Shown here: piece by piece, positions 1-64,000 of the stretch | Position numbering within the stretch: the first letter of the stretch is position 1 | How the letters are laid out: every line of letters starts with the position of its first letter | NCBI RefSeq assembly: GCF_058153355.1 | Contig: NZ_CM177019.1 | Reading direction: 5' to 3' (one strand) | DNA: 64,000 nt | Notes under the pieces: generated by a model | The model's input: the letters and a program-made list of their open reading frames with translations, nothing else | Databases searched by the model: none | What the model was told of the DNA's origin: nothing | Program-made: the position numbers and the translations under genes

Positions 1-225
1 AGGCAAAGATGTCGCGCCATTCTCTTGTAGGGCGGTACTAAAACGTGAAGATGAAAAGATACATAACTTTGGTAGGCCTGATAGCGCAGGCCAGCGAGTG
101 TAACTGACAATACCGGAAACCATCGTACGCACGTTTTTCGCAACGTCTGAAGGTTCCTGAGCGAGTATTGGTGCTCCCGTCAGGAGGAGAATCAGTAGTA
201 AGAACAGACGATGAGAAAAACGCAT
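1..225 (-). CDS. yfiR: YfiR periplasmic protein, N-terminal 75 codons only (gene continues beyond window start)
   Basis: Minus-strand ATG at 225 gives [25 protein letters not shown]..., a signal-peptide N-terminus; reading frame runs off position 1. Confidence 0.75.
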
Positions 226-375
226 TCAGGGATCCTCACCATCTTCGCTTGCAATGCATCGATAATTTTTCAGAATGCTCATTAAAATATCATTTTTTTA
301 TGCAGTCGTCATCAGAGTGGGAAATAAAAAATAATAAGTAAAATCTCATGTTTAATTTATTGTTGGGGAGGTTAA

Positions 376-741
376 TTAATTTAATCGTATTGTGCTGGCA
401 TTCTCATCAGCCCCTTTTTGCCATACTTCATGCAGTTGGCTGGCATTTTCAACATTGTTGCAGCTGGCAGGAAAGCTTTTACCGGAAAGTCCTCGGGCAT
501 AAGTAAAATCGGTCTGGCAAGTTTTCTTTTGTCCTTCGGCATATCCTTTAAGGTATAGACCGCGATCCGCCTGTGAATCGCTAAATGCATCGTCATCTTT
601 TATGGCGTTGCCCGATATCGCATCTTCCATACCAACATCATACCAGTCGGTGCTGGTCAAGGTTGGCGCGTGAGTATAAGGATCAATCTGACATCCGCTA
701 ACCAGTAAAGCCAACAAGGGGGCGATAAACTTTTTCATCAT
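376..741 (-). CDS. yfiL: Lipoprotein YfiL
   Basis: ORF 376..807 trimmed to MMKKFIAPLLALLVSGC lipobox start; AGGAGA Shine-Dalgarno upstream. Confidence 0.85.
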   Translation of the reverse strand: MMKKFIAPLLALLVSGCQIDPYTHAPTLTSTDWYDVGMEDAISGNAIKDDDAFSDSQADRGLYLKGYAEGQKKTCQTDFTYARGLSGKSFPASCNNVENASQLHEVWQKGADENASTIRLN

Positions 742-786
742 TTCTTTCTCCTTTTTCAAAGCATAGCGGATTGTTTTCAAAGGCGA

Positions 787-900
787 TGTAAATTTATTTA
801 TACACAAACAAGGGTTAAAAGCGCGAATAAATTGCTTGTGTAAAGAAAAATGTACGAAATATGGATTGAAAACTTTACTTTATGTGTTATCGTTACGTCA
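787..900 (+). promoter_or_regulatory. aroF promoter region with TyrR-box-like palindromes
   Basis: TGTAAATTTATTTATACA at 787-804 matches TGTAAA-N6-TTTACA TyrR box; further TGTA/TTTAC motifs at 851-890 upstream of aroF. Confidence 0.6.
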
Positions 901-950
901 TCCTCGCTGAGGATCAACTATCGCAAACGAGCATAAACAGGATCGCCATC

Positions 951-2021
951 ATGCAAAAAGACGCGCTGAATAACGTACATATTACCGACGAACAAGTTTT
1001 AATGACTCCGGAACAACTGAAGGCCGCTTTTCCATTAAGCCTGCAACAGGAAGCCCAGATTGCTGACTCGCGTAAAACCATTTCAGATATTATCGCCGGG
1101 CGCGATCCTCGTCTGTTGGTAGTATGTGGTCCTTGTTCCATTCATGATCCGGAAACTGCTCTGGAATATGCTCGTCGATTTAAAGCCCTTGCCGCAGAGG
1201 TCAGCGATAGCCTCTATCTGGTAATGCGCGTCTATTTTGAAAAACCCCGTACCACTGTCGGTTGGAAAGGGTTGATTAACGATCCCCATATGGATGGCTC
1301 TTTTGATGTAGAAGCCGGGCTGCAGATCGCGCGTAAATTGCTGCTTGAGCTGGTGAATATGGGACTGCCACTGGCGACGGAAGCGTTAGATCCTAATAGC
1401 CCGCAATACCTGGGCGATCTGTTTAGCTGGTCAGCAATTGGTGCTCGTACAACGGAATCGCAAACACACCGTGAAATGGCCTCCGGGCTTTCCATGCCGG
1501 TTGGTTTTAAAAACGGCACCGATGGCAGTCTGGCAACGGCAATTAACGCTATGCGCGCCGCTGCCCAGCCGCACCGTTTTGTTGGCATTAACCAGGCAGG
1601 GCAGGTTGCGTTGCTACAAACTCAGGGGAATCCGGACGGGCATGTGATCCTGCGCGGTGGTAAAGCGCCAAACTATAGCCCTGCGGATGTTGCGCAATGT
1701 GAAAAAGAGATGGAACAGGCGGGACTGCGCCCGTCTCTGATGGTAGATTGCAGCCACGGTAATTCCAATAAAGATTATCGCCGTCAGCCTGCGGTGGCAG
1801 AATCCGTGGTTGCTCAAATCAAAGATGGAAATCGCTCAATTATTGGTCTGATGATCGAAAGTAATATCCACGAGGGCAATCAGTCTTCCGAGCAACCGCG
1901 CAGTGAAATGAAATACGGTGTATCCGTAACCGATGCCTGCATTAGCTGGGAAATGACCGATGCCTTGCTGCGTGAAATTCATCAGGATCTGAACGGGCAG
2001 CTGACGGCTCGCGTGGCTTAA
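951..2021 (+). CDS. aroF: DAHP synthase, Tyr-sensitive
   Basis: ORF 882..2021 trimmed to [15 protein letters not shown] start (356 aa); sequence recognised as AroF. Confidence 0.96.
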
Positions 2022-2031
2022 GAGGTTTATT

Positions 2032-3153
2032 ATGGTTGCTGAGTTGACCGCATTACGCGATCAAATTGATGAAGTCGATAAAGCGCTGCTGAATTTATTA
2101 GCGAAGCGTCTGGAACTGGTTGCTGAAGTTGGCGAGGTGAAAAGCCGCTTTGGACTGCCTATTTATGTTCCGGAGCGCGAGGCATCTATGTTGGCCTCGC
2201 GTCGTGCAGAGGCGGAAGCTCTGGGTGTACCGCCAGATCTGATTGAGGATGTTTTGCGTCGGGTGATGCGTGAATCTTACTCCAGTGAAAACGACAAAGG
2301 ATTTAAAACACTTTGTCCGTCACTGCGTCCGGTGGTTATCGTCGGCGGTGGCGGTCAGATGGGACGCCTGTTCGAGAAGATGCTGACGCTCTCGGGTTAT
2401 CAGGTGCGGATTCTGGAGCAACATGACTGGGATCGAGCGGCTGATATTGTTGCCGATGCCGGAATGGTGATTGTTAGTGTGCCCATCCACGTTACTGAGC
2501 AAGTTATCGGCAAATTACCGCCTTTACCGAAAGATTGTATTCTGGTTGATCTGGCATCAGTGAAAAATGGACCATTACAGGCCATGCTGGCGGCGCACGA
2601 TGGCCCGGTGCTGGGGTTACACCCGATGTTCGGCCCGGACAGCGGTAGCCTGGCAAAGCAAGTTGTGGTCTGGTGTGATGGACGTAAGCCCGAAGCATAC
2701 CAATGGTTTCTGGAGCAAATTCAGGTCTGGGGCGCTCGGTTGCATCGTATTAGCGCTGTCGAGCACGATCAGAATATGGCGTTTATTCAGGCTTTGCGCC
2801 ACTTTGCTACTTTTGCTTATGGGCTGCACCTGGCAGAAGAAAATGTTCAGCTTGAGCAACTACTGGCGCTCTCTTCGCCGATTTACCGCCTTGAGCTGGC
2901 GATGGTCGGGCGACTGTTTGCTCAGGATCCGCAGCTTTATGCCGACATTATTATGTCGTCAGAGCGTAATCTGGCGTTAATCAAACGTTACTATAAGCGT
3001 TTCGGCGAGGCGATTGAGTTGCTGGAGCAGGGCGATAAGCAGGCGTTTATTGACAGTTTCCGCAAGGTGGAGCACTGGTTCGGCGATTACGCACAGCGTT
3101 TTCAGAGTGAAAGCCGCGTGTTATTGCGTCAGGCGAATGACAGTCGCCAGTAA
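2032..3153 (+). CDS. tyrA: Chorismate mutase / prephenate dehydrogenase
   Basis: 373-aa ORF; GGGGQMG NAD-binding motif; directly downstream of aroF. Confidence 0.96.
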
Positions 3154-3195
3154 TAATCCAGTGCCGGGTGGCGTGTTTCACCCGGCACGATTTCA

Positions 3196-4356
3196 TTATG
3201 CCGGATCGACTGGTACCACATTCTCGCTTGGGTAACAGCCCAGGACTTTCATCGAGCGAGTGATTTCACCTAGCTCTTTCAACGCCTGTTGCATTTCCGC
3301 TGATTCCAGATTGGCCTGAATATCCAGATAAAACATCTCTTCCCACGGGTTTCCGTGAATCGGGCGTGATTCCAGACGGGTCATAATCAGATTGTGGTTG
3401 CGCAGTACCAGCAACGCTTCAACCAGCGCACCAGCTTGTTGTCCGGTCGCCATTAACAACGTCGTTTTCGCCGGAACCTGGTCAGAAACGTTAATGGCTT
3501 TACGTGCCAACACCACAAATCGGGTGAAGTTTTGTCGCTGATTCGCTTCAATATGCTCCAGTACCTGCAAACCGTACAAAGTGCCGCCAGCTTCGCTTCC
3601 CAACGCAGCAACATGCGGTGATTTTGCCTGTGCAACCTTTTCCATTGCCGCAGACGTACTTTCGGTATATTCAATCTTCCAGTGCGGATAACGATTAAGG
3701 AATTTGCTGCATTGCTGGAATGGCTGCGGATGGCTGTAGACCGTATTAATGGTGGATAAATCAGTAGTGCCGGAGACCAACAAACAATGATCGATAGTTA
3801 ACGTCATCTCGCCAACAATCGACAAACTGGTATGTTGCAGCAGATCGTAAACGTCGTTTATGGCACCGGAGCTGGTATTTTCAATCGGTACGACGGCATA
3901 GTCGGCCTGGCCGGTTTCCACCTGATTAAAAATATCGGCAAATTTGGCGCAGCCACTTTCAATGAATTGCTCAAAGTGACGCGCAGCGTACTGACGAGCG
4001 GCAAGATGTGAATAGGAGCCTTTGGGGCCGAGAAAAGCGATGCGTGCTGAGTGCGGATTAATTTTATTGAGATGTTGCTGGAGCAGTGCCTGCTGAGTTA
4101 ATACGGAATCTTCAATGATGAGCTGGAACAGGCGAGTAATGTAATGGGCGTCCAGATGGTGCGCTTTACCGAGCGTAATTAATCTTTCCAGCAAATCGCG
4201 TTCGCGATCAATATCACGTACCGGGCGATGAGAGAGCAGTTTGGCTTTTCCCACCTCGACGGCCAGTTCGCGCCGCTCTGCCAGTAATGCTAATAATTTT
4301 TCATCCAGCGCGCTGATTTTCTCTCGCAGCGCCAGTAACGGGTTTTCCGATGTCAT
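3196..4356 (-). CDS. pheA: Chorismate mutase / prephenate dehydratase
   Basis: 386-aa ORF recognised as PheA; preceded by pheL leader and attenuator. Confidence 0.96.
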
Positions 4357-4380
4357 AGTGTTGCCTTTTTGTTATCAATA

Positions 4381-4409
4381 AAAAAGGCCCCCCGGTTTGG
4401 GAGGCCTTA
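4381..4409 (-). terminator. pheA attenuator hairpin
   Basis: Minus strand reads GGCCTCCCAAACCGGGGGGCC followed by TTTTTT, between pheL and pheA. Confidence 0.85.
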
Positions 4410-4454
4410 TTGTTCGTCTTCGCATTCTGTTTCACACGACGAAACGCCTCCCAT

Positions 4455-4502
4455 TCAGGGGAAGGTAAAAAAGAATGCGAAGAAAAACGGTGTGTGTTTC
4501 AT
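4455..4502 (-). CDS. pheL: pheA leader peptide (Phe-rich)
   Basis: 15-codon ORF MKHTPFFFAFFFTFP with seven Phe codons, upstream of the attenuator hairpin. Confidence 0.85.
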   Translation of the reverse strand: MKHTPFFFAFFFTFP

Positions 4503-4605
4503 GTTTGTTTCCTTAAGTGACTTCAGTACAGTACCCGTACTGTTTTCACGCTGTCAACAAAAAACGCGCCCGAAGGCGCGTTGGCGATACACTCAATATA
4601 AAGGA

Positions 4606-5001
<396 letters not shown>

Positions 5002-5138
5002 TCAAAATGTGTGATGGAAATCTCATAATTTTGTCACTTTTTGTCAACGAATCTTTTTTGTGAGAAATCGCAGGAAGAGGTGTTTTTTTACTTGAGGAAT
5101 ATCTCAAAGCGAGCCATATTTGATGAGATCGATAGTGA

Positions 5139-5918
5139 CTAAATCGCTTCAGTTTCACAACTAACAGAATAAAAAAACGGCAGCTCAAGGCTGTAATGCC
5201 AGTCAGTTAAGCAACTGACTGGCTCTTTTTCGGGGCTGTGGGGTATTTCCAGGGCCTCTCCTTTACCACTCTCGGGAAGGCCCTTTCCCTTCTTGTCGGT
5301 AATTTCACTGGTTGTCCCATACTTGCAAGATCGCGCATCAGCTCCGGTATACGTCCCGGTGAAGCGCATGGCGTCCGTCATCGACGTCAGCAGATGGCTG
5401 GTCAGTTCCATCTGGCAGACCATTTTGACCTGCGGGTAGAGCGCCGGGTTCTCGGCATGTGTCTGGCGGGGGAAGGCTGCATCGTTCTCTGGTGTATCCG
5501 GTGTGCGCCAGAACACACCATCGATGGCCAGCAGGGTCAGGCCGCACCAGTGCGGATGCGGCGTGGCGTTATGCCAGAGCTGCGCTGTTTTCGTGAACAC
5601 GCGGCGGACAGCCTCACTTCCCAGGCGCTGGCGGGCCTGAATAACGGCACTGGGGGCAACGAAGGGGCGATTGCCCGGCAGCATGATGTCCAGGCGATTC
5701 ACAATCTGGTGAAGAGGTTCTTTACGCTCAAGCGCCATGCCAACAATACACCAGACCATCATTTCGAGGGGAAGACGGCGCTTGCGTAGCGTTACAGTAC
5801 CTGATTCGGCAAGGCAACGAGAGATGAGTTCGGGGTCGAGGTAATCCCCCAGAGAAGTCAGTGGGTTACGCAGAGAATCGTAACGGGATACCAGATCAAG
5901 AGCCTGTCCAATGTGCAT
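5139..5918 (-). pseudogene. IS4-type DDE transposase, truncated and fused to flanking sequence
   Basis: N-terminus MHIGQALDLVSRYDSL... and AIDG motif typical of IS4 transposase; ORF runs through the right IS end into host DNA, C-terminal half missing. Confidence 0.7.
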
Positions 5919-6002
5919 AAAAAAATCCGGAAACGAGTGAGCGTTTCCGGATTCTTACACAGGCACTGGATCGGTCAACTGATCCTTAACTGATCGGCAT
6001 TA
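5194..6002. mobile_element. IS4-family insertion sequence, internally deleted derivative (809 bp)
   Basis: Imperfect terminal inverted repeats TAATGCC(A/G)...CAGTTAAG at both ends; identical 13-bp direct repeats CAGCTCAAGGCTG at 5181-5193 and 6003-6015. Confidence 0.75.
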
Positions 6003-6038
6003 CAGCTCAAGGCTGCCGTTTTGTGTTTCAGGTTTCTG

Positions 6039-6776
6039 TTATGTATTGCTGCTGTTTGCGGCGATGATTTTCGCTACTTTTTCAGCTTGCGCATTCATCT
6101 GCATCTGACGGTATGCATTTTCCATCAGCGGCAGCGCATCACGCGTAGCCTGGGTATCCGGATAGTCGCGCAACATGCCTTCTACGCGGTTAACGACAGC
6201 AACCCATGCACCACGTTCTGTATAATACTCGGCAACGGAGTATTCATATTTCGCCAGACGATCTTTCAGGAATACCAGACGTTTGGTGGCATCGGTGGTG
6301 TACTGACTGTTCGGATAGCCGCGCACCAGTTTGGAAAAGTCACTAAACGCAGCTCGTGCATGTTGAGGATCGCGATCGCTACGGTCAACGCCAAAGAACC
6401 CTTGCAGCGCACTGTCATCCAGCGCCATATTGGTCAGGCCACGCATGTACATGACATAATCGATATTCGGATGGGTCGGGTTAAGGCGAATAAAACGATC
6501 GATGGCAGCCTGTGCTAACGGCAAATCGGCGTTTTTATAGTAGGCGTAGATGAGATCCAGCTGCACCTGCTGCGAATACGGACCAAACGGATAGCGATTA
6601 TCTAACGCTTCCAGTTGCGTTATTGCCTGTCTCCAGTTACCGTCCTGCAGCTTTTGTTGTGCAGTCGCGTAAATTTCATTTGGCGGATTATCAGGTACTT
6701 CTTCCTTTGACCCCGAGCAACCCGCCAAAAACAGGCTTAGTGTGGCGGCTGCCACCAGATATTTCATGCGCGTCAT
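6039..6776 (-). CDS. bamD: Outer membrane protein assembly factor BamD (TPR lipoprotein)
   Basis: 245-aa ORF, lipobox LFLAGCSG, recognised as BamD/YfiO. Confidence 0.95.
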
Positions 6777-6910
6777 GACGTTTTGACTTTCCTCAAAATG
6801 TAATACGGGAGATTCTCTGTTCCTGCTCCCGGTTAAGACCAGCTACAATAGCACACTATATTAAACGGCAAAGCCGTAAAACCCCAACGATAAACGAAGA
6901 AGCAGTATAT

Positions 6911-7891
6911 ATGGCACAACGAGTACAGCTCACTGCAACGGTGTCCGAAAACCAACTCGGTCAACGCTTAGATCAGGCTTTGGCCGAAATGTTCCCGGAT
7001 TATTCACGTTCGCGAATAAAAGAATGGATCCTCGACCAGCGCGTGCTGGTTAACGGCAAAGTTTGTGATAAGCCGAAAGAAAAAGTATTGGGTGGCGAGC
7101 AGGTGGCCATCAACGCTGAGATTGAAGAAGAAGCGCGTTTTGAACCGCAGGATATCCCGCTGGATATCGTCTATGAAGATGAAGATATCATCGTCATTAA
7201 TAAACCACGCGACCTGGTGGTACATCCTGGCGCGGGTAACCCGGATGGCACGGTACTGAATGCGTTGCTTCATTATTATCCGCCCATTGCCGATGTACCG
7301 CGTGCGGGCATCGTCCATCGTCTGGATAAAGACACCACCGGCCTGATGGTTGTGGCAAAAACCGTTCCGGCTCAGACGCGTTTAGTCGAATCTTTGCAAC
7401 GGCGTGAAATTACTCGTGAGTATGAAGCGGTGGCAATTGGTCATATGACCGCTGGCGGTACAGTAGATGAACCAATCAGCCGCCACCCGACCAAACGTAC
7501 TCACATGGCGGTGCATCCGATGGGTAAACCGGCGGTCACTCACTATCGCATCATGGAACACTTCCGTGTGCACACGCGTCTGCGGTTGCGTCTGGAAACC
7601 GGACGTACGCACCAGATCCGCGTGCATATGGCCCATATCACTCATCCGCTCGTGGGCGATCCGGTTTATGGCGGCCGTCCGCGTCCGCCAAAAGGTGCTT
7701 CGGAAGCGTTTATCTCCACGCTGCGTAAGTTTGACCGCCAGGCGCTTCATGCAACCATGCTGCGTCTTTATCACCCGATCTCCGGCATCGAAATGGAATG
7801 GCATGCGCCTATTCCACAAGATATGGTGGAGCTGATTGAGGTGATGCGCGCCGATTTCGAAGAGCATAAGGATGAAGTGGACTGGTTATGA
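6911..7891 (+). CDS. rluD: 23S rRNA pseudouridine synthase D
   Basis: 326-aa ORF with S4 domain N-terminus and HRLDKDTTG catalytic motif. Confidence 0.95.
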   Translation: MAQRVQLTATVSENQLGQRLDQALAEMFPDYSRSRIKEWILDQRVLVNGKVCDKPKEKVLGGEQVAINAEIEEEARFEPQDIPLDIVYEDEDIIVINKPRDLVVHPGAGNPDGTVLNALLHYYPPIADVPRAGIVHRLDKDTTGLMVVAKTVPAQTRLVESLQRREITREYEAVAIGHMTAGGTVDEPISRHPTKRTHMAVHPMGKPAVTHYRIMEHFRVHTRLRLRLETGRTHQIRVHMAHITHPLVGDPVYGGRPRPPKGASEAFISTLRKFDRQALHATMLRLYHPISGIEMEWHAPIPQDMVELIEVMRADFEEHKDEVDWL

Positions 7892-8619
7892 GTAAGCTGA
7901 TTGTCCCGCAGTGGCCGCTGCCAAAAGGTGTTGCGGCCTGTAGCTCTACCCGTATCGGCGGCGTGAGCTTGCCGCCGTATGACTCGCTCAACCTCGGTGC
8001 CCATTGTGGCGATAACCCGGATCACGTCGAGGAAAATCGTAAGCGACTTTTTGCTGCGGGCAATTTGCCTTCAAAACCGGTCTGGCTTGAGCAGGTACAC
8101 GGCAAAGATGTGCTTAAGCTTACTGGCGAACCTTATGCCTCAAAACGAGCGGATGCCTCTTATAGCAATACGCCCGGCACGGTTTGCGCCGTGATGACGG
8201 CTGACTGCCTCCCTGTGCTGTTTTGCAATCGAGCGGGAACGGAAGTCGCCGCCGCTCATGCTGGCTGGCGTGGACTGTGCGCAGGCGTGCTGGAAGAGAC
8301 GGTTTCCTGTTTTGCTGATAATCCCGAAAACATTCTCGCCTGGTTAGGGCCGGCAATTGGTCCACGCGCGTTTGAAGTGGGAGCGGAGGTTCGCGAGGCG
8401 TTTATGGCAGTAGACGCCAAAGCGAGTGCAGCTTTCATTCAGCATGGAGATAAATATCTGGCGGATATTTATCAGCTTGCCCGGCAGCGTCTGGCGAACG
8501 TTGGTGTTGAGCAAATTTTCGGCGGTGATCGCTGTACATACACAGAAAATGAGACATTCTTCTCTTATCGTCGCGACAAGACCACTGGTCGTATGGCAAG
8601 TTTCATTTGGCTGATATAA
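7888..8619 (+). CDS. yfiH: YfiH/PgeF family purine nucleoside phosphorylase-like protein
   Basis: 243-aa ORF overlapping rluD stop by 4 nt (ATGA coupling); conserved position before clpB. Confidence 0.9.
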   Translation: MSKLIVPQWPLPKGVAACSSTRIGGVSLPPYDSLNLGAHCGDNPDHVEENRKRLFAAGNLPSKPVWLEQVHGKDVLKLTGEPYASKRADASYSNTPGTVCAVMTADCLPVLFCNRAGTEVAAAHAGWRGLCAGVLEETVSCFADNPENILAWLGPAIGPRAFEVGAEVREAFMAVDAKASAAFIQHGDKYLADIYQLARQRLANVGVEQIFGGDRCTYTENETFFSYRRDKTTGRMASFIWLI

Positions 8620-8681
8620 CCTAAAGAATCAAGACGATCCGGTACGCGTGATTTTCTTTTCACATTAATCTGGTCAATAAC

Positions 8682-8710
8682 CTTGAATAATTGAGGGATG
8701 ACCTCATTTA
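8682..8710 (+). promoter_or_regulatory. Sigma-32 heat-shock promoter of clpB
   Basis: CTTGAAT then 14 bp then CCTCATTTA, matching sigma-32 -35/-10 consensus, about 40 bp upstream of clpB. Confidence 0.55.
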
Positions 8711-8748
8711 ATCTCCAGTAGCAACTTTGATCCGTTATGGGAGGAGTT

Positions 8749-11322
8749 ATGCGTCTGGATCGTCTTACTAATAAATTCCAGCTTGCTCTTGCCGATGCCC
8801 AATCACTTGCACTCGGGCACGACAACCAATTCATCGAACCACTTCATTTAATGAGCGCCCTGCTGAATCAGGAAGGGGGTTCGGTTAGTCCTTTATTAAC
8901 ATCCGCCGGCATCAATGCTGGTCAGTTGCGCACAGATATCAATCAGGCATTAAATCGTTTACCGCAGGTTGAAGGCACTGGCGGTGATGTCCAGCCCTCA
9001 CAGGATCTGGTGCGCGTTCTTAATCTTTGCGACAAGCTGGCGCAAAAACGTGGTGATAACTTTATCTCGTCAGAACTGTTCGTTCTGGCGGCACTTGAGT
9101 CTCGCGGCACGCTGGCCGACATCCTGAAAGCAGCAGGGGCGACCACCGCCAACATTACTCAAGCGATTGAACAAATGCGTGGAGGTGAAAGCGTGAACGA
9201 TCAAGGAGCTGAAGACCAACGTCAGGCTTTGAAAAAATACACCATCGACCTCACCGAACGAGCCGAACAAGGCAAACTCGATCCGGTGATTGGCCGTGAT
9301 GAAGAAATTCGCCGTACCATTCAGGTACTGCAACGTCGTACTAAAAATAACCCGGTGCTGATTGGTGAACCAGGCGTTGGTAAAACAGCCATCGTTGAAG
9401 GTCTGGCTCAGCGTATTATCAATGGCGAGGTACCGGAAGGGCTGAAAGGCCGCCGCGTACTGGCGCTGGATATGGGCGCGCTGGTGGCCGGGGCGAAATA
9501 TCGCGGTGAGTTTGAAGAACGTTTAAAAGGCGTGCTTAACGATCTCGCCAAACAGGAAGGCAACGTCATCCTGTTTATCGACGAATTACATACCATGGTC
9601 GGTGCGGGTAAAGCCGATGGCGCAATGGACGCCGGCAACATGCTGAAACCGGCGCTGGCGCGTGGTGAATTGCACTGCGTAGGTGCCACGACACTGGACG
9701 AATATCGCCAGTACATCGAAAAAGATGCTGCGCTGGAACGTCGTTTCCAGAAAGTGTTTGTTGCCGAGCCAACCGTGGAAGACACCATTGCTATTCTGCG
9801 TGGCCTGAAAGAACGTTACGAGCTGCACCACCATGTGCAAATTACTGACCCGGCAATTGTTGCAGCGGCGACGTTGTCTCATCGCTACATTGCGGACCGT
9901 CAGCTGCCGGATAAAGCCATCGACCTGATCGATGAAGCAGCATCCAGCATTCGTATGCAGATTGACTCAAAACCAGAGGAACTCGATCGACTCGATCGTC
10001 GTATCATCCAGCTCAAACTGGAACAACAGGCGTTAATGAAAGAGTCTGATGAAGCCAGTAAAAAACGCCTGGATATGCTTAACGAAGAACTGAGCGACAA
10101 AGAACGTCAGTACTCCGAGTTAGAAGAAGAGTGGAAAGCAGAGAAAGCCTCGCTCTCTGGTACGCAGACCATTAAAGCGGAACTGGAACAGGCGAAAATC
10201 GCTATTGAACAGGCTCGCCGTGTGGGTGACTTGGCGCGGATGTCTGAACTGCAATACGGCAAAATCCCGGAACTGGAAAAGCAACTGGAAGCCGCAACGC
10301 AGCTCGAAGGCAAAACTATGCGTCTGTTGCGTAATAAAGTGACCGACGCCGAAATTGCTGAAGTGCTGGCGCGTTGGACGGGGATTCCGGTTTCTCGCAT
10401 GATGGAAAGCGAGCGCGAAAAACTGCTGCGTATGGAGCAAGAGCTGCACCATCGCGTTATTGGTCAGAACGAAGCGGTTGATGCGGTATCTAACGCTATT
10501 CGTCGTAGCCGTGCGGGGCTTGCTGACCCGAATCGCCCGATTGGTTCATTCCTGTTCCTCGGCCCAACGGGTGTGGGGAAAACTGAGCTTTGTAAGGCGC
10601 TGGCGAACTTTATGTTTGATAGCGACGAGGCGATGGTCCGTATCGATATGTCCGAGTTTATGGAGAAACACTCGGTGTCTCGTCTGGTTGGTGCGCCTCC
10701 GGGATATGTCGGTTATGAAGAAGGTGGCTACCTGACCGAAGCAGTGCGTCGTCGTCCGTATTCCGTCATCCTGCTGGATGAAGTGGAAAAAGCGCATCCG
10801 GATGTCTTCAACATTCTGTTGCAGGTACTGGATGATGGGCGTCTGACTGACGGGCAGGGGAGAACGGTCGACTTCCGTAATACGGTTGTCATTATGACCT
10901 CTAACCTCGGTTCCGATTTGATTCAGGAACGCTTCGGTGAACTGGATTATGCGCACATGAAAGAGCTGGTACTCGGTGTGGTAAGCCATAACTTCCGTCC
11001 GGAATTCATTAACCGTATCGATGAAGTGGTGGTCTTCCATCCGCTGGGTGAACAGCACATTGCGTCGATTGCGCAGATTCAGTTGAAACGTCTGTACAAA
11101 CGTCTGGAAGAACGTGGTTATGAAATCCACATTTCTGACGAGGCGCTGAAACTGCTGAGCGAGAACGGTTACGATCCGGTCTATGGTGCACGTCCTCTGA
11201 AACGTGCTATCCAGCAGCAGATCGAAAACCCGCTGGCACAGCAAATACTGTCTGGTGAATTGGTTCCGGGTAAAGTTATTCGCCTGGAGGTTAATGAAGA
11301 CAGGATTGTCGCCGTCCAGTAA
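8749..11322 (+). CDS. clpB: Chaperone disaggregase ClpB (AAA+)
   Basis: ORF trimmed to [10 protein letters not shown] start (857 aa); two Walker A motifs GEPGVGKT and GPTGVGKT. Confidence 0.97.
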
Positions 11323-11436
11323 TGATAAAACGAGTCCTTCGGGGCTCGTTTTTGTCTATAAATTAGACGGAAAAGACTATATTCAAGATGTTTTGCCTGA
11401 AAAATGAGCGAACGATAAAGTTTTTATATTTTTCGC

Positions 11437-11582
11437 TTGTCAGGCCGGAATAACTCCCTATAATGCGCCACCACTGACACGGAACAACGGCAAACACGCC
11501 GCCGGGTCAGCGGGGTTCTCCTGAGAATCTCGACAGAGAAAAGCAAAAAAATGCTTGACTCTGTAGCGGGAAAGCGTATTAT
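11437..11582 (+). promoter_or_regulatory. rRNA operon tandem promoters P1 and P2
   Basis: P1 TTGTCA-16bp-TATAAT (11437-11464) with AT-rich UP element; P2 TTGACT-16bp-TATTAT (11555-11582); boxA-like TGCTCTTTAACAATTTATCA downstream. Confidence 0.8.
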
Positions 11583-11763
11583 GCACACCCCGCGCCGCTG
11601 AGAAAAAGCGAAGCGGCACTGCTCTTTAACAATTTATCAGACAATCTGTGTGGGCACTCGAAGATACGGATTCTTAACGTCGCAAGACGAAAAATGAATA
11701 CCAAGTCTCAAGAGTGAACACGTAATTCATTACGAAGTTTAATTCTTTGAGCATCAAACTTTT

Positions 11764-13305
<1,542 letters not shown>

Positions 13306-13390
13306 CCTTAAAGAACTGTTCTTTGCAGTGCTCACACAGATTGTCTGATAGAAAGTGAAAAGCAAGGCGTCTTGCGAAGCAGACTGATAC

Positions 13391-13466
13391 GTCCCCTTCG
13401 TCTAGAGGCCCAGGACACCGCCCTTTCACGGCGGTAACAGGGGTTCGAATCCCCTAGGGGACGCCA
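13391..13466 (+). tRNA. gltW: tRNA-Glu (UUC) in 16S-23S spacer
   Basis: GTCCCCTTCGTCTAGAGGCCCAGGACACCGCCCTTTCACGGCGG...GACGCCA, 76 nt. Confidence 0.97.
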
Positions 13467-13660
13467 CTTGCTGGTTTGTGAGTGAAAGTCGCCGACCTTA
13501 ATATCGTTAAAGATGACTTACGAGTCATGTTTAAGATATTTGCTCTTTAAAAATCTGGATCAAGCTGAAAATTGAAACACTGAACAACGAAAGTTGTTCG
13601 TGAGTCTCTCAAATTTTCGCAACACGATGATGAATCGAAAGAAACATCTTCGGGTTGTGA

Positions 13661-16564
<2,904 letters not shown>

Positions 16565-16658
16565 TACAACGCCGAAGGTGTTTTGGCGGATTGAGAGAAG
16601 ATTTTCAGCCTGATACAGATTAAATCAGAACGCAGAAGCGGTCTGATGAAACAGAATT

Positions 16659-16778
16659 TGCCTGGCGGCCTTAGCGCGGTGGTCCCACCTGACCCCATGC
16701 CGAACTCAGAAGTGAAACGCCGTAGCGCCGATGGTAGTGTGGGGTCTCCCCATGCGAGAGTAGGGAACTGCCAGGCAT
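16659..16778 (+). rRNA. rrfG: 5S ribosomal RNA
   Basis: TGCCTGGCGGCCTTAGCGCGGTGG...GGAACTGCCAGGCAT, 120 nt. Confidence 0.97.
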
Positions 16779-16790
16779 CAAATTAAGCAG

Positions 16791-16817
16791 AAGGCCATCC
16801 GTCAGGATGGCCTTTTT
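16791..16817 (+). terminator. rRNA operon intrinsic terminator
   Basis: AAGGCCATCC-GTCAGG-ATGGCCTT followed by TTTTT. Confidence 0.85.
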
Positions 16818-17102
16818 GCGCTGGTGCGGAAAAAATGCCGGATGCGACGCTGGCTGCATCTTATCCGTCCTACGCTCCCACATAAGCCAGATTCAACAGC
16901 GAATACGGCTTCCCCAACTTGCCCACTTCTATACGTCCTCCATACCTGAATTCTATACTGAAGATCCTCAATAACTATTCCCCTGCTAACTAAATTCATG
17001 GTTAAGGTTGCATAATTACATGCAACAAATGTATAACATTTTCTTTGCTAAAAAATAACGATAACCGATAAAGCATCGGATTACGGCAGGAGACATAATG
17101 GC

Positions 17103-18401
17103 ATGGCTGAAAGTACTGTAACGGCAGACAGCAAACTGACAAGTAGTGATACTCGTCGCCGCATTTGGGCAATTGTGGGGGCCTCTTCAGGTAATTTGGT
17201 CGAGTGGTTCGATTTCTATGTCTACTCGTTCTGTTCACTCTACTTCGCCCACATCTTCTTCCCTTCCGGGAACACGACGACTCAACTACTGCAAACAGCA
17301 GGTGTTTTTGCTGCGGGATTTCTGATGCGCCCAATAGGCGGTTGGCTATTTGGCCGCATAGCCGATAAACATGGTCGCAAAAAATCGATGCTATTATCGG
17401 TGTGTATGATGTGTTTCGGCTCACTGGTTATCGCCTGTTTGCCAGGCTACGAAACAATCGGTACCTGGGCTCCGGCATTATTGCTTCTCGCTCGTTTATT
17501 CCAGGGATTATCCGTTGGCGGAGAATATGGCACCAGCGCCACCTATATGAGTGAAGTTGCCGTTGAAGGGCGCAAAGGTTTTTACGCATCATTTCAGTAT
17601 GTGACGTTGATCGGCGGGCAACTGCTAGCTCTACTGGTTGTCGTGGTTTTACAACACACCATGGAAGACGCTGCACTCAGAGAGTGGGGATGGCGTATTC
17701 CTTTCGCGTTAGGAGCTGTGTTAGCTGTTGTGGCGTTGTGGTTACGTCGTCAGTTAGATGAAACTTCACAACAAGAAACACGCGCTTTAAAAGAAGCTGG
17801 ATCTCTAAAAGGATTATGGCGCAATCGCCGTGCATTCATCATGGTTCTCGGTTTTACCGCTGCGGGCTCCCTTTGTTTCTATACCTTCACCACTTATATG
17901 CAGAAGTATCTGGTAAATACTGCGGGAATGCATGCCAACGTGGCGAGTGGCATTATGACTGCCGCATTGTTTGTATTCATGCTTATTCAACCACTTATTG
18001 GCGTGCTGTCGGATAAGATTGGTCGTCGTACCTCAATGTTATGTTTCGGTTCTCTGGCAACCATTTTTACCGTTCCTATTCTCTCAGCATTGCAGAACGT
18101 TTCTTCGCCTTATGCCGCTTTTGGTCTAGTGATGTGCGCCCTGCTGATAGTGAGTTTTTATACTTCAATCAGTGGAATACTGAAGGCTGAAATGTTCCCG
18201 GCCCAGGTTCGCGCATTAGGCGTTGGTCTGTCATATGCGGTCGCCAATGCTATATTTGGTGGTTCGGCGGAGTACGTAGCGTTGTCACTGAAATCAATAG
18301 GAATGGAAACAGCCTTCTTCTGGTATGTGACCTTGATGGCCGTGGTGGCGTTTCTGGTTTCACTAACATTGCACCGTAAAGGAAAAGGGATGCGTCTTTA
18401 G
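17103..18401 (+). CDS. kgtP: Alpha-ketoglutarate permease (MFS)
   Basis: 432-aa ORF with multiple transmembrane segments, recognised as KgtP. Confidence 0.95.
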
Positions 18402-18721
18402 TGATGCGCCAGTTGCCAGACGGTATAGCCAGTAGTTGCACCGGCGACATCCCAGGTAAAATCTTTCCAGCTCCAGCCGCTCCCCTAGGGGCGGCTATCC
18501 CAAAGTTCTTTTGACGCGCCCAGCCCAACAGAGAACATCAGCCCGAAAGTGGCACTGCGATCGCGACTCATCCCCTGATGCTGTGCATATTCATTTCCGG
18601 CGGCGGAAAGCATCGCCGAGGCGATAAAGTGTTGAGCTTTATCCTGCCCGCTCCAGCTATCGTTAGCCATATGGCTGCATCCAGAAAGTAACAATAGCGA
18701 ACAGACAAAAAGAATACGCAA
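18398..18721 (-). pseudogene. yfiM: Lipoprotein YfiM interrupted by in-frame TAG at codon 79
   Basis: [18 protein letters not shown]... stops at TAG (18485-18487); same frame stays open 28 more codons ([28 protein letters not shown]) to TAA at 18398. Confidence 0.65.
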
Positions 18722-18765
18722 AACGTGGCCTCCAAAAACAAACCCCGTACAGGACGGGGTTGTGA

Positions 18766-20121
18766 TTACAGGATGCGGCTAATTAATCGGTCGATGCGGA
18801 TACGGCGCAAACGGCGAATGAGTTTACGAACCTTCACCGGATAATCGGCAATACTTTGCAGATCGCGATAGTGCTTAACGATGGTGGTATGCTCGCGGAT
18901 CAGCTCCAGTTCTTTCTCTCGCTGTGGCGCAAGCTCCAGTTGCGGATCGTGAATCAAAATAGCGTTTTCCAGATCCAGACGCCAGGCGCGCGGGTTCAGG
19001 TTATTACCGGTGAGCAACATCCACTTATCATCAACCCACATCCCTTTCAGGTGATAGGTGTTGTCGTCATCTTTCCATAACCGAACCACTAACTGGTCAG
19101 TGTTGACGTAATACTGTAAACGGCTCAGGAAACGACGCAGATTGATCTCATAGAGATAAGGCAATGCGCCAATTATCTTGAAAGGTTCATCTTCCGGAAT
19201 GTAGAAGTCATTCGCGGTTTTATCACCAACAATAATTTCGACCTTTTTCCCTTCGCGCAGCAACTGGATGATATTGCGCACAAGGATTGCTGGCAGGTTG
19301 AAGTATGGCGTACAGATGGTTAGTTTCTGCTCGGCACAAGGCATAAGGTGGAAAATGGTCTTGTTCAACAGACTCGATTTCCCCAGACCTACCAACGGCG
19401 TTACGGAAAGCTGATCGTTGTCAGCATCGCCCTGGAAATGATAAGCGGCATCACGCAGCTCCTGGCGGAACAGACGAATATCGTTCTTGATTTCCGGGCT
19501 TTTTGGCCGATTAACATCATCCAGACGATTAACGCCGCGGCCATTCATAATATTCTGTGTAACCCATTCAAACATAATGTCTGACATCTTACGGTTACGG
19601 ATCAGATGATAACGGTCGTAGCGATATTTATCGTGCTGATGCAGGTAAACATCGTTCAGGCTGGCACCGCTATAAAGTACGCTATCGTCGATGATAAAGC
19701 CTTTAAAGTGCAGAACACCAAGGGCCTCACGGGTATTGATTGGAACGCCATAAACTGGAACATCTACGCCCGGATTTTCCTGTGCCATGCGGCAGTACCA
19801 GTCAGCGTTAGTGTTAGATGCCGCAGCGCCAATGCGTCCACGTTGTGCACGATGCCAGTCGACCAGCACCCGTACATCCAGTTCCGGACGCTGCCGTTTA
19901 GCCTCATACAACGCGTTCAGAATGCCTTTGCCACCGTCATCCTGTTCGAGATACAGGGCGACAATGCAAATGCGCTGCTTCGCGCTGGCTATTTTTTCCA
20001 GCAGCGTCTCCCGGAAGTCGGCGGGAGCGTAAAAGAAATCGACATCATCAACTGATTGAGAAATCTTGGGTAGTTGGGCAAGGTGTTGTTGATGTTTATT
20101 ACGCTTAAATTTTGACAACAT
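18766..20121 (-). CDS. pssA: CDP-diacylglycerol-serine O-phosphatidyltransferase
   Basis: ORF trimmed to [12 protein letters not shown] start (451 aa); two PLD-type HxK motifs. Confidence 0.95.
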
Positions 20122-20234
20122 CACAGTGCATTTCTTCTCTGTTCATTGAAGGGTCCTCTGTGCAATGCAGACGACATAAGCGGGCAATAATAACACCAGT
20201 CCCGATTAAGTGGTCAACATTTCCAGTACCTTAC

Positions 20235-22895
20235 TCATGATTCCTCGCGTTGGGCAAGATTTAGCGTAAGCCCAACGATCCCCTCTTCGAGCTGGATATC
20301 AACGTTAAACCCGAGCTTGCGGGCCAGCGCCACCATGCCACGATTGTTTGGCATCGTAATACCATTCAGACGTTGCAGTCCGTGATCTCGCGTATAGGTA
20401 ATCAACTTTTCCATTAAGCGTCGACCTAAGCCTAACCCTTTGAGATCCGAGCGAACCAGCACGGCAAATTCGGCATCGATGTTATCAGGATCGGAGATCG
20501 CACGCGTGACGCCGAGGATCTCTTCCGTTTGATCAATACGTCGTACCGCTACAAATGCCATTTCCCGATCGTAGTCGATCTGCGTCATGTTGGCTAAATC
20601 TTCATGGGTAAATTCGTTGATCTCGCTAAAGTAGCGGTAATAAAGATCTTCTTTGGTGACTCGCGAAATGAACTGCTGAAGTTGTGGCTCATCTTCTGGC
20701 AAAATCGGGCGGAACAAGCAGCGTTCACCGTTTTTCAATTCTACCCACTCTTCCAGCTGATGTGGATAAGGGCGCACTGCCAGCCGGCTCTCGTTATCGC
20801 CTTCAAACGGCGCGATATCCAGCGTGACATCCAGCGCGGTAAATTCACTGCCAGAAGCCAGCAAAGGATGAATATCCAGACGTTGAATCTCCGGACAATC
20901 GACAATCAAGTTAGAAACCTGCACCAGTAACTGGCTTAATCCCGCCACATCCAGCGGGCGTAGCGCACTACGCGCACGAATCTTTTTACTTTTGATCCCC
21001 TGAATGACCAGATAACGTGCCAGGTTCATGTTCAGCGGCGGTAGTGCGACGACGGCTTGATCTTCAGGACGCCACTCCACACCGCCTTCGCCCAGCATGA
21101 TCAACGGTCCGAAAACCGGATCGTGCTCAACCACTACTCGCAACTCCTGAGCGCCAGCACGGTTAGCCATACTTTGTACCAACAGGCCGTGGATACGCGC
21201 CTGCGGCCAGGCCATTTTTACGCGATCGAAAATAGCATTTGCGGCTTGCTGGACTTCATTGGCTGTACGCAAGTAGAGCATGACGCCCTGAACTTCTGAT
21301 TTATGTGGAATATCCGGCGAGCGTAATTTTAGTGCCACCGGATAACCAATCTGTTCGGCAATATGCACAGCCTCGGTGCTGTCAGTGGCAATCCAGGTGG
21401 GAAGTGTGTTCATGCCGTACGCTTGCAGGATAGGCTGAACTTCATGGGTATCGAGCGAAGTAGCCCCTTCGACAATGGCCTGTTGCAACAGAAGATGCGC
21501 TTCTGCGGTATTAGAGGTCAGATTGCTGGGCAACGCCGGCGTTTCGCGTAGTTGCTTCTGATTACGCCGGTACTCCACCATATGCATAAAAGCGGTGATG
21601 GTTCCTTCCGGGGTGCGGTAGGTCGGCAGCCCGGCTTCGCTGAATAATCGTCGTGCCTCTTGCGAGGAGTGCTCGCCACACCAGTTCGTCAGCAGAGAAA
21701 CATACTTGCTGCGGGGATGATGCTTTACCGCTTCAATTAATGCATGCGCGCTTTCTGTTGCGGGAGCAGCGGCGCTGGGCGAATGAATAACCATCAGCGC
21801 ATCAAAATCCTGACTGTGGAGCAGAATATCCAGCGTTTTAATATAATGCTCGCTGCTGGCGTCATCGCGCAGATCGAGCGGGTTAGAGATTGCTACATGT
21901 TCTGGCAGCGTATCGCGTAGCTTCTGGCAGGTTTCTTCGCTTAGCGTTGCCAGCTTGCCATTGCGTGACCATAAGGCATCCAGCGCCAGCGCGGCAGGCG
22001 CGGCACCGTTGCTGATAATCATCAGCCGATCGCCACGCAGCGGGCGCATATGGCTAAGGGTTTCCACTGCCGAAAACAGTTCGTGGGTATCCTGTACCCG
22101 CAACAAACCGGCGCGCTGAATAGCTGCATCCCAGGCAGGATCCATTCCTGCAGTGGTGTTCAGTAGTCGTTGCGCAGCCGGGCTACGTCCACTTTTAATC
22201 ACCAGAATAGGTTTATTACGTGAGGCGCTACGTGCAGCCGAAACAAAACGTCGCGCATCACTTAATTGTTCGAGGTAGAGCAGGATTGCACTGGTTTTGC
22301 TGTCGCGCGCCAGATAATCGAGCAATTCATCAACGTCGATATCCAGGCTGTCGCCGAGAGCAATAAAGTAGGAAAAGCCCATTTCCCGCTGTTGTGCCCA
22401 GTCGAGGATGGTATTGGAGACGGCGGCAGACTGCGAAATAAACGCCAGTTTGCCGCGTTTAATCGGTACAGGCGAAAAGCTGGCATTCAGGCCTTGCCAG
22501 GGGGCCAGTAATCCCAGACTGTTTGGCCCCAGCAGACGCATGTTATGGCGCAGGGCGCAGGCGCGGAGATCTTCGTGTTGCGATGCCGGGGCGGAAAGAA
22601 TAATGCAGGTTTTACAGCCTTTCTCGCCGAGCTCTTCCAGAAGCGCCAGATTGCGGCTGGCATTGGTACACAGTACAGCAAGGTCGGGTGTAAATGGCAG
22701 ACTGGCGATATCCGGCCAGGCCAACACACCCAACACCGCTTTCCAGGCTGGCGTCACCGGTAACACCGGTCCGTTAAAGCCTCCCGCCAGCAGGTTACGC
22801 ATCATCAGGTAACCAGCGCGATTAGGTTTCATCGATGCGCCAATTACCGCTATTGATTTTGGTCGCAGTAGTGCTTCCAGTCCTCGCTGACTCAT
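20235..22895 (-). CDS. patZ: Protein lysine acetyltransferase (CoA-binding + GNAT domains)
   Basis: 886-aa ORF recognised as YfiQ/Pka/PatZ. Confidence 0.93.
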   Translation of the reverse strand: MSQRGLEALLRPKSIAVIGASMKPNRAGYLMMRNLLAGGFNGPVLPVTPAWKAVLGVLAWPDIASLPFTPDLAVLCTNASRNLALLEELGEKGCKTCIILSAPASQHEDLRACALRHNMRLLGPNSLGLLAPWQGLNASFSPVPIKRGKLAFISQSAAVSNTILDWAQQREMGFSYFIALGDSLDIDVDELLDYLARDSKTSAILLYLEQLSDARRFVSAARSASRNKPILVIKSGRSPAAQRLLNTTAGMDPAWDAAIQRAGLLRVQDTHELFSAVETLSHMRPLRGDRLMIISNGAAPAALALDALWSRNGKLATLSEETCQKLRDTLPEHVAISNPLDLRDDASSEHYIKTLDILLHSQDFDALMVIHSPSAAAPATESAHALIEAVKHHPRSKYVSLLTNWCGEHSSQEARRLFSEAGLPTYRTPEGTITAFMHMVEYRRNQKQLRETPALPSNLTSNTAEAHLLLQQAIVEGATSLDTHEVQPILQAYGMNTLPTWIATDSTEAVHIAEQIGYPVALKLRSPDIPHKSEVQGVMLYLRTANEVQQAANAIFDRVKMAWPQARIHGLLVQSMANRAGAQELRVVVEHDPVFGPLIMLGEGGVEWRPEDQAVVALPPLNMNLARYLVIQGIKSKKIRARSALRPLDVAGLSQLLVQVSNLIVDCPEIQRLDIHPLLASGSEFTALDVTLDIAPFEGDNESRLAVRPYPHQLEEWVELKNGERCLFRPILPEDEPQLQQFISRVTKEDLYYRYFSEINEFTHEDLANMTQIDYDREMAFVAVRRIDQTEEILGVTRAISDPDNIDAEFAVLVRSDLKGLGLGRRLMEKLITYTRDHGLQRLNGITMPNNRGMVALARKLGFNVDIQLEEGIVGLTLNLAQREES

Positions 22896-22926
22896 ACCAG
22901 CCTCCCGCAGAAGTGACTGAATGATT

Positions 22927-23625
22927 TTAAATGCTTTCTAACTGTTCTGCTGTGATGCTACCCAGATGTTGCGTTTTTCCTGCCAGATAGCGTGTTTTAA
23001 AGCGAGTGAAATGCTCGCCTAAGCTAGCCGCAGCTCCAGTATCGCCGGCCATATCTAACAGTGCGATGGCTACCTCGGCAGTACAATATTGGCCTTCAGC
23101 CTGGGCTTCACGCAGGCGATAGGCAGAAAGCCGGGAAAGATCGACGGAAATGACGGGAAGATTATCCAGATACGGACTTTTACGAAACATCTTGCGAGCT
23201 TCAGGCCAGGTACCATCGAGCATGATAAATAGCGGAGGCTTACCGGCAGGTGGTGTGAAGATCACTTCCCGTTGCTCATCAGCATACGAGGCGGGAAAGA
23301 CCACCATTGGCTGATAGTCCGGGTTTTGTACCAGATCCAGCAAATCTAGCGAGGGTTCGGTACGCGACCATTGAAACGCAACGGTATCAGGCAAAATATC
23401 AGCAATCAGACGCCCGGTATTACTGGGCTTCATTGGCTCGGTGTCGAACATCAGCAAACAGAAGCGACTTTTTGCTTGTGCTGGGGTAATTGTCGAACAG
23501 AGACATAATTTCTCTGGTAAAAGGCAGCGTTGGCAGCGACGAACGCGATTACCGCGGGCAAGAAAAGGACGTGTTGCGCGCGCAATACGCTCGGCGCGTA
23601 ACTGGAGAACAGCGTTTTCGGTCAT
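22927..23625 (-). CDS. yfiP: DTW-domain tRNA aminocarboxypropyltransferase
   Basis: 232-aa ORF with CxxC..C cluster and DGTW motif. Confidence 0.9.
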   Translation of the reverse strand: MTENAVLQLRAERIARATRPFLARGNRVRRCQRCLLPEKLCLCSTITPAQAKSRFCLLMFDTEPMKPSNTGRLIADILPDTVAFQWSRTEPSLDLLDLVQNPDYQPMVVFPASYADEQREVIFTPPAGKPPLFIMLDGTWPEARKMFRKSPYLDNLPVISVDLSRLSAYRLREAQAEGQYCTAEVAIALLDMAGDTGAAASLGEHFTRFKTRYLAGKTQHLGSITAEQLESI

Positions 23626-23694
23626 AAGAGAGCGTCGAAAAAAACGCCATTGTCGCAGAGGAGAAAACGGGGCACAAGATGCACCCCGACAAGA

Positions 23695-24114
23695 TTAAAG
23701 CGATTCGTTCAGCCAGCTATCGAAAGGTGCTTTTGGTACTGCGCCATTAAGCATGTCGACAACCTGACCGTTTTTGAAAATCATGATTGTCGGAATGCTA
23801 CGAATACCAAAGCGGCTGCTTAATTCACGTTCAGCTTCGGTATTCACTTTCACAAAGCGCACTTTACCGCTACGCTCTTGCGCAACATCTTCAAAAATTG
23901 GTGCGAAATTACGGCAGGGGCCGCACCACGGTGCCCAGAAGTCGATCACCACAGGCAGATCATCTTTCAGCAATTTATCGAGCGTTTCACCGGTCGCATT
24001 AATCACCTCTCCGTCAAACAAGTCGTGACCGCAGCGTCCGCATTTTGCCGCATCTTCGATCCGATCGTCGGGAATGCGATTGATGGCCTGACAATGGGTA
24101 CAAACGGTATTCAT
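23695..24114 (-). CDS. trxC: Thioredoxin 2
   Basis: 139-aa ORF with N-terminal zinc-binding CxxC pairs and WCGPC active site. Confidence 0.95.
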
Positions 24115-24320
24115 AACTAACCTCGGGATGAGTAAGGAGACTTATCGGCAACGACGCCGGTATGTTTCTAATATGTTACATATTATCGGGGACATTGTTC
24201 CAGACAACAATCTGTTTTATTCAATAGGTATGATAGTCGCAGGCTTTGGTACGAAATCATGGCGAACCGCGCGCACTTCGGGTAATCTGCGCGCTTCGCG
24301 CAGCGCTGGTGGAGAAAAGC

Positions 24321-25358
24321 ATGAACGATGAGATGAAAGGTAAAAGCGGCAAGGTCAAAGTGATGTATGTCCGCAGTGATGATGATTCTGATAAACGTAC
24401 CCACAACCCGCGTACCGGGAAAGGGGGCGGGCGTCCAGGAAAATCTCGTGCTGACGGTGGCCGTCGCCCCGCCCGCGATGACAAACAAAGTCAGCCCCGT
24501 GACCGCAAGTGGGAAGAGTCTCCGTGGCGCACGGTTTCCCGCGCACCGGGTGATGAGACGCCGGAAAAGGCCGATCACGGTGGCATCAGTGGTAAAAGTT
24601 TTATTGATCCGGAAGTTTTGCGTCGTCAGCGTGCGGAAGAAACCCGCGTCTACGGCGAAAACGCCTGTCAGGCACTGTTCCAGAGCCGCCCCGAAGCGAT
24701 TGTTCGCGCCTGGTTTATTCAGAGCGTAACGCCACGTTTTAAAGAAGCATTGCGCTGGATGGCGGCAAACCGCAAAGCGTATCATGTGGTGGATGAAGCG
24801 GAACTGACCAAAGCGTCAGGCACGGAACATCACGGCGGCGTTTGCTTCCTGATCAAAAAGCGTAACGGTACAACCGTGCAGCAGTGGGTAAGTCAGGCAG
24901 GTGCGCAGGATTGTGTACTGGCACTGGAAAACGAATCTAACCCGCATAACCTGGGCGGCATGATGCGCAGTTGCGCACACTTCGGCGTGAAAGGCGTTGT
25001 GGTGCAGGATGCGGCGTTGCTGGAATCCGGTGCGGCTATCCGTACCGCAGAAGGCGGTGCAGAGCATGTCCAGCCGATTACTGGCGACAACATTGTTAAC
25101 GTGCTGGATGACTTCCGCCAGGCGGGTTACACCGTAGTGACCACCTCCAGCGAGCAGGGTAAACCGCTGTTCAAAACCAGTCTGCCAGAGAAAATGGTGC
25201 TGGTGCTGGGTCAGGAATATGAAGGGTTACCGGATGCCGCACGCGATCCGAACGATTTGCGCGTGAAGATTGACGGAACTGGGAATGTTGCCGGGCTGAA
25301 TATCTCTGTTGCAACCGGCGTTTTGCTTGGCGAATGGTGGCGTCAGAACAAAGCCTGA
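24321..25358 (+). CDS. yfiF: SpoU-family RNA methyltransferase YfiF
   Basis: ORF 24246..25358 trimmed to [12 protein letters not shown] start after GGAGAA SD (345 aa). Confidence 0.9.
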
Positions 25359-25405
25359 TAAATCAGCCGGGTGGCAATTCTGCCATCCGGCGTTTTCCCT
25401 CAAAT

Positions 25406-26095
25406 TTACTCACTCTCTGCCGGTAATACTGGCATCCAGTCAATCGGTTTCTCGCCACGTTGTTCCAGCCACTGATTTGCCAGCACAAAATGATTGCAGC
25501 CAAAGAATCCACGATGTGCAGAAAGCGGCGATGGATGCGGCGCTTTCAGTACGTGATGGCGTTGCTTATCTATAATCGCCCCTTTCTTTTGCGCATGTGA
25601 TCCCCACAACAAAAACACCACGCCTTCGCGGTGCTGGTTAATCAGGCTGATGACTTTGTCGGTGAAGGTCTCCCAACCGAGGCTGGCGTGGGAATGCGCC
25701 TGACCTGCGCGAACCGTCAAGACGGTATTGAGCAGCAAAACGCCCTGACGCGCCCAGCTCTCAAGATAACCATGACCAGGGCGGGTAAAGCCGGGAATGG
25801 TATTTTCCAACTCTTTATACATATTCAGTAATGACGGAGGAATAGCGATTCCGGGACGAACAGAAAATGCCAGACCATGCGCTTGTCCGGGGCCATGATA
25901 GGGGTCCTGACCGAGGATCACGACTTTGACATCGCCCAACTCGGTAAAGCGAAAGGCGTTAAAGACATCTTTTTGTGGTGGATAGATAGTGATGCCGGAC
26001 TGCCGCTCGCTGGCGACGGTTTGAAGGGTATTAAGGAAATAGGGTTGCTGCTTCTCTTCAGCCAGCACGTCATGCCAGGTTAATTCGTTAGCCAT
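25406..26095 (-). CDS. ung: Uracil-DNA glycosylase
   Basis: 229-aa ORF with GQDPYH active-site motif. Confidence 0.97.
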
Positions 26096-26399
26096 CTCGC
26101 TCTCCTGCGAATCTTCAATCCGCCTAGCTTAACTGCTTCTTTCTACAGAACAAAACCAGGCTCGTTTTTTAGCCAAAAACACGTGAAAAAAAATGTAAAT
26201 TGGTAAAATTTCACACCCGTATAAGTTGATGTAAAACAATAAAATCCATTTGCGACCACACTTGATGCGTGGTTTTTATTGATTTAAATCAAAGAATCAA
26301 GGGTGTTTGAGGAGTATATATACACTCAAGCAACAATGGTTTTACCAATTGGCCGCGACAGGCTAATCAAATCAAATAATTTTGCCGGGGAGGCATCAC

Positions 26400-26783
26400 A
26401 TGATTACAGGTATCCAGATTACTAAAGCTGCTAATGACGATCTGCTGAACTCTTTCTGGCTGCTGGACAGCGAAAAAGGCGAAGCGCGTTGCATCGTTGC
26501 GAAAGCAGGTTTTGCAGAAGACGAAGTGGTTGCAGTAAGCAAACTGGGTGACATTGAATACCGTGAAGTTCCAGTAGAAGTTAAACCAGAAGTTCGCGTT
26601 GAAGGTGGTCAGCACCTGAACGTAAACGTTCTGCGTCGTGAAACTCTGGAAGATGCAGTTAAGCATCCGGAAAAATATCCGCAGCTGACCATCCGTGTAT
26701 CCGGTTATGCAGTTCGCTTTAACTCTCTGACTCCGGAACAGCAGCGCGATGTTATTGCTCGTACCTTTACTGAAAGCCTGTAA
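26400..26783 (+). CDS. grcA: Autonomous glycyl radical cofactor
   Basis: ORF trimmed to [12 protein letters not shown] start (127 aa); RVSGYAV glycyl-radical motif. Confidence 0.95.
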
Positions 26784-26838
26784 GGTTTAAGTAGCAAGTT
26801 ACTAAGCGGAAGAGGGCGACCTCTTCCGCTTTTTTTCA

Positions 26839-27426
26839 TTAACAGAAAATGCGCACTGCGCAATAGACCAGCAACAACGCCAGCACGATATTTAACTGGC
26901 GACCATACTGGCGAAACAATCGCTGAAACAGATGCCCCGCCAGCGCCCAGCACACATTGCCAAAGGTCCCAATCATTGCCAGCAAAACGCTGACGCCAAT
27001 CACCCAGCTTAACGCCTGCGTTTGTGGCAGGACAAATGTCGACAGTGCTGTAATGCCGTACAAAATAATTTTGACGTTCACAAACTGCAAAGCAAAGCTG
27101 GCCCAGAAGCTGATCGGTTTGGCCTGAAGTCCGTCTTCCTTAGTTGGACTGGTAGCGATTTTCCATGCCAGCCAGACAATATATGCTGCTCCTGCCCAAC
27201 TCAAAAGGTGCACCGCTGCCGGGTCGATAACAGCCAGTGAAAATGAAATTCCTGCACACAGTAACATCACAATCAAAAATCCCAGACTCATCCCTGCCAG
27301 CACGCGGGTACTCCGACGAAATCCATGCGACGTGGCAGAGCTAAGAGCGAGTATATTGTTTGGTCCTGGCGTCAGGGCGGTAATCAGGGTGTAGGTCCAA
27401 AAAGCACTTAAAAGGGTCGGTGTCAC
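26839..27426 (-). CDS. eamB: Cysteine/O-acetylserine exporter (LysE/RhtB family)
   Basis: 195-aa hydrophobic ORF recognised as YfiK/EamB. Confidence 0.9.
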   Translation of the reverse strand: MTPTLLSAFWTYTLITALTPGPNNILALSSATSHGFRRSTRVLAGMSLGFLIVMLLCAGISFSLAVIDPAAVHLLSWAGAAYIVWLAWKIATSPTKEDGLQAKPISFWASFALQFVNVKIILYGITALSTFVLPQTQALSWVIGVSVLLAMIGTFGNVCWALAGHLFQRLFRQYGRQLNIVLALLLVYCAVRIFC

Positions 27427-27483
27427 TTGTTATCTCCTCTGTTTTGGTAGACAGTACCCGACACGAAACATTTAAAAAAATGA

Positions 27484-28410
27484 ATGTTTTCACATTCTAA
27501 ATTCGATATTTTCGATAGGTTTGGAGTTATTGATCTGCGCCGTTTTATTACGCTTAAAACCGTGGTGGAAGAGGGTTCCTTTTTGCGAGCTTCGCAAAAA
27601 TTGTGTTGCACACAATCGACGGTGACTTTTCATATTCAACAGCTTGAACAGGAGTTCTCAGTACAATTGTTTGAGAAAATTGGCCGACGGATGTGCCTCA
27701 CTCGCGAAGGCAAAAAGTTGCTGCCGCACATCTATGAACTCACCAGAGTGATGGATACGCTTCGTGAGGCTGCCAAAAAAGAGTCTGATCCGGACGGAGA
27801 ACTGCGCGTTGTTTCAGGCGAAACGCTGCTCTCTTACCGAATGCCGCAGGTGTTGCAGCGTTTTCGGCAACGTGCACCAAAAGTGCGTTTATCACTGCAG
27901 TCGCTGAACTGTTACGTGATCCGTGATGCTCTACTGAATGATGAGGCCGACGTCGGTGTTTTTTATCGCGTAGGAAATGATGATGCTCTGAATCGACGAG
28001 AATTGGGTGAACAATCGCTGGTGCTGGTGGCTTCACCGCAAATTGCAGATGTCGATTTTACCCAGCCGGGAAGACATAACGCCTGTAGTTTTATTATCAA
28101 CGAACCGCAATGTGTCTTCCGGCAGATATTTGAGAGCACGCTGCGCCAGCGGCGGATCACGGTGGAAAATACCATTGAGCTTATAAGTATCGAAAGCATA
28201 AAGCGTTGTGTCGCGGCGAATATCGGAGTTAGCTATCTGCCGCGTTTTGCGGTGGCAAAAGAGTTGGAGTGCGGAGAATTAATCGAATTGCCTTTTGGCG
28301 AACAGTCGCAGACCATTACGGCAATGTGCGCTCACCATGCCGGGAAAGCGGTTAGCCCGGCGATGCACACTTTTATTCAGTGTGTTGAAGAGTGTTTTTT
28401 GCCGGGATAA
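27484..28410 (+). CDS. yfiE: LysR-family transcriptional regulator YfiE (start codon uncertain)
   Basis: N-terminal HTH LRASQKLCCTQSTVTFHIQQLE; first ATG lacks a clear SD, so the true start may be downstream. Confidence 0.85.
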   Translation: MFSHSKFDIFDRFGVIDLRRFITLKTVVEEGSFLRASQKLCCTQSTVTFHIQQLEQEFSVQLFEKIGRRMCLTREGKKLLPHIYELTRVMDTLREAAKKESDPDGELRVVSGETLLSYRMPQVLQRFRQRAPKVRLSLQSLNCYVIRDALLNDEADVGVFYRVGNDDALNRRELGEQSLVLVASPQIADVDFTQPGRHNACSFIINEPQCVFRQIFESTLRQRRITVENTIELISIESIKRCVAANIGVSYLPRFAVAKELECGELIELPFGEQSQTITAMCAHHAGKAVSPAMHTFIQCVEECFLPG

Positions 28411-28620
28411 AAATAATGCCGGGCTTAAACCCGGCACCCAACTTGTCGACGAAGTGCGTTTTGTTCATGCCGGATGCGGCGTGAACGCCTTATCCGGCCT
28501 ACAAGATCGTGCAAATTCAATATATTGCATGAGCCATGTAGGCCTGATAAGCGTAGCGCATCAGGCAGTTTTGCGTTTGCCAGCACTTTTAATTCCGGGC
28601 TTAAACCCGGAATTAAGATC
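28411..28620. repeat. REP/BIME-type extragenic palindromes
   Basis: GCCGGATGCGGCGTGAACGCCTTATCCGGCCTAC and inverted copy, flanked by GCCGGGCTTAAACCCGGC hairpins. Confidence 0.7.
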
Positions 28621-29953
28621 ACTCTTCTGTCGTTTGCGGTGGCACGCCCGTTCCGCTTGGTTTACGGCGCTTACCAATATTTTTGGTATCGCGATGGCGT
28701 TTTTTCACCCGTGGCTTCTCTTTCTCTTTAGCCTTTTTCTTCTCGGCGCGTTTTGCCAGTACTTTCTTCGATGGCTTGCCGGTCTGCTTCTCACTTGGCG
28801 CACGCGTTTTCGGGCGTAACTCATCAATTACGCGAGCTTTAATTGGCTCTTCAATATAACGGCCTACTTTGCCCAGCAGCAGATGGTCATGAGCTTCAAC
28901 CAGTGAAATCGCGGTTCCCTTACGACCAGCGCGAGCAGTACGTCCGATACGGTGTAAATAAGTATCGCCACTGCGTGGCATATCGAAGTTAAAGACATGG
29001 CTGACATCCGGAATGTCGATACCGCGCGCGGCAACATCGGTGGCAACCAGTACGTTAACGCGACCTTCGGTCAGACGCTTGATCGCTTCGTTACGCTTGC
29101 CTTGTACCATCTCACCTTCGAGATAGCAGTTGTTGATGCCCGCTTCGCGCAGCCAGTTTGCCAGTTCATGCACACGCTCACGCTTACGCACAAATACAAT
29201 TGAGCGGGTCGCTTCCGGTTGTTTTAACAGATGCACCAGTAATGCGGTTTTATGCTCAAGATCATCAGCACGGTAATACCACTGATGAATCTTTTTGCGC
29301 TCACGGGTGGATGGATTCGCAGAAACTTCCACCGGATCTTCAAGCAGACGCTCGGCAAAATCCTGAATGGCATCGCCTTCAAGCGTTGCCGAGAAGAGCA
29401 GGGTCTGTTTACGCCAGCGCGTTTCGCCTGCAATATGTTCGATATCCTGAGCAAAACCCATATCCAGCATACGGTCTGCTTCGTCGAGGATCAGCGTTTC
29501 AACCGCGCGGCAATCGAAGTTCTCTTCTTTTATGTATTGCAGCAGACGTCCGGTCGTGGCAACCACGATATCCTGGTTTTCGCTGAATACTTCCGCGTGG
29601 TTCATATAGGCTACGCCGCCGGTGATGGTGGCGATATCCAGATGCGTATGTTTCGCCAGTTCGCGGGCATGATCGGCCACCTGCATCGCCAGTTCGCGAG
29701 TCGGGGTGAGGATCAAAATACGCGGCGGACCGGATTTCTTACGGGGGAAATCGAGCAGGTGCTGCAACGCTGGCAGCAGATACGCCGCCGTTTTACCGGT
29801 GCCTGTCGGCGCAGAACCGAGTACATCACGGCCATCGAGCGCAGGCGGAATGGCGGCAGCCTGAATGGCGGTCGGGCGAGTGAAACCTTTATCCTGGAGG
29901 GCTTCCAGCAGGCTTTCGTCGAGTTCAAGTTCGGAAAAAGTCGTTACAGTCAT
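28619..29953 (-). CDS. srmB: DEAD-box ATP-dependent RNA helicase
   Basis: 444-aa ORF with GTGKT, DEAD and lysine-rich C-terminal tail. Confidence 0.95.
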
Positions 29954-30084
29954 GTTCTACCTCTGTGTGGGGCGCTGATTATAGACGTTACGGCTGCAAT
30001 CTTCATCTGTTTGTATGGATATCGCTTCTCGGGTATTGTTCTCACCCGGTGCTATCGCCGTTTTTCCTGCAAGGTTTTATTTTC

Positions 30085-32471
<2,387 letters not shown>

Positions 32472-32725
32472 TCATGTTGTGCGATTAAACACCTGCTATT
32501 TTAATTTTTGTTACAGGGGCTAAACAGACCGAATCACGGCGACGAGAAAACGAGAAGTTACTGGCTGGCGAAGGATTAGGTGGTGAAATAAAAAGGCCGT
32601 TGGGTTACTCTTCAGGCAGTTAAATGGGCATTTCTACACAGATAATGCGATGTTCAGATTCTGTAGACTTATAATGATAGATAATGATCCGTCTACAGCA
32701 TGACAAACAAAAACAGATGCGTTAC

Positions 32726-32755
32726 GGAACTTTACAAAAACGAGACACTCTAACC
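32726..32755 (+). promoter_or_regulatory. Sigma-E dependent promoter of rpoE
   Basis: GGAACTT at 32726-32732 and TCTAA at 32749-32753 match the sigma-E -35/-10 consensus. Confidence 0.6.
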
Positions 32756-32835
32756 CTTTGCTTGCTCAAATTGCAGCTAATGGAGTGGCGTTTCGATAGC
32801 GCGTGGAAATTTGGTTTGGGGAGACTTTACCTCGG

Positions 32836-33411
32836 ATGAGCGAGCAGTTAACGGACCAGGTCCTGGTTGAACGGGTCCAGAAGGGAGATCAGAAAGCCTT
32901 TAACTTACTGGTAGTGCGCTATCAGCATAAAGTGGCGAGTCTGGTTTCCCGCTATGTGCCGTCGGGTGATGTTCCCGATGTGGTACAAGAAGCTTTTATT
33001 AAAGCCTATCGTGCGCTGGATTCGTTCCGGGGAGATAGCGCTTTTTATACATGGCTGTATCGGATTGCTGTAAATACAGCGAAAAATTACCTGGTTGCTC
33101 AGGGACGCCGTCCACCTTCCAGTGATGTGGATGCCATTGAAGCTGAAAACTTCGAAAGTGGCGGCGCGTTGAAAGAAATTTCGAACCCTGAGAACTTAAT
33201 GTTGTCAGAAGAACTGAGACAGATAGTTTTCCGAACTATTGAGTCCCTCCCGGAAGATTTACGCATGGCAATAACCTTGCGGGAGCTGGATGGCCTGAGC
33301 TATGAAGAGATAGCCGCTATCATGGATTGTCCGGTAGGTACGGTGCGTTCACGTATCTTCCGAGCGAGGGAAGCTATTGATAACAAAGTTCAACCGCTTA
33401 TCAGGCGTTGA
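32836..33411 (+). CDS. rpoE: RNA polymerase sigma-E factor
   Basis: ORF trimmed to MSEQLTDQVLVERVQKGD start (191 aa). Confidence 0.97.
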   Translation: MSEQLTDQVLVERVQKGDQKAFNLLVVRYQHKVASLVSRYVPSGDVPDVVQEAFIKAYRALDSFRGDSAFYTWLYRIAVNTAKNYLVAQGRRPPSSDVDAIEAENFESGGALKEISNPENLMLSEELRQIVFRTIESLPEDLRMAITLRELDGLSYEEIAAIMDCPVGTVRSRIFRAREAIDNKVQPLIRR

Positions 33412-33443
33412 CGATAGCGGGATACTGGATAAGGGTATTAGGC

Positions 33444-34094
33444 ATGCAGAAAGAACAACTTTCCGCTTTAATGGATGGCGAAACGCTGGATAGTGAGCTG
33501 CTTAACGAACTGGCTCATAACCCAGAAATGCAGAAAACCTGGGAAAGCTATCACTTAATCCGTGACTCAATGCGGGGTGATACTCCCGAGGTGCTCCATT
33601 TCGATATCTCTTCACGCGTAATGGCCGCCATTGAAGAAGAGCCAGTACGTCAACCGGCGACACTGATCCCAGAGGCCCAGCCTGCGCCGCATCAATGGCA
33701 GAAAATGCCATTCTGGCAGAAAGTACGTCCATGGGCAGCACAGCTTACCCAAATGGGCGTAGCAGCATGCGTATCGCTTGCAGTTATCGTTGGCGTCCAG
33801 CACTATAATGGGCAATCTGAAACGTCCCAGCAGCCCGAAACGCCAGTATTTAATACACTGCCGATGATGGGTAAAGCCAGCCCGGTTAGCCTGGGAGTAC
33901 CTTCTGAAGCGACTGCAAATAATGGTCAACAGCAGCAGGTACAGGAGCAGCGTCGTCGCATTAATGCAATGTTGCAGGATTACGAACTGCAACGTCGACT
34001 CCACTCTGAACAGCTTCAGTTTGAGCAGGCCCAAACACAGCAAGCCGCTGTACAGGTGCCAGGAATTCAAACTTTAGGAACGCAATCGCAGTAA
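33444..34094 (+). CDS. rseA: Anti-sigma-E factor RseA
   Basis: ORF trimmed to MQKEQLSALMDGE start (216 aa); single TM segment, Gln-rich C-terminus. Confidence 0.95.
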   Translation: MQKEQLSALMDGETLDSELLNELAHNPEMQKTWESYHLIRDSMRGDTPEVLHFDISSRVMAAIEEEPVRQPATLIPEAQPAPHQWQKMPFWQKVRPWAAQLTQMGVAACVSLAVIVGVQHYNGQSETSQQPETPVFNTLPMMGKASPVSLGVPSEATANNGQQQQVQEQRRRINAMLQDYELQRRLHSEQLQFEQAQTQQAAVQVPGIQTLGTQSQ

Positions 34095-35050
34095 TGAAGC
34101 AACTTTGGTTTGCCATGTCATTAGTGACAGGTAGCCTGTTATTCTCTGCTAACGCCTCGGCCACTCCCGCGTCCGGGGCGTTATTACAGCAGATGAACCT
34201 GGCCAGTCAGTCACTGAATTACGAGCTGTCATTCATCAGCATCAATAAACAGGGTGTTGAGTCTCTGCGTTATCGACATGCACGCCTCGATAACCGTCCT
34301 CTTGCACAATTGTTGCAAATGGATGGCCCGCGCCGGGAAGTGGTACAGCGCGGCAATGAAATCAGCTACTTTGAACCGGGCCTTGAACCGTTCACGCTTA
34401 ATGGCGATTACATTGTTGATTCTCTGCCATCGCTCATCTATACCGATTTCAAACGCCTTTCTCCTTACTACGATTTTATCTCCGTGGGACGCACGCGTAT
34501 TGCTGATCGTCTTTGCGAAGTCATTCGCGTGGTGGCCCGTGATGGCACACGCTATAGCTACATCGTGTGGATGGACACCGAATCGAAATTACCGATGCGG
34601 GTTGATCTCCTTGATCGCGATGGTGAAACGCTGGAACAATTTCGCGTGATTGCTTTTAACGTTAATCAGGATATCAGCAGCAGTATGCAGACGCTGGCGA
34701 AAGCAAATCTGCCGCCGCTGCTTTCTGTTCCTGTAGGTGAAAAAGCTAAATTCAGCTGGACGCCAACCTGGTTGCCACAGGGGTTTAGTGAAGTTTCCAG
34801 CAGCCGACGTCCGTTACCGACGATGGACAACATGCCTATCGAATCACGTCTCTATTCCGACGGATTATTCAGTTTCTCGGTAAACGTTAACCGCGCTACG
34901 CCATCGAGCACCGATCAGATGTTGCGCACCGGACGCAGAACCGTCAGTACAAGCGTACGTGATAACGCCGAAATCACCATTGTCGGCGAACTGCCGCCAC
35001 AAACGGCGAAACGCATTGCCGAGAATATTAAGTTTGGGGCAGCGCAATGA
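34094..35050 (+). CDS. rseB: Sigma-E regulatory protein RseB
   Basis: 318-aa ORF with signal peptide, start overlaps rseA stop. Confidence 0.95.
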   Translation: MKQLWFAMSLVTGSLLFSANASATPASGALLQQMNLASQSLNYELSFISINKQGVESLRYRHARLDNRPLAQLLQMDGPRREVVQRGNEISYFEPGLEPFTLNGDYIVDSLPSLIYTDFKRLSPYYDFISVGRTRIADRLCEVIRVVARDGTRYSYIVWMDTESKLPMRVDLLDRDGETLEQFRVIAFNVNQDISSSMQTLAKANLPPLLSVPVGEKAKFSWTPTWLPQGFSEVSSSRRPLPTMDNMPIESRLYSDGLFSFSVNVNRATPSSTDQMLRTGRRTVSTSVRDNAEITIVGELPPQTAKRIAENIKFGAAQ

Positions 35051-35526
35051 TCAAAGAGTGGGCTACTGTCGTCTCCTGGCAAAACGGGCAGGCGCTGGTC
35101 AGTTGTGATGTTAAAGCCTCATGCAGCAGCTGTGCTTCCCGTGTCGGTTGCGGTAGCCGCGTGCTGAATAAACTTGGCCCACAAACCACGCATACCATTG
35201 TCGTACCCTGTGATGAACCATTAGTGCCGGGGCAAAAAGTGGAATTAGGAATCACCGAAGGCAGCCTGCTTAGCTCCGCATTACTGGTTTATATGTCGCC
35301 GTTGGTGGGATTATTCCTCATCGCTTCGTTATTTCAGCTACTCTTTGCTTCAGATATTGCAGCATTATGCGGTGCGATTCTCGGCGGCGTTGGTGGATTC
35401 CTGATTGCACGCGGCTACTCGCGAAAGTTTGCTGCCCGGGCGGAATGGCAACCGATCATCTTAAGCGTGGCATTGCCGCCAGGCCTTGTGCGATTTGAAA
35501 CATCTTCGGAAGACGCGAGCCAGTGA
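35047..35526 (+). CDS. rseC: Sigma-E regulatory protein RseC
   Basis: 159-aa ORF overlapping rseB stop; Cys cluster and two TM helices. Confidence 0.93.
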   Translation: MIKEWATVVSWQNGQALVSCDVKASCSSCASRVGCGSRVLNKLGPQTTHTIVVPCDEPLVPGQKVELGITEGSLLSSALLVYMSPLVGLFLIASLFQLLFASDIAALCGAILGGVGGFLIARGYSRKFAARAEWQPIILSVALPPGLVRFETSSEDASQ

Positions 35527-35723
35527 TTTCACTGGCTTTGTTGCATTTTGCATAACAAATGCGAGGACGTTTCCAGATACCACAATCCATACCGTATGAA
35601 CATTTCCTCGCCTCAATGTTGTAGTGTAGAATGCGGCGTTTCTATTAATACAGACGTTAAGCTCAGAACAGCGACTTCTAAAAGCCTGGTTAACCGGGCA
35701 TTAAGGCACAATAATCATACTTT

Positions 35724-37523
<1,800 letters not shown>

Positions 37524-37538
37524 CCCTTAGGAGTTGGC

Positions 37539-38513
37539 ATGGCGAATATGTTTGCCCTGATTCTGGTGATTGCCACACTGGTGACGGGCATTTTATGGTG
37601 CGTGGATAAATTCTTTTTCGCACCTAAACGGCGGGAACGTCAGGCAGCGGCGCAGGCGGCTGCCGGTGACTCACTGGATAAAGCAACGCTGAAGAAAGTT
37701 GCGCCGAAGCCTGGCTGGCTGGAAACCGGTGCTTCTGTTTTTCCGGTGCTGGCTATCGTATTGATTGTGCGTTCGTTTATTTATGAACCGTTCCAGATCC
37801 CGTCAGGTTCGATGATGCCGACTCTGTTAATCGGTGACTTTATTCTGGTAGAAAAGTTTGCTTACGGCATTAAAGATCCTATCTACCAGAAAACGCTGAT
37901 CGAAACCGGTCATCCGAAACGTGGCGATATCGTGGTCTTTAAATACCCGGAAGATCCAAAGCTTGATTACATCAAGCGTGCGGTGGGTTTACCGGGCGAT
38001 AAAGTCACTTACGATCCGGTTTCAAAAGAGCTGACGATTCAGCCGGGATGTAGCTCCGGTCAGGCGTGTGAAAACGCGCTGCCGGTCACCTACTCAAACG
38101 TGGAACCGAGCGATTTCGTTCAGACCTTCTCACGTCGTAATGGTGGGGAAGCAACCAGCGGATTCTTTGAAGTGCCGAAAAACGAAACCAAAGAAAATGG
38201 AATTCGTCTTTCCGAGCGTAAAGAGACTCTGGGTGATGTGACGCACCGTATTCTGACAGTGCCGATTGCGCAGGATCAGGTGGGGATGTATTACCAGCAG
38301 CCAGGGCAACAACTGGCAACCTGGATTGTTCCACCGGGCCAATACTTCATGATGGGTGACAACCGTGACAACAGCGCGGACAGCCGTTACTGGGGCTTTG
38401 TGCCGGAAGCGAATCTGGTAGGTCGGGCAACGGCTATCTGGATGAGTTTCGATAAGCAAGAAGGCGAATGGCCGACTGGTGTGCGCTTAAGTCGTATTGG
38501 CGGCATCCATTAA
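37539..38513 (+). CDS. lepB: Signal peptidase I
   Basis: 324-aa ORF with catalytic SGSMMPTL motif. Confidence 0.97.
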   Translation: MANMFALILVIATLVTGILWCVDKFFFAPKRRERQAAAQAAAGDSLDKATLKKVAPKPGWLETGASVFPVLAIVLIVRSFIYEPFQIPSGSMMPTLLIGDFILVEKFAYGIKDPIYQKTLIETGHPKRGDIVVFKYPEDPKLDYIKRAVGLPGDKVTYDPVSKELTIQPGCSSGQACENALPVTYSNVEPSDFVQTFSRRNGGEATSGFFEVPKNETKENGIRLSERKETLGDVTHRILTVPIAQDQVGMYYQQPGQQLATWIVPPGQYFMMGDNRDNSADSRYWGFVPEANLVGRATAIWMSFDKQEGEWPTGVRLSRIGGIH

Positions 38514-38528
38514 TAGCTTATCTTCGTT

Positions 38529-38557
38529 CACGTTGTCGCCGTTATGGCGACAACGTG
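38529..38557 (+). promoter_or_regulatory. Perfect hairpin downstream of lepB / in rnc leader
   Basis: CACGTTGTCGCC-GTTAT-GGCGACAACGTG perfect 12-bp stem; weak T-tract, so terminator or RNase III leader element. Confidence 0.5.
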
Positions 38558-38755
38558 AATTATTTATGAGATAAATCTCCTGTGGCTAACGACATCCCCC
38601 GTCGTTGTGTATAGAATATTCCCCCGAAGTTTAAGGTTGGCATCTCCAGGTTGCCACGGCACACGAAACAGCGTTGGTCCCCATATACCGGTAAACTGAA
38701 ACTGCAGCGAAGCAGTTAGCAGAGCCATGTATATCAGGTCTGTTTCGTGTGCTGA

Positions 38756-40368
<1,613 letters not shown>

Positions 40369-40379
40369 GAGTAACTCCG

Positions 40380-41108
40380 ATGGAAGGCTGGCAGCGCGCA
40401 TTTGTCCTGCATAGTCGCCCGTGGAGCGAAACCAGCCTGATGCTGGACGTCTTCACGGAGGAATCGGGTCGCGTGCGTCTGGTTGCCAAAGGCGCACGCT
40501 CTAAACGCTCTACTCTGAAAGGTGCATTACAGCCCTTCACTCCTCTCTTGCTACGTTTTGGCGGGCGTGGCGAAGTCAAAACGCTGCGCAGTGCTGAAGC
40601 TGTCTCGCTGGCGCTGCCATTAAGCGGTATCACCCTTTACAGTGGTTTGTACATTAACGAACTTCTCTCCCGCGTGCTGGAATACGAGACGCGCTTCTCT
40701 GAACTCTTTTTCGATTACTTGCACTGCATTCAGTCTCTTGCAGGTGCCACTGGTACGCCAGAACCCGCGCTGCGCCGCTTTGAACTGGCACTGCTCGGTC
40801 ATCTGGGTTATGGCGTCAATTTTACCCATTGTGCGGGTAGCGGCGAGCCGGTAGATGACACCATGACGTATCGTTATCGCGAAGAAAAAGGGTTTATCGC
40901 AAGCGTCGTTATCGACAATAAAACGTTCACTGGAAGGCAGTTAAAAGCGTTAAACGCGCGGGAATTTCCTGACGCAGACACACTACGCGCCGCGAAACGC
41001 TTTACCCGCATGGCGCTTAAGCCGTATCTTGGCGGTAAACCATTAAAGAGCAGGGAACTGTTCCGGCAGTTTATGCCTAAGCGAACGGTGAAAACACATT
41101 ATGAATGA
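40380..41108 (+). CDS. recO: DNA repair protein RecO
   Basis: 242-aa ORF recognised as RecO, conserved position after era. Confidence 0.95.
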
Positions 41109-41119
41109 TGAGGATTGTC

Positions 41120-41851
41120 ATGGCTGAATTACTGTTAGGCGTCAACATTGACCATATTGCAACGCTGCGTAACGCACGTGGTACTGCTTACCCGGATCCG
41201 GTGCAGGCGGCGTTTATTGCTGAGCAGGCGGGGGCGGATGGCATTACCGTGCATCTACGTGAAGATCGTCGCCACATTACCGACCGCGACGTGCGCATCC
41301 TGCGTCAGACGCTGGATACCCGCATGAATCTGGAGATGGCGGTGACCGAAGAGATGCTGGCGATCGCCGTTGAAACAAAGCCGCATTTTTGCTGCCTGGT
41401 ACCTGAAAAGCGCCAGGAAGTCACAACCGAAGGTGGCCTGGACGTCGCAGGGCAGCGTGACAAAATGCGCGATGCCTGTAAACGTCTGGCGGATGCCGGG
41501 ATTCAGGTTTCTCTGTTTATCGACGCCGATGAAGAGCAGATCAAAGCCGCGGCAGAGGTTGGCGCACCGTTCATCGAGATCCACACCGGTTGCTATGCTG
41601 ATGCCAAAACTGACGCCGAACAGGCGCAAGAGCTGGCGCGTATCGCCAAAGCCGCGGCCTTTGCCGCAAGTCTCGGTCTGAAAGTTAACGCTGGTCACGG
41701 TCTGACCTATCACAACGTGAAAGCCATTGCCGCCATTCCTGAGATGCACGAACTGAATATCGGTCATGCCATTATTGGTCGTGCAGTGATGACCGGACTG
41801 AAAGATGCGGTGGCAGAAATGAAGCGTTTGATGCTGGAAGCGCGTGGCTAA
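41120..41851 (+). CDS. pdxJ: Pyridoxine 5'-phosphate synthase
   Basis: ORF trimmed to [21 protein letters not shown] start (243 aa). Confidence 0.95.
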
Positions 41852-42231
41852 TGGCAATATTAGGTTTAGGCACGGATATCGTGGAGATCGCTCGCATAGA
41901 AGCGGTGATCGCCCGATCCGGTGAGCGCCTGGCTCGCCGCGTATTAAGCGATAACGAATGGGAAATCTGGAAAACGCACCACCAGCCAGTGCGTTTTCTG
42001 GCGAAACGCTTTGCCGTAAAAGAAGCCGCAGCAAAAGCGTTTGGCACCGGGATCCGCAATGGTCTGGCGTTTAATCAGTTTGAAGTTTTCAACGATGAGC
42101 TTGGTAAACCACGGCTGCGACTGTGGGGTGAGGCATTAAAACTGGCGGAAAAACTCGGCGTTGTAAATATGCATGTAACGCTGGCAGATGAACGTCATTA
42201 TGCTTGCGCCACGGTAATTATCGAAAGTTAA
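41851..42231 (+). CDS. acpS: Holo-ACP synthase
   Basis: 126-aa [20 protein letters not shown]... Confidence 0.95.
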
Positions 42232-42650
42232 AATAATACCGTTCTCTTTAAAAAGTAAAACCCCCGAACTGGTAAGGAACGGGGGTTTTACTTTACAACT
42301 TTAATTTTGTGCAGCACGCACCCTCAATGAGAGCGATTATGGATCAGTGTGGTTATCTTTTACAAGCAACTTGCAATCTTTAGTATAAAAACTCGAGCCT
42401 TGACGAAGAAATCGATATTGATGGAAAGATTAACGTGACCACCAATTCGTAAGTACATTAAAATTGGCTTCGTTATTGGAGATTTTGCTGTGCTTTAAAC
42501 CATATCACTGAATTCCCCCATTGAAACGAGTGGTGTCGTCAAAGCTCTGGTGTGGAGTGCAGCATGCACCCTCAATAACTCGCACGTTCAGATTTGGGGA
42601 GATGTAAGGGCTAATCTTAACGGCTGCATTCCTTGTTTAAGGAAAAACGA

Positions 42651-42731
42651 ATGACTGATTGCCGATACCTGATTAAACAGGTCATTAAAGTCGTCATTGC
42701 TGTTTTACAGCTGATCCTTCTGTTCTTGTAA
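42651..42731 (+). CDS. shoB: ShoB-like type I toxin peptide (26 aa, hydrophobic)
   Basis: Unlisted short ORF MTDCRYLIKQVIKVVIAVLQLILLFL with AAGGAA SD; matches recalled ShoB. Confidence 0.8.
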   Translation: MTDCRYLIKQVIKVVIAVLQLILLFL

Positions 42732-42924
42732 CACCAGGAAACGTACTTAAGGCGCGTCAGGTTAACCAGCCAGGCGCGCCTTTAATAATTATAAATAAAT
42801 GTCTGGGCAGATATTATATAAATTCATTTGGTGAATAATTATGCTAATGTCATCAATTAAATAAATATAATGGCGTTAAGGCTTTCCTGTAAAATAATTA
42901 ATACTCTACTTCCAGAGCAGAATA

Positions 42925-43194
<270 letters not shown>

Positions 43195-43393
43195 TTACCG
43201 TTAAATCATTTTAAAATCAGTAAGTTGTATCGAGTTTGTATGCTTTACTGTCATTAACTTACTGTATGTTGATCCAGTGTATTTAACCTTGATAAACTCA
43301 GTCCAGCAACACAAAACCGCAACACATTGCATTTTGTCCCGTAGAAAAGACTTGTATGTGTGAGCTTGTTTTCTGCGCCTACGCAGATAAGGA

Positions 43394-44797
43394 TTGAGAA
43401 TGCCGCGCACTGTAACACATAATCCGGATAGCCCCAATAATGACGATGTTTTAGCCGCATCTGAAAAATGGGACGCCTGTAAACCCCCCTATACCAGCGC
43501 ACACATGAAAATCTGTGTTGCTGCCGCCAAAATCATCCTCGCTGCTTCCGGCGTGGCTCGCCGTTCCAAATACGAAAAAGAGAACTATCTCCGTATCGAT
43601 TTCAGCAAAGCCGGTAAGGTTACATTTTACGCCGAGTTTCCAAAAAAGATGGGCCTCAAGGGTAAAAAGCTCGGCGAGTGGCCGGAGCTCGCTATCCAGC
43701 TGGCGCGCGAAAAAGCGCTAGGTATGGCTGACGGTGGCTTGCGGGCAGAGTCCGTACATGCAGCGCTGGAAATGTACCGGGATGACCTCAAAGCCAAAGT
43801 CGCCCGGCAGAAGCTGAGCCTGGACAGTTTCACAACCTACGGGGTGCGTATCGACCGGATTAAAGCAACGTTCGGCGAGCGTGAGGTGTTCAGCGACGTA
43901 ACATACAATCGGCTGGTGGAAGTGCTGGACGAGTGGATCGCCACTCGCTCGAACAATAACGCCCTGGAGTTGTTTGCCGAGCTCCGTCGGTTCTGGAAGT
44001 TCTGCGCACCTACTCTTTGCAACGGCCGCAATGTTGCCGCCAGTCTGCCAGATGATTATGTTTCCTCCCGCGTACAGAAACCCACCCCCACACGGCTTTT
44101 TACCGATATTGAATCAATCGCCCGACTCTGGCTCAATGTTGCTGCCTGCACCTCTGTACACCAGAAGAATGCTGTTCGCTTCATGATCATCACTGGTGTT
44201 CGTCCGATTAATGTCCATAACCTGCGCTGGGACTACGTTTACGAGGAGGCTGGTGAAATTGTTTATCCGGAAGGGGTTATCGGCATGCGAGGGGCTATGA
44301 AAACACAAAAGGCTTTCCGCCTGCCAATAACGCCGGAGATCCGGCGGATTATCGACGAGCAGAAAGCATGGCGTGATTCAGTTCCTGAGTGCAACAGGGA
44401 TTATGTATTTTTGCAGCCGCGTGATCCAATGCAGCCATTTTCAAAACGATCACTGGATAAGCTGGTGAAAACATACAGCCCGGACGGGGCTGTAAAAGGA
44501 ATAAAACATGATGGGACTGTTAAAGGGAAAGACGGTGCATTTAATACGATGTGCCGTAAATTCCTTAAGAGCAATGTTATTGCCTTGATGAAGGAAAGAG
44601 GCTATTCCCGATCAGACCGAAGGGAAATCAGCCTCCTTTGCCTTCACCACTCCAGCAAGTCAGATGACCCGATGGCAGAACATTACGACTTTTCTGATGA
44701 GATTTTACAGGAAGAGATTGCGTTAAAGCGCGAAGCTTTCGAGGCTCACGAGCGGAGCATACTTGCGCAGGTTGCATTGCTACGGCGGCGAGGTTAA
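43394..44797 (+). CDS. int: Phage integrase (probable tyrosine recombinase, divergent)
   Basis: 467-aa ORF at prophage edge beside AlpA-like gene; C-terminal region with conserved R, H and Y residues (..AEHYDF). Confidence 0.7.
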   Translation: MRMPRTVTHNPDSPNNDDVLAASEKWDACKPPYTSAHMKICVAAAKIILAASGVARRSKYEKENYLRIDFSKAGKVTFYAEFPKKMGLKGKKLGEWPELAIQLAREKALGMADGGLRAESVHAALEMYRDDLKAKVARQKLSLDSFTTYGVRIDRIKATFGEREVFSDVTYNRLVEVLDEWIATRSNNNALELFAELRRFWKFCAPTLCNGRNVAASLPDDYVSSRVQKPTPTRLFTDIESIARLWLNVAACTSVHQKNAVRFMIITGVRPINVHNLRWDYVYEEAGEIVYPEGVIGMRGAMKTQKAFRLPITPEIRRIIDEQKAWRDSVPECNRDYVFLQPRDPMQPFSKRSLDKLVKTYSPDGAVKGIKHDGTVKGKDGAFNTMCRKFLKSNVIALMKERGYSRSDRREISLLCLHHSSKSDDPMAEHYDFSDEILQEEIALKREAFEAHERSILAQVALLRRRG

Positions 44798-44994
44798 TAC
44801 TGGCTGCGACACTTTTGAATAAAAGCGTCGACATTTCGGCGCTCATAACGAACTACTTTTGCACTGAAACGAATTGGTGCCAGGATAGCCCGATGACGAT
44901 GCTTAATATTCCACTCACATAGCGTTTTCTGTGTAATACCTAACTTTTGGCATACTTCATCTGGGGTGAGTAAATCGTCGGGTTTCTCGCTCAT
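44794..44994 (-). CDS. AlpA/excisionase-type HTH DNA-binding protein
   Basis: 66-aa ORF LLTPDEVCQKLGITQKTLCEW typical of AlpA/Xis family; stop overlaps int stop. Confidence 0.75.
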   Translation of the reverse strand: MSEKPDDLLTPDEVCQKLGITQKTLCEWNIKHRHRAILAPIRFSAKVVRYERRNVDAFIQKCRSQY

Positions 44995-46385
44995 GCTATA
45001 CCTCTCTTTTTCATGGCATCGAGCAGGATGTCCTGCACTGTTCGTTTTGAGTTGCGCCGCTCCATCACCATTTCGTCCATAGTGTCGGCCGCAATAATGT
45101 GGTGAATAAATACCGGACGATTGTGTCCGGCCTGTATCTGCCTGGTGGGGCCGATACGTTCAATAATTTGCTGATACTGCTCCAGGTCCCACCAGTGTGA
45201 GAAAAATACTAGTATGTTTCCGCCGTCCTGCATGTTCAGACCGTGGCCCGCGCTGGCTGGGTGTGCAAAGAGAACAGGAATCTTTCCGGAATTCCAGTCG
45301 CGCAGTGTCTGTGGATCTTGGTCGAGGTGACGACCGCGAGGGAATGCTTTAAGCAAGCGTTCAAGATCGTGTTTCCAGTGATAAGCAACCAGCACAGGTG
45401 CGCCAGCTGCTTCGGTCAGTATGCTGTCCAGCGCCTGCAGTTTGGTGTCATGCAGTTCTGACCAACTTCCGGTGTCGTCTGTGTATACTGCGCCACTGGC
45501 GATTTGCAGACACTTCAGTGTCTTTGCCGCGGCGTTTGGTGCTTCGATGCCTTCGCCATTCAGCTCGAGGAACATTTCCTTTTCCATTTCACGATACTGC
45601 TGACGGGCCTTCGGCGGCATATCCACGCGGATTACGTTATGGATGGGGTCTTTGATATCGAACCAGTCGGCCGCATCCAGCGAGAGGGTCACATCGGCTA
45701 ATGCTCGCTGTATTTCAGCCTGTGAGTGAGCAAACGGCTCCAGTTTGGTCCAGCTCTGCCCTGGAAACTGTATCGAGTTGAACCAGCGTGAGGTAAACGC
45801 GCCGTAAGTGCGTCCGAGACGTTGCCCCTGGTCCACAAACCACGCTTGTCCCCACAAATCTACCAGGCCGTTCGGTGCTGGCGTCCCGGTGAGATTTATC
45901 CAGCGCCGGACATACTTATGCGCCACTTTGCCCAGCGCCGCCGCGCGCTTACCACCACCTCGCAGCCGGAAGGATTTTAGCCGGGTGCTTTCATCCGGAA
46001 TGACAGTACCGAACGGCCATCGTTCTCCCAATTCTTCAACCAGCCAGACAAGGTTATCGTAGTTGATGGTGAACACGCTTGCGTTGCTGTTCGCCAGCGC
46101 CGTAGAGCGCGCTTTGGCATTACCAACAATCGGCTGCACCTCGATATTGCGTAAATGCCCCCACTTCACTGCTTCATCCGGCCAGGTGTTTGCTGCAACA
46201 CGTAGCGGTGCGAGGACCAGTGCGGGGCGTGTTTCTGCCCCTGCCATAAAGAGATCTTCCAGCGCAGTGAGCGTTGCCACGGTTTTACCCATCCCCATAC
46301 CTGCCCAGATGTTGCCGCGCATGATGTCGATTTGGTGATTGATGATCAGGTCTTGATACGGGCGGGGGGTGAAAATTTGTCCCAT
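44991..46385 (-). CDS. SNF2/DEAD-like phage helicase
   Basis: 464-aa ORF with Walker A GMGMGKT and DEST motif II. Confidence 0.8.
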   Translation of the reverse strand: MGQIFTPRPYQDLIINHQIDIMRGNIWAGMGMGKTVATLTALEDLFMAGAETRPALVLAPLRVAANTWPDEAVKWGHLRNIEVQPIVGNAKARSTALANSNASVFTINYDNLVWLVEELGERWPFGTVIPDESTRLKSFRLRGGGKRAAALGKVAHKYVRRWINLTGTPAPNGLVDLWGQAWFVDQGQRLGRTYGAFTSRWFNSIQFPGQSWTKLEPFAHSQAEIQRALADVTLSLDAADWFDIKDPIHNVIRVDMPPKARQQYREMEKEMFLELNGEGIEAPNAAAKTLKCLQIASGAVYTDDTGSWSELHDTKLQALDSILTEAAGAPVLVAYHWKHDLERLLKAFPRGRHLDQDPQTLRDWNSGKIPVLFAHPASAGHGLNMQDGGNILVFFSHWWDLEQYQQIIERIGPTRQIQAGHNRPVFIHHIIAADTMDEMVMERRNSKRTVQDILLDAMKKRGIA

Positions 46386-46428
46386 AGTGTTTTAGCCAGT
46401 AGGGCGCGGGTAATCCCGCGCAATAATG

Positions 46429-47235
46429 TCAGATTAGATCGGTGTAGTAGGTGAAGTTGCCAAACTGCGGATGTGTCCAGCGCTTGCGGTTACCTTTCGG
46501 CGGTGTCGATTCGTTTAACAGCTTTTGAGCTGCTTGTTCGATCGCTGGGAGCTTAACGAGCAATCCCCGAACACCGGTGTCTGAACGTACCGGTATCTTG
46601 GCGAAGCCGATCAATTTCCGGCATGTTGAATCAGATAAACCTGTTTTCCATGCTGCTTTGCTGACGGGGACATATTCACCGTTACTGTGTGGTTGTGACT
46701 CTCTGACTTGTTGTTTTAAGTCTTCTACCCAGTTGGTTTCATGTCCCGGAGTTGAAAGCGTTACGTTTTGAACTTGCCGGGGAGCCATCACTTCGACAAT
46801 TGCTTTCATCGTGGCGGATGCCGTAGCTTCTGCAACGACACGGGCAAACTGAACGGTGTTGTCGTTTACCTGAATTGCAGGAGCTGGCACCGGTAATGAT
46901 GCCGGACGAGGTTGCTCTAATTCAATCTTCATCGCCTGCCACTGTTCGATGAGTGCCAGCCGGCGTTTTGCGTCGTAACCGGTGACGAGAGTCATGGAAA
47001 GATTTTCATCAAGCCAAATCTCGTCGATGACATCACGTCCCTTGTATTCTTTGCGCTTGATAATAAATCCTTTAAAATCATCATCATCCAAATCTGGACT
47101 ATAGATTTGTAACTGTTCAAGCATAGCCAGAATATCCCGTACAACATGCTTATGCTGTTTTCCAGTGACTTCTGCAATTTTCCGGCTGCCCATCATTGGT
47201 TGCTTGGTATCGTTTATCAGTGTTAAAGTATTCAT
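46429..47235 (-). CDS. Rha-family phage regulatory protein / antirepressor-like
   Basis: ORF 46429..47277 trimmed to MNTLTLINDT start with GGAGAA SD; SRKIAEVTGKQHKHVVRDI matches Rha N-terminal motif. Confidence 0.7.
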   Translation of the reverse strand: MNTLTLINDTKQPMMGSRKIAEVTGKQHKHVVRDILAMLEQLQIYSPDLDDDDFKGFIIKRKEYKGRDVIDEIWLDENLSMTLVTGYDAKRRLALIEQWQAMKIELEQPRPASLPVPAPAIQVNDNTVQFARVVAEATASATMKAIVEVMAPRQVQNVTLSTPGHETNWVEDLKQQVRESQPHSNGEYVPVSKAAWKTGLSDSTCRKLIGFAKIPVRSDTGVRGLLVKLPAIEQAAQKLLNESTPPKGNRKRWTHPQFGNFTYYTDLI

Positions 47236-47294
47236 GCTGTATTCTCCATTCAGTAAAAGATGCGCTGGTAGCTGCAACTATCAGCGCGTTTTGT

Positions 47295-47471
47295 TTATTC
47301 ATCCCACGGCTTGTTTGCAGCTTCCCTTGCGGCCTGCTGCGCAAAATAAATCAATTCAAAAGCTAACTGCTCTCCTTTTTCCAGCGAACTGAGAAGTCTT
47401 GCTGTTTCCAGCATGTCCGCGATATACCCGAAAATATCTGCCTGATGTAACTGCGTGATCTGAATAGCCAT
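47295..47471 (-). CDS. Hypothetical small protein (58 aa)
   Basis: Unlisted ORF MAIQITQLHQADIFGYIADMLETARLL... directly upstream of Rha gene, divergent from RHH gene. Confidence 0.35.
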   Translation of the reverse strand: MAIQITQLHQADIFGYIADMLETARLLSSLEKGEQLAFELIYFAQQAAREAANKPWDE

Positions 47472-47489
47472 AGCTTTAGCCTTGTTTTG

Positions 47490-47569
47490 TACTCATTGTG
47501 AGGACTTTATTTATTAGTACTCACAATGAGGCTTGAAGTCAACATGTTTGTGAGGCATGTTGTCCTCAC
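47490..47569. promoter_or_regulatory. Operator-like palindromes in divergent promoter region
   Basis: TACTCATTGTGAGGA (47490-47504) and its inverse TACTCACAATGAGGC (47518-47532), plus GTGAGG-N8-CCTCAC (47550-47569). Confidence 0.6.
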
Positions 47570-47587
47570 ACTTTCAAGGGATCATAT

Positions 47588-47917
47588 ATGAGCAAAAGAG
47601 ACGACCCGCAGTTGAGGGTACGCATACCAGAATTGCTAAAAGAGGCTTTGGAGAAGAAAGCACGGGCTAATAAGAGAACACTGACCTCTGAGATCGTTAG
47701 CCGGTTGGAATCTACTATTCTTCAGGACAAATTACTTCATACATCTAGGGGGTTTGAGGAAGCTGCTGATGAGATTCTCATACTCAGGGATCTTCTCGAG
47801 AAACTTAAAACAACGTACCATCGAGAGTATCAGGCCGAATGGGTTTATGAAAACAAATACGAGCTTATTGAAGCGATGGAAAAACTTAAGAAGTTGCTAA
47901 ATCCTGAGAATGAATAG
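47588..47917 (+). CDS. Arc/MetJ-type ribbon-helix-helix DNA-binding protein
   Basis: 109-aa ORF; N-terminal SKRDDPQLRVRIPELLKEALEKKARANKRTLTSEIVSRL is Arc-like RHH. Confidence 0.7.
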   Translation: MSKRDDPQLRVRIPELLKEALEKKARANKRTLTSEIVSRLESTILQDKLLHTSRGFEEAADEILILRDLLEKLKTTYHREYQAEWVYENKYELIEAMEKLKKLLNPENE

Positions 47918-48062
47918 TGGATTCATCCTCTAAACTTTTACGTAACCGCCGGGTGATTTCGGCGGTTAGTGTTCTGTCGTTTTCTCTGGAAATTTTTTCC
48001 AGTGCGTCTTTCAAGTCTTGCGGGATGCGTACCCGCAATTGTGGGTCATCACGTTTACTCAC
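47886..48062 (-). CDS. Second Arc-like RHH protein (paralog, GTG start)
   Basis: Unlisted 58-codon ORF VSKRDDPQLRVRIPQDLKDALEKISRENDRTLTAEITRRL; GGAGG SD; GTG overlaps VRR-NUC stop; 3' end antisense to 47588..47917. Confidence 0.5.
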   Translation of the reverse strand: MSKRDDPQLRVRIPQDLKDALEKISRENDRTLTAEITRRLRKSLEDESTIHSQDLATS

Positions 48063-48355
48063 AATATCCCCTCCAGATTTTTGCTATCTAATACCACCAC
48101 GCTAAAGCCCAGCTCGCGCAGCCGCTCGTGCTCGCGCAACTGGTCGGCGCGTGGTGCTTTGCCGGGTGCTTTGCATTCAACGAAAACAAGACGGCCGCCG
48201 GGTAGCAGAACAATGCGATCCGGTACCGAGCGGCGACCGGGAGATACGAACTTAAAGGCCACACCGCCAGCCTTTTTCACTTCAGCGACGAGGTGCTTTT
48301 CGATAAGGCTTTCACGTTCATAGGCCATCTGAATCCCACTCTTCAAAAAGCACAT
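48059..48355 (-). CDS. VRR-NUC domain nuclease
   Basis: 98-aa ORF with VAFKFVSPGRRSVPDRIVLLPGGRLVFVECKAPGK core typical of VRR-NUC. Confidence 0.75.
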   Translation of the reverse strand: MCFLKSGIQMAYERESLIEKHLVAEVKKAGGVAFKFVSPGRRSVPDRIVLLPGGRLVFVECKAPGKAPRADQLREHERLRELGFSVVVLDSKNLEGIL

Positions 48356-48617
48356 TCAATTCCAGTTTCTCTGCCAACGCGTTTTCTGCACGTGCGCCAG
48401 CAGAGTACTCCCACTCTTTGAGCATATAAATCGTATCGGCACAGCGAAGCATTGCGAGGCAGATGTCCATATACTGAGCCTGTGTCAAACCATTGGGTAA
48501 AGTTGCGGGGTTAAGCACAACATATCCCTTGTCCGTTAGCCTCTTTGCTGCGGAATGAAAAGCCGGGCGGTTAAATTGCTCGTAACCGCTCATCGGCCCG
48601 GCAACGTAAACGATCAT
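48318..48617 (-). CDS. DUF4406 / nucleoside 2-deoxyribosyltransferase-like protein
   Basis: 99-aa ORF MIVYVAGPMSGYEQFNRPAF..., resembling the deoxyribosyltransferase-like fold family. Confidence 0.55.
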   Translation of the reverse strand: MIVYVAGPMSGYEQFNRPAFHSAAKRLTDKGYVVLNPATLPNGLTQAQYMDICLAMLRCADTIYMLKEWEYSAGARAENALAEKLELNVLFEEWDSDGL

Positions 48618-48829
48618 TCTTCGACCGCCTTACGCTTTTCACGCATATTCTGCATCAGGCAAAAATCAGATCTGCGTTCACTCCATTCCTGATTCAGTTC
48701 GTGATGTGATTCGCGGTTGGCTTTTGCCCAGACCTTCGCTGCCCGGTCATATTCGCCGGATTGTTCAAGTCGCAAAGCCTCCCTTGCAGCCCTGTAATAA
48801 AGTGGATTGTCCCGGTATTTAAATGACAT
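48614..48829 (-). CDS. Hypothetical phage protein
   Basis: 71-aa ORF in operon between polymerase and DUF4406 gene; no recognisable motif. Confidence 0.4.
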   Translation of the reverse strand: MSFKYRDNPLYYRAAREALRLEQSGEYDRAAKVWAKANRESHHELNQEWSERRSDFCLMQNMREKRKAVEE

Positions 48830-48834
48830 AGGAG

Positions 48835-51762
48835 TTAATCCTTACGGTAGTGGTACGCCTCAAAACCGCCAGCGTTCAGTGGGATATCGGGCGCCCATTC
48901 GGGGTTAGTGGAGAGAAGCGCGGAAAGCGCTTTATCGTTGAAATCTTCTGTGTCAGGTGCTTCGGTGATCACCTCGTCGTGTACCGTCAGCACAATGCTG
49001 TAACCGGCATCTTCGATAAGCGGCATGTTTCCGGCCAGAACGTCGCGGGCGGCCGCCTGGGTGACGTTCTCTACCAGCTTTCCGCCGTAGGTTTTGAGTC
49101 GTTGCCATTTACGCGAATAAGAGTTAACACCCATGTAGGTGATATTCCCTTTTTCGATAACCGGAGACGGGTAGCATACAGCGCGTCCGGATGGTAGCTG
49201 TATGCGCAGCCACGCGCCATCGCGGCGGATTTTAAGATAACCGCAATACAATGTTTTTTGCGGTGTGGCGATTGCAGTGCGGATGGTGCGCTCCAGTTCG
49301 TACCAGAAATCGCAGGTCGCCGGGTGCGCCCTGCGCCAGAGACGTTTAAGTGAGTCGCAGGCGATAAATACCCGTTCAGAAAGGCCGTAGGTTGACTTAC
49401 GTTTAACCGATTCGTAGTACCAGCTTTTCGCCTCGCGGATAACATCGCGGGGAATGTTTGGCAGTGCGGCGTTCGCCAGCTCGTCGAGATCGAGACTGTA
49501 AACCAGTGCAAAAGTGATGAAGGCCGACACACCACCACCGTACCCGCAGTTGTGAACGATTAAATGTCCTGAGTCGGTTTTAATCGTGAATCTGTTTCGA
49601 GGCCCCGCATGTGCAATGTCGTAAACATCGCTCCAGCTCGTCGATACGTTTTTGCAGGTCTGCGATTTTTCTTCTGTTGCGGTTATTGTCTGCTTTGGAG
49701 ACGAACTGGATATTACCCGGTTCGTAGCCTTTGTTATTGTCGATGCGATCCATTTCCAACTTTGGGTCATTAAACCCTTTGATTTCCCTGACGTGTAGCA
49801 AAAAAGCTCTTTTATCTTCCTGCCATAGCTGACAAACGTAGATCCCCCGACCGCCGTAGTTGTGAAACAACCTGTTGGTGGGTTTATGGCAACGGCTGAT
49901 TGCGGCAGACAATCGGTTAAGTAGCCTGCGACGGGTTTCGTCATCTGCAATAGCATCCGCATAGCATAAGAATTTTTTACGATACTCGTTATGCTTTTTC
50001 TTTGCGCAAATGTTACATCGGGTACTTTTTCCTTTAAGGAGATTGCTGATTGTTGCGGTGTGAGGCATTGCACCACATTTGCATTTGACAAGTATCCTTC
50101 GGTCTTTTCCGGGTACTTTTTCCAGTTCTTTGATAACGGTAAGTTCTCCGAAGCAAGTTCCAGGCTTTGGTGAAGCGTATTTTTGTTTAAAGCGATAAGG
50201 TTTGCCAGCTTCCATCCAGTAGGGGTTAGCACCTGGTGATCCGGGGTCATTTTTGCTCCGTCCAGTGATATTAAGGCTTTGTACCCCCTGTAAATCAGTC
50301 CTTCGTGTTTTACCCATTCTTCTCCGTCCCATAACAAATCCGCGCCCGAAATACTAACAAGCGGCTTATAGCCTTTATCGGTGAGCACTAAAGTATCCGG
50401 AGCTATGCAAGCCAATTCCAGCACTTTACCTATCTGGCGCTGGTCTTTGGTGACGCGCTCAACTTCAATTCCGTAAGCTTTTGCATACGCCAGTTTATAT
50501 AAGTCCGGACCCGTTCCGGCGTCGTACTCTCTGAATGCATTCAGTTTCCATTCTTCTCCCGCCAGCCATGCCAGCATACGGCCTTCAATGTTCGACAAGT
50601 CACTTACCACCAGTTTTTTACCTGTTGGCGCGATAATGCAGCCACGTAACGCTGAACTGGTTAGTTCCATGATATTGTCAAACAGCAGGTCTGCACATCC
50701 GGCTTTCAGTGCTTCGATGCCTTCGTCTATTTGTTCCTGTTTTAGTGAAGGGCGGGGAAGATTCTGGGGCTGGAATAGCCGTCCGGCCCAGCGCCCGGTA
50801 CGTGACGCCCCGCAGAACTGTAGCGTACCGCGTAAGCGCCCGTCGTGGCTTACGCCTTTCATCAGTGCCTTGTATTTACTGGTGCTGGTAGTACTGGCTT
50901 GCTGGCGGATAGCCAGCAGTTCTTTCACGGCAGATGGTAAATCGGGGTCGGCTATACGACGTTCCAGGGTACTGCGTTGCATGTCTGGTAGCTCCACACC
51001 GTAGGATTCAACGATGTGCTTAATCAACGCGTCCCGTTGTGTGGCTGCCTGCACTTCGCCATCAGTCATTTCCTGTGTACGCTTTGCCAGGCGTTTTTGC
51101 TCCTGGTCTACCGCTTCGATCGCAGCGCGCGCGAGTTGAATGTCCATGCAGACGCCCCGGTCGTTGATCTGCTGATCACGATGCCAGAGCGCCAGTTCTG
51201 TCCCCTGATAATTCCACTTCGGCAGACGTTTATAGACTTCGCGCATTGCCTCGATATCCAGCCCGGCGTAAGCAACAAAGCGCCGCCATTCTTCCGGGTG
51301 GGTTTTACTGGTGGCCCGACGCAGTTTGCTGTTTTTCGGGCGTGGCTTACAGAACAGCTGGATCAGCGCTTTACCTTCTTTGTCCTTCGCTTTGTCTTGC
51401 GGGACGCCGAGTATTTCGCAGAGTTCCCCCAGAGACCCCGGGAGGCCGTGCGCCAGCGCCTGCACCATTGTGTCGCGCCAACGTTCGACTGGCGGTGCCA
51501 GTCGCGGCATTGCATAACGCAGGACGGTGCGGTCGAAGTGAGAGTTATGAAAATAAAGCAGGGTCTCAGGGGCTGCGATTGCTTCGTATAAGCCGTGTGG
51601 AATACCACCACCGGCAGTGATATCCCACACGTTTACGGGCCCGTCGTTGATAGCCCATGCGAACAGCATCACTTCAACGCCTTCGGCATACGCATGGGTA
51701 CCGTTCGTAATAGGGATTTCGCAATAGGTTTCCAGGTCGCCCCATAGAATGTTTTCAGACAA
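48835..51762 (-). CDS. Family-A DNA polymerase with 3'-5' exonuclease domain, interrupted by an in-frame intein
   Basis: 975-aa ORF; motif B reads [10 protein letters not shown][intein][10 protein letters not shown]; motif C VHDEV; N-terminal exonuclease domain. Confidence 0.85.
49549..50409 (-). other. Intein (287 codons) within polymerase motif B
   Basis: Starts [10 protein letters not shown], block [10 protein letters not shown], ends HLIVHN followed by Cys; central ~185 residues lack any endonuclease motif in frame. Confidence 0.75.
49580..50332 (-). CDS. HNH/His-Me finger-like endonuclease ORF in alternative frame inside the intein
   Basis: 250-codon ORF offset from polymerase frame; CKCG...CNIC zinc-finger pair and [27 protein letters not shown] resembling HNH motif. 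Confidence 0.45.
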
Positions 51763-51828
51763 GACAGGGTCCTCCGTGGACTAAACGGTGACAAAAAGCC
51801 CCTGGCTGAGCAGGGGCGGATTGAATGA

Positions 51829-52620
51829 TTAACGAGGTAAAGTGGGTGGAATATATCTGCCGATGCGGTCTTCTATGGTCGGCAGAGCACACATGCTGTC
51901 GCTGAAGCAATCATGCAACTGGTAAACCAGTTTCGAATCCATTTTTTCGAGGGCAGGCATTAACTGCGAGCGCCAGATTTCATTGATGCGCCGGAAGTTA
52001 TGACAGATGGCGCGGAGATTGTTGATGAACATTTCCTTCTCTGCGTCATTGATTGCTGTCTGCACTTTCTGAATACGCTTTGTGCTGCCGTTCCGGTAAA
52101 AGTCCTTCTGCGCAGCGACAGCCTCATCCACGGTCGGATAGCACCCTAAGTAAACGCTTTTCTCTCCGTCCCATGCATAAGCCCTGTACGGATTGTATTT
52201 GCTCCGGTGATGATAAACCATTTTCGGCAGACACTCCCTGTGCGGCGCCAGTATCGTGGAAGACTGCGGAACAGCGGTTTCTTTCTCGATAAGGTCAAGC
52301 ACCCAGCGACGAAATTCTTTTGCTACAGGAGTACTGGCAAGCATGGCGACTAGATGCGCGCCACGAAGGGAGAAAATGCGCGCTTTTGTACGAAGATTGC
52401 TGTAACCTTTTGATATTCCCGAGCACCTCAAATTGAGGTTCTCGGCGATTACAACCATCTCTGAAGAAAACTCGTCAGCGTTGCGGTTATAAATCTGGGT
52501 TATTTTATCTCCGCGTGAATATTCCAGCGCAGTAGCTAAAGTCGCAGCTGTGAACCACAACTTACCATTGTGTTCGACTGTTTCGAGAACGTGGGATTTG
52601 AAAGTGAGTTGAGAGCTCAT
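51829..52620 (-). CDS. Bro-N domain protein with C-terminal AP2-like domain
   Basis: ORF trimmed to MSSQLTFKSHVLE start; KLWFTAATLATALEY is Bro-N; YAWDGEKSVYLGCYPTVDEAVAAQKDF is AP2-like. Confidence 0.65.
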   Translation of the reverse strand: MSSQLTFKSHVLETVEHNGKLWFTAATLATALEYSRGDKITQIYNRNADEFSSEMVVIAENLNLRCSGISKGYSNLRTKARIFSLRGAHLVAMLASTPVAKEFRRWVLDLIEKETAVPQSSTILAPHRECLPKMVYHHRSKYNPYRAYAWDGEKSVYLGCYPTVDEAVAAQKDFYRNGSTKRIQKVQTAINDAEKEMFINNLRAICHNFRRINEIWRSQLMPALEKMDSKLVYQLHDCFSDSMCALPTIEDRIGRYIPPTLPR

Positions 52621-52946
52621 AGTTTTATGTCCTGGTAGATATTTTGAATTTACCCTTTTTGAGAGGGTGGCCGGGCGCTCAAAACCGCTACCAGTCGGCG
52701 GGCGTATTTCCCTTCGGAAGGGTATTGTATTAGCCGCACGCCCGACCATTGAATTCTCAATATCGTGGACATAAAAAATCCGCATGACTGACGGGCGCGG
52801 TTTCCGCTGGTAATAAAGGTGTTTTGAGCACCATGAAGCGGAATATACCCATTGGTTATCGCGGATGTCAATGTATGCTTTTGCAAAAGGTTGTCATCCC
52901 CTTTGCAAAAACACCCGGCGTGCAACCGGGCGTCTGTGAAGGCGGG

Positions 52947-53495
52947 TTAAATCAGTGCTTCAGCATCAGCACCTTCGCTGATATCGTCGAAATCGTCAGC
53001 GCTTGCCACTCCGCCGCCAGCGAATGCATCGCCGTCTCGCAGGAACTGGACTCCGCCGAGTGAGGCATTAATGCGTTTACCGAAATTATTGTCCTGTGCC
53101 CAGATATCGATAACGGCGTTTACATAGCACCCTGCATAGGGACGTCCGTCAGCCTGAATAAGTGGCGAACGATCGCGATCAAGAACAGCTGGGCGCGCTT
53201 TGTTAGCAGCATTCAGGAAGAAATTACCGGGGAAGCCTTCATACTCTGCTTTTTCATCACCATCATGCAGGCACAGATTGAGTTTTTTCTCCAGCTGGTT
53301 ATAAATGGGCTCCCACTTCTCTCCCCATTTTTCCTTCGCTACCTGCTTCATAGCTTTACGGATTTCTTCCAGTTGTGGGTGTTTGGGTGACATTAAAAAT
53401 ACTGCGGAGAAACGTGGATCGCCTTCGCCGTTTACAGTTTTAGCTTCAAACAGAGCAGGAAAAGCTAATCTCACGTTATTTAATTTAATCTTCAT
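52947..53495 (-). CDS. DUF2815-like putative ssDNA-binding protein
   Basis: 182-aa ORF MKIKLNNVRLAFPALFEAK... with acidic C-terminal tail, adjacent to DUF2800 and polymerase. Confidence 0.6.
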   Translation of the reverse strand: MKIKLNNVRLAFPALFEAKTVNGEGDPRFSAVFLMSPKHPQLEEIRKAMKQVAKEKWGEKWEPIYNQLEKKLNLCLHDGDEKAEYEGFPGNFFLNAANKARPAVLDRDRSPLIQADGRPYAGCYVNAVIDIWAQDNNFGKRINASLGGVQFLRDGDAFAGGGVASADDFDDISEGADAEALI

Positions 53496-54007
53496 TTCAA
53501 AACTCCTATAAATTCTATGGATTCTTTTTCCGCTGCTTTACGCGCAATTACAGCTTCCGCTACGGAATTAAATAGACCTAAATGTTTTTCTTTGCCGTGC
53601 AGCTTTATATAAGCTCTCCACTTATTACGGTGACGGCAAACCCCAACGGCACCGCTTTTATTATCAGAGCGTAAGGATTGGTTAATGTTATTTTCGGTAG
53701 AGGTTACAAGTCGTAGATTAGAAAGGGTGTAATTGCTCCGATTTTTGTCTATGTGATCTACCTCTAATCCCGAGGGGATACTACCGTTATGCATAACCCA
53801 GACGATGCGATGTAACAACATTTTCCGACCGTTTACACTTACGTGATAATACCCGTCCGGCCTTATATGTCCCGCTTGCTTATCTGCATATTTAGCATTC
53901 CAGGACAAATAGTCTCGCCGGGTTTTAAAATGGGTGAGCGGACGATATTTCCATATTAAAACGCCATTGTGATACCGGAAGCATTCATTTAAATATTCTT
54001 GATCCAA
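53492..54007 (-). CDS. HNH-AP2 free-standing homing endonuclease
   Basis: 171-aa ORF with LEVDHIDKNRSNYTLSNLRLVTSTEN HNH motif followed by AP2-type domain. Confidence 0.8.
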   Translation of the reverse strand: MDQEYLNECFRYHNGVLIWKYRPLTHFKTRRDYLSWNAKYADKQAGHIRPDGYYHVSVNGRKMLLHRIVWVMHNGSIPSGLEVDHIDKNRSNYTLSNLRLVTSTENNINQSLRSDNKSGAVGVCRHRNKWRAYIKLHGKEKHLGLFNSVAEAVIARKAAEKESIEFIGVLK

Positions 54008-54021
54008 ATAACCTCCTTAAA

Positions 54022-55331
54022 TCAGATGAGGTCTGCGGTTAGCGTATCGTCGGATACGTCGTCGAAATCATTTATAGGGTTGATATTGAGTGCGGGGCGT
54101 GGGTCTGACTCGGGAACGACGGTGGGTTTACCATCAGCTCGTGTTATCAGTGCCTCGACTTTTGACCAACGGCGCGGACTGGCCTTTTTGATAAGTTTTT
54201 CGGCTTTTGTGGGGCTAATAAGTTTAAAGTCGAATACTTCTTCAGTTTTGTACCTGAACTGGTCCTTCAGAAGTGCGCGAGCTGCCTCTTCATCACTCCA
54301 GGCCCGGTTACCTTGTTTTCCTGTTACCAGTTTAAACCCCGGTACCGGATGTCCGGCATTGAGTTCATTGTGAACCCGGTCCCGTACTGCCTTTAGCCAG
54401 GATTCAATAAAGTCGGCCTGACTATAGATCTCCGCAAGCTGCTCAATGGTTAACAGAGGTACACGTGCGCTGGCATTGGTGATTATTTCGCTGACAGGCT
54501 TTGTCAGATCTTCAAAGTCGCTGGCCGCTGTTTGTAAATGCTGCATTTTCTGGGCAGTGCAAATAGCTTTTGCTTTACAGAAGCGGCACTGTTTTTCTCC
54601 AGGTATGAAGTTTTCCAGCGGTAGTGTCTCAATGCCTTCGCATTCAGCAATATTGAGAACAAGGATCGCACTGGTTGCGGCCTCCTGTGCCCGTTCACCG
54701 AAAGACTGAAGTTCCTGTACGGTTAACGACCATTCTGAAACGTGGTTGAGCCTTGGCTGGTGAATAAATAATCTTACAGTCTCAAAGTCATACAGCATGC
54801 TGAATTGTTCGAGCGCACCCAGAGCATACAGTTGTAGTTGCTCATTTTGTTCTGCATCAATGCGGACGCCTTTGCCATATTTCAGGTCGTGGATTTGTAA
54901 TTCGTTACCAGCGATGATTATGCCGTCGGCAGTTCCGAAAGATTCTTCCACCCCCGTTATATGTGAGAAATCAACACGTTGTTCAACCAATAGTTCATTA
55001 TTCTGTGCAAGAGTCCAGACCGTATCAACATACCGGCCAACGGCTTCGACCATTTCATCATCCACCTGTGGGCCAGATGTATCATCAGGATTTTCGCGAA
55101 GGGGGTATGAGCCGAGAAACATAGAAACATAGAAACATTGCATCCGGCGTAGTGTTCCGGGTGGCTTTGCCTGTTTCGTAGAACTTTTTCAGCAAGCGCG
55201 TGCGCTGCAGTGCCCTCGATTGCAAAAGTTGTTTCTTTATCCGGTTGTGTGGCCTCCAGCGCCAGACTTCCTGGGCAGCGCATCCATCGATGCGCTGATG
55301 ATGGAGAAAGTTGTGCGTGAACGTCTGGCAT
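54022..55331 (-). pseudogene. DUF2800-like PD-(D/E)XK nuclease (Cas4-like), frameshifted
   Basis: N-terminal part (from 55331) [15 protein letters not shown] and body (to 54022) with DLKYGKG and C-terminal Cys cluster lie in different frames, switching at the 8-mer repeat. Confidence 0.7.
55115..55138. repeat. Tandem repeat (AGAAACAT)x3
   Basis: Three perfect head-to-tail 8-bp copies at the frame switch in the DUF2800-like gene. Confidence 0.9.
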
Positions 55332-55333
55332 GA

Positions 55334-56236
55334 TTAACCCTCCAGTGCTTTTTCAGCCAGGGTGATTACTTCAGCGAGATTTTCATCCGTTACTTCACCA
55401 AGTTTCCTGGCTCCCTGTTTTTCCAGAATTGCAATAGCTTCTGCCCGGTAGCCCCCTTTTGCTAACTGGAGGATCAACCCTTCAGCTTGTTTGCGTAGTG
55501 CCGCGAAATCAATTGTATGGTCATCTTTGGCGTCATTATTCTGGCTGGAATTTGCTGCGTCTCTGCGTGCAAATTCTTCCTGCAGCTGAAGGTACTCAAC
55601 ACGGTTGATCTCGATATGGCCTTTTTTAAGCATCTCGTTCAACTTGCGTAAGGTGTGGAGTTCACTGGCTGCTGTGCCGGATACATTTTTGACGTAAAAC
55701 GGCCCCGTGCGTTCTCCATCTTTGTTACTGGCCTTTTTCGGCTTAACTTCATCACGCCCATCTGCAGGTGCATCAAGTAGCTGCTCGGCAAAAGCACGTC
55801 GCTCGCCGATGGTTGGCAGGTCGTCCCAGAACTTAAGGATGTTACGGGACAGGTCCAGGAGAGCAGGTTTAAGCAGCGCCCTGGCTCGTTTGACGCCCTG
55901 CAATGCGCTGTCGAGAGCATCAATCTGAACTACTCGTTTATCGCCTTCAGCATCACGGTAGGCAACAGCACGTTGCAGCATGTCTTCTGTGATAGGGGTG
56001 GCTACCGGGTAGAAACCAGCCAGTGCGATAACATCGCTGAACTCCAGATCATCCAGTGTCATTGCCGCTGACATGTTTTCAGCTTCAGTTGCTGTATCCC
56101 GACATTCCTGCACTCGTGAAATCGTGTCAGGATGCATAACAATACCTGATGCCATTGTGCGGATAAGACGTTCAAGCAGCGCATTATGTTGTGCCAGAAG
56201 TTGATTATTAAGTTCTAGACTGGTTTCTAAACTCAT
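55334..56236 (-). CDS. Hypothetical phage early protein
   Basis: 300-aa ORF, helical and acidic, no recognised motif; start overlaps upstream small ORF stop. Confidence 0.5.
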
Positions 56237-56382
56237 ACTGTGGTCCTCGCTACAAGGAGAATGAAAGTGATGATCAGACCGAGCGCAGTGGCAACGGCCA
56301 GACCGGTCATCAAATCGAAGTTTTTACGGCGATAACGGAGAACATCGCGCCCCGTCAGTCGATGGATGTGTTCAGGTTTCAT
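56233..56382 (-). CDS. Hypothetical small membrane protein (49 aa)
   Basis: Unlisted [60 protein letters not shown]; single TM helix; ATGA overlap with next gene. Confidence 0.4.
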   Translation of the reverse strand: MKPEHIHRLTGRDVLRYRRKNFDLMTGLAVATALGLIITFILLVARTTV

Positions 56383-56498
56383 CGGTTGTATTCCTTTTTT
56401 CATATCGGGGAGCGCGCTGTTGCGAGTGCGCTTTCAGACATAAAAAAGCCCGTCACTTGCGGCGGGCAAAGACTACACACAGCAATTACATGGATGAT

Positions 56499-56693
56499 TC
56501 AGTTGGTATTGTGCGTACGTGGTACCACAAGGTTGAAGCGGACACGCCAGTGCGTTGCAATGGTATGCAGGAAAGCACCACATCCAGGGCAGTGCTCATA
56601 ACATTCGTTGATTTGGTATCGTTTTGGCTTTGGTGTCTGAAGCTGTGTTTGGCAAGCAGGGCATTCACCTTTGAGCGGTTTATACGTTTTCAC
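56499..56693 (-). CDS. Hypothetical zinc-ribbon protein
   Basis: 64-aa ORF with CPAC...CPGC pairs; GAGGAAA SD; first gene of leftward early operon. Confidence 0.45.
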   Translation of the reverse strand: MKTYKPLKGECPACQTQLQTPKPKRYQINECYEHCPGCGAFLHTIATHWRVRFNLVVPRTHNTN

Positions 56694-56859
56694 GCCGTTT
56701 CCTCATTCAGTTCACTTTGGTGGTTCGGCGGCTTCGACTTGTATCAGTAGACAGTGCTTCGCCGCACCCCAAAGGGAACTTACTGACCCGTATTGCCGAC
56801 ATCCTGTCCCGCCACGGTCCCGACGCATGGTTTAGAGTCGCGCCGTTCGACTTGTGGTT

Positions 56860-56940
56860 TAAATATCTGTGTATAGATATCTTAACCTAACGCATATAGT
56901 TAAGACCTCTAAACTCACAAAGTCAAGTGTTGTAGTTAAG
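56860..56940. promoter_or_regulatory. Putative left operator/promoter region
   Basis: CTTAAC-N12-GTTAAG inverted repeat (56871-56894) and further GTTAAG at 56935; same half-site as in the cI-cro intergenic region. Confidence 0.4.
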
Positions 56941-56963
56941 AAAAGTGAACTTTTTCGGATAGG

Positions 56964-56991
56964 TAAAGAAAAGCCCGCTTAGGAAGCGGGC
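56964..56991 (-). terminator. Intrinsic terminator downstream of repressor gene
   Basis: Minus strand GCCCGCTTCC-TAAG-CGGGC followed by TTTTCTTT, immediately after cI stop. Confidence 0.7.
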
Positions 56992-57015
56992 ATGTGGTAT
57001 AGAGTGAATTTACGC

Positions 57016-57708
57016 TCAGAGCAGAACGGAGTACCAAAATACTTGGCCTATAATCCTGATTTTATTAGCCTCTTGATTAAAATACTCTTCGTCTGCGTAT
57101 TCATCCCTATTGAAAGAGCGTATCCGGAGTCCGCTTGGGAGACGGTACAATAGTTTGACACGAAGTAATCCGTCTTGGTCTATAGCGTACATTTGACCAT
57201 CTTTTACACCTGTTTTTGATGTATCTATGCCGACGACAGCGCCATCCGGTAATACCGGTTCCATGCTGTTGCCGTGGATGCTGACACAAGCCGCACAATT
57301 TACGTCAACACCTGCTTTGCGCAACGTTGAACGGGCGAATCTTAACTTACATCCCATTCGATCTATATCAACATAAGTACCATTACCGGCAGATAGTTCA
57401 ATTTCCTGATAGAACGGTATTTCCACTTCATCATCCTCTAATGGCGTTGATGAGTCCCATACAGAAAACCCCCCTTCAACTTGTGCATTAGAATGTATTT
57501 CTTTGGTATCGCTTGTTTTGCCTGAAAGTAGCCACTCTGGAGAAACGTTCAATGCTTCGGCCAGATTTATAAGATTTTTCCCGTTAGGTGTAGTGTTTCC
57601 GGATTCCCATTGTGAAATCGTGGCTTTAGTTAGACCAATACGTTTAGCAAGCGCATCCTGCGTTAGGTGGACATTGCGACGAGCCTCGCGAATACGATCA
57701 TTAATCAT
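57016..57708 (-). CDS. cI: CI-type phage repressor (HTH + S24 LexA-like peptidase)
   Basis: 230-aa ORF; N-terminal LTQDALAKRIGLTKATISQWESG HTH; C-terminal S24 autopeptidase-like domain. Confidence 0.85.
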   Translation of the reverse strand: MINDRIREARRNVHLTQDALAKRIGLTKATISQWESGNTTPNGKNLINLAEALNVSPEWLLSGKTSDTKEIHSNAQVEGGFSVWDSSTPLEDDEVEIPFYQEIELSAGNGTYVDIDRMGCKLRFARSTLRKAGVDVNCAACVSIHGNSMEPVLPDGAVVGIDTSKTGVKDGQMYAIDQDGLLRVKLLYRLPSGLRIRSFNRDEYADEEYFNQEANKIRIIGQVFWYSVLL

Positions 57709-57821
57709 GGTTTTACCCTCATATAGTTTAGTTAGCTTAACTTAATCAGGGTATCGCTTTCTTGACTTATTGGTTTAGCTTTCTTAACCTCATATAACCA
57801 TATATTTCCTGGGTAACGGTT
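57709..57821. promoter_or_regulatory. Divergent promoter/operator region between cI and cro
   Basis: Rightward TTGACT (57772-57777) and TATAAC (57793-57798); repeated CTTAAC(C) half-sites at 57736 and 57783. Confidence 0.55.
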
Positions 57822-58004
57822 ATGAAAAAAGCAGAAGCAATTGAGCTTGCAGGAAGTAAAGCGAAACTAGCGAGACTATTGAAGGTTTCCAAAGGAGCCG
57901 TATCTCAATGGGGGGAGGAAATTCCAGAGCTAAGAGCTCTTCAACTTGAAAAGATTTTGGAGCAAAAAAATGTAGTCAAACAAAAAGGCGTAACCCATGT
58001 CTGA
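57822..58004 (+). CDS. cro: Cro-like HTH regulator
   Basis: 60-aa ORF with LAGSKAKLARLLKVSKGAVSQW HTH, divergent from cI. Confidence 0.65.
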   Translation: MKKAEAIELAGSKAKLARLLKVSKGAVSQWGEEIPELRALQLEKILEQKNVVKQKGVTHV

Positions 58005-60261
58005 TAACAAACCATGGGGAGCTACGCCCGATGAGTGGTTCCACTTCGATCTGGTGTTGGGGATGACAGACAGGCTTTTACCTGTGGTGTCCAATCCCTG
58101 TGCAGAACTGTCGCCTAATAGCAAGCTGTCTCATAATTTCGGCAAAACTCCCTGTTGCTACAATGGTCAACGTAAGGTTGTTGGTATCCCCGACTGGGCT
58201 AACTATGTTGTTACGGAAAACGATTTTGCCCGGTGGTCGAACGAACCCGATTACGGTATTTGCGTTCGTACTGGCGACGGGGTGGTGGCTCTGGACTGCG
58301 ATATCAATGACGCCGGGATGCAGGAGATCGTACGCAATATTATCCTGTCATGCCTGGGGGAACTTCCGCCACGTCGCTGGCGGGCTGACAGTCATAAATG
58401 CCTGTACCTGATTGCTGTTGATGGCGACTACCGTAAACGTGGTCACCGCCTGGAAGGCGAAAATAAACAAATAGAGCTGCTCGCTAAGGGCCAGCAGTTT
58501 GTGGCTTGTGGTACCCATCCGGCAGGCGAACGTATTCAGTGGGACTGCGGTTTGCCCGGCGAACCTCTGAAAATTACATCTGAACAGCTCGAAAGCCTGT
58601 GGCAGCGCCTGGCGGATAACTTACCCGTGAAAGACAGCTATACCGCAGGTGCGGGACGTCAGCGTGACCTTTCCTGTGTCGATCCTTCCGCGACAGATGA
58701 TGTCGCCGACTGGCTTGACGCGAACGGGTGGACTCTGTCGGTCAGCTCTGATGGTTCCCGCAATCTGAAACCGTTTCGGGATGAGTCAGAATACAGCAAC
58801 GGTTGCAGCGAAACATCCATTAAGTATTTCCCAAAAGGGACGGGGGGATTTGAACAGGGACATTTTAAAAGCATGCACAACACCGATGCGGGGCTTACTG
58901 ATGCCGACTGGCTGGAAGGCTACGGCTATACGCAATCTCTGTTCGAAGATCTCACGGTGGCTGAAGATGGCGATAAGCCTGAATTTACCGATATTAATAC
59001 AGATATGACAGCCCATTTTCTGGAACGCTTTATCTACGTCATCGAGGGTGACCAGGTATGTGATCTTAGCCGACCGCCATATCAGTGCATGATGGATATG
59101 AAGTCGTTCAAAAACCTGATGGCGCCTTACCAGTTCCCGCCAGAAGGGAAAGGGCAACCAGTCCCCGCAACCAAACGGTGGATAGAGCATCGGCATAAGA
59201 AGATTGCTGAGACGACAGGCTATAAGCCCGGTGCGGGACGTATTATCGAGCGTTTCGACGGGCGGTTTGAAATAAACGAATTTTATATGCCTGAACATCC
59301 ACGTACAGCGGATACAAGTAAGGTGTCCACGTTCCTTAATCATATGGCGTATCTGGTACCTGATGCCTGGCAGCGCGAGTTTTTCATCGCCCGTCTGGGA
59401 TGGATGGTTCAGCGTCCGGAGCGTCGATGCCCGATTTCTATTCTGCATGTGGCTACCGCACATGGTACGGGCAGAGGATGGGTCAGCCAGTTAATGGAGC
59501 GTGTGCTTGGTCCGTGGAACTGTGCTCGTACTCGCATGAAGATCCTGTGCGATAACCAGTTCCATGACTATCTGTACAATACGCTTCTATGCACCATTGA
59601 CGAGGTGCGCGAAAACGATAAGCGGTATGAGGTGAACGATAAGATCCGTGACGTGCTGACAGAACCACGGTTTGAAGTGAACCGCAAATATGGCAGCAAA
59701 AAAACGATGGATATATACACTGGCTTTCTGTTCTACACCAACCACTTTGATGCGCTGGCGCTGCCAGAGGAAGACAGACGTATCGCTGTGCTGGGGGGGC
59801 CTGACTTCGCCGCAACTGAAGAGCATTACGCCAGCCTGTACGGTGCGCTAAGCGACAGCGACTTTATCGCCCAGGTGTACTGGTATCTGATGGGTGTTGA
59901 CCTGTCTCGCTTTAACTGGCAGCGCGCCCCCGAGACGAAAGAACGCTTTCTGATGATTGAAAGCAATAAGAGCGATGTGGAGGCTGCTCTTATTGAAATC
60001 CTGGATAATCCGCCTGTGCCAGCAATGACTTATCAACAAATTGTTAACGCAATACTGGCAGAAGCAGGAATGGATGTAGAAATTAACCAGAAGCACATAA
60101 CAAAGCTATTGCGAGAAAAAACAAAAAGACAGCCAACAGATTTAGTAAAAATTGACGGAATGGGTTATCGCTTCTGGATACTTGCAAAAAATTGCGACTT
60201 CAATAATGAGGAATTGCGCGAAATATATAAAACTTGCGAAATTTTGCAATCTGGATTGTAA
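57997..60261 (+). CDS. Bifunctional primase-polymerase (PrimPol) fused to C-terminal NTPase/helicase-like domain
   Basis: 754-aa ORF; N-terminal PrimPol-like region; Walker B-like LLCTIDEV; start overlaps cro stop. Confidence 0.75.
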   Translation: MSDNKPWGATPDEWFHFDLVLGMTDRLLPVVSNPCAELSPNSKLSHNFGKTPCCYNGQRKVVGIPDWANYVVTENDFARWSNEPDYGICVRTGDGVVALDCDINDAGMQEIVRNIILSCLGELPPRRWRADSHKCLYLIAVDGDYRKRGHRLEGENKQIELLAKGQQFVACGTHPAGERIQWDCGLPGEPLKITSEQLESLWQRLADNLPVKDSYTAGAGRQRDLSCVDPSATDDVADWLDANGWTLSVSSDGSRNLKPFRDESEYSNGCSETSIKYFPKGTGGFEQGHFKSMHNTDAGLTDADWLEGYGYTQSLFEDLTVAEDGDKPEFTDINTDMTAHFLERFIYVIEGDQVCDLSRPPYQCMMDMKSFKNLMAPYQFPPEGKGQPVPATKRWIEHRHKKIAETTGYKPGAGRIIERFDGRFEINEFYMPEHPRTADTSKVSTFLNHMAYLVPDAWQREFFIARLGWMVQRPERRCPISILHVATAHGTGRGWVSQLMERVLGPWNCARTRMKILCDNQFHDYLYNTLLCTIDEVRENDKRYEVNDKIRDVLTEPRFEVNRKYGSKKTMDIYTGFLFYTNHFDALALPEEDRRIAVLGGPDFAATEEHYASLYGALSDSDFIAQVYWYLMGVDLSRFNWQRAPETKERFLMIESNKSDVEAALIEILDNPPVPAMTYQQIVNAILAEAGMDVEINQKHITKLLREKTKRQPTDLVKIDGMGYRFWILAKNCDFNNEELREIYKTCEILQSGL

Positions 60262-60530
60262 AAAGGTAACAGTAAGGTAACAGTAAAACGACTAACTGTT
60301 ACCTTGAAAATATCAATAAATTCACATGGATAGCTAAAAAAGGTAACAGGTAACAGTAGTATTTAGTTTATATACGCGAGACTTTATATTATACGTGCTA
60401 TACCTGCACATACGTATATAGAACTAAAAGCAACTGTTACCTGTTACCCAAAACGGGGTTAAGCCTTATGTGGCACGCCCTACAGGAGGTAACAGTTAGC
60501 TATTTATCTGTTACCTTACTGTTACCTCAA
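60262..60530. repeat. Iteron array, putative phage origin of replication
   Basis: Ten copies of GGTAACAG (five per orientation, several as tandem pairs) flanking an AT-rich core at 60361-60420. Confidence 0.75.
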
Positions 60531-60577
60531 CAATAAACTTGCAGAAAACTGCAAATAGCTAAGTGGAGTAAACAAAC

Positions 60578-60997
60578 ATGCAAAAAATACAAGTTTCAAA
60601 AATGATAGAAAATGAAACAGCGGAACCGGGAGAAGCATCCACGGCCATACGTTCAGTGGAAGCCGAGACAACCCGAAGGTTTTGGGTCGTAGAGCCCATT
60701 ATTGACAGGGATCAGACTCCCGCAGGTGAGGTTTTTTGGTTCCGCAGGGTGATTGCCTGGGCTGTTGTTCTTGAGCAACTGGAGGGTTTCTCACCGGTTT
60801 CTGCGGTACGTCCGCTTGCTCTGGATAGCGATCTGGGTCAACTGGAGGTTTCCCACGGCAACGTTGTTGAGCTGGAAGATATTCCAAAGGGCGCGACACA
60901 CACTTCCCCGGAGAAAATAGCATCTCGCAAACTGCCTGATGGGTTAGAGATGTCGTTAGACCTTGCGGTAAACGAGTTCTTCTTCCCTGTTGGGTGA
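60578..60997 (+). CDS. Hypothetical phage protein
   Basis: 139-aa ORF between origin and Q gene; no recognised motif. Confidence 0.4.
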   Translation: MQKIQVSKMIENETAEPGEASTAIRSVEAETTRRFWVVEPIIDRDQTPAGEVFWFRRVIAWAVVLEQLEGFSPVSAVRPLALDSDLGQLEVSHGNVVELEDIPKGATHTSPEKIASRKLPDGLEMSLDLAVNEFFFPVG

Positions 60998-61045
60998 TAA
61001 TCTTAGAAAAGTTTTTCCGTAACAAAACGTAGAGAGCAGATAACT

Positions 61046-61468
61046 ATGCGCAGAGATATGCAACTTGTTCTGGAGCGGTGGGGGCGATGGGCCGCGAGCG
61101 AGGAATACTGTTCAATGGTTGACTGGCCTTCGATGTCGGTGATGCCTCAACGCGTAACCGCCAGTGGCAAACCCGGTTGCTCCGACGAGGACGGAGCCGC
61201 AATTGACACCTGCATCGCCCACATGAGCATGGTGTGTCCGCATGACGACTTGCTGGTTCTTGGCCTACGTTTCATCGGCGGCTTTTCTACGCGCTCAATC
61301 GCTGAATCTGTGAATCGTAGCCACCTTAGCGTCAGAACATCGCTTAGAGCGTCAGAGGCATTTCTTGAGGGAGCGCTGGTGCTCCAGGGAATTCGACTGG
61401 ATATGGACCCTGAAGTTGCTTTACCTGAAAAGGTTGTGTGCGCACAAAAACATGTGCTATGGTTGTAG
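61046..61468 (+). CDS. Q-like late-gene antiterminator
   Basis: 140-aa ORF MRRDMQLVLERWGRWAA... resembling prophage Q N-termini; located just before lysis cassette. Confidence 0.65.
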   Translation: MRRDMQLVLERWGRWAASEEYCSMVDWPSMSVMPQRVTASGKPGCSDEDGAAIDTCIAHMSMVCPHDDLLVLGLRFIGGFSTRSIAESVNRSHLSVRTSLRASEAFLEGALVLQGIRLDMDPEVALPEKVVCAQKHVLWL

Positions 61469-61497
61469 CATCTAGAATTGTATTCTACGTTCTGAAA

Positions 61498-61521
61498 GGC
61501 TCCCGCAAGGGGGCCTTTTTT
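61498..61521 (+). terminator. Intrinsic terminator after Q gene
   Basis: GGCTCCC-GCAA-GGGGGCC followed by TTTTTT. Confidence 0.7.
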
Positions 61522-61751
61522 AATGCTCTATTCTCAGTAAAAGTTAATAAAACAGGGTTTTCGTCGCGAAAAAACGCTATGCATTTTTTGCCCTTTTTTA
61601 TGCACCTTTTATTCACTCGAATTTCGTCATTCTGGACCACTTAAGTTGATTAAATAGGCCTTTCATCGCAAATCTATTGCGAGCGGTGATCGTGTGGTTC
61701 CTATAACGTACATTATGTTAAATAACTTCCTTTTTTTAACAAATTTAACAA

Positions 61752-61775
61752 GGTTCGCTATGGCGAACTTTTTTT
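61752..61775 (+). terminator. Intrinsic terminator upstream of lysis genes (tR'-like)
   Basis: GGTTCGC-TATG-GCGAAC followed by TTTTTTT. Confidence 0.7.
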
Positions 61776-61876
61776 GTATTCAGGGCCCACCGAAGGACGG
61801 CTCATAACCCAATCCTACGGGCGTATACGCAGGGCCCGCCTTTCAACAACACCCCGTAATGGCGGAGGTGGGAAGT

Positions 61877-62218
61877 ATGAAAATGCACAATGCTCCTCAT
61901 TCCTGGCCTGGCTTACTGGAACTCTTACAAAGTTGGTGGCGTGGAGATACGCCGTTGGGCGCAGTGGTTATGTCAATTGTTATGGCTGGTTTGCGCATCG
62001 CCTATTTTGGCGGTGGCGGCGGCTGGAAACGAAAAACGCTCGAGATTTTGCTCTGTGGCGCTCTGACGCTGACTTTTGCATCCGCTCTTGAGTATGTCGG
62101 ATGGCCTAAATCACTTTCTGTTGCCATTGGTGGTGGTGTTGGGCTGATCGGTGTCGATGCTATTCGTGGGGCTGCAATGCGAGTAATCGGTAACAAGTTT
62201 GGTGGCTCTAAGGAGTAA
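61877..62218 (+). CDS. Putative holin (three TM segments, MKM dual-start motif)
   Basis: ORF 61859..62218 trimmed to MKMHN after GGAGG SD; three hydrophobic segments; directly upstream of endolysin. Confidence 0.55.
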   Translation: MKMHNAPHSWPGLLELLQSWWRGDTPLGAVVMSIVMAGLRIAYFGGGGGWKRKTLEILLCGALTLTFASALEYVGWPKSLSVAIGGGVGLIGVDAIRGAAMRVIGNKFGGSKE

Positions 62219-62221
62219 TTC

Positions 62222-62698
62222 ATGCAGACACTAAATTCCCAACGTAAAGCTTTCCTGGATATGGTGGCCTGGTCAGAAGGAACGGATAACGGGCGACAAC
62301 CGACACGTAATCACGGTTATGACGTTATCGTCGGAGGTGAGTTGTTCACTGATTACTCCGATCACCCTCGCAAACTTGTCACGCTAAACCCGAAGCTTAA
62401 ATCAACAGCCGCAGGCCGGTATCAGCTTCTTTCACGCTGGTGGGATGCCTACCGCAAGCAGCTTGGCCTGAAAGATTTTTCGCCAGAAAGTCAGGACGCT
62501 GTGGCGCTGCAGCAGATTAAAGAGCGTGGCGCTTTACCGATGATTGACCGTGGCGATATTCGTCAGGCAATCGACCGTTGCAGCAATATCTGGGCGTCGT
62601 TACCTGGTGCAGGTTACGGTCAGTATGAACATAAAATCGGTGACCTGATTTCCAGGTTTAAAGATGCTGGTGGGGTGGTAAATGAAGCTGACTTATAA
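62222..62698 (+). CDS. R: Lambda R-type endolysin (lytic transglycosylase)
   Basis: 158-aa ORF; QRKAFLDMVAWSEGTDNGRQPTRNHGYDVIVGGELFTDYSDHP is near-identical to recalled lambda R. Confidence 0.92.
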   Translation: MQTLNSQRKAFLDMVAWSEGTDNGRQPTRNHGYDVIVGGELFTDYSDHPRKLVTLNPKLKSTAAGRYQLLSRWWDAYRKQLGLKDFSPESQDAVALQQIKERGALPMIDRGDIRQAIDRCSNIWASLPGAGYGQYEHKIGDLISRFKDAGGVVNEADL

Positions 62699-63206
62699 GA
62701 TTGTCATCGCGGCATTTTTCTTCTCTGTCTTTGGGGCGCTCGTCTGGTCTGCAAACCATTACCACAGCAAGTATCAGGCAGAAAAGTTGCGGGCTGATAA
62801 AGCGGAAGGTGAAGCTGAATATCAAGGGAAAGTGATAGCTAATCAGGCATTAAACTTCAATCGTTTTAACCAGATAGCAGAAAACGCAAGCCGATTAAAT
62901 TCTCTGGTCGACATCGGTCACGAGAAGACAGTCATCAAATACCGTGAGGTTTTGCTCCGTGAAAAGAACTGTGATTTCCCTGTTCCTGTTGATATTGCTG
63001 TCGGGTTGCTCAACTACGCGAACCGTTTACGCGCCAGCGCATTGCACTCCGATTCCGGGGACATTGACTCAGCCGGTGATCGTGCCACTACCACCAGAAC
63101 GTTGACATATTGCCAGGCTGTTCTGTGGATTAACCCACTGTTGGCAGCCATCGAGAAGGCGAATAACCAGTTGGCTGGTGTCCGACAAATAGAACAGTCC
63201 CGGTAA
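62682..63206 (+). CDS. Rz: Rz-like i-spanin
   Basis: 174-aa ORF with N-terminal TM helix and coiled-coil body, overlapping end of R. Confidence 0.7.
   Translation: MKLTYKIVIAAFFFSVFGALVWSANHYHSKYQAEKLRADKAEGEAEYQGKVIANQALNFNRFNQIAENASRLNSLVDIGHEKTVIKYREVLLREKNCDFPVPVDIAVGLLNYANRLRASALHSDSGDIDSAGDRATTTRTLTYCQAVLWINPLLAAIEKANNQLAGVRQIEQSR
62959..63105 (+). CDS. Rz1: Rz1-like o-spanin lipoprotein embedded in +1 frame of Rz
   Basis: Unlisted 48-codon ORF (GTG start, GAGG SD): KRTVISLFLLILLSGC lipobox then Pro-rich STTRTVYAPAHCTPIPGTLTQPVIVPLPPER. Confidence 0.65.
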   Translation: MKRTVISLFLLILLSGCSTTRTVYAPAHCTPIPGTLTQPVIVPLPPER

Positions 63207-63267
63207 TAGCATTACAGAAGCTCTTCCTGGAGGGGCTTCGATAATGACCTGATAACTGGAAAATAAA

Positions 63268-63840
63268 ATGACTAAGAAGCTGAAAGCAAAACACGAGGTG
63301 TTTTGTCGCGAGTTTCTTGTCGATCTGAATGCTACACAAGCAGCTATTCGCGCAGGCTACGCCTCCAGGCGAGCACATGTTACGGGGGCTGAACTATACG
63401 GTAAACCTGAGATACGCGCCCGTATTAACGAGCTAAAGCAGGAGCGTATTGATCAACTGGGCATTGATGCGAATTATATGCTGATGCGACTGGTTGAGAT
63501 CGACAGGCTCGATGTGGCTGACATCCTGGAGGACGATTTAAGTATTAAGCCTCTGTCTGCGTGGCCGGAATCGTGGCGTCGGTACCTGAGTGGATTTAAC
63601 CTCGCTGAAATGTTTGAGGGGCGAGGAGATGACAGAGAAATGGTCGGGATCCTTAAAAAGATTAAGTGGCCTGATAAGGTTAAAAACCTTGAGTTGCTTG
63701 GGCGTCATGTTTCTGTTCAGGCGTTTAAAGACAACGTCAAAAATGAAGTGACTGGCGCTGATGGAGGACCAGTCAGAACAGAAATTACCAACTTAACGCC
63801 GGAGCAGGCTGCAGAGGCGTATAGAAAAATGATGGGCTAA
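63268..63840 (+). CDS. Terminase small subunit
   Basis: 190-aa [27 protein letters not shown] matches terminase small-subunit N-terminal motif. Confidence 0.75.
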
Positions 63841-63842
63841 GT

Positions 63843-64000
63843 ATGCCGTTACCATTCCCCTTCGATTTTAAACATCCTGATTACCAGATGGTTTTTGAAT
63901 GGCGGATGGAACGCCTACAGCGCATTCGCCAGAATCCTGAAATATTGCCTGCACTAAAACAGTTTTACCGTACCAACCCGGCTCAGTTCATTATCGACTG
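63843..64000 (+). CDS. Terminase large subunit, N-terminal fragment (continues beyond window)
   Basis: ATG at 63843 right after small subunit; open to window end. Confidence 0.55.

What the first reader, a model, noticed from the sequence alone, without database searches (positions are those of the whole stretch)
60262..60530. Iteron-type replication origin adjacent to the PrimPol-helicase gene
Ten copies of the octamer GGTAACAG (five forward, five reverse, several as tandem pairs) flank a 60-bp AT-rich core (60361-60420) immediately downstream of the primase-helicase gene. This is the classic layout of an initiator-binding origin with a DNA unwinding element and is not captured by any ORF.
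Basis: partly seen in the sequence, partly recalled or inferred. Interest (0 to 1): 0.55.

Follow-up and report, generated by a model that had tools for sequence, protein, structure and literature searches.

The report
Prophage replication origin matched to its helicase
A 270-bp non-coding stretch just after a prophage's primase-helicase gene carries ten mirror-symmetric copies of an 8-base word that changes in step with the tip of that protein across related phages, so it is almost certainly the phage's replication origin, of a known kind but not previously described for this phage group.

Summary
Ten exact GGTAACAG copies (5 forward, 5 reverse) lie at 60265-60526, where about 0.009 are expected. 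They start 4 nt after the stop codon of a PrimPol + SF3 (DUF5906) helicase gene in a lambdoid-type E. coli prophage.

The sites form a perfect dyad about 60395: F F R, 38 nt, F F | 77-bp core at 70% AT | R R, 39 nt, F R R.

In relatives from 8+ genera the ten positions and spacer lengths are kept. The word changes in concert: GGTAACAG, GGTGACAG, GGTGACGG, GGTGGCAG, GGTTGCAG, GGTGTCAG.

Word type tracks residues ~703-726 of the helicase, the recognition helix and wing of a predicted C-terminal winged helix. Four blind predictions of word from protein tail were correct. In a three-way comparison of prophages, only helicase residues 700-754 tracked the word type.

Within one type, repeat columns are 99-100% identical across genera and spacers about 60%. 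Spacers of the two arms are not complementary, so a hairpin is not being selected.

Best reading: a self-loading initiator-helicase origin like SaPI ori/Rep and P4 ori/alpha.

Origin firing and the exact melting site are inferred, not shown. This is a new member of a known kind.

The parts
57997..60261 (+). Gene for the 754-aa PrimPol (AEP primase-polymerase) + SF3 helicase (DUF5906, NrS-1-like) + C-terminal winged-helix protein, the proposed initiator.
   Evidence: ORF list. Pfam Prim-Pol aa 78-185 and DUF5906 aa 488-595. PHROG 1156 'DNA primase'. PDB sequence match to the NrS-1 primase helicase domain 6k9c, aa 456-659, E=6.6e-8.
60088..60180 (+). Codons 698-728: the predicted recognition helix (aa 698-709) and beta-hairpin wing (aa 717-728) of the C-terminal winged helix. 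This is the only protein segment that tracks the repeat type.
60265..60303 (.). Left outer trio of octamers: 60265-60272 (+), 60276-60283 (+), 60296-60303 (-). Start-to-start spacings are 11 and 20 bp.
   Evidence: The positions are conserved in 14 aligned relatives and at fixed offsets +4/+15/-35 from the stop codon.
60304..60341 (.). Left spacer, 38 nt, about 71% AT, low duplex stability. Its length is conserved but its sequence is not. It carries a weak IHF-like motif (1 mismatch).
   Evidence: In relatives the least stable 30-mer alternates between this spacer and the core.
60342..60356 (+). Left inner pair of overlapping octamers (60342-60349 and 60349-60356), pointing toward the core.
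60357..60433 (.). Central 77-bp core, 70% AT, bounded by a conserved inverted pair TATATACG (60369-60376) and CGTATATA (60413-60420). The dyad centre is about 60395. This is the proposed melting and helicase-loading zone.
   Evidence: Sequence. The bounding motifs are conserved across genera. The stability profile places it in the top 0.16% least stable 30-mers. Midpoints.
60434..60448 (-). Right inner pair of overlapping octamers (60434-60441 and 60441-60448), mirror image of the left inner pair.
60449..60487 (.). Right spacer, 39 nt, only 46% AT, stable duplex. It contains a moderately conserved AAGCCTTATGTGGCRCGC block. It makes the element asymmetric in composition although the sites are symmetric.
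60488..60526 (.). Right outer trio: 60488-60495 (+), 60508-60515 (-), 60519-60526 (-), mirror image of the left trio.
60234..60249 (.). Left TTGC-N8-GCAA palindrome (TTGCGAAATTTTGCAA), inside the last codons of the helicase gene. Possible auxiliary site; status uncertain.
   Evidence: One of only two exact matches in the 64-kb window. The pair's midpoint (60394) coincides with the dyad centre. Invariant in E. coli relatives.
60539..60554 (.). Right TTGC-N8-GCAA palindrome (TTGCAGAAAACTGCAA), just outside the array and before the next ORF. Possible auxiliary site; status uncertain.
   Evidence: Partly conserved in enterobacterial relatives and absent in Xenorhabdus. Also picked up as a weak minus-strand hairpin.

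Best explanation
This is the lytic replication origin of a lambdoid-type E. coli prophage that replicates with its own PrimPol-SF3 helicase instead of lambda O/P.

Proposed mechanism:
1. After induction, rightward early transcription makes Cro and the 754-aa PrimPol-helicase.
2. The helicase's C-terminal winged helix (recognition helix aa 698-709, wing aa 717-728) reads the octamer GGTAACAG. GGT..C.G is common to the family, and positions 4, 5 and 7 are read by variable wing and helix residues.
3. Five protomers bind each arm of a perfectly dyad-symmetric array: F F R, 38 nt, F F | core | R R, 39 nt, F R R.
4. This nucleates one hexamer per arm next to the unstable, TATATA-bounded 77-bp core.
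5. The DNA melts there or in the equally unstable left spacer.
6. Two SF3 rings load in opposite orientation and move apart.
7. The fused PrimPol domain primes, and the phage's own family-A DNA polymerase with a Gp2.5-like SSB extends.

Shown here: the sites, their symmetry, their conservation, the selection on them, and their exclusive covariation with the helicase tail. Predicted: the winged-helix fold. Inferred by analogy with SaPI Rep/ori and P4 alpha/ori: binding, melting, double-hexamer loading and bidirectional firing.
For: Enrichment and symmetry:
- 10 sites against about 0.009 expected, and all mirrored pairs share a midpoint of 60395-60395.5.

Conservation of the plan:
- Fixed offsets from the stop codon in E. 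coli, Salmonella, Klebsiella, Serratia, Izhakiella, Arsenophonus and Xenorhabdus.
- The same plan with an unrelated octamer, TTGGACCA, in a distant relative (34% identity in the C-terminal domain), and approximately in Limnobaculum.

Concerted switching and covariation:
- Six octamer types occur at the same ten positions.
- E. coli proteins 99-100% identical over aa 1-702 differ at aa 703-746 exactly by type.
- Serratia proteins 68% identical overall share both the window's octamer and its wing motif.
- In Xenorhabdus, GKKERPW goes with GGTGGCAG and GKTERPW with GGTTGCAG.
- Four blind predictions of octamer from tail (recorded) were all correct.

- In the B771 / window / DEC5E comparison only helicase aa 700-754 track the type (100% vs 73%).
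- CI, Cro and the downstream ORF track the opposite way. Q and the late genes do not track.

Selection:
- Within type A across genera, repeat columns are 99.4% identical and other array columns 61.5%.
- Spacer length is fixed at 38/38-39 nt in nearly every lineage.

Fold:
- AF2 pLDDT 83 with winged-helix topology.
- All top PDB hits are winged helices, including ORC, Cdc6, Cdt1 and MCM WH domains.
- Viral hits are the C-termini of other phage primase-helicases.

Single locus:
- A complete relative phage has no second cluster of its octamer.

Context:
- The prophage encodes its own DNA polymerase, SSB, exonuclease and second helicase.

Precedent:
- SaPI origins have 6-12 iterons immediately downstream of rep, split by a central AT-rich region, with opposed orientation, read by a C-terminal winged helix of a self-loading helicase (PMC9371898).
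- The site plan and word of P4 ori are very similar.
Against: - No experiment: binding, melting and origin activity are all inferred.
- The helicase tail and the array are physically adjacent, so part of the covariation could be co-inheritance of one recombination module. This is mitigated by the conserved block between them (85-93% identity at 60187-60276), by spacer divergence with repeat identity, and by concerted change at ten sites.
- The core is not uniquely AT-rich. The left spacer is as unstable and the right spacer is GC-rich, so the melting site is uncertain.
- There are five sites per arm, not six, so the stoichiometry of hexamer nucleation is unexplained.
- This copy's PrimPol domain carries S53C/R54C at conserved positions, so this particular prophage's enzyme may be impaired.
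- There is no detectable sequence homology to P4 alpha, and the P4 alpha origin-binding domain is not among the listed fold hits.
Confidence: 0.8

Rival explanations
1. The array is bound by the helicase but is an auxiliary or regulatory cis element like P4 crr, or a copy-control, handcuffing or titration site. It could also be a roadblock delaying read-through to Q. On this reading DNA synthesis starts elsewhere.
For: P4 crr also lies immediately 3' of the alpha gene and has ten annotated type-1 octamers, while P4's actual ori lies about 2.1 kb on the other side of the gene. The array sits between the helicase gene and Q in the rightward operon, so bound protein could affect transcription.
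Against: A complete relative phage has no second cluster of its octamer, only scattered single copies. No other 8-mer cluster exists anywhere in the window. The array has the inverted, AT-rich-centred plan of experimentally defined SaPI origins, not the direct 120-bp repeats of crr.
Confidence: 0.1
2. The repeats are operators for a different phage DNA-binding protein (CI, Cro, Q, the downstream ORF, or an unseen regulator) and control transcription.
For: The array lies in an intergenic region of an early operon. Palindromic site pairs such as 60276/60296 resemble operators.
Against: B771 (type A) and DEC5E (type C) have identical CI and Cro and a 98.7% identical downstream ORF, yet different octamers. 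The window (type A) has an unrelated CI, Cro and downstream ORF, yet the same octamer as B771. Q is 36% vs 44% identical and does not track type. Late genes do not track either. No plus-strand promoter or terminator is predicted. Genes further than those compared were not tested.
Confidence: 0.04
3. The region is selected as a nucleic-acid structure: a long hairpin or cruciform, or a structured RNA between the helicase gene and Q. Concerted changes in the inverted repeats would then merely preserve pairing.
For: The arms are inverted repeats (41 nt at 88% and 27 nt at 89% complementary). The Rfam E-value scan gives weak hairpin-type hits at 60341-60449.
Against: Pairing would need only that each site match its mirror partner. 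It would not require all five pairs to share one word, nor that site 3 be the reverse complement of sites 1-2 in the same arm. The 38-nt spacers of the two arms are no more complementary than shuffled sequence (z from -3.2 to +1.7 in 14 lineages), and the core halves are only marginally complementary. The Rfam hits are far below gathering thresholds and are to eukaryotic miRNA families.
Confidence: 0.03
4. The array is a binding site for a host factor, or a partition or packaging site unrelated to replication initiation.
For: Symmetric site arrays around a bend site occur in plasmid and phage centromeres (established knowledge). A weak IHF-like motif (1 mismatch) lies in the left spacer in 7 of 14 lineages.
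Against: Three different octamer types occur in prophages of the same host species, which excludes a host reader. There are no conserved DnaA boxes and no exact IHF sites. The array is 2.7 kb from the small terminase gene and does not track late-gene type. No par genes are nearby.
Confidence: 0.02

Closest known systems
SaPI origins and their Rep / PriRep self-loading helicases (Staphylococcus aureus pathogenicity islands)
   Same: As described in PMC9371898, the origin lies immediately downstream of the helicase gene. It has 6-12 short iterons split into two sets by a central AT-rich region, with sites on the two sides pointing in opposite directions. A winged helix in the helicase C-terminal domain reads the iterons, different islands have different cognate pairs, and in SaPI5 the primase is fused to the helicase. 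All of these anatomical features are seen here.
   Different: The host is a Gram-negative temperate phage, not a satellite. The sites are octamers rather than penta- or hexamers. There are exactly 5+5 sites in a perfect dyad with fixed spacers. The SaPI Reps did not appear in the sequence search against PDB chains, so the resemblance is functional and not shown to be homology.
Satellite phage P4: alpha protein (primase + SF3 helicase + C-terminal winged-helix origin-binding domain) with ori and crr type-1 iterons
   Same: One polypeptide combines primase, SF3 helicase and a C-terminal winged helix (PMC2777425). A ten-octamer element (crr) lies immediately 3' of the gene. The P4 word GGTGAACAG has the same GGT...CAG ends as GGTAACAG here. 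The P4 ori sites run F F F R, 43 bp, F F, then AT-rich DNA, with spacings 10, 11, 22, 43, 10. One arm here runs F F R, 46 bp, F F, then AT-rich DNA, with spacings 11, 20, 46, 7.
   Different: There is no detectable sequence homology (BLASTP E=0.34, hhalign probability 0.1%). P4's primase is DnaG/Toprim-type (PMC2777425), whereas this one is an AEP PrimPol. P4 needs two separated elements, ori and crr, and crr is made of direct 120-bp repeats. Here two arms are fused in inverted orientation at one locus with no second cluster. The central part of the word is 2 nt here, not 3.
pRN1 ORF904 (archaeal plasmid replication protein) and its downstream origin
   Same: The domain order is the same: prim/pol, SF3 helicase, C-terminal winged helix. 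The essential cis region lies downstream of the gene (PMC2777425; PMC4234260 abstract).
   Different: For pRN1 no cognate repeated binding site could be identified. Here the sites are explicit and co-vary with the wing. The host domain and the element type also differ.
Lambda-type origins (O-protein iterons; ori-specificity types among lambdoid phages)
   Same: The position in the early rightward operon after cro is the same. Repeated initiator sites sit next to an AT-rich region. Distinct initiator/iteron specificity types are exchanged as a module among otherwise similar phages (established knowledge of lambdoid phages; also PMC7466680, listed).
   Different: In lambda the iterons lie inside the O gene and are read by the N-terminal domain of a non-helicase initiator that recruits host DnaB through P. 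[quoted passage not shown]
SV40 / papillomavirus origins (large T antigen, E1)
   Same: An SF3 helicase that is its own initiator, with dyad-symmetric short sites and flanking or central easily melted DNA, and two hexamers loaded for bidirectional unwinding (established knowledge).
   Different: The viral origin-binding domains are N-terminal to the helicase and are not winged helices. The site numbers and spacing differ. Double-hexamer loading here is inference only.

Membership tests
Iteron origin of a self-loading initiator-helicase (SaPI ori / P4 ori class) | Cluster of short repeated sites next to (3' of) the initiator-helicase gene, far above chance | tested here: met
   10 sites in 262 bp starting 4 nt after the stop codon. 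About 0.0085 are expected, and 0 of 100 shuffles reach the window count.
Iteron origin of a self-loading initiator-helicase (SaPI ori / P4 ori class) | Two sets of sites in opposite orientation flanking an AT-rich, easily melted region | tested here: met
   5+5 sites form a perfect dyad about 60395. The core is 70% AT and in the top 0.16% least stable 30-mers. However, the left spacer is equally unstable.
Iteron origin of a self-loading initiator-helicase (SaPI ori / P4 ori class) | Initiator carries a C-terminal winged-helix DNA-binding domain | tested here: met
Iteron origin of a self-loading initiator-helicase (SaPI ori / P4 ori class) | Cognate specificity: different elements have matched initiator/iteron pairs | tested here: met
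   Six octamer types each pair with a distinct wing motif. Four of four blind predictions were correct. Only helicase aa 700-754 track the type.
Iteron origin of a self-loading initiator-helicase (SaPI ori / P4 ori class) | Direct sequence-specific binding of the initiator to the sites | not testable with these tools
   Needs EMSA or footprinting. Only covariation evidence is available.
Iteron origin of a self-loading initiator-helicase (SaPI ori / P4 ori class) | Gene plus array supports autonomous replication, and initiation maps to the array | not testable with these tools
   Needs a plasmid replication assay or marker-frequency analysis.
P4 alpha / ori-crr system | Initiator homologous to P4 alpha (Toprim/DnaG-type primase + SF3 helicase + alpha-type origin-binding domain) | tested here: not met
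   BLASTP E=0.34 and hhalign probability 0.1% for the C-terminal domain. The primase domain is AEP Prim-Pol. No P4 alpha chain appeared in the PDB sequence search, and none is among the listed fold hits.
P4 alpha / ori-crr system | Type-1 iteron TGTTCACC (GGTGAACA) sites | tested here: not met
   The word here is GGT-NN-CAG and in P4 is GGT-GAA-CAG. The ends are shared but the centre is one base shorter.
P4 alpha / ori-crr system | Bipartite cis requirement: ori plus a distant crr made of direct 120-bp repeats | tested here: not met
   The complete relative phage has a single cluster, and the arms here are inverted and adjacent. The functional requirement itself cannot be tested.
P4 alpha / ori-crr system | Site plan F F R, about 45 bp, F F, followed by AT-rich DNA | tested here: met
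   P4 ori spacings are (10) 11, 22, 43, 10. The spacings here are 11, 20, 46, 7.
Lambda O/P-type origin | Iterons inside the initiator (O) gene, with O and P homologues present | tested here: not met
   The array is intergenic. The only replication gene between cro and Q is the PrimPol-helicase.
DnaA-dependent (oriC / plasmid) origin | Conserved DnaA boxes (TTATNCACA) in or beside the AT-rich region | tested here: not met
   The window has no match with 1 mismatch or fewer. Only sporadic, non-conserved 1-mismatch hits occur in 4 of 14 relatives.

The most novel reading that the evidence does not exclude
The element may be a compact, self-contained dyad origin on which an AEP-primase/SF3-helicase fusion loads two rings in opposite orientation. 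That would be a bacterial-phage counterpart of SV40 and papillomavirus origins, and effectively P4's ori and crr arms fused into one locus. Its natural series of at least six matched pairs would amount to a readable code: wing residues 722-726 (MGY.F, [CN]T[NQ].F, [IV]AQ.F, FVY.I, [MD][TA]V.M, KKE.P, KTE.P) specify octamer positions 4, 5 and 7. The types may have diversified to keep co-resident prophages and satellites from firing each other's origins.
Probability: 0.35. Interest if true: 0.6.

Novelty: new member of a known kind. Interest (0 to 1): 0.45.

Why it matters
This replication module (cI, cro, PrimPol-helicase, array, Q) occurs in prophages of E. coli, Salmonella, Klebsiella, Citrobacter, Serratia, Xenorhabdus and Arsenophonus. 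In the literature held here it has no described origin.

Knowing the origin gives three things:
- A defined non-lambda replicon type for classifying enterobacterial prophages, alongside the Eru types of Stx phages.
- A small gene-plus-origin cassette that could be tested as a set of mutually orthogonal replicons.
- A rare natural data set in which single wing-residue changes in a winged helix pair with single base changes repeated at ten sites. This makes winged-helix specificity and SF3 helicase self-loading directly testable by swap experiments.

It does not reveal a new principle. The logic is that of SaPI Rep/ori and P4 alpha/ori.

Tried and rejected
- **Rfam E-value scan of 59800-61100.** Only sub-threshold eukaryotic miRNA and CRISPR-repeat hits caused by the palindrome. 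Rejected as an RNA gene.
- **Sigma-70 promoter and intrinsic terminator scan.** Nothing on the plus strand beyond chance.
- **Hairpin or cruciform selection.** Spacer complementarity between the arms is at chance.
- **Homology to P4 alpha.** None by BLASTP or hhalign. The P4 alpha origin-binding domain is not among the listed fold hits or viral fold hits.
- **Second, crr-like cluster.** None in the complete relative phage 606R2 and none in the window.
- **DnaA boxes and IHF sites.** None conserved. Only a weak 1-mismatch IHF-like motif in the left spacer.
Excluded by the three-way prophage comparison.
- **Literature.** The Eru1-3 replication types of Stx phages are different modules. Octamer-string and DUF5906/iteron searches found no prior description.
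- **PHROGs on the downstream ORF 60578-60997.** No family.
- **Distant relatives.** Two of four (L034, L035) showed no downstream repeat cluster, so the arrangement is not universal for the wider protein family.
- **One blind-test locus (L026).** It proved to be a decayed copy with only 4 exact sites and its right outer arm missing.
Full report
**Observation**

The stretch 60262-60530 contains ten exact copies of GGTAACAG. Five are forward (60265, 60276, 60342, 60349, 60488) and five are reverse (60296, 60434, 60441, 60508, 60519).

The whole 64-kb window holds 14 copies against 1.39 expected from dinucleotide-preserving shuffles, and none of 100 shuffles reach 14. From base composition about 0.0085 copies are expected in 262 bp. 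No other 8-mer in the window has five or more copies within 300 bp.

The five mirrored pairs all share a midpoint of 60395.0-60395.5. The layout is F F R, 38 nt, F F | 77-bp core | R R, 39 nt, F R R, with start-to-start spacings 11, 20, 46, 7 on the left and 7, 47, 20, 11 on the right.

The core (60357-60433) is 70% AT against 50% for the window. It is bounded by the inverted pair TATATACG (60369-60376) and CGTATATA (60413-60420).

A nearest-neighbour stability profile places the core among the 0.16% least stable 30-mers of the window. The left spacer (60304-60341) is just as unstable and the right spacer (60449-60487) is GC-rich and stable. 'AT-rich core' is therefore true but not exclusive.

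**Context**

The array begins 4 nt after the stop codon of ORF 57997-60261 (754 aa). That ORF carries a Prim-Pol domain (aa 78-185) and a DUF5906 SF3-helicase domain (aa 488-595). It matches PHROG 1156 'DNA primase' and the helicase domain of the phage NrS-1 primase-polymerase, 6k9c.

The gene order is:
- CI-like repressor, 57016-57708 (-)
- Cro-like, 57822-58004 (+)
- PrimPol-helicase
- the array
- an unassigned ORF, 60578-60997
- Q antiterminator, 61046-61468
- lysis genes
- small terminase, from 63268 (annotated relatives)

The prophage sits next to yfhL with an integrase at 43394-44797. Its leftward operon encodes a second helicase, a family-A DNA polymerase, a Gp2.5-like SSB and an exonuclease. 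This phage therefore brings most of its own replisome and has no lambda O/P.

**Comparative anatomy**

In E. coli relatives the helicase gene is about 98% identical in DNA up to window position about 60066. Identity then falls to 57-60% over 60097-60186, recovers to 85-93% over the last about 20 codons, and is 58-75% across the array.

Aligning the intergenic regions shows that all ten sites are kept in place but the word changes as a set. It is GGTAACAG in the window and strain B771, GGTGGCAG in TB06051, and GGTGACGG in DEC5E, BCE049, SI-NP020, 82.0312 and phage vB_EcoM-606R2.

Loci from other genera show the same offsets from the stop codon (+4, +15, -35, +81, +88 | about -173, -180, +227, -247, -258) with these words:

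| Word | Lineages |
|---|---|
| GGTAACAG | Serratia, one Salmonella |
| GGTGACAG | Izhakiella |
| GGTGACGG | another Salmonella |
| GGTGTCAG | Klebsiella aerogenes and a metagenomic contig |
| GGTGGCAG | Xenorhabdus szentirmaii and X. innexi |
| GGTTGCAG | X. vietnamensis and X. griffiniae |

Across 14 aligned arrays, octamer positions 1-3, 6 and 8 are essentially invariant (GGT..C.G), and positions 4, 5 and 7 vary.

A much more distant relative (34% identity in the C-terminal domain) has the same F (F) R .. F F | core | R R .. F R plan built from TTGGACCA. Limnobaculum has an approximate version built from TGACACAG. Two other distant relatives have no such cluster.

**Who reads the sites**

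Seven E. coli-type proteins are 99-100% identical over aa 1-702. Almost all their differences fall in aa 703-746 and partition exactly by word type:

| Type | Tail | Word |
|---|---|---|
| A | ITKLLREKTKRQPTDLVKIDGMGYRFWIL | GGTAACAG |
| B | ITRVLKERTKREAVK-LKVDGMTVRMWLL | GGTGGCAG |
| C | ITRILKERTKREPVR-VKIDGFVYRIWIL | GGTGACGG |

Serratia proteins only 68% identical overall carry the type-A wing (DLVKI.GMGYRFWIL) together with the type-A word. In Xenorhabdus, GKKERPW goes with GGTGGCAG and GKTERPW with GGTTGCAG.

I recorded four predictions of word from tail before seeing the DNA: P0020 gives GGTAACAG, P0025 gives GGTGGCAG, P0026 gives GGTGACAG, and P0004 gives GGTGACGG. All four were correct. 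P0026's locus is a decayed copy with only four exact sites. Two proteins with an unseen wing (G[CN]T[NQ]RFW) revealed a sixth word, GGTGTCAG.

An AlphaFold2 model of aa 620-754, built on 42 sequences gathered from a search of 1.84 billion representatives, has mean pLDDT 83. Its topology is that of a winged helix. The recognition helix is aa 698-709 and the beta-hairpin wing is aa 717-728, which is where the type-specific residues lie.

**Linkage or function**

The tail and the array are adjacent, so co-inheritance is a real concern. Three results argue for function.

First, within one word type across genera the repeat columns are 99.4% identical while the remaining array columns are 61.5% identical. 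For the window against Serratia the figures are 100% and 59.7%. The words are therefore held fixed while the surrounding DNA drifts.

Second, ten sites changing to the same new word requires a common trans-acting reader.

Third, there is a natural three-way comparison. B771 is type A with lambda-like siphovirus late genes. The window is type A. DEC5E is type C. Helicase aa 700-754 is the only early-region protein segment that is identical within a type (100%) and different between types (73%). CI, Cro and the downstream ORF are identical or 98.7% identical between B771 and DEC5E and unrelated in the window. Q, the lysis genes and the late genes do not track type. Everything else is equally similar to both.

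**Rivals**

A hairpin or cruciform, or a structured RNA, would also preserve inverted-repeat complementarity. It would not require all five pairs to share one word. The 38-nt spacers of the two arms are no more complementary than shuffled sequence (z from -3.2 to +1.7 in 14 lineages), although their length is fixed at 38/38-39 nt in nearly every lineage. Rfam gives only sub-threshold hairpin-type hits.

No plus-strand promoter or terminator is predicted. No DnaA boxes or exact IHF sites are conserved, and a 1-mismatch IHF-like motif recurs in the left spacer in 7 of 14 lineages.

A crr-like auxiliary role cannot be fully excluded. However, the complete relative phage has no second cluster of its word and the window has no other repeat cluster, so there is no candidate for a separate origin.

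**Comparison with known systems**

The closest functional match is the SaPI ori/Rep system. There the origin lies immediately downstream of rep and holds 6-12 iterons split by a central AT-rich region, with opposed orientation. The iterons are read by a winged helix in the C-terminal domain of a self-loading helicase, and in SaPI5 the primase is fused to it (PMC9371898).

The closest match in site anatomy is satellite phage P4. In the P4 record, crr lies immediately 3' of the alpha gene and has ten annotated octamers. P4 ori reads GGTGAACAG x3, then one inverted copy, then 43 bp, then two more copies, followed by AT-rich DNA. That is F F F R, 43 bp, F F with spacings 10, 11, 22, 43, 10, against F F R, 46 bp, F F with 11, 20, 46, 7 for one arm here. 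The word shares its GGT...CAG ends.

The proteins nevertheless show no detectable homology. P4's primase is DnaG-type, and P4 uses two separated elements. So this element works like P4 but is not a member of the P4 alpha family.

The domain order prim/pol, SF3 helicase, winged helix, with an essential downstream cis region, is that of archaeal pRN1 ORF904. For that protein no cognate sites could be found (PMC2777425).

The Eru1-3 non-lambdoid replication modules of Stx phages are different genes (PMC8044961). Searches of the held literature found no description of this origin. Only four phage records, all induced prophages, carry a close homologue.

**Verdict**

- Shown: the array, its dyad symmetry, its conservation, the selection on the words, and exclusive covariation with the helicase's C-terminal residues.
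- Predicted: the winged-helix fold.
- Inferred: binding, melting (core or left spacer), loading of two SF3 rings and bidirectional firing.

This is a new member of a known kind of origin, with an unusually clean natural specificity series that makes it a good experimental system. Confidence that the helicase tail reads the octamers is about 0.9. Confidence that the array is the lytic origin is about 0.8.

Noticed in passing
window 48835-51762 (-): The prophage's family-A DNA polymerase ORF is 974 aa. Polymerase matches cover aa 3-452 and 800-974, and an 'endonuclease' PHROG (phrog_93) matches aa 470-760. Pfam DNA_pol_A is likewise split (aa 274-448, and weakly 916-939). Relatives have a 687-aa polymerase without the insert. 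It looks like an in-frame intein or homing-endonuclease-type insertion.
   Followed up: partly
window 58153-58158 (codons 53-54 of the helicase gene): This copy has Cys-Cys (TGT TGC) where all close relatives have Ser-Arg (AGT CGC). Ser53 is nearly invariant across the family and sits between invariant P52 and Y55. The primase domain of this particular prophage may be impaired.
   Followed up: partly
window 60234-60249 and 60539-60554: These are the only two exact TTGC-N8-GCAA palindromes in the 64-kb window. They flank the array symmetrically, with a midpoint of 60394 against a dyad centre of about 60395. The left one is embedded in the conserved last codons (C-E-I-L-Q) of the helicase gene. 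A relaxed copy lies at 60182. The right one is partly conserved in enterobacterial relatives but not in Xenorhabdus. It may be an auxiliary site, or it may be coincidence.
   Followed up: partly
window 60449-60487: The two arms are symmetric in sites but asymmetric in composition. The right spacer is GC-rich (46% AT) with a moderately conserved block AAGCCTTATGTGGCRCGC, and the left spacer is 71% AT. The asymmetry is conserved across genera and is unexplained. It might set a preferred melting side or a start site.
   Followed up: partly
window 43394-56236: The prophage is integrated beside yfhL, downstream of rnc-era-recO-pdxJ-acpS. Its leftward operon carries an integrase, a DEAD/SNF2-type helicase, two anti-repressor-like genes, a DNA polymerase, a Gp2.5-like SSB (DUF2815), an exonuclease (DUF2800) and a conserved unknown (phrog_6784). 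This is a near-complete, T7-like replication and recombination set in a lambdoid-style temperate phage.
   Followed up: partly
window 60578-60997 (+): The 139-aa ORF right after the array has no PHROG family. The same-length ORF follows the array in a Salmonella relative (L024). Other relatives have unrelated 76-aa or 96-aa ORFs at this position, which makes it a variable 'moron-like' slot between the origin and Q.
   Followed up: partly
L036 (E. coli B771) against window and L037 (DEC5E): The same early replication module, with the same type-A origin, is joined to lambda-like siphovirus head and tail genes in B771, but to a different structural gene set, seen in DEC5E and 606R2, of which the window shows only the shared small-terminase type before it ends. 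The replication module moves between unrelated virion types.
   Followed up: no
L026 3720-4080: This is a decayed copy of the element. The helicase stop codon is lost, so the ORF reads through the first three sites. The second site is degenerate, the inner right pair is degenerate, and the outer right trio is missing.
   Followed up: yes
L032 4042-4229: A satellite-like element (integrase, AlpA, HTH, PriCT_2/DUF5906 helicase) has six AGGTAACA(C) repeats about 180 bp downstream of its helicase gene, up to the contig end. The word closely resembles the type-A phage word although the wing sequence differs. There is also an unexplained ATAGCAA cluster (8 copies) at 198-459.
   Followed up: partly
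L015 878-1227 (Limnobaculum locus): A dense repeat (13 copies of overlapping 8-mers such as GGAGCTAC and GCTACCGA within 350 bp) lies about 2 kb upstream of the helicase gene. It is unrelated to the origin repeats and was not examined.
   Followed up: no

What the first reader, a model, noticed from the sequence alone, without database searches (positions are those of the whole stretch)
61469..61876. Two intrinsic terminators between Q and the lysis genes
Strong hairpin plus T-tract terminators at 61498-61521 and 61752-61775 bracket a ~230-bp AT-rich non-coding stretch upstream of the holin gene, the expected location of a Q-dependent late promoter, qut site and short terminated transcript. 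Promoter elements could not be assigned confidently.
Basis: inference. Interest (0 to 1): 0.3.

Follow-up and report, generated by a model that had tools for sequence, protein, structure and literature searches.

The report
Late-promoter terminator plus phage Xer site
Both terminators are real, but the AT-rich DNA between them is not the late promoter: it is a plasmid-type Xer recombination site carried by the prophage, and the Q-dependent late promoter most likely lies just upstream, overlapping the end of the Q gene and stopping at the first terminator.

Summary
Observation confirmed. T1 (61494-61521) and T2 (61750-61775) are hairpin plus T-tract terminators. They bracket 228 bp of 34% G+C non-coding DNA.

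Interpretation partly supported, but mislocated. Twenty-one distinct homologous sequences (Q 49-100% identical) share a footprint inside the last 11 codons of Q:
- -35 TTG, then TRTGn-TAnnnT (61453-63)
- predicted start near 61470
- a -10-like pause element, TAGAAT (61473-78)
- T1, kept through compensatory changes

So T1 is probably the terminator of the late promoter (tR'), and the short RNA is about 50 nt.

The stretch between T1 and T2 is a cer/psi-class Xer site. Its core is GGTTCCTATAA-CGTACA-TTATGTTAAAT (61696-61723). About 150 bp of accessory sequence sits on the XerC side.

The module occurs in 144 of 5426 E. coli genomes and in more than 200 viral contigs. Block-to-core spacing is fixed at 139, 129 or 169 bp. 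Relatives join the same kind of core to ArcA-box accessory regions.

One related phage carries a whole 2494-bp ColE1-type plasmid inserted exactly at the XerC exchange point. That marks the family as live Xer substrates.

The window's accessory region has no ArgR or ArcA box. It has TTATKCA direct repeats instead, and the factor that binds them is unknown. All functions are inferred from sequence.

The parts
61046..61468 (+). Q antiterminator gene (140 aa)
   Evidence: ORF listed. Pfam PF06530 Phage_antitermQ, E = 1.8e-30. PF06530 is the Q21/Q933W family (bioRxiv 10.1101/651190).
61434..61439 (+). Predicted -35 element (TTGTGT) of late promoter PR'
   Evidence: T, T and G are kept in 21/21, 21/21 and 20/21 distinct homologue sequences. 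It lies 18 bp upstream of the -10 hexamer.
61438..61445 (.). 8-bp palindrome GTGCGCAC at about -32 to -25; candidate Q-binding element
   Evidence: Homologues carry five different perfect palindromes at this position: GTGCGCAC, GGGTACCC, GGGCGCCC, GTGTACAC and GGACGTCC. The encoded amino acids change meanwhile. An invariant CAAAAA (61445-50) follows. The role in Q binding is inferred.
61453..61463 (+). Extended -10 element: TGTGc + TATGGT
   Evidence: T-R-T-G is kept 21/21 at each position. In the hexamer, T-12 is 21/21, A-11 is 21/21 and T-7 is 20/21, while the middle three bases vary. It is the best + strand PWM candidate in 61380-61880 at 8.8 bits. That score alone is within background (median 7.1, 90th percentile 9.6).
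61470..61470 (+). Predicted transcription start (A)
   Evidence: Seven bases downstream of the -10 hexamer; A or G in homologues. Inferred, not measured.
61473..61478 (+). -10-like element TAGAAT at +4 to +9; predicted sigma-dependent pause element
   Evidence: Kept as TAnnAT (TAGAAT, TAAAAT, TATAAT, TAAGAT). Per-position conservation is T 20/21, A 19/21, A 20/21, A 21/21, T 21/21. Q21-type loading needs such an element in the initial transcribed region (PMC6606751).
61494..61521 (+). Terminator T1; proposed tR' of the late promoter. It also ends the early operon that contains Q
   Evidence: -21 to -22.6 kcal/mol, z about -4.5 to -4.8. Kept with compensatory stem changes in all Q homologues and in the other two Q lineages. 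Homology between different Q lineages starts at this hairpin.
61549..61695 (.). Accessory sequences of the Xer site (Block A 61549-61619, a less conserved middle, and a core-proximal part)
   Evidence: Conserved in more than 200 viral contigs. Block-to-core distance is 139 bp in 80 hits, 129 in 34, and 169, 137 or 140 in one each. The proximal part aligns with pSC101 psi (72.7% over 44 bp at psi itself) and with the psi-like site of 47-kb E. coli plasmids (83.6% over 55 bp, E = 2e-12). Relatives L208-215 lack the whole module after ...AAAACAGG.
61577..61617 (+). Three direct TATKCA repeats: CTATGCATT 61577-85, TTATGCACC 61598-606, TTATTCACT 61609-17
   Evidence: Read from the sequence and the alignments. 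The pair 61598-61617 is centred 88.5 bp upstream of the XerC arm. By my count the ArcA box of psi (about 89 bp) and of phage ArcA-type sites (about 91 bp) sits at the same place. The binding factor is unknown.
61696..61706 (+). XerC-binding arm GGTTCCTATAA
   Evidence: 8 of 11 identical to the dif arm. The GGTTC... prefix occurs among listed plasmid xrs (supplement of PMC11724359). The arm is variable across the family, as expected for XerC arms.
61707..61712 (+). 6-bp central region CGTACA
   Evidence: Length fixed at 6 bp; sequence varies among relatives (CGACCA, CGGTCA, CGTCCA, GAACCC and others).
61713..61723 (+). XerD-binding arm TTATGTTAAAT
   Evidence: Identical (11/11) to the E. coli dif XerD arm. 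The dif sequence is from my own knowledge; the arm also heads many listed plasmid xrs. It is the only exact copy in the 64-kb window. It is present at fixed distance in 116 of 127 hits of a search pattern that did not contain it.
61731..61744 (+). Conserved T-run + AACAAAT just beyond the XerD arm
   Evidence: Conserved next to the core in the Block-A pattern hits, in plasmid L004 and at second sites. On the - strand it reads as a -35-like TTMAAA 15-16 bp from CATAAT in the core. Function unknown.
61712..61739 (-). Promoter-like site TTAAAA-16-CATAAT overlapping the core
   Evidence: The only consensus promoter hit in the interval. PWM score 7.3-8.3 bits, which is not above background. CATAAT is forced by the Xer core sequence, so this may be incidental.
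61750..61775 (+). Terminator T2
   Evidence: A terminator on the XerD side recurs at phage Xer sites: 25 of 29 ArcA-type and 27 of 139 Block-A-type distinct sites. Some show a similar sequence, ACAAGGTCGCC... against ACAAGGTTCGC... in the window.
61778..61876 (+). G+C-rich (59.6%) leader of the holin gene
   Evidence: Composition. Predicted long-range GGGCCC/GGGCCC pairing, z = -1.5 only. Invariant among the four aligned E. coli sequences (window and three relatives). Not studied further.
61877..62218 (+). Holin gene with a lambda-S-like dual start (M-K-M)
   Evidence: Pfam PF05106, E = 4.4e-27. RefSeq relatives annotate a 342-bp gene, which corresponds to a start at 61877. The ORF finder lists a start at 61859, upstream of 61877.

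Best explanation
The interval holds two unrelated devices placed end to end.

1. A compact Q-dependent late-promoter unit. A sigma-70 promoter (-35 at 61434-39, extended -10 at 61453-63) lies inside the last 11 codons of Q. Transcription starts near 61470. Sigma re-binds the -10-like TAGAAT at +4 to +9 and pauses the polymerase. Without Q, the RNA ends at T1 (61494-61521) as a roughly 50-nt transcript. Q probably loads through the covarying palindrome GTGCGCAC between -35 and -10. Loaded polymerase reads through T1, through the DNA beyond it and through T2 into S-R-Rz and the terminase genes.

2. A Xer site of the plasmid cer/psi class, lying between T1 and T2. It consists of about 150 bp of accessory sequence (61549-61695) on the XerC side of a 28-bp core (XerC arm 61696-706, central region 61707-12, XerD arm 61713-23). 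On a supercoiled circle carrying two copies in direct repeat, such as a dimer of the circular phage replicon, host PepA plus a second factor bound to the TTATKCA repeats would interwrap the two accessory regions. XerC/XerD would then exchange strands and return the dimer to monomers. In the integrated single-copy prophage the site is inert.

T2 often accompanies the XerD side of such phage sites. It stops any unmodified polymerase before the lysis genes.

Shown by sequence: both terminators, the promoter-shaped footprint, the Xer core, the homology to psi-type sites, the phased accessory region, and recombination at the XerC exchange point in a relative.

Inferred: the transcription start, the pause, Q binding to the palindrome, activity of this particular copy, the accessory proteins, and the dimer-resolution role.
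For: Promoter unit:
- Q belongs to PF06530.
- The footprint across 21 distinct sequences from 27 loci keeps exactly the sigma-70-critical bases (TTG; T-R-T-G; T-12, A-11, T-7; then TAnnAT). The bases between them vary.
- The block 61431-61480 is more conserved than the coding sequence before it, for example 0.92 against 0.58 in L216 and 0.86 against 0.59 in L219.
- Five different perfect palindromes occupy the same position.
- T1 is kept with different stems everywhere.
- Homologues L208-215 and L230 leave no room for a promoter after T1.
- The element layout matches published Q21 requirements: binding element between -35 and -10, and a -10-like element in the initial transcribed region (PMC6606751).

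Xer site:
- The XerD arm matches dif 11/11 and the architecture is 11-6-11.
- The pattern of variation fits the published rules for Xer sites: XerD arm most conserved, XerC arm less, central region free (PMC11724359; data).
- There is homology to psi and to a plasmid psi-like site listed in that paper's supplement.
- The 139/129/169-bp spacings differ by whole helical turns.
- The same kind of core is joined to ArcA-box accessory regions downstream of homologous Q-T1 units.
- In L168 a complete 2494-bp ColE1-type plasmid (99.8% identical to pC15_004) sits between two hybrid cores. Core-to-core distance equals plasmid length. The joint falls between the XerC arm and the central region.

Context: an iteron-type origin lies about 1.2 kb upstream, next to a primase-helicase gene. 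The prophage encodes its own DNA polymerase. It is therefore likely to replicate as an autonomous circle.
Against: - Nothing here is experimental.
- The promoter's PWM score (8.8 bits) is within background for any 500 nt. The consensus scan did not call it, because its -35 matches only 3 of 6.
- The putative Q site is a palindrome, unlike the direct repeats of Q21.
- A third Q lineage (L002 type) has an extra 113-codon ORF between Q and T1. Its promoter was not located.
- The window's XerC arm is only 8/11 to dif.
- No ArgR or ArcA box is present, so a defining cer/psi feature is missing and the accessory factor is unknown.
- The plasmid-capture evidence comes from a relative with a different XerC arm, not from this copy.
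- Most Block-A sites (98 of 139) have no flanking terminators. They sit inside late operons, always co-oriented with the genes, which a pure recombination site does not require.
- Many relatives carry two Xer sites in direct repeat flanking essential genes, which dimer resolution alone does not explain.
Confidence: 0.7

Rival explanations
1. T1 merely ends the early operon. The Q-dependent promoter and qut site lie in the AT-rich 230 bp, and T2 terminates the short leader RNA, as in Stx phages.
For: Phage Min27, which has a Q of the same Pfam family, shows Q - terminator - about 100 nt of AT-rich DNA - second terminator. That its late promoter lies between them is my own knowledge. T2 sits about 26 nt beyond a TGnTAAATA extended -10-like sequence inside the XerD arm.
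Against: - No + strand promoter in 61522-61749 passes the consensus scan. The best PWM hit there scores 7.3 bits, at background.
- The -7 position of the XerD-arm '-10' is A, C or T in relatives, so it is not conserved as T.
- The whole segment is shared by three Q lineages with different recognition helices.
- It also occurs where there is no Q or no T2: between terS and terL, and between terL and portal.
- Q homologues without this segment still keep the upstream footprint and T1.
Confidence: 0.07
2. The Xer site is real but does not serve dimer resolution of this phage. It may be an inactive relic of a captured plasmid site. Or it may be kept mainly as a docking or exchange site, for capturing small plasmids or for swapping gene modules between phages.
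For: - The window's XerC arm is divergent and no ArgR or ArcA box is present.
- A natural phage::plasmid cointegrate exists at such a site.
- Relatives carry two sites flanking terL-portal-MuF, like a cassette.
- Accessory-region classes are interchangeable at the core.
Against: - The XerD arm is invariant and the accessory region keeps its phasing across hundreds of phage contigs from several genera. That argues for selection, not decay.
- Accessory-sequence-dependent Xer sites favour intramolecular resolution (10.64898/2026.02.23.706985).
- The window-type prophages scanned (the window itself, L130 and L234) each carry a single copy.
Confidence: 0.18
3. The conserved 190-bp module is a phage late-operon signal that only resembles a Xer site. 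Candidates are an activator-dependent late promoter or a terminase recognition (pac/cos) site.
For: - It always lies in the late or packaging region and is co-oriented with the genes: before the holin, before terS, between terS and terL, and between terL and portal.
- There can be two copies per genome.
- It has phased upstream repeats, as activator or terminase sites do.
- An Ogr/Delta-like gene sits next to it in L217 and L219.
Against: - The core is a canonical 11-6-11 Xer site with an exact dif XerD arm.
- The flanks are homologous to plasmid psi-type sites.
- ArcA-box accessory regions take Block A's place in relatives.
- A plasmid recombined exactly at the XerC exchange point.
- No sigma-70 or TGT-N12-ACA promoter geometry was found.
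- In the one phage record checked for this, Yersinia phage YP3, the module (about 34,290-34,490 of 36,990 bp) does not lie at the ends of the linear record.
Confidence: 0.04
4. The site is an attP used for Xer-mediated integration at the chromosomal dif site, as in the IMEX class (CTX-phi, VGJ-phi).
For: It has a dif-like core with an exact XerD arm. IMEX elements are the known phage users of Xer (PMC5357621).
Against: - The prophage has its own tyrosine integrase and sits next to yfhL, not at dif.
- The site is intact and internal to the prophage, with a single core.
- It carries accessory sequences typical of resolution sites.
Confidence: 0.01

Closest known systems
pSC101 psi and psi-like plasmid sites (for example pECO-b75-type 47-kb E. 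coli plasmids)
   Same: A 28-bp core with a 6-bp central region and a TTATGTTAAA(T/C) XerD arm. The accessory region lies on the XerC side. The core-proximal accessory DNA is homologous. A factor site is centred about 89 bp from the XerC arm.
   Different: Direct TTATKCA repeats sit where psi has its ArcA box. Block A matched only one record in the plasmid collection, and that copy has lost its core. Its motifs are absent from the site lists of PMC11724359. The carrier is an integrated tailed prophage, not a plasmid, and the site lies inside the late-gene leader.
ColE1 cer
   Same: It belongs to the same class: XerCD plus about 180 bp of accessory sequence. A cer-type plasmid recombined with a phage site of this family at the XerC exchange point. 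That fits the XerC-only exchange described for cer (PMC5357621).
   Different: cer has an 8-bp central region, a TTATGGTAAAT arm and a palindromic ARG box (TGCAT-N4-ATKCA). It also has a Pcer/Rcd unit. The window has half-site-like repeats, all in one orientation, with 5-bp rather than 4-bp internal spacing. No Rcd counterpart was found.
Phage 21 / 933W late-promoter unit (PR' - Q-binding element - pause element - tR')
   Same: A Q of PF06530, a sigma-70 promoter, a -10-like element in the initial transcribed region, a nearby intrinsic terminator and a short terminated RNA.
   Different: The promoter overlaps the 3' end of the Q ORF instead of lying downstream of it (compare Min27). The candidate Q site is a covarying 8-bp palindrome, not two TGAGCA direct repeats 8 bp apart. 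Q is only remotely similar to Q21 (E = 0.85 against the solved structure).
P1 Cre/lox and other phage or plasmid-encoded multimer-resolution systems
   Same: The proposed job is the same: keeping a circular phage replicon monomeric (PMC2409434, abstract seen).
   Different: P1 brings its own recombinase. This prophage would borrow host XerCD and host accessory proteins, as small plasmids do.
IMEX elements (CTX-phi, VGJ-phi, TLC-phi)
   Same: They are phage-borne dif-like sites that use host XerCD.
   Different: Those sites are attP sites of filamentous phages, used for integration at dif, and have no cer/psi-type accessory region. This one is internal to a tailed prophage that has its own integrase.

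Membership tests
Xer recombination site with accessory sequences (cer/psi class) | Core made of an 11-bp XerC arm, a 6-8 bp central region and an 11-bp XerD arm, with the inner 5 bp of the arms roughly palindromic | tested here: met
   61696-61723 reads GGTTCCTATAA-CGTACA-TTATGTTAAAT. The XerD arm is 11/11 to dif and the XerC arm 8/11. The inner bases TATAA/TTATG match 4 of 5. The rules are from PMC11724359.
Xer recombination site with accessory sequences (cer/psi class) | [quoted passage not shown] | tested here: met
   Thirty core variants were seen. The XerD arm is identical in all, the XerC arm varies, and there are more than 12 central regions, all 6 bp long.
Xer recombination site with accessory sequences (cer/psi class) | About 180-200 bp of accessory sequence adjoining the XerC arm | tested here: met
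   About 150 bp are conserved on the XerC side only. The spacing is fixed at 139, 129 or 169 bp. The proximal part is homologous to psi-type plasmid sites.
Xer recombination site with accessory sequences (cer/psi class) | An ArgR (cer-like) or ArcA (psi-like) binding site at a defined position in the accessory region | tested here: not met
   There is no ARG box and no ArcA box. TTATGCACC-N2-TTATTCACT direct repeats occupy the equivalent position, 88.5 bp from the XerC arm. Relatives with the same kind of core do have ArcA boxes. The window site is therefore filed as a variant, not as a cer or psi member.
Xer recombination site with accessory sequences (cer/psi class) | Recombination by XerC/XerD, with dependence on PepA | tested here: inconclusive
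   This copy has no assay. A relative (L168) carries a plasmid inserted by a crossover between the XerC arm and the central region, with exact reciprocity (2494 bp). PepA dependence cannot be tested with these tools.
Q21-family (PF06530) late-promoter unit | An antiterminator of PF06530 encoded next to the unit | tested here: met
   E = 1.8e-30 over 118 of 118 profile positions.
Q21-family (PF06530) late-promoter unit | A sigma-70 promoter with a -10-like pause element in the initial transcribed region | tested here: met
   Met at the level of sequence conservation only: TTG, TRTGn-TAnnnT, then TAnnAT at +4 to +9, in 21 distinct homologue sequences. The start and the pause are not measured.
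Q21-family (PF06530) late-promoter unit | A Q-binding element between -35 and -10 (in phage 21, two TGAGCA direct repeats 8 bp apart) | tested here: inconclusive
   No TGAGCA repeats are present. A covarying 8-bp palindrome lies at -32 to -25 instead. It partly tracks a residue of the Q recognition helix: VRT or VRK with GTGCGCAC, and VRR with GTGTACAC three times. L224 (VRR with a different sequence) and L217 (VRK with GGGTACCC) do not fit.
Q21-family (PF06530) late-promoter unit | An intrinsic terminator downstream that Q-modified polymerase reads through | tested here: inconclusive
   T1 begins at about +25 and is conserved. Q-dependent read-through cannot be tested with these tools.
Intrinsic (Rho-independent) terminator | A G+C-rich hairpin immediately followed by a U tract | tested here: met
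   T1 has 7 G-C/G-U pairs plus A-U extension, a GNRA loop and U6. T2 has a 9-bp stem and U7.

The most novel reading that the evidence does not exclude
Tailed temperate phages of Enterobacterales carry a third class of Xer accessory region. It is neither ArgR-type nor ArcA-type, and it is built on phased TTATKCA direct repeats read by an unidentified factor.

Placed downstream of tR', the site would be transcriptionally silent while the phage replicates as a circle. It would then be swept by Q-modified polymerase once late genes turn on, switching dimer resolution off when concatemers are wanted.

The same site would act as a docking point where small cer plasmids integrate into the phage genome by XerC exchange, as seen in L168. 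They could then be packaged and transduced as part of the phage.
Probability: 0.25. Interest if true: 0.8.

Novelty: new variant of a known kind. Interest (0 to 1): 0.6.

Why it matters
If correct, three things follow.

1. Xer multimer-resolution sites are not confined to plasmids and chromosomes. They would be a common fixture of tailed temperate phages: 144 of 5426 complete E. coli genomes for this version alone, plus Klebsiella, Yersinia and Enterobacter phages. This implies these phages pass through a circular replicon stage in which dimers are a problem.

2. The accessory region lacks both known secondary factors. Identifying what binds the TTATKCA repeats would add a new partner to the PepA/XerCD machinery.

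3. The plasmid found inserted at such a site gives a concrete, testable route for moving small non-mobilisable or mobilisable plasmids inside phage particles.

Separately, a late promoter built into the Q reading frame, with a palindrome that co-varies with Q, offers a natural series of matched Q/site pairs for studying how antiterminator specificity evolves.

For annotation, it warns against assuming the Stx-phage layout (terminator, promoter, terminator) wherever two terminators follow a Q gene.

Tried and rejected
- Known RNA families: nothing reached a gathering score in 60000-63000. The best match was AaHKsRNA20 at 27 bits against a cutoff of 43, driven by T1.
- tRNA between Q and the holin, as in Stx phages: none.
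- Structured RNA gene for the 190-bp module: considered because of the AAAACAGGGCG/CGCCCTGTTTT inverted repeat. Dropped because the pairing partners differ between families and the Xer identity explains the conservation.
- Coding potential of the small ORFs (68, 51 and 37 aa): rejected because of 10-bp indels and segment swaps.
- Sigma-54 promoter, P2-type TGT-N12-ACA activator site, MITE with terminal inverted repeats, cos/pac site: none fits the sequence as read.
- Promoter in the XerD arm (TGtTAAATA): rejected because -7 is not conserved.
- Identity of the Block-A factor: by eye I compared the repeats with the ARG box (half-sites fit, but all point the same way and the spacing is 5 rather than 4), the ArcA box (no fit) and the DnaA box TTATNCACA (8/9 for two repeats separated by 2 bp). 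I also compared them with OmpR-family direct-repeat sites (PhoP, KdpE, CreB; 11-bp period). The motif consensuses are from my own memory. None is convincing, so the factor is left open.
- PWM promoter scoring: cannot separate any candidate from background.
- Formal pair counting on T1: the alignment of T1 variants was out of register. I folded the variants one by one instead.
- Literature: six full-text searches found no description of cer/psi-type sites in tailed enterobacterial phages. The library is incomplete, so this is absence of evidence only.
Full report
**What is in the sequence**

The finding lies between a 140-codon gene at 61046-61468 and a lambda-S-type holin gene that starts at 61877. 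The first gene matches Pfam PF06530 (phage antitermination protein Q, E = 1.8e-30). The holin is followed by an endolysin, Rz with an embedded Rz1-like ORF, and a small terminase subunit. PF06530 is the Q21/Q933W family (bioRxiv 10.1101/651190).

- T1 has a G+C-rich stem with a GCAA loop and a T6 tract. Its test fragment folds at -21.1 kcal/mol, z = -4.8.
- T2 has a 9-bp stem and a T7 tract. Its energy alone is ordinary (z = -1.4).
- The 228 bp between them are 34% G+C, in a window that averages 50%.
- No Rfam family and no tRNA is present.

**The stretch travels as a module, independently of Q**

The DNA from T1 to the holin gene is nearly invariant in 144 of 5426 complete E. coli genomes. 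It is attached to three different Q proteins that are only 30-34% identical to one another. Homology between the lineages starts at the T1 hairpin.

Parts of the stretch also matched a Yersinia phage, an Enterobacter plasmid and 47-kb E. coli plasmids. A pattern taken from the most conserved block (ACGCTATGCA-N12-TTTTATGCAC) hit more than 120 viral contigs. In those contigs the module sits in several places:
- after Q
- between the small and large terminase genes
- before a probable small terminase gene

It always has the same orientation as the late genes.

**It is a Xer site**

A full-text search for the second conserved block returned papers on dif. TTATGTTAAAT is the XerD arm of E. coli dif. 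Window 61696-61723 reads GGTTCCTATAA-CGTACA-TTATGTTAAAT, which is an 11-6-11 Xer core.

Several independent observations support this reading:
- Of 127 hits of the Block-A pattern, which does not include the core, 116 have the exact XerD arm. The distance is 139 bp in 80 hits, 129 in 34, and 169, 137 or 140 in one each. The main classes differ by whole helical turns.
- Across relatives the XerD arm never varies, the XerC arm does, and the 6-bp central region is free. These are the published criteria for Xer sites (PMC11724359).
- The DNA just upstream of the core aligns with pSC101 psi. It aligns better with the psi-like site of pECO-b75-type plasmids, which that paper lists.

cer- and psi-class sites are defined as a dif-like core plus about 180-200 bp of accessory sequence on the XerC side. 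That region is bound by PepA and by ArgR or ArcA at a fixed position.

**A second, core-anchored scan**

This scan was unbiased with respect to the accessory region. It showed the same kind of core joined to three accessory types:
- Block-A variants
- regions with a near-perfect ArcA box (GTTAATAAAATGTTA)
- in L168, a cer-like region 73% identical to ColE1 cer over 131 bp

Homologues of the window's own Q at 64-67% identity carry the ArcA-box type right after their T1. The accessory classes therefore replace one another in the same genomic slot.

**A natural recombination product**

L168 turned out to be a phage with two cores 2494 bp apart. The DNA between them is a complete ColE1-type plasmid, 99.8% identical to Enterobacter hormaechei pC15_004.

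| Site | XerC arm | Central region | XerD arm |
|---|---|---|---|
| Phage parent (L028) | GGTGCGCGCAA | CGTCCA | TTATGTTAAAT |
| Plasmid parent (pC15_004) | GGTGCGGGCAA | CGGATG | TTATGGTAAAT |
| L168 left junction | GGTGCGCGCAA | CGGATG | TTATGGTAAAT |
| L168 right junction | GGTGCGGGCAA | CGTCCA | TTATGTTAAAT |

The junctions are the exact reciprocal hybrids, joined between the XerC arm and the central region. That is where XerC exchanges strands, and it fits the XerC-only exchange described for cer. The two parents share too little sequence for this to be an assembly artefact; that judgement is my inference. Phage sites of this family are therefore live Xer substrates. Activity of the window's copy, which has a different XerC arm, remains inferred.

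**What differs from cer and psi**

The window has no ARG box and no ArcA box where they would sit. It has two direct 9-mers instead, TTATGCACC and TTATTCACT, separated by 2 bp and centred 88.5 bp from the XerC arm. A third repeat, CTATGCATT, lies 21 bp further upstream.

In the plasmid collection Block A matched only one record, which has lost its core. Its motifs are absent from the published plasmid site lists. I could not identify the factor. Resemblances to ARG half-sites, DnaA boxes and OmpR-family direct repeats are leads only.

**Where the late promoter is**

No + strand sigma-70 promoter passes the consensus scan in the interval. I collected 27 loci encoding homologues of the window's Q, 49-100% identical. 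Aligning the 3' end of the gene and its flank gave 21 distinct sequences.

The block 61431-61480 is more conserved than the coding sequence before it. The invariant bases are the ones a sigma-70 promoter needs:
- TTG at -35
- T-R-T-G-n and T-12, A-11, T-7 of an extended -10 (61453-63)
- 15 bp further on, TAnnAT (TAGAAT at 61473-78), which is +4 to +9 from a predicted start at A61470

Between -35 and -10 lies an 8-bp palindrome. It appears as five different perfect palindromes in different homologues while the encoded residues change. It partly tracks a residue of the Q recognition helix. Published work on Q21 places the Q-binding element between -35 and -10, and a -10-like pause element in the initial transcribed region (PMC6606751).

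T1 follows from about +25 in every homologue, with different stems. Homologues L208-215 go from T1 almost straight into a gene. L230 goes T1, second terminator, holin, with no Xer site. Neither leaves room for a promoter after T1.

I conclude that T1 is the terminator of the late promoter and that the short RNA is about 50 nt (fold). The promoter's PWM score alone is not significant. This assignment rests on conservation.

**T2 and the surroundings**

A terminator on the XerD side recurs at phage Xer sites: 25 of 29 ArcA-type and 27 of 139 Block-A-type distinct sites. Some show related sequence. T2 looks like the right end of the cassette.

Most Block-A sites have no flanking terminators and lie inside late operons. 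The idea that the site needs a transcription-free pocket is therefore weak. What all positions share is that they lie downstream of tR', so they are transcribed only late. That point is inference.

The prophage has its own integrase next to yfhL, a family-A DNA polymerase and a primase-helicase. An iteron-type origin lies about 1.2 kb upstream of the Xer site. These features are consistent with autonomous circular replication, in which dimers would need resolving.

**Open problems**

Many relatives carry two Xer sites in direct repeat, 2.3-3.9 kb apart. In the context-3 phages they flank terL, portal and a MuF-like gene. In every pair found, the central regions differ. In the pairs examined, the first site is Block-A type and the second has an ArcA box. 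Dimer resolution alone does not explain this.

The module's constant orientation relative to the late genes is also unexplained. So is the conserved T-run just beyond the XerD arm. On the - strand it forms a promoter-like TTMAAA-16-CATAAT with the core.

**Comparison and verdict**

- The promoter unit is a new member, perhaps a variant, of the Q21-type design. It is compressed into the Q reading frame and has a palindromic candidate binding site.
- The Xer site is a new variant of the cer/psi kind. The core and architecture are the same, the proximal accessory DNA is homologous, and the secondary-factor site is different. It sits in a new kind of carrier.
- In six literature searches I found no description of such sites in tailed enterobacterial phages. 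The library is incomplete.

Noticed in passing
window 60262-60530: Probable phage replication origin. Ten of the window's 15 GTAACAG heptamers cluster here in both orientations, against 5.5 +/- 2.4 expected in the whole window. They flank an AT-rich core near 60360-60420, directly after the primase-helicase gene (57997-60261; Prim-Pol + DUF5906). The weak Rfam 'CRISPR-DR61' hit at 60489-60525 is just these iterons.
   Followed up: partly
L168 (IMGVR_UViG_2571042794_000002) 5216-7737: A complete 2494-bp ColE1-type plasmid (Rop, YgdI/YgdR lipoprotein; 99.8% identical to E. hormaechei pC15_004) is integrated in a phage genome at its Xer site. The junctions are reciprocal hybrid cores. This suggests plasmid capture, and possibly transduction, by phages through Xer.
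   Followed up: yes
L036 2641 and 6535; L137 2401 and 4698; about 25 further loci: Two Xer cores lie in direct repeat in one phage genome. In the context-3 phages they flank terL, portal and a MuF-like gene. In every pair listed the central regions differ. In the pairs examined, the first site has a Block-A accessory region and the second an ArcA-box region. The second site is followed by a strong terminator.
   Followed up: partly
L217 and L219, about 90-300 nt after the Q stop: A small Cys-rich ORF (MMHCPLCGKAAHTRSSRYLSATTKERYHKC...) resembles the P2 Ogr / P4 Delta late activators, judged from memory. It sits between T1 and a Block-A Xer site, so a Q antiterminator and an Ogr-like activator would lie side by side.
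   Followed up: no
L030, L063, L090, L151 (144-aa Q lineage), last ~60 nt before T1: This second Q lineage shows a parallel invariant block...TGCG-N3-CGCAAAAAC-TGCGCTACGCT...TTGAAT..., just before its T1. It suggests the same promoter-in-the-gene design with a different palindrome.
   Followed up: no
window 57709-57800: This is the early control region between a LexA-like repressor gene (- strand, start near 57708) and a cro-like gene. It contains TTGACTTATTG-...-TAACCT and repeated TTAGCT-type motifs that look like operators. The first 11 bases match my recollection of the -35 region of lambda PR', which is probably coincidence.
   Followed up: no
window 61778-61876: The holin leader is 59.6% G+C and has two GGGCCC motifs predicted to pair over about 45 nt. 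It is invariant among the four aligned E. coli sequences, and related in L043 and L204. It may control the dual-start (M-K-M) holin translation, as the sdi structure does in lambda.
   Followed up: no
L012, within the accessory region: One relative has the accessory region interrupted after ...CATCGCAAATC by a sequence starting GGCACTGTTGCAAA. I recall this as the IS26 terminal repeat, which would make it an IS insertion inactivating the site.
   Followed up: no
L007 (Enterobacter plasmid pE76_003), L057, L071: Block A is present after a Q gene, but the core and the proximal accessory DNA are replaced by a DUF6904 gene. The Xer site is lost in a 77-kb circular plasmid that carries phage genes, perhaps a phage-plasmid.
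   Followed up: no
L231 (Klebsiella phage Mulock MN098327) 1340-1541: Block-A Xer sites fill the 237-bp gap between terL and the portal gene in the isolated Klebsiella phage Mulock. The same module matched twelve further phage records, mostly Klebsiella prophages, and also lies between terL and portal in ST11-VIM1phi8.3. It is unannotated or partly covered by the terL annotation.
   Followed up: partly

What the first reader, a model, noticed from the sequence alone, without database searches (positions are those of the whole stretch)
62959..63105. Rz1-type lipoprotein embedded in the +1 frame of Rz
A 48-codon GTG-initiated ORF with a lipobox (LLSGC) and Pro-rich mature region lies entirely inside the Rz-like gene in the +1 frame, completing the spanin pair. 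It is below the ORF-track cut-off and easily missed.
Basis: partly seen in the sequence, partly recalled or inferred. Interest (0 to 1): 0.25.

Follow-up and report, generated by a model that had tools for sequence, protein, structure and literature searches.

The report
Embedded outer-membrane spanin gene inside Rz
A real but usually unannotated 48-codon lipoprotein gene sits in a second reading frame inside the prophage's Rz lysis gene; it is an ordinary, already catalogued kind of phage lysis protein, but its family appears to have passed half of that protein to its partner Rz by a one-base frame change.

Summary
ORF 62959..63105 (+) is GTG-initiated and 48 codons long. It lies in the +1 frame inside the Rz-like i-spanin gene 62682..63206 and has a GAGG Shine-Dalgarno, a lipobox (LSG|C17), Ser at +2 and a Pro-rich 32-aa mature peptide.

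It is a real gene. Across 34 lineages, nucleotide variation in the mature-peptide region falls on the wobble position of the +1 frame. It returns to the Rz wobble right after the conserved stop.

It belongs to the embedded spanin family of phages HK225/mEp237/ZF40 (Kongari 2018), not to the lambda Rz1 family. The same protein is annotated once as "lipoprotein Rz1 precursor", but RefSeq and four phage records omit it. The finding itself is therefore ordinary and known.

One further result goes beyond the finding. The last 35 residues of this Rz are homologous to the C-terminal helix of the overlapped o-spanins (SfV Rz1, P2 LysC, PF23793).
- A virtual Rz1+Rz-C-terminus fusion matches PF23793 end to end (E 4e-11).
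- A profile-profile comparison gives E 1.3e-6.
- The Rz C-terminus alone hits an o-spanin PHROG (E 1.9e-8).

This links the embedded and overlapped architectures by a net -1 frame switch. I found no evidence for programmed frameshifting.

The parts
62959..63105 (+). Rz1-like o-spanin gene (48 codons plus TGA), +1 frame inside Rz
   Evidence: Conserved in all relatives with the same stop position. Wobble-phase variation lies in its own frame. tblastn gives 71% identity to mEp237/HK225. phrog_456 'Rz-like spanin' E 8.5e-7.
62946..62949 (+). Shine-Dalgarno-like GAGG, 9 nt upstream of the GTG start (relatives have GGGAG at the same place)
   Evidence: Read from the sequence and from the start-region alignment. 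Inferred, not tested.
62959..63006 (+). Signal peptide of the lipoprotein precursor (M1-G16: n-region K2 R3, h-region VISLFLLILL, lipobox L14-S15-G16)
   Evidence: Rule-based scan. Both reading frames are constrained here: diversity 0.05-0.14 at all three codon phases.
63007..63102 (+). Mature 32-aa lipopeptide (C17-R48): lipidated Cys17, Ser at +2, second Cys (C29), 7 Pro
   Evidence: Amino-acid diversity is 0.113 in this frame against 0.352 in the Rz frame. It aligns ungapped to positions 1-31 of an SfV-type o-spanin profile.
63103..63105 (+). Rz1 stop codon (TGA), overlapping Rz codons L141/T142. This is the point at which the frame under selection switches.
   Evidence: The stop is at the identical position in all relatives, as TGA or TAA.
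62682..63206 (+). Rz-like i-spanin gene (174 aa)
   Evidence: phrog_214 'Rz-like spanin' E 1e-58, covering 3-173 of the protein. Residues 1-126 match SfV Rz at E 1e-20. RefSeq calls it 'hypothetical protein'.
62700..62747 (+). Predicted N-terminal transmembrane segment of Rz (I7-W22)
   Evidence: Hydrophobic run read from the translation. Type II topology is inferred by analogy with lambda Rz.
63033..63098 (+). Variable D/S/G/A/T-rich linker of Rz (about residues 118-139), encoded opposite the mature Rz1 peptide
   Evidence: The Rz-frame sequence varies freely here while Rz1 is nearly invariant.
63099..63203 (+). C-terminal helix of Rz (residues 140-174, TLTYCQAVLWINPLLAAIEKANNQLAGVRQIEQSR), homologous to the C-terminal helix of overlapped LysC/SfV-type o-spanins
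   Evidence: - SfV-type profile positions 32-66, second-best hit of 1901 six-frame segments.
- hhalign probability 90.6%, E 1.3e-6.
- phrog_3001 (an o-spanin family) E 1.9e-8.
- The virtual fusion matches PF23793 positions 1-68 of 69 at 43.1 bits.
- The Vibrio 83AMN Rz against the Pm34 o-spanin gives E 7e-7.
62222..62698 (+). Endolysin (lambda R-like), overlapping the Rz start
   Evidence: phrog_90 E 2e-63. RefSeq calls it 'glycoside hydrolase family 24'.
61877..62218 (+). Lambda-family holin (start MKMH..., M-K-M dual-start motif)
   Evidence: PF05106 E 4e-27. RefSeq coordinates.

Best explanation
The ORF 62959..63105 is the outer-membrane subunit (o-spanin) of a two-component spanin. It is encoded in the +1 frame inside the gene for its inner-membrane partner Rz, at the end of a holin-endolysin-spanin lysis cassette of an E. 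coli prophage.

Inferred mechanism, by analogy with lambda Rz/Rz1:
- The late transcript is translated from an internal GTG with its own Shine-Dalgarno.
- The 48-aa precursor is exported, lipidated at Cys17 and cleaved by signal peptidase II.
- Because residue +2 is Ser, it is sorted to the outer membrane.
- The 32-aa Pro-rich lipopeptide binds the periplasmic part of Rz, a type II inner-membrane protein. The complex spans the periplasm.
- After the endolysin removes the murein, the complex disrupts the outer membrane, probably by fusing it with the inner membrane.

The pair belongs to the HK225/mEp237/ZF40 embedded spanin family.

Additional finding: this family is a frame-switched relative of the overlapped LysC/SfV-type spanins.
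- In those phages the o-spanin is a lipid anchor, then a ~32-aa Pro-rich linker, then a ~38-aa alpha-helix.
- Here the linker alone is Rz1. The helix is read in the Rz frame as the last 35 residues of Rz.
- A collinear path through the o-spanin profile needs a net -1 shift at nt 63099.
- The helix has therefore moved from one subunit of the complex to the other. An overlapped gene pair became an embedded one with a lambda-like layout: a several-helix Rz carrying an added C-terminal helix, and a short unstructured Rz1.
For: Gene reality:
- The ORF, frame, lipobox and Shine-Dalgarno are in the sequence.
- The ORF is conserved with an identical stop position in all 85 related loci examined.
- The start codon alternates between GTG and ATG.
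- Variation sits on the Rz1 wobble position over the mature peptide (0.345 against 0.06 and 0.08). It sits on the Rz wobble position before and after.
- Amino-acid diversity there is 0.113 in the Rz1 frame against 0.352 in the Rz frame.

Context: holin PF05106, endolysin phrog_90 and Rz phrog_214 are followed directly by the small terminase subunit.

Family:
- 71% identity to mEp237/HK225 and 61% to ZF40. These are listed as an embedded family in PMC6139136.
- The same protein is annotated 'putative lipoprotein Rz1 precursor' in E. coli O103:H2 12009.

Frame switch:
- PF23793 positions 1-33 match Rz1 and positions 31-68 match the Rz frame.
- The virtual fusion scores 43.1 bits (E 4e-11), against 16.9 bits for Rz1 alone.
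- An SfV-type HMM searched against all 1901 six-frame segments of the window ranks Rz1 first (profile 1-31) and Rz residues 140-174 second (profile 32-66). All other segments have E >= 2.9.
- hhalign gives E 1.3e-6.
- PHROG cross-hits: the Rz C-terminus hits o-spanin phrog_3001 at 1.9e-8, and SfV Rz1 hits i-spanin phrog_214 positions 133-175 at 2.9e-4.
- An independent Vibrio pair, 83AMN Rz against the Pm34 o-spanin, gives E 7e-7.
- The overlapped i-spanin ends where the embedded Rz linker begins.
- The AlphaFold2 model of the SfV-type o-spanin is unstructured for residues 1-33 and a helix for residues 35-73 (pLDDT 96-98). The helix starts at the switch point.
Against: - No experiment shows expression, lipidation or lysis function for this locus or, to my knowledge, for any member of the HK225-type family.
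- No LipoP or SignalP tool was available, so the signal peptidase II site rests on a rule-based reading.
- The pairwise SfV Rz1 against window Rz C-terminus match is weak on its own (E 0.001 over 22 aa). The case rests on profiles and collinearity.
- The direction of the change (overlapped to embedded) is inferred only from the wider spread of helix-bearing o-spanins (P2, SfV, Pm34). It is not based on a rooted tree.
- How the short Rz1 contacts Rz is unknown. The single-chain AlphaFold2 chimera was uninformative (mean pLDDT 44.8).
Confidence: 0.9

Rival explanations
1. Programmed -1 ribosomal frameshifting near 63099 joins the Rz1 frame to the Rz frame. The functional o-spanin would then be an ~82-aa LysC-type protein sharing its C-terminus with Rz, and the 48-aa product would be a by-product or a second isoform.
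For: The two conserved segments abut exactly. When joined by a -1 shift they match PF23793 end to end. Selection switches frame precisely at the Rz1 stop.
Against: - There is no slippery heptamer at the junction.
- The codons before the stop vary freely at their third positions (CCA/CCG/CCC/CCT; GCG/GCA/GAA/GTT; CGC/CGT/CAA/AAT/CCC).
- There is no stable RNA structure downstream (z -0.23).
- The stop codon is kept in every lineage, as TGA or TAA.
- The only contiguous close relatives in 5.8 billion proteins are single-genome frameshift chimeras.
Confidence: 0.03
2. The +1 ORF is a chance open frame with a fortuitous lipobox, not a gene. The phage would use Rz alone or another route to breach the outer membrane.
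For: Short alternative-frame ORFs are common. Most annotations omit this one. It fails the Pfam gathering thresholds on its own.
Against: - Wobble-phase variation lies in its own frame, and the peptide is nearly invariant while the Rz frame opposite it drifts.
- The start, lipobox and stop are conserved in all relatives.
- The same rule flags only two other loci in the whole window.
- It is homologous to annotated o-spanins.
Confidence: 0.01
3. The locus is a decaying LysC-type overlapped o-spanin gene that suffered a recent inactivating frameshift in a defective prophage. The 48-codon ORF would be a truncated pseudogene remnant.
For: Relative to PF23793, the ORF is only the N-terminal half of the domain. 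The window is a prophage in an E. coli chromosome.
Against: - The arrangement is identical in at least 34 lineages down to 56% Rz identity. These include free phages of Escherichia, Serratia, Providencia, Pectobacterium and Vibrio.
- Both halves remain under purifying selection in their present frames.
- The four 99%-identical records are deposited as Escherichia phage genomes, vB_EcoM-606R2 and relatives.
Confidence: 0.02
4. Translation starts at the upstream GTG 62944, giving a 53-aa precursor as annotated in E. coli O103:H2 12009, rather than at 62959.
For: GTG 62944 opens the mechanical ORF. One GenBank annotation uses it. The lipoprotein rule also accepts it.
Against: In relatives codon 62944 is a Gly codon, while 62959 is GTG or ATG in nearly all. 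The Shine-Dalgarno-like GAGG/GGGAG lies 9-10 nt before 62959 and overlaps 62944. The mature product would be the same either way.
Confidence: 0.08

Closest known systems
Embedded spanins of phages HK225, mEp237 and ZF40 (i-spanin and o-spanin 'groups of 3' in Kongari et al. 2018, PMC6139136)
   Same: The architecture is the same: the o-spanin is fully embedded in the +1 frame. The mature peptide has the same 32-aa length and the same stop position. Rz1 is 61-71% identical. Rz has the same C-terminal LTYCQAVLWI..NNQLAGIRQIE segment.
   Different: The N-terminal ~39 codons of the window's Rz (the transmembrane region) are of the SfV type, 89% identical at the DNA level, rather than the mEp237 type. 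This Rz is therefore a mosaic.
Lambda Rz/Rz1
   Same: The cassette order is the same (S, R, Rz with Rz1 embedded in +1). Rz1 is a short Pro-rich unstructured lipoprotein with a Cys at precursor position 29. Rz has two periplasmic Cys. Function and mechanism are presumed to be the same (lambda facts from PMC6139136).
   Different: There is no significant sequence similarity: Rz1 E 0.018, and Rz similar only over the transmembrane region at E 2e-4. No lambda-type Rz1 Pfam family is hit. The mature peptide is 32 aa against 40 aa in lambda.
Overlapped spanins of SfV/SfII/SfIV, Klebsiella phage Mulock, Vibrio phage Pm34 and P2 LysB/LysC (o-spanins of Pfam PF23793)
   Same: The i-spanin core is homologous (E 1e-20 and 3e-5). 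The N-terminal lipobox and Pro-rich half of the o-spanin is homologous (E 1e-7). The C-terminal helix is homologous.
   Different: In those phages the helix is part of the o-spanin, whose gene runs 136-157 nt past a 130-aa Rz. Here the helix is read in the Rz frame, Rz is 174 aa, and the o-spanin stops before the helix. Rz1 alone does not reach the PF23793 threshold (16.9 against 27 bits).

Membership tests
Two-component spanin, o-spanin subunit (functional class; criteria as used by Kongari et al. 2018) | The gene lies within, overlaps or adjoins an i-spanin gene in a lysis cassette | tested here: met
   It is embedded in the Rz-like ORF, which follows the holin and endolysin genes.
Two-component spanin, o-spanin subunit (functional class; criteria as used by Kongari et al. 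2018) | N-terminal signal peptidase II signal with a lipobox and a Cys to be lipidated | tested here: met
   MKRTVISLFLLILLSG|C passes a rule-based scan that flags only three loci in the window. The Pfam LPAM_1 hit is weak (18.5 bits, cut-off 20). No LipoP or SignalP tool was available.
Two-component spanin, o-spanin subunit (functional class; criteria as used by Kongari et al. 2018) | Outer-membrane sorting (no Asp at +2) | tested here: met
   Residue +2 is Ser in the window and in every relative examined. The sorting rule itself is established knowledge and was not tested here.
Two-component spanin, o-spanin subunit (functional class; criteria as used by Kongari et al. 2018) | Partner i-spanin with an N-terminal transmembrane domain and a helical periplasmic domain | tested here: met
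   Rz residues I7-W22 are hydrophobic. It hits phrog_214 at E 1e-58. Helices are predicted, although at low confidence.
Two-component spanin, o-spanin subunit (functional class; criteria as used by Kongari et al. 2018) | Required for outer-membrane disruption (complements lambda Rz/Rz1 amber mutants) | not testable with these tools
   This needs a lysis assay in Mg2+-supplemented medium.
HK225/mEp237/ZF40 embedded o-spanin family (Kongari 2018; at least 40% identity over at least 40% of the length) | Sequence identity above the family threshold to a listed member | tested here: met
   tblastn gives 70.8% identity over 100% of the length to mEp237 and HK225, and 61.4% over 92% to ZF40.
HK225/mEp237/ZF40 embedded o-spanin family (Kongari 2018; at least 40% identity over at least 40% of the length) | Embedded architecture | tested here: met
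   The stop lies 101 nt before the Rz stop. The geometry is the same in all relatives.
Lambda Rz1 family | Significant sequence or profile similarity to lambda Rz1 | tested here: not met
   BLASTP gives E 0.018 over 24 aa. No lambda-type Rz1 Pfam model appears at E <= 1.
Pfam PF23793 (Rz1-like lysis system protein LysC) | The whole protein reaches the gathering score (27 bits) and covers the 69-position profile | tested here: not met
   Rz1 alone scores 16.9 bits and covers profile positions 1-33 only. Only the artificial Rz1+Rz-C-terminus fusion scores 43.1 bits over positions 1-68. P2 LysC, SfV Rz1 and the Pm34 o-spanin score 56-65 bits.

The most novel reading that the evidence does not exclude
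The HK225-type embedded spanins, including this locus, arose from an overlapped LysC/SfV-type pair. A net one-base frame change, together with absence of the old Rz stop, moved the o-spanin's C-terminal alpha-helix onto the i-spanin.

This would be the first documented link between the embedded and overlapped architectures. The reference survey found no such link at its family threshold and concluded that the two evolved by unrelated pathways.

It would also mean that a helix can be swapped between the two subunits of a membrane-fusion complex without loss of function. That suggests a route by which lambda-like layouts (an Rz with an added distal helix and a short unstructured Rz1) can arise.
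Probability: 0.6. Interest if true: 0.5.

Novelty: already known. Interest (0 to 1): 0.35.

Why it matters
For annotation, this is a genuine gene that NCBI's pipeline and several phage submissions omit. The 64-kb window matches an E. coli O121 genome at 100% over the Rz region, and the Rz region is found in 123 complete E. coli genomes. In the RefSeq rows listed, Rz is named only 'hypothetical protein'. The lysis cassette is therefore read as incomplete.

For spanin biology, the extra result gives a concrete and testable example of how overlapping genes can exchange a structural module by a frame change. It also shows how the embedded architecture can derive from the overlapped one. It predicts that the non-covalent interface of the spanin complex sits in a different place in the two types.

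Tried and rejected
There is no meaningful similarity, so family membership with lambda Rz1 is rejected.
- **NCBIfam scan of Rz, Rz1 and the fusion.** Only sub-threshold generic lipoprotein-signal hits and no spanin model.
- **Programmed frameshifting.** The junction alignment shows no slippery site and the downstream RNA fold is no better than shuffles. Rejected as unsupported.
- **Search for close relatives with a contiguous Rz1-helix ORF**. It found only one-off chimeras such as P0001 (78 aa, named LysC by NCBI), P0003-P0005 and P0007. These read as frameshift errors or mutations, so no natural intermediate was found.
- **AlphaFold2 on a single-chain Rz-linker-Rz1 chimera with a paired 27-sequence alignment.** Mean pLDDT was 44.8 and pTM 0.24. 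It is unusable for contacts; only the helical propensity of the Rz C-terminus is noted.
- **Literature.** The full-text searches I ran (a fourth failed) and reading of PMC6139136 and PMC12596118 found no report of the i-spanin/o-spanin cross-frame homology. The library is incomplete, so prior description cannot be excluded.

Full report
**1. Observation**

The sequence at 62959..63105 (+) is a GTG-initiated ORF of 48 codons ending in TGA. It encodes MKRTVISLFLLILLSGC|STTRTVYAPAHCTPIPGTLTQPVIVPLPPER.
- It lies entirely inside a 174-codon ORF, 62682..63206, at an offset of 277 nt. That is the +1 frame.
- The mechanical ORF begins 15 nt earlier, at GTG 62944.
- A GAGG at 62946-62949 lies 9 nt before GTG 62959.
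- The signal has K2 and R3, a 10-residue hydrophobic core, the lipobox L-S-G-C17 and Ser at +2.
- The mature part is 32 aa with 7 prolines and a second Cys.

**2. Context**

The surrounding genes form a lambda-style lysis cassette.
- Holin, 61877..62218: PF05106 at E 4e-27.
- Endolysin, 62222..62698: phrog_90 at E 2e-63.
- Rz-like i-spanin, 62682..63206: phrog_214 at E 1e-58 over the whole length.
- The small terminase subunit follows at 63268.

The region is 100% identical to an E. coli O121 chromosome. The Rz region occurs in 123 of 5426 complete E. coli genomes. Four Escherichia phage genomes are 99% identical. In RefSeq, Rz is 'hypothetical protein' and there is no CDS for the embedded ORF. 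The phage records also lack it.

**3. Is it a gene?**

I collected 80 related loci from IMG/VR and annotated phages.
- In all 85 related loci examined the +1 ORF is open and has a lipobox. These amount to about 37 distinct protein variants, with Rz identity from 56 to 99%.
- The ORF ends at exactly the same nucleotide in all of them, in a TGA or TAA overlapping the Rz codons for L-T of a conserved LTYCQ motif.
- The start is GTG in most lineages and ATG in one (L069). Codon 62944 is a Gly codon elsewhere, so 62959 is the start.

The alignment is gap-free, so variation can be phased. Nucleotide diversity in 34 representatives (<97% identity) by Rz codon position:

| Region | Window coordinates | Rz pos 1 (= Rz1 wobble) | Rz pos 2 | Rz pos 3 (= Rz wobble) |
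|---|---|---|---|---|
| Upstream of Rz1 | 62805-62958 | 0.185 | 0.126 | 0.438 |
| Rz1 mature peptide | 63010-63102 | 0.345 | 0.060 | 0.080 |
| After the Rz1 stop | 63106-63191 | 0.104 | 0.027 | 0.414 |

- Over the mature peptide the peak falls on the wobble position of the +1 frame. Elsewhere it falls on the Rz wobble position.
- Amino-acid diversity over the mature peptide is 0.113 in the Rz1 frame and 0.352 in the Rz frame.
- Both frames are constrained over the signal peptide.

This is direct evidence of purifying selection on the embedded ORF.

A simple lipoprotein-signal rule applied to all 2126 candidate starts of the window flags this locus and only two other ORFs, on the minus strand at 6776 and 18721.

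**4. What it is**

- The peptide is 70.8% identical to unannotated or differently annotated +1 ORFs inside the Rz genes of mEp237 and HK225, and 61% identical to that of ZF40.
- Kongari et al. 2018 list exactly these three phages as one embedded i-spanin family and one embedded o-spanin family (PMC6139136).
- The same 53-aa translation is deposited as 'putative lipoprotein Rz1 precursor' from E. coli O103:H2 12009.
- Similarity to lambda Rz1 is negligible (E 0.018), and no lambda-type Rz1 Pfam family is hit.

It is therefore an o-spanin by position, signal, selection and family. It is a functional analogue of lambda Rz1, not a family member. The mechanism I give (export, lipidation, cleavage by signal peptidase II, Lol-dependent sorting to the outer membrane, complex formation with Rz, and disruption or fusion of the outer membrane after murein degradation) is inferred from the lambda paradigm as summarised in PMC6139136. 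It was not shown here.

**5. An unexpected relationship**

Pfam PF23793 (LysC, the P2-type Rz1-like o-spanin) gave two weak hits that fit together. Profile positions 1-33 matched the Rz1 ORF, and positions 31-68 matched residues 136-173 of Rz, in the other frame.

An artificial fusion of Rz1(1-46) with Rz(139-174) matches the profile end to end (positions 1-68 of 69) at 43.1 bits and E 4e-11. That is above the 27-bit gathering score. Rz1 alone scores 16.9 bits.

Phages SfV and Mulock have the overlapped architecture, and RAH1 and Pm34 read the same way. Rz is about 130 aa, and the 105-112-aa o-spanin ORF runs 136-157 nt past the Rz stop.
- SfV o-spanin: CGSTRTVYVPIPAVPLPASLTTETPQPVIPEP-LTYGASLDLNVSLLSALGQCNIDKAGIRSIE...
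- Window Rz1: CSTTRTVYAPAHCTPIPGTLTQPVIVPLPPER, then stop.
- Window Rz frame continues: T-LTYCQAVLWINPLLAAIEKANNQLAGVRQIE....

**6. Tests of that relationship**

- *(a) Six-frame search.* I built an HMM from 117 SfV-type mature o-spanins and searched all 1901 six-frame segments of the window.
  - The Rz1 ORF ranks first (profile 1-31, E 5e-4) and Rz residues 140-174 rank second (profile 32-66, E 0.013).
  - Every other segment has E >= 2.9.
  - The two matches are ungapped and collinear, and they meet at nt 63099 with a one-base overlap. That amounts to a net -1 shift.
- *(b) Profile-profile comparison.* Thirty overlapped o-spanins against the C-terminal ~95 residues of 23 embedded Rz proteins give probability 90.6% and E 1.3e-6. 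This aligns the o-spanin C-terminal half with the Rz C-terminus.
- *(c) PHROG cross-hits.*
  - The Rz C-terminus alone hits phrog_3001 at 1.9e-8. SfV Rz1 hits the same family at 4e-23.
  - SfV Rz1 hits the C-terminal positions 133-175 of the embedded i-spanin family phrog_214 at 2.9e-4.
  - The fusion covers phrog_456 positions 11-90 at 4.8e-14.
- *(d) An independent pair from Vibrio phages shows the same relationship.* The C-terminus of the 83AMN Rz (embedded type) matches the Pm34 o-spanin (overlapped type) at BLASTP E 7e-7.
- *(e) The i-spanin cores are homologous.* The overlapped Rz ends where the variable linker of the embedded Rz begins (E 1e-20; E 3e-5).
- *(f) Structure prediction.* AlphaFold2 on the SfV-type mature o-spanin gives an unstructured residue 1-33 segment (pLDDT ~61-65) and a single helix at 35-73 (pLDDT 96-98). 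The helix starts at LTY, the switch point.

**7. Interpretation of the switch**

- The arrangement is not a recent pseudogenising frameshift. It is identical in all lineages sampled, and both parts are under selection in their present frames.
- It is unlikely to be decoded by programmed frameshifting.
  - There is no slippery heptamer, and the third positions before the stop vary freely.
  - The downstream RNA folds no better than shuffles (z -0.23).
  - The only contiguous close relatives in the protein database are one-off chimeras.
- I conclude that the C-terminal helix has been transferred between the two overlapping genes.
  - In the LysC/SfV type it belongs to the o-spanin.
  - In the HK225 type, including this window, it belongs to the i-spanin. 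Rz1 is left as a bare 32-aa lipopeptide.
- Helix-bearing o-spanins are spread over P2, SfV and Pm34. The overlapped state is therefore probably ancestral, but this is inference without a rooted tree.
- The resulting layout (Rz with an added C-terminal helix and two Cys; a short Pro-rich Rz1 with a Cys at precursor position 29) resembles that of lambda.
- In one sub-lineage (L033-L035) Rz1 has lost its second Cys while Rz keeps both. This is compatible with the lambda rule that one distal disulfide suffices (PMC6139136).

**8. Relation to the literature**

Kongari et al. found spanin families that mix the overlapped and separated architectures. [quoted passage not shown] Their families used a threshold of 40% identity over 40% of the length, so a cross-frame remote relationship would not have been seen. 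I found no report of it in the searchable library, which is incomplete.

**9. Verdict**

The object itself is an ordinary, already catalogued embedded o-spanin that annotation pipelines often miss. The added value is the frame-switch homology with LysC-type o-spanins. It is well supported computationally, but its functional meaning and its direction are untested.

Noticed in passing
window 61904-62798: DNA similarity to SfV, SfII and SfIV (88-90%) runs from the holin through the endolysin and stops about 117 nt into Rz. The window's Rz is therefore a mosaic. Its N-terminus and transmembrane region are shared with phages of the overlapped spanin type, and the rest is of the embedded HK225 type. 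Other embedded-family members carry unrelated N-termini.
   Followed up: partly
window 61859-61885 and 61970: The holin start is annotated inconsistently. RefSeq uses ATG 61877 (MKMH..., an M-K-M dual-start motif like lambda S107/S105). The longest ORF starts at 61859. The four 99%-identical phage records annotate a shorter holin corresponding to a start at 61970.
   Followed up: partly
window 61750-61781: There is a terminator-like hairpin (AAGGTTCGC-TATG-GCGAACTTT) followed by a T run. It lies between the Q-like antiterminator ORF (61046..61468) and the holin, where a tR'-type terminator read through by Q would be expected.
   Followed up: no
protein P0001 (one E. coli genome); also P0003, P0004, P0005, P0007: Database proteins join the Rz1 frame and the Rz frame in various ways. 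P0001, for example, reads ...TLTQ then TGDRATTTRTLTYCQ... and is named 'Rz1-like lysis system protein LysC' by NCBI. Each is seen on only one contig, so they are most likely frameshift errors or mutations. P0001 shows that the LysC model recognises the joined halves.
   Followed up: partly
L003 (Serratia phage OS31) 1012-1335 and L090 (BZS1) 712-1035: These GenBank records annotate the embedded Rz1 as a 107-aa protein starting far upstream. The lipobox lies about 75 residues in, so the start is probably mis-set. In OS31 and in BUCT708 the codon aligned with the usual GTG start is not a start codon; a TTG a few codons upstream is a candidate.
   Followed up: partly
window 6776 and 18721, minus strand: The lipoprotein-signal rule also flags two other ORFs. 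Their N-termini are [20 protein letters not shown]... and [15 protein letters not shown].... From memory these look like the E. coli lipoproteins BamD and YfiM, but I did not search them. If so, the first part of the window is host chromosome rather than prophage.
   Followed up: no
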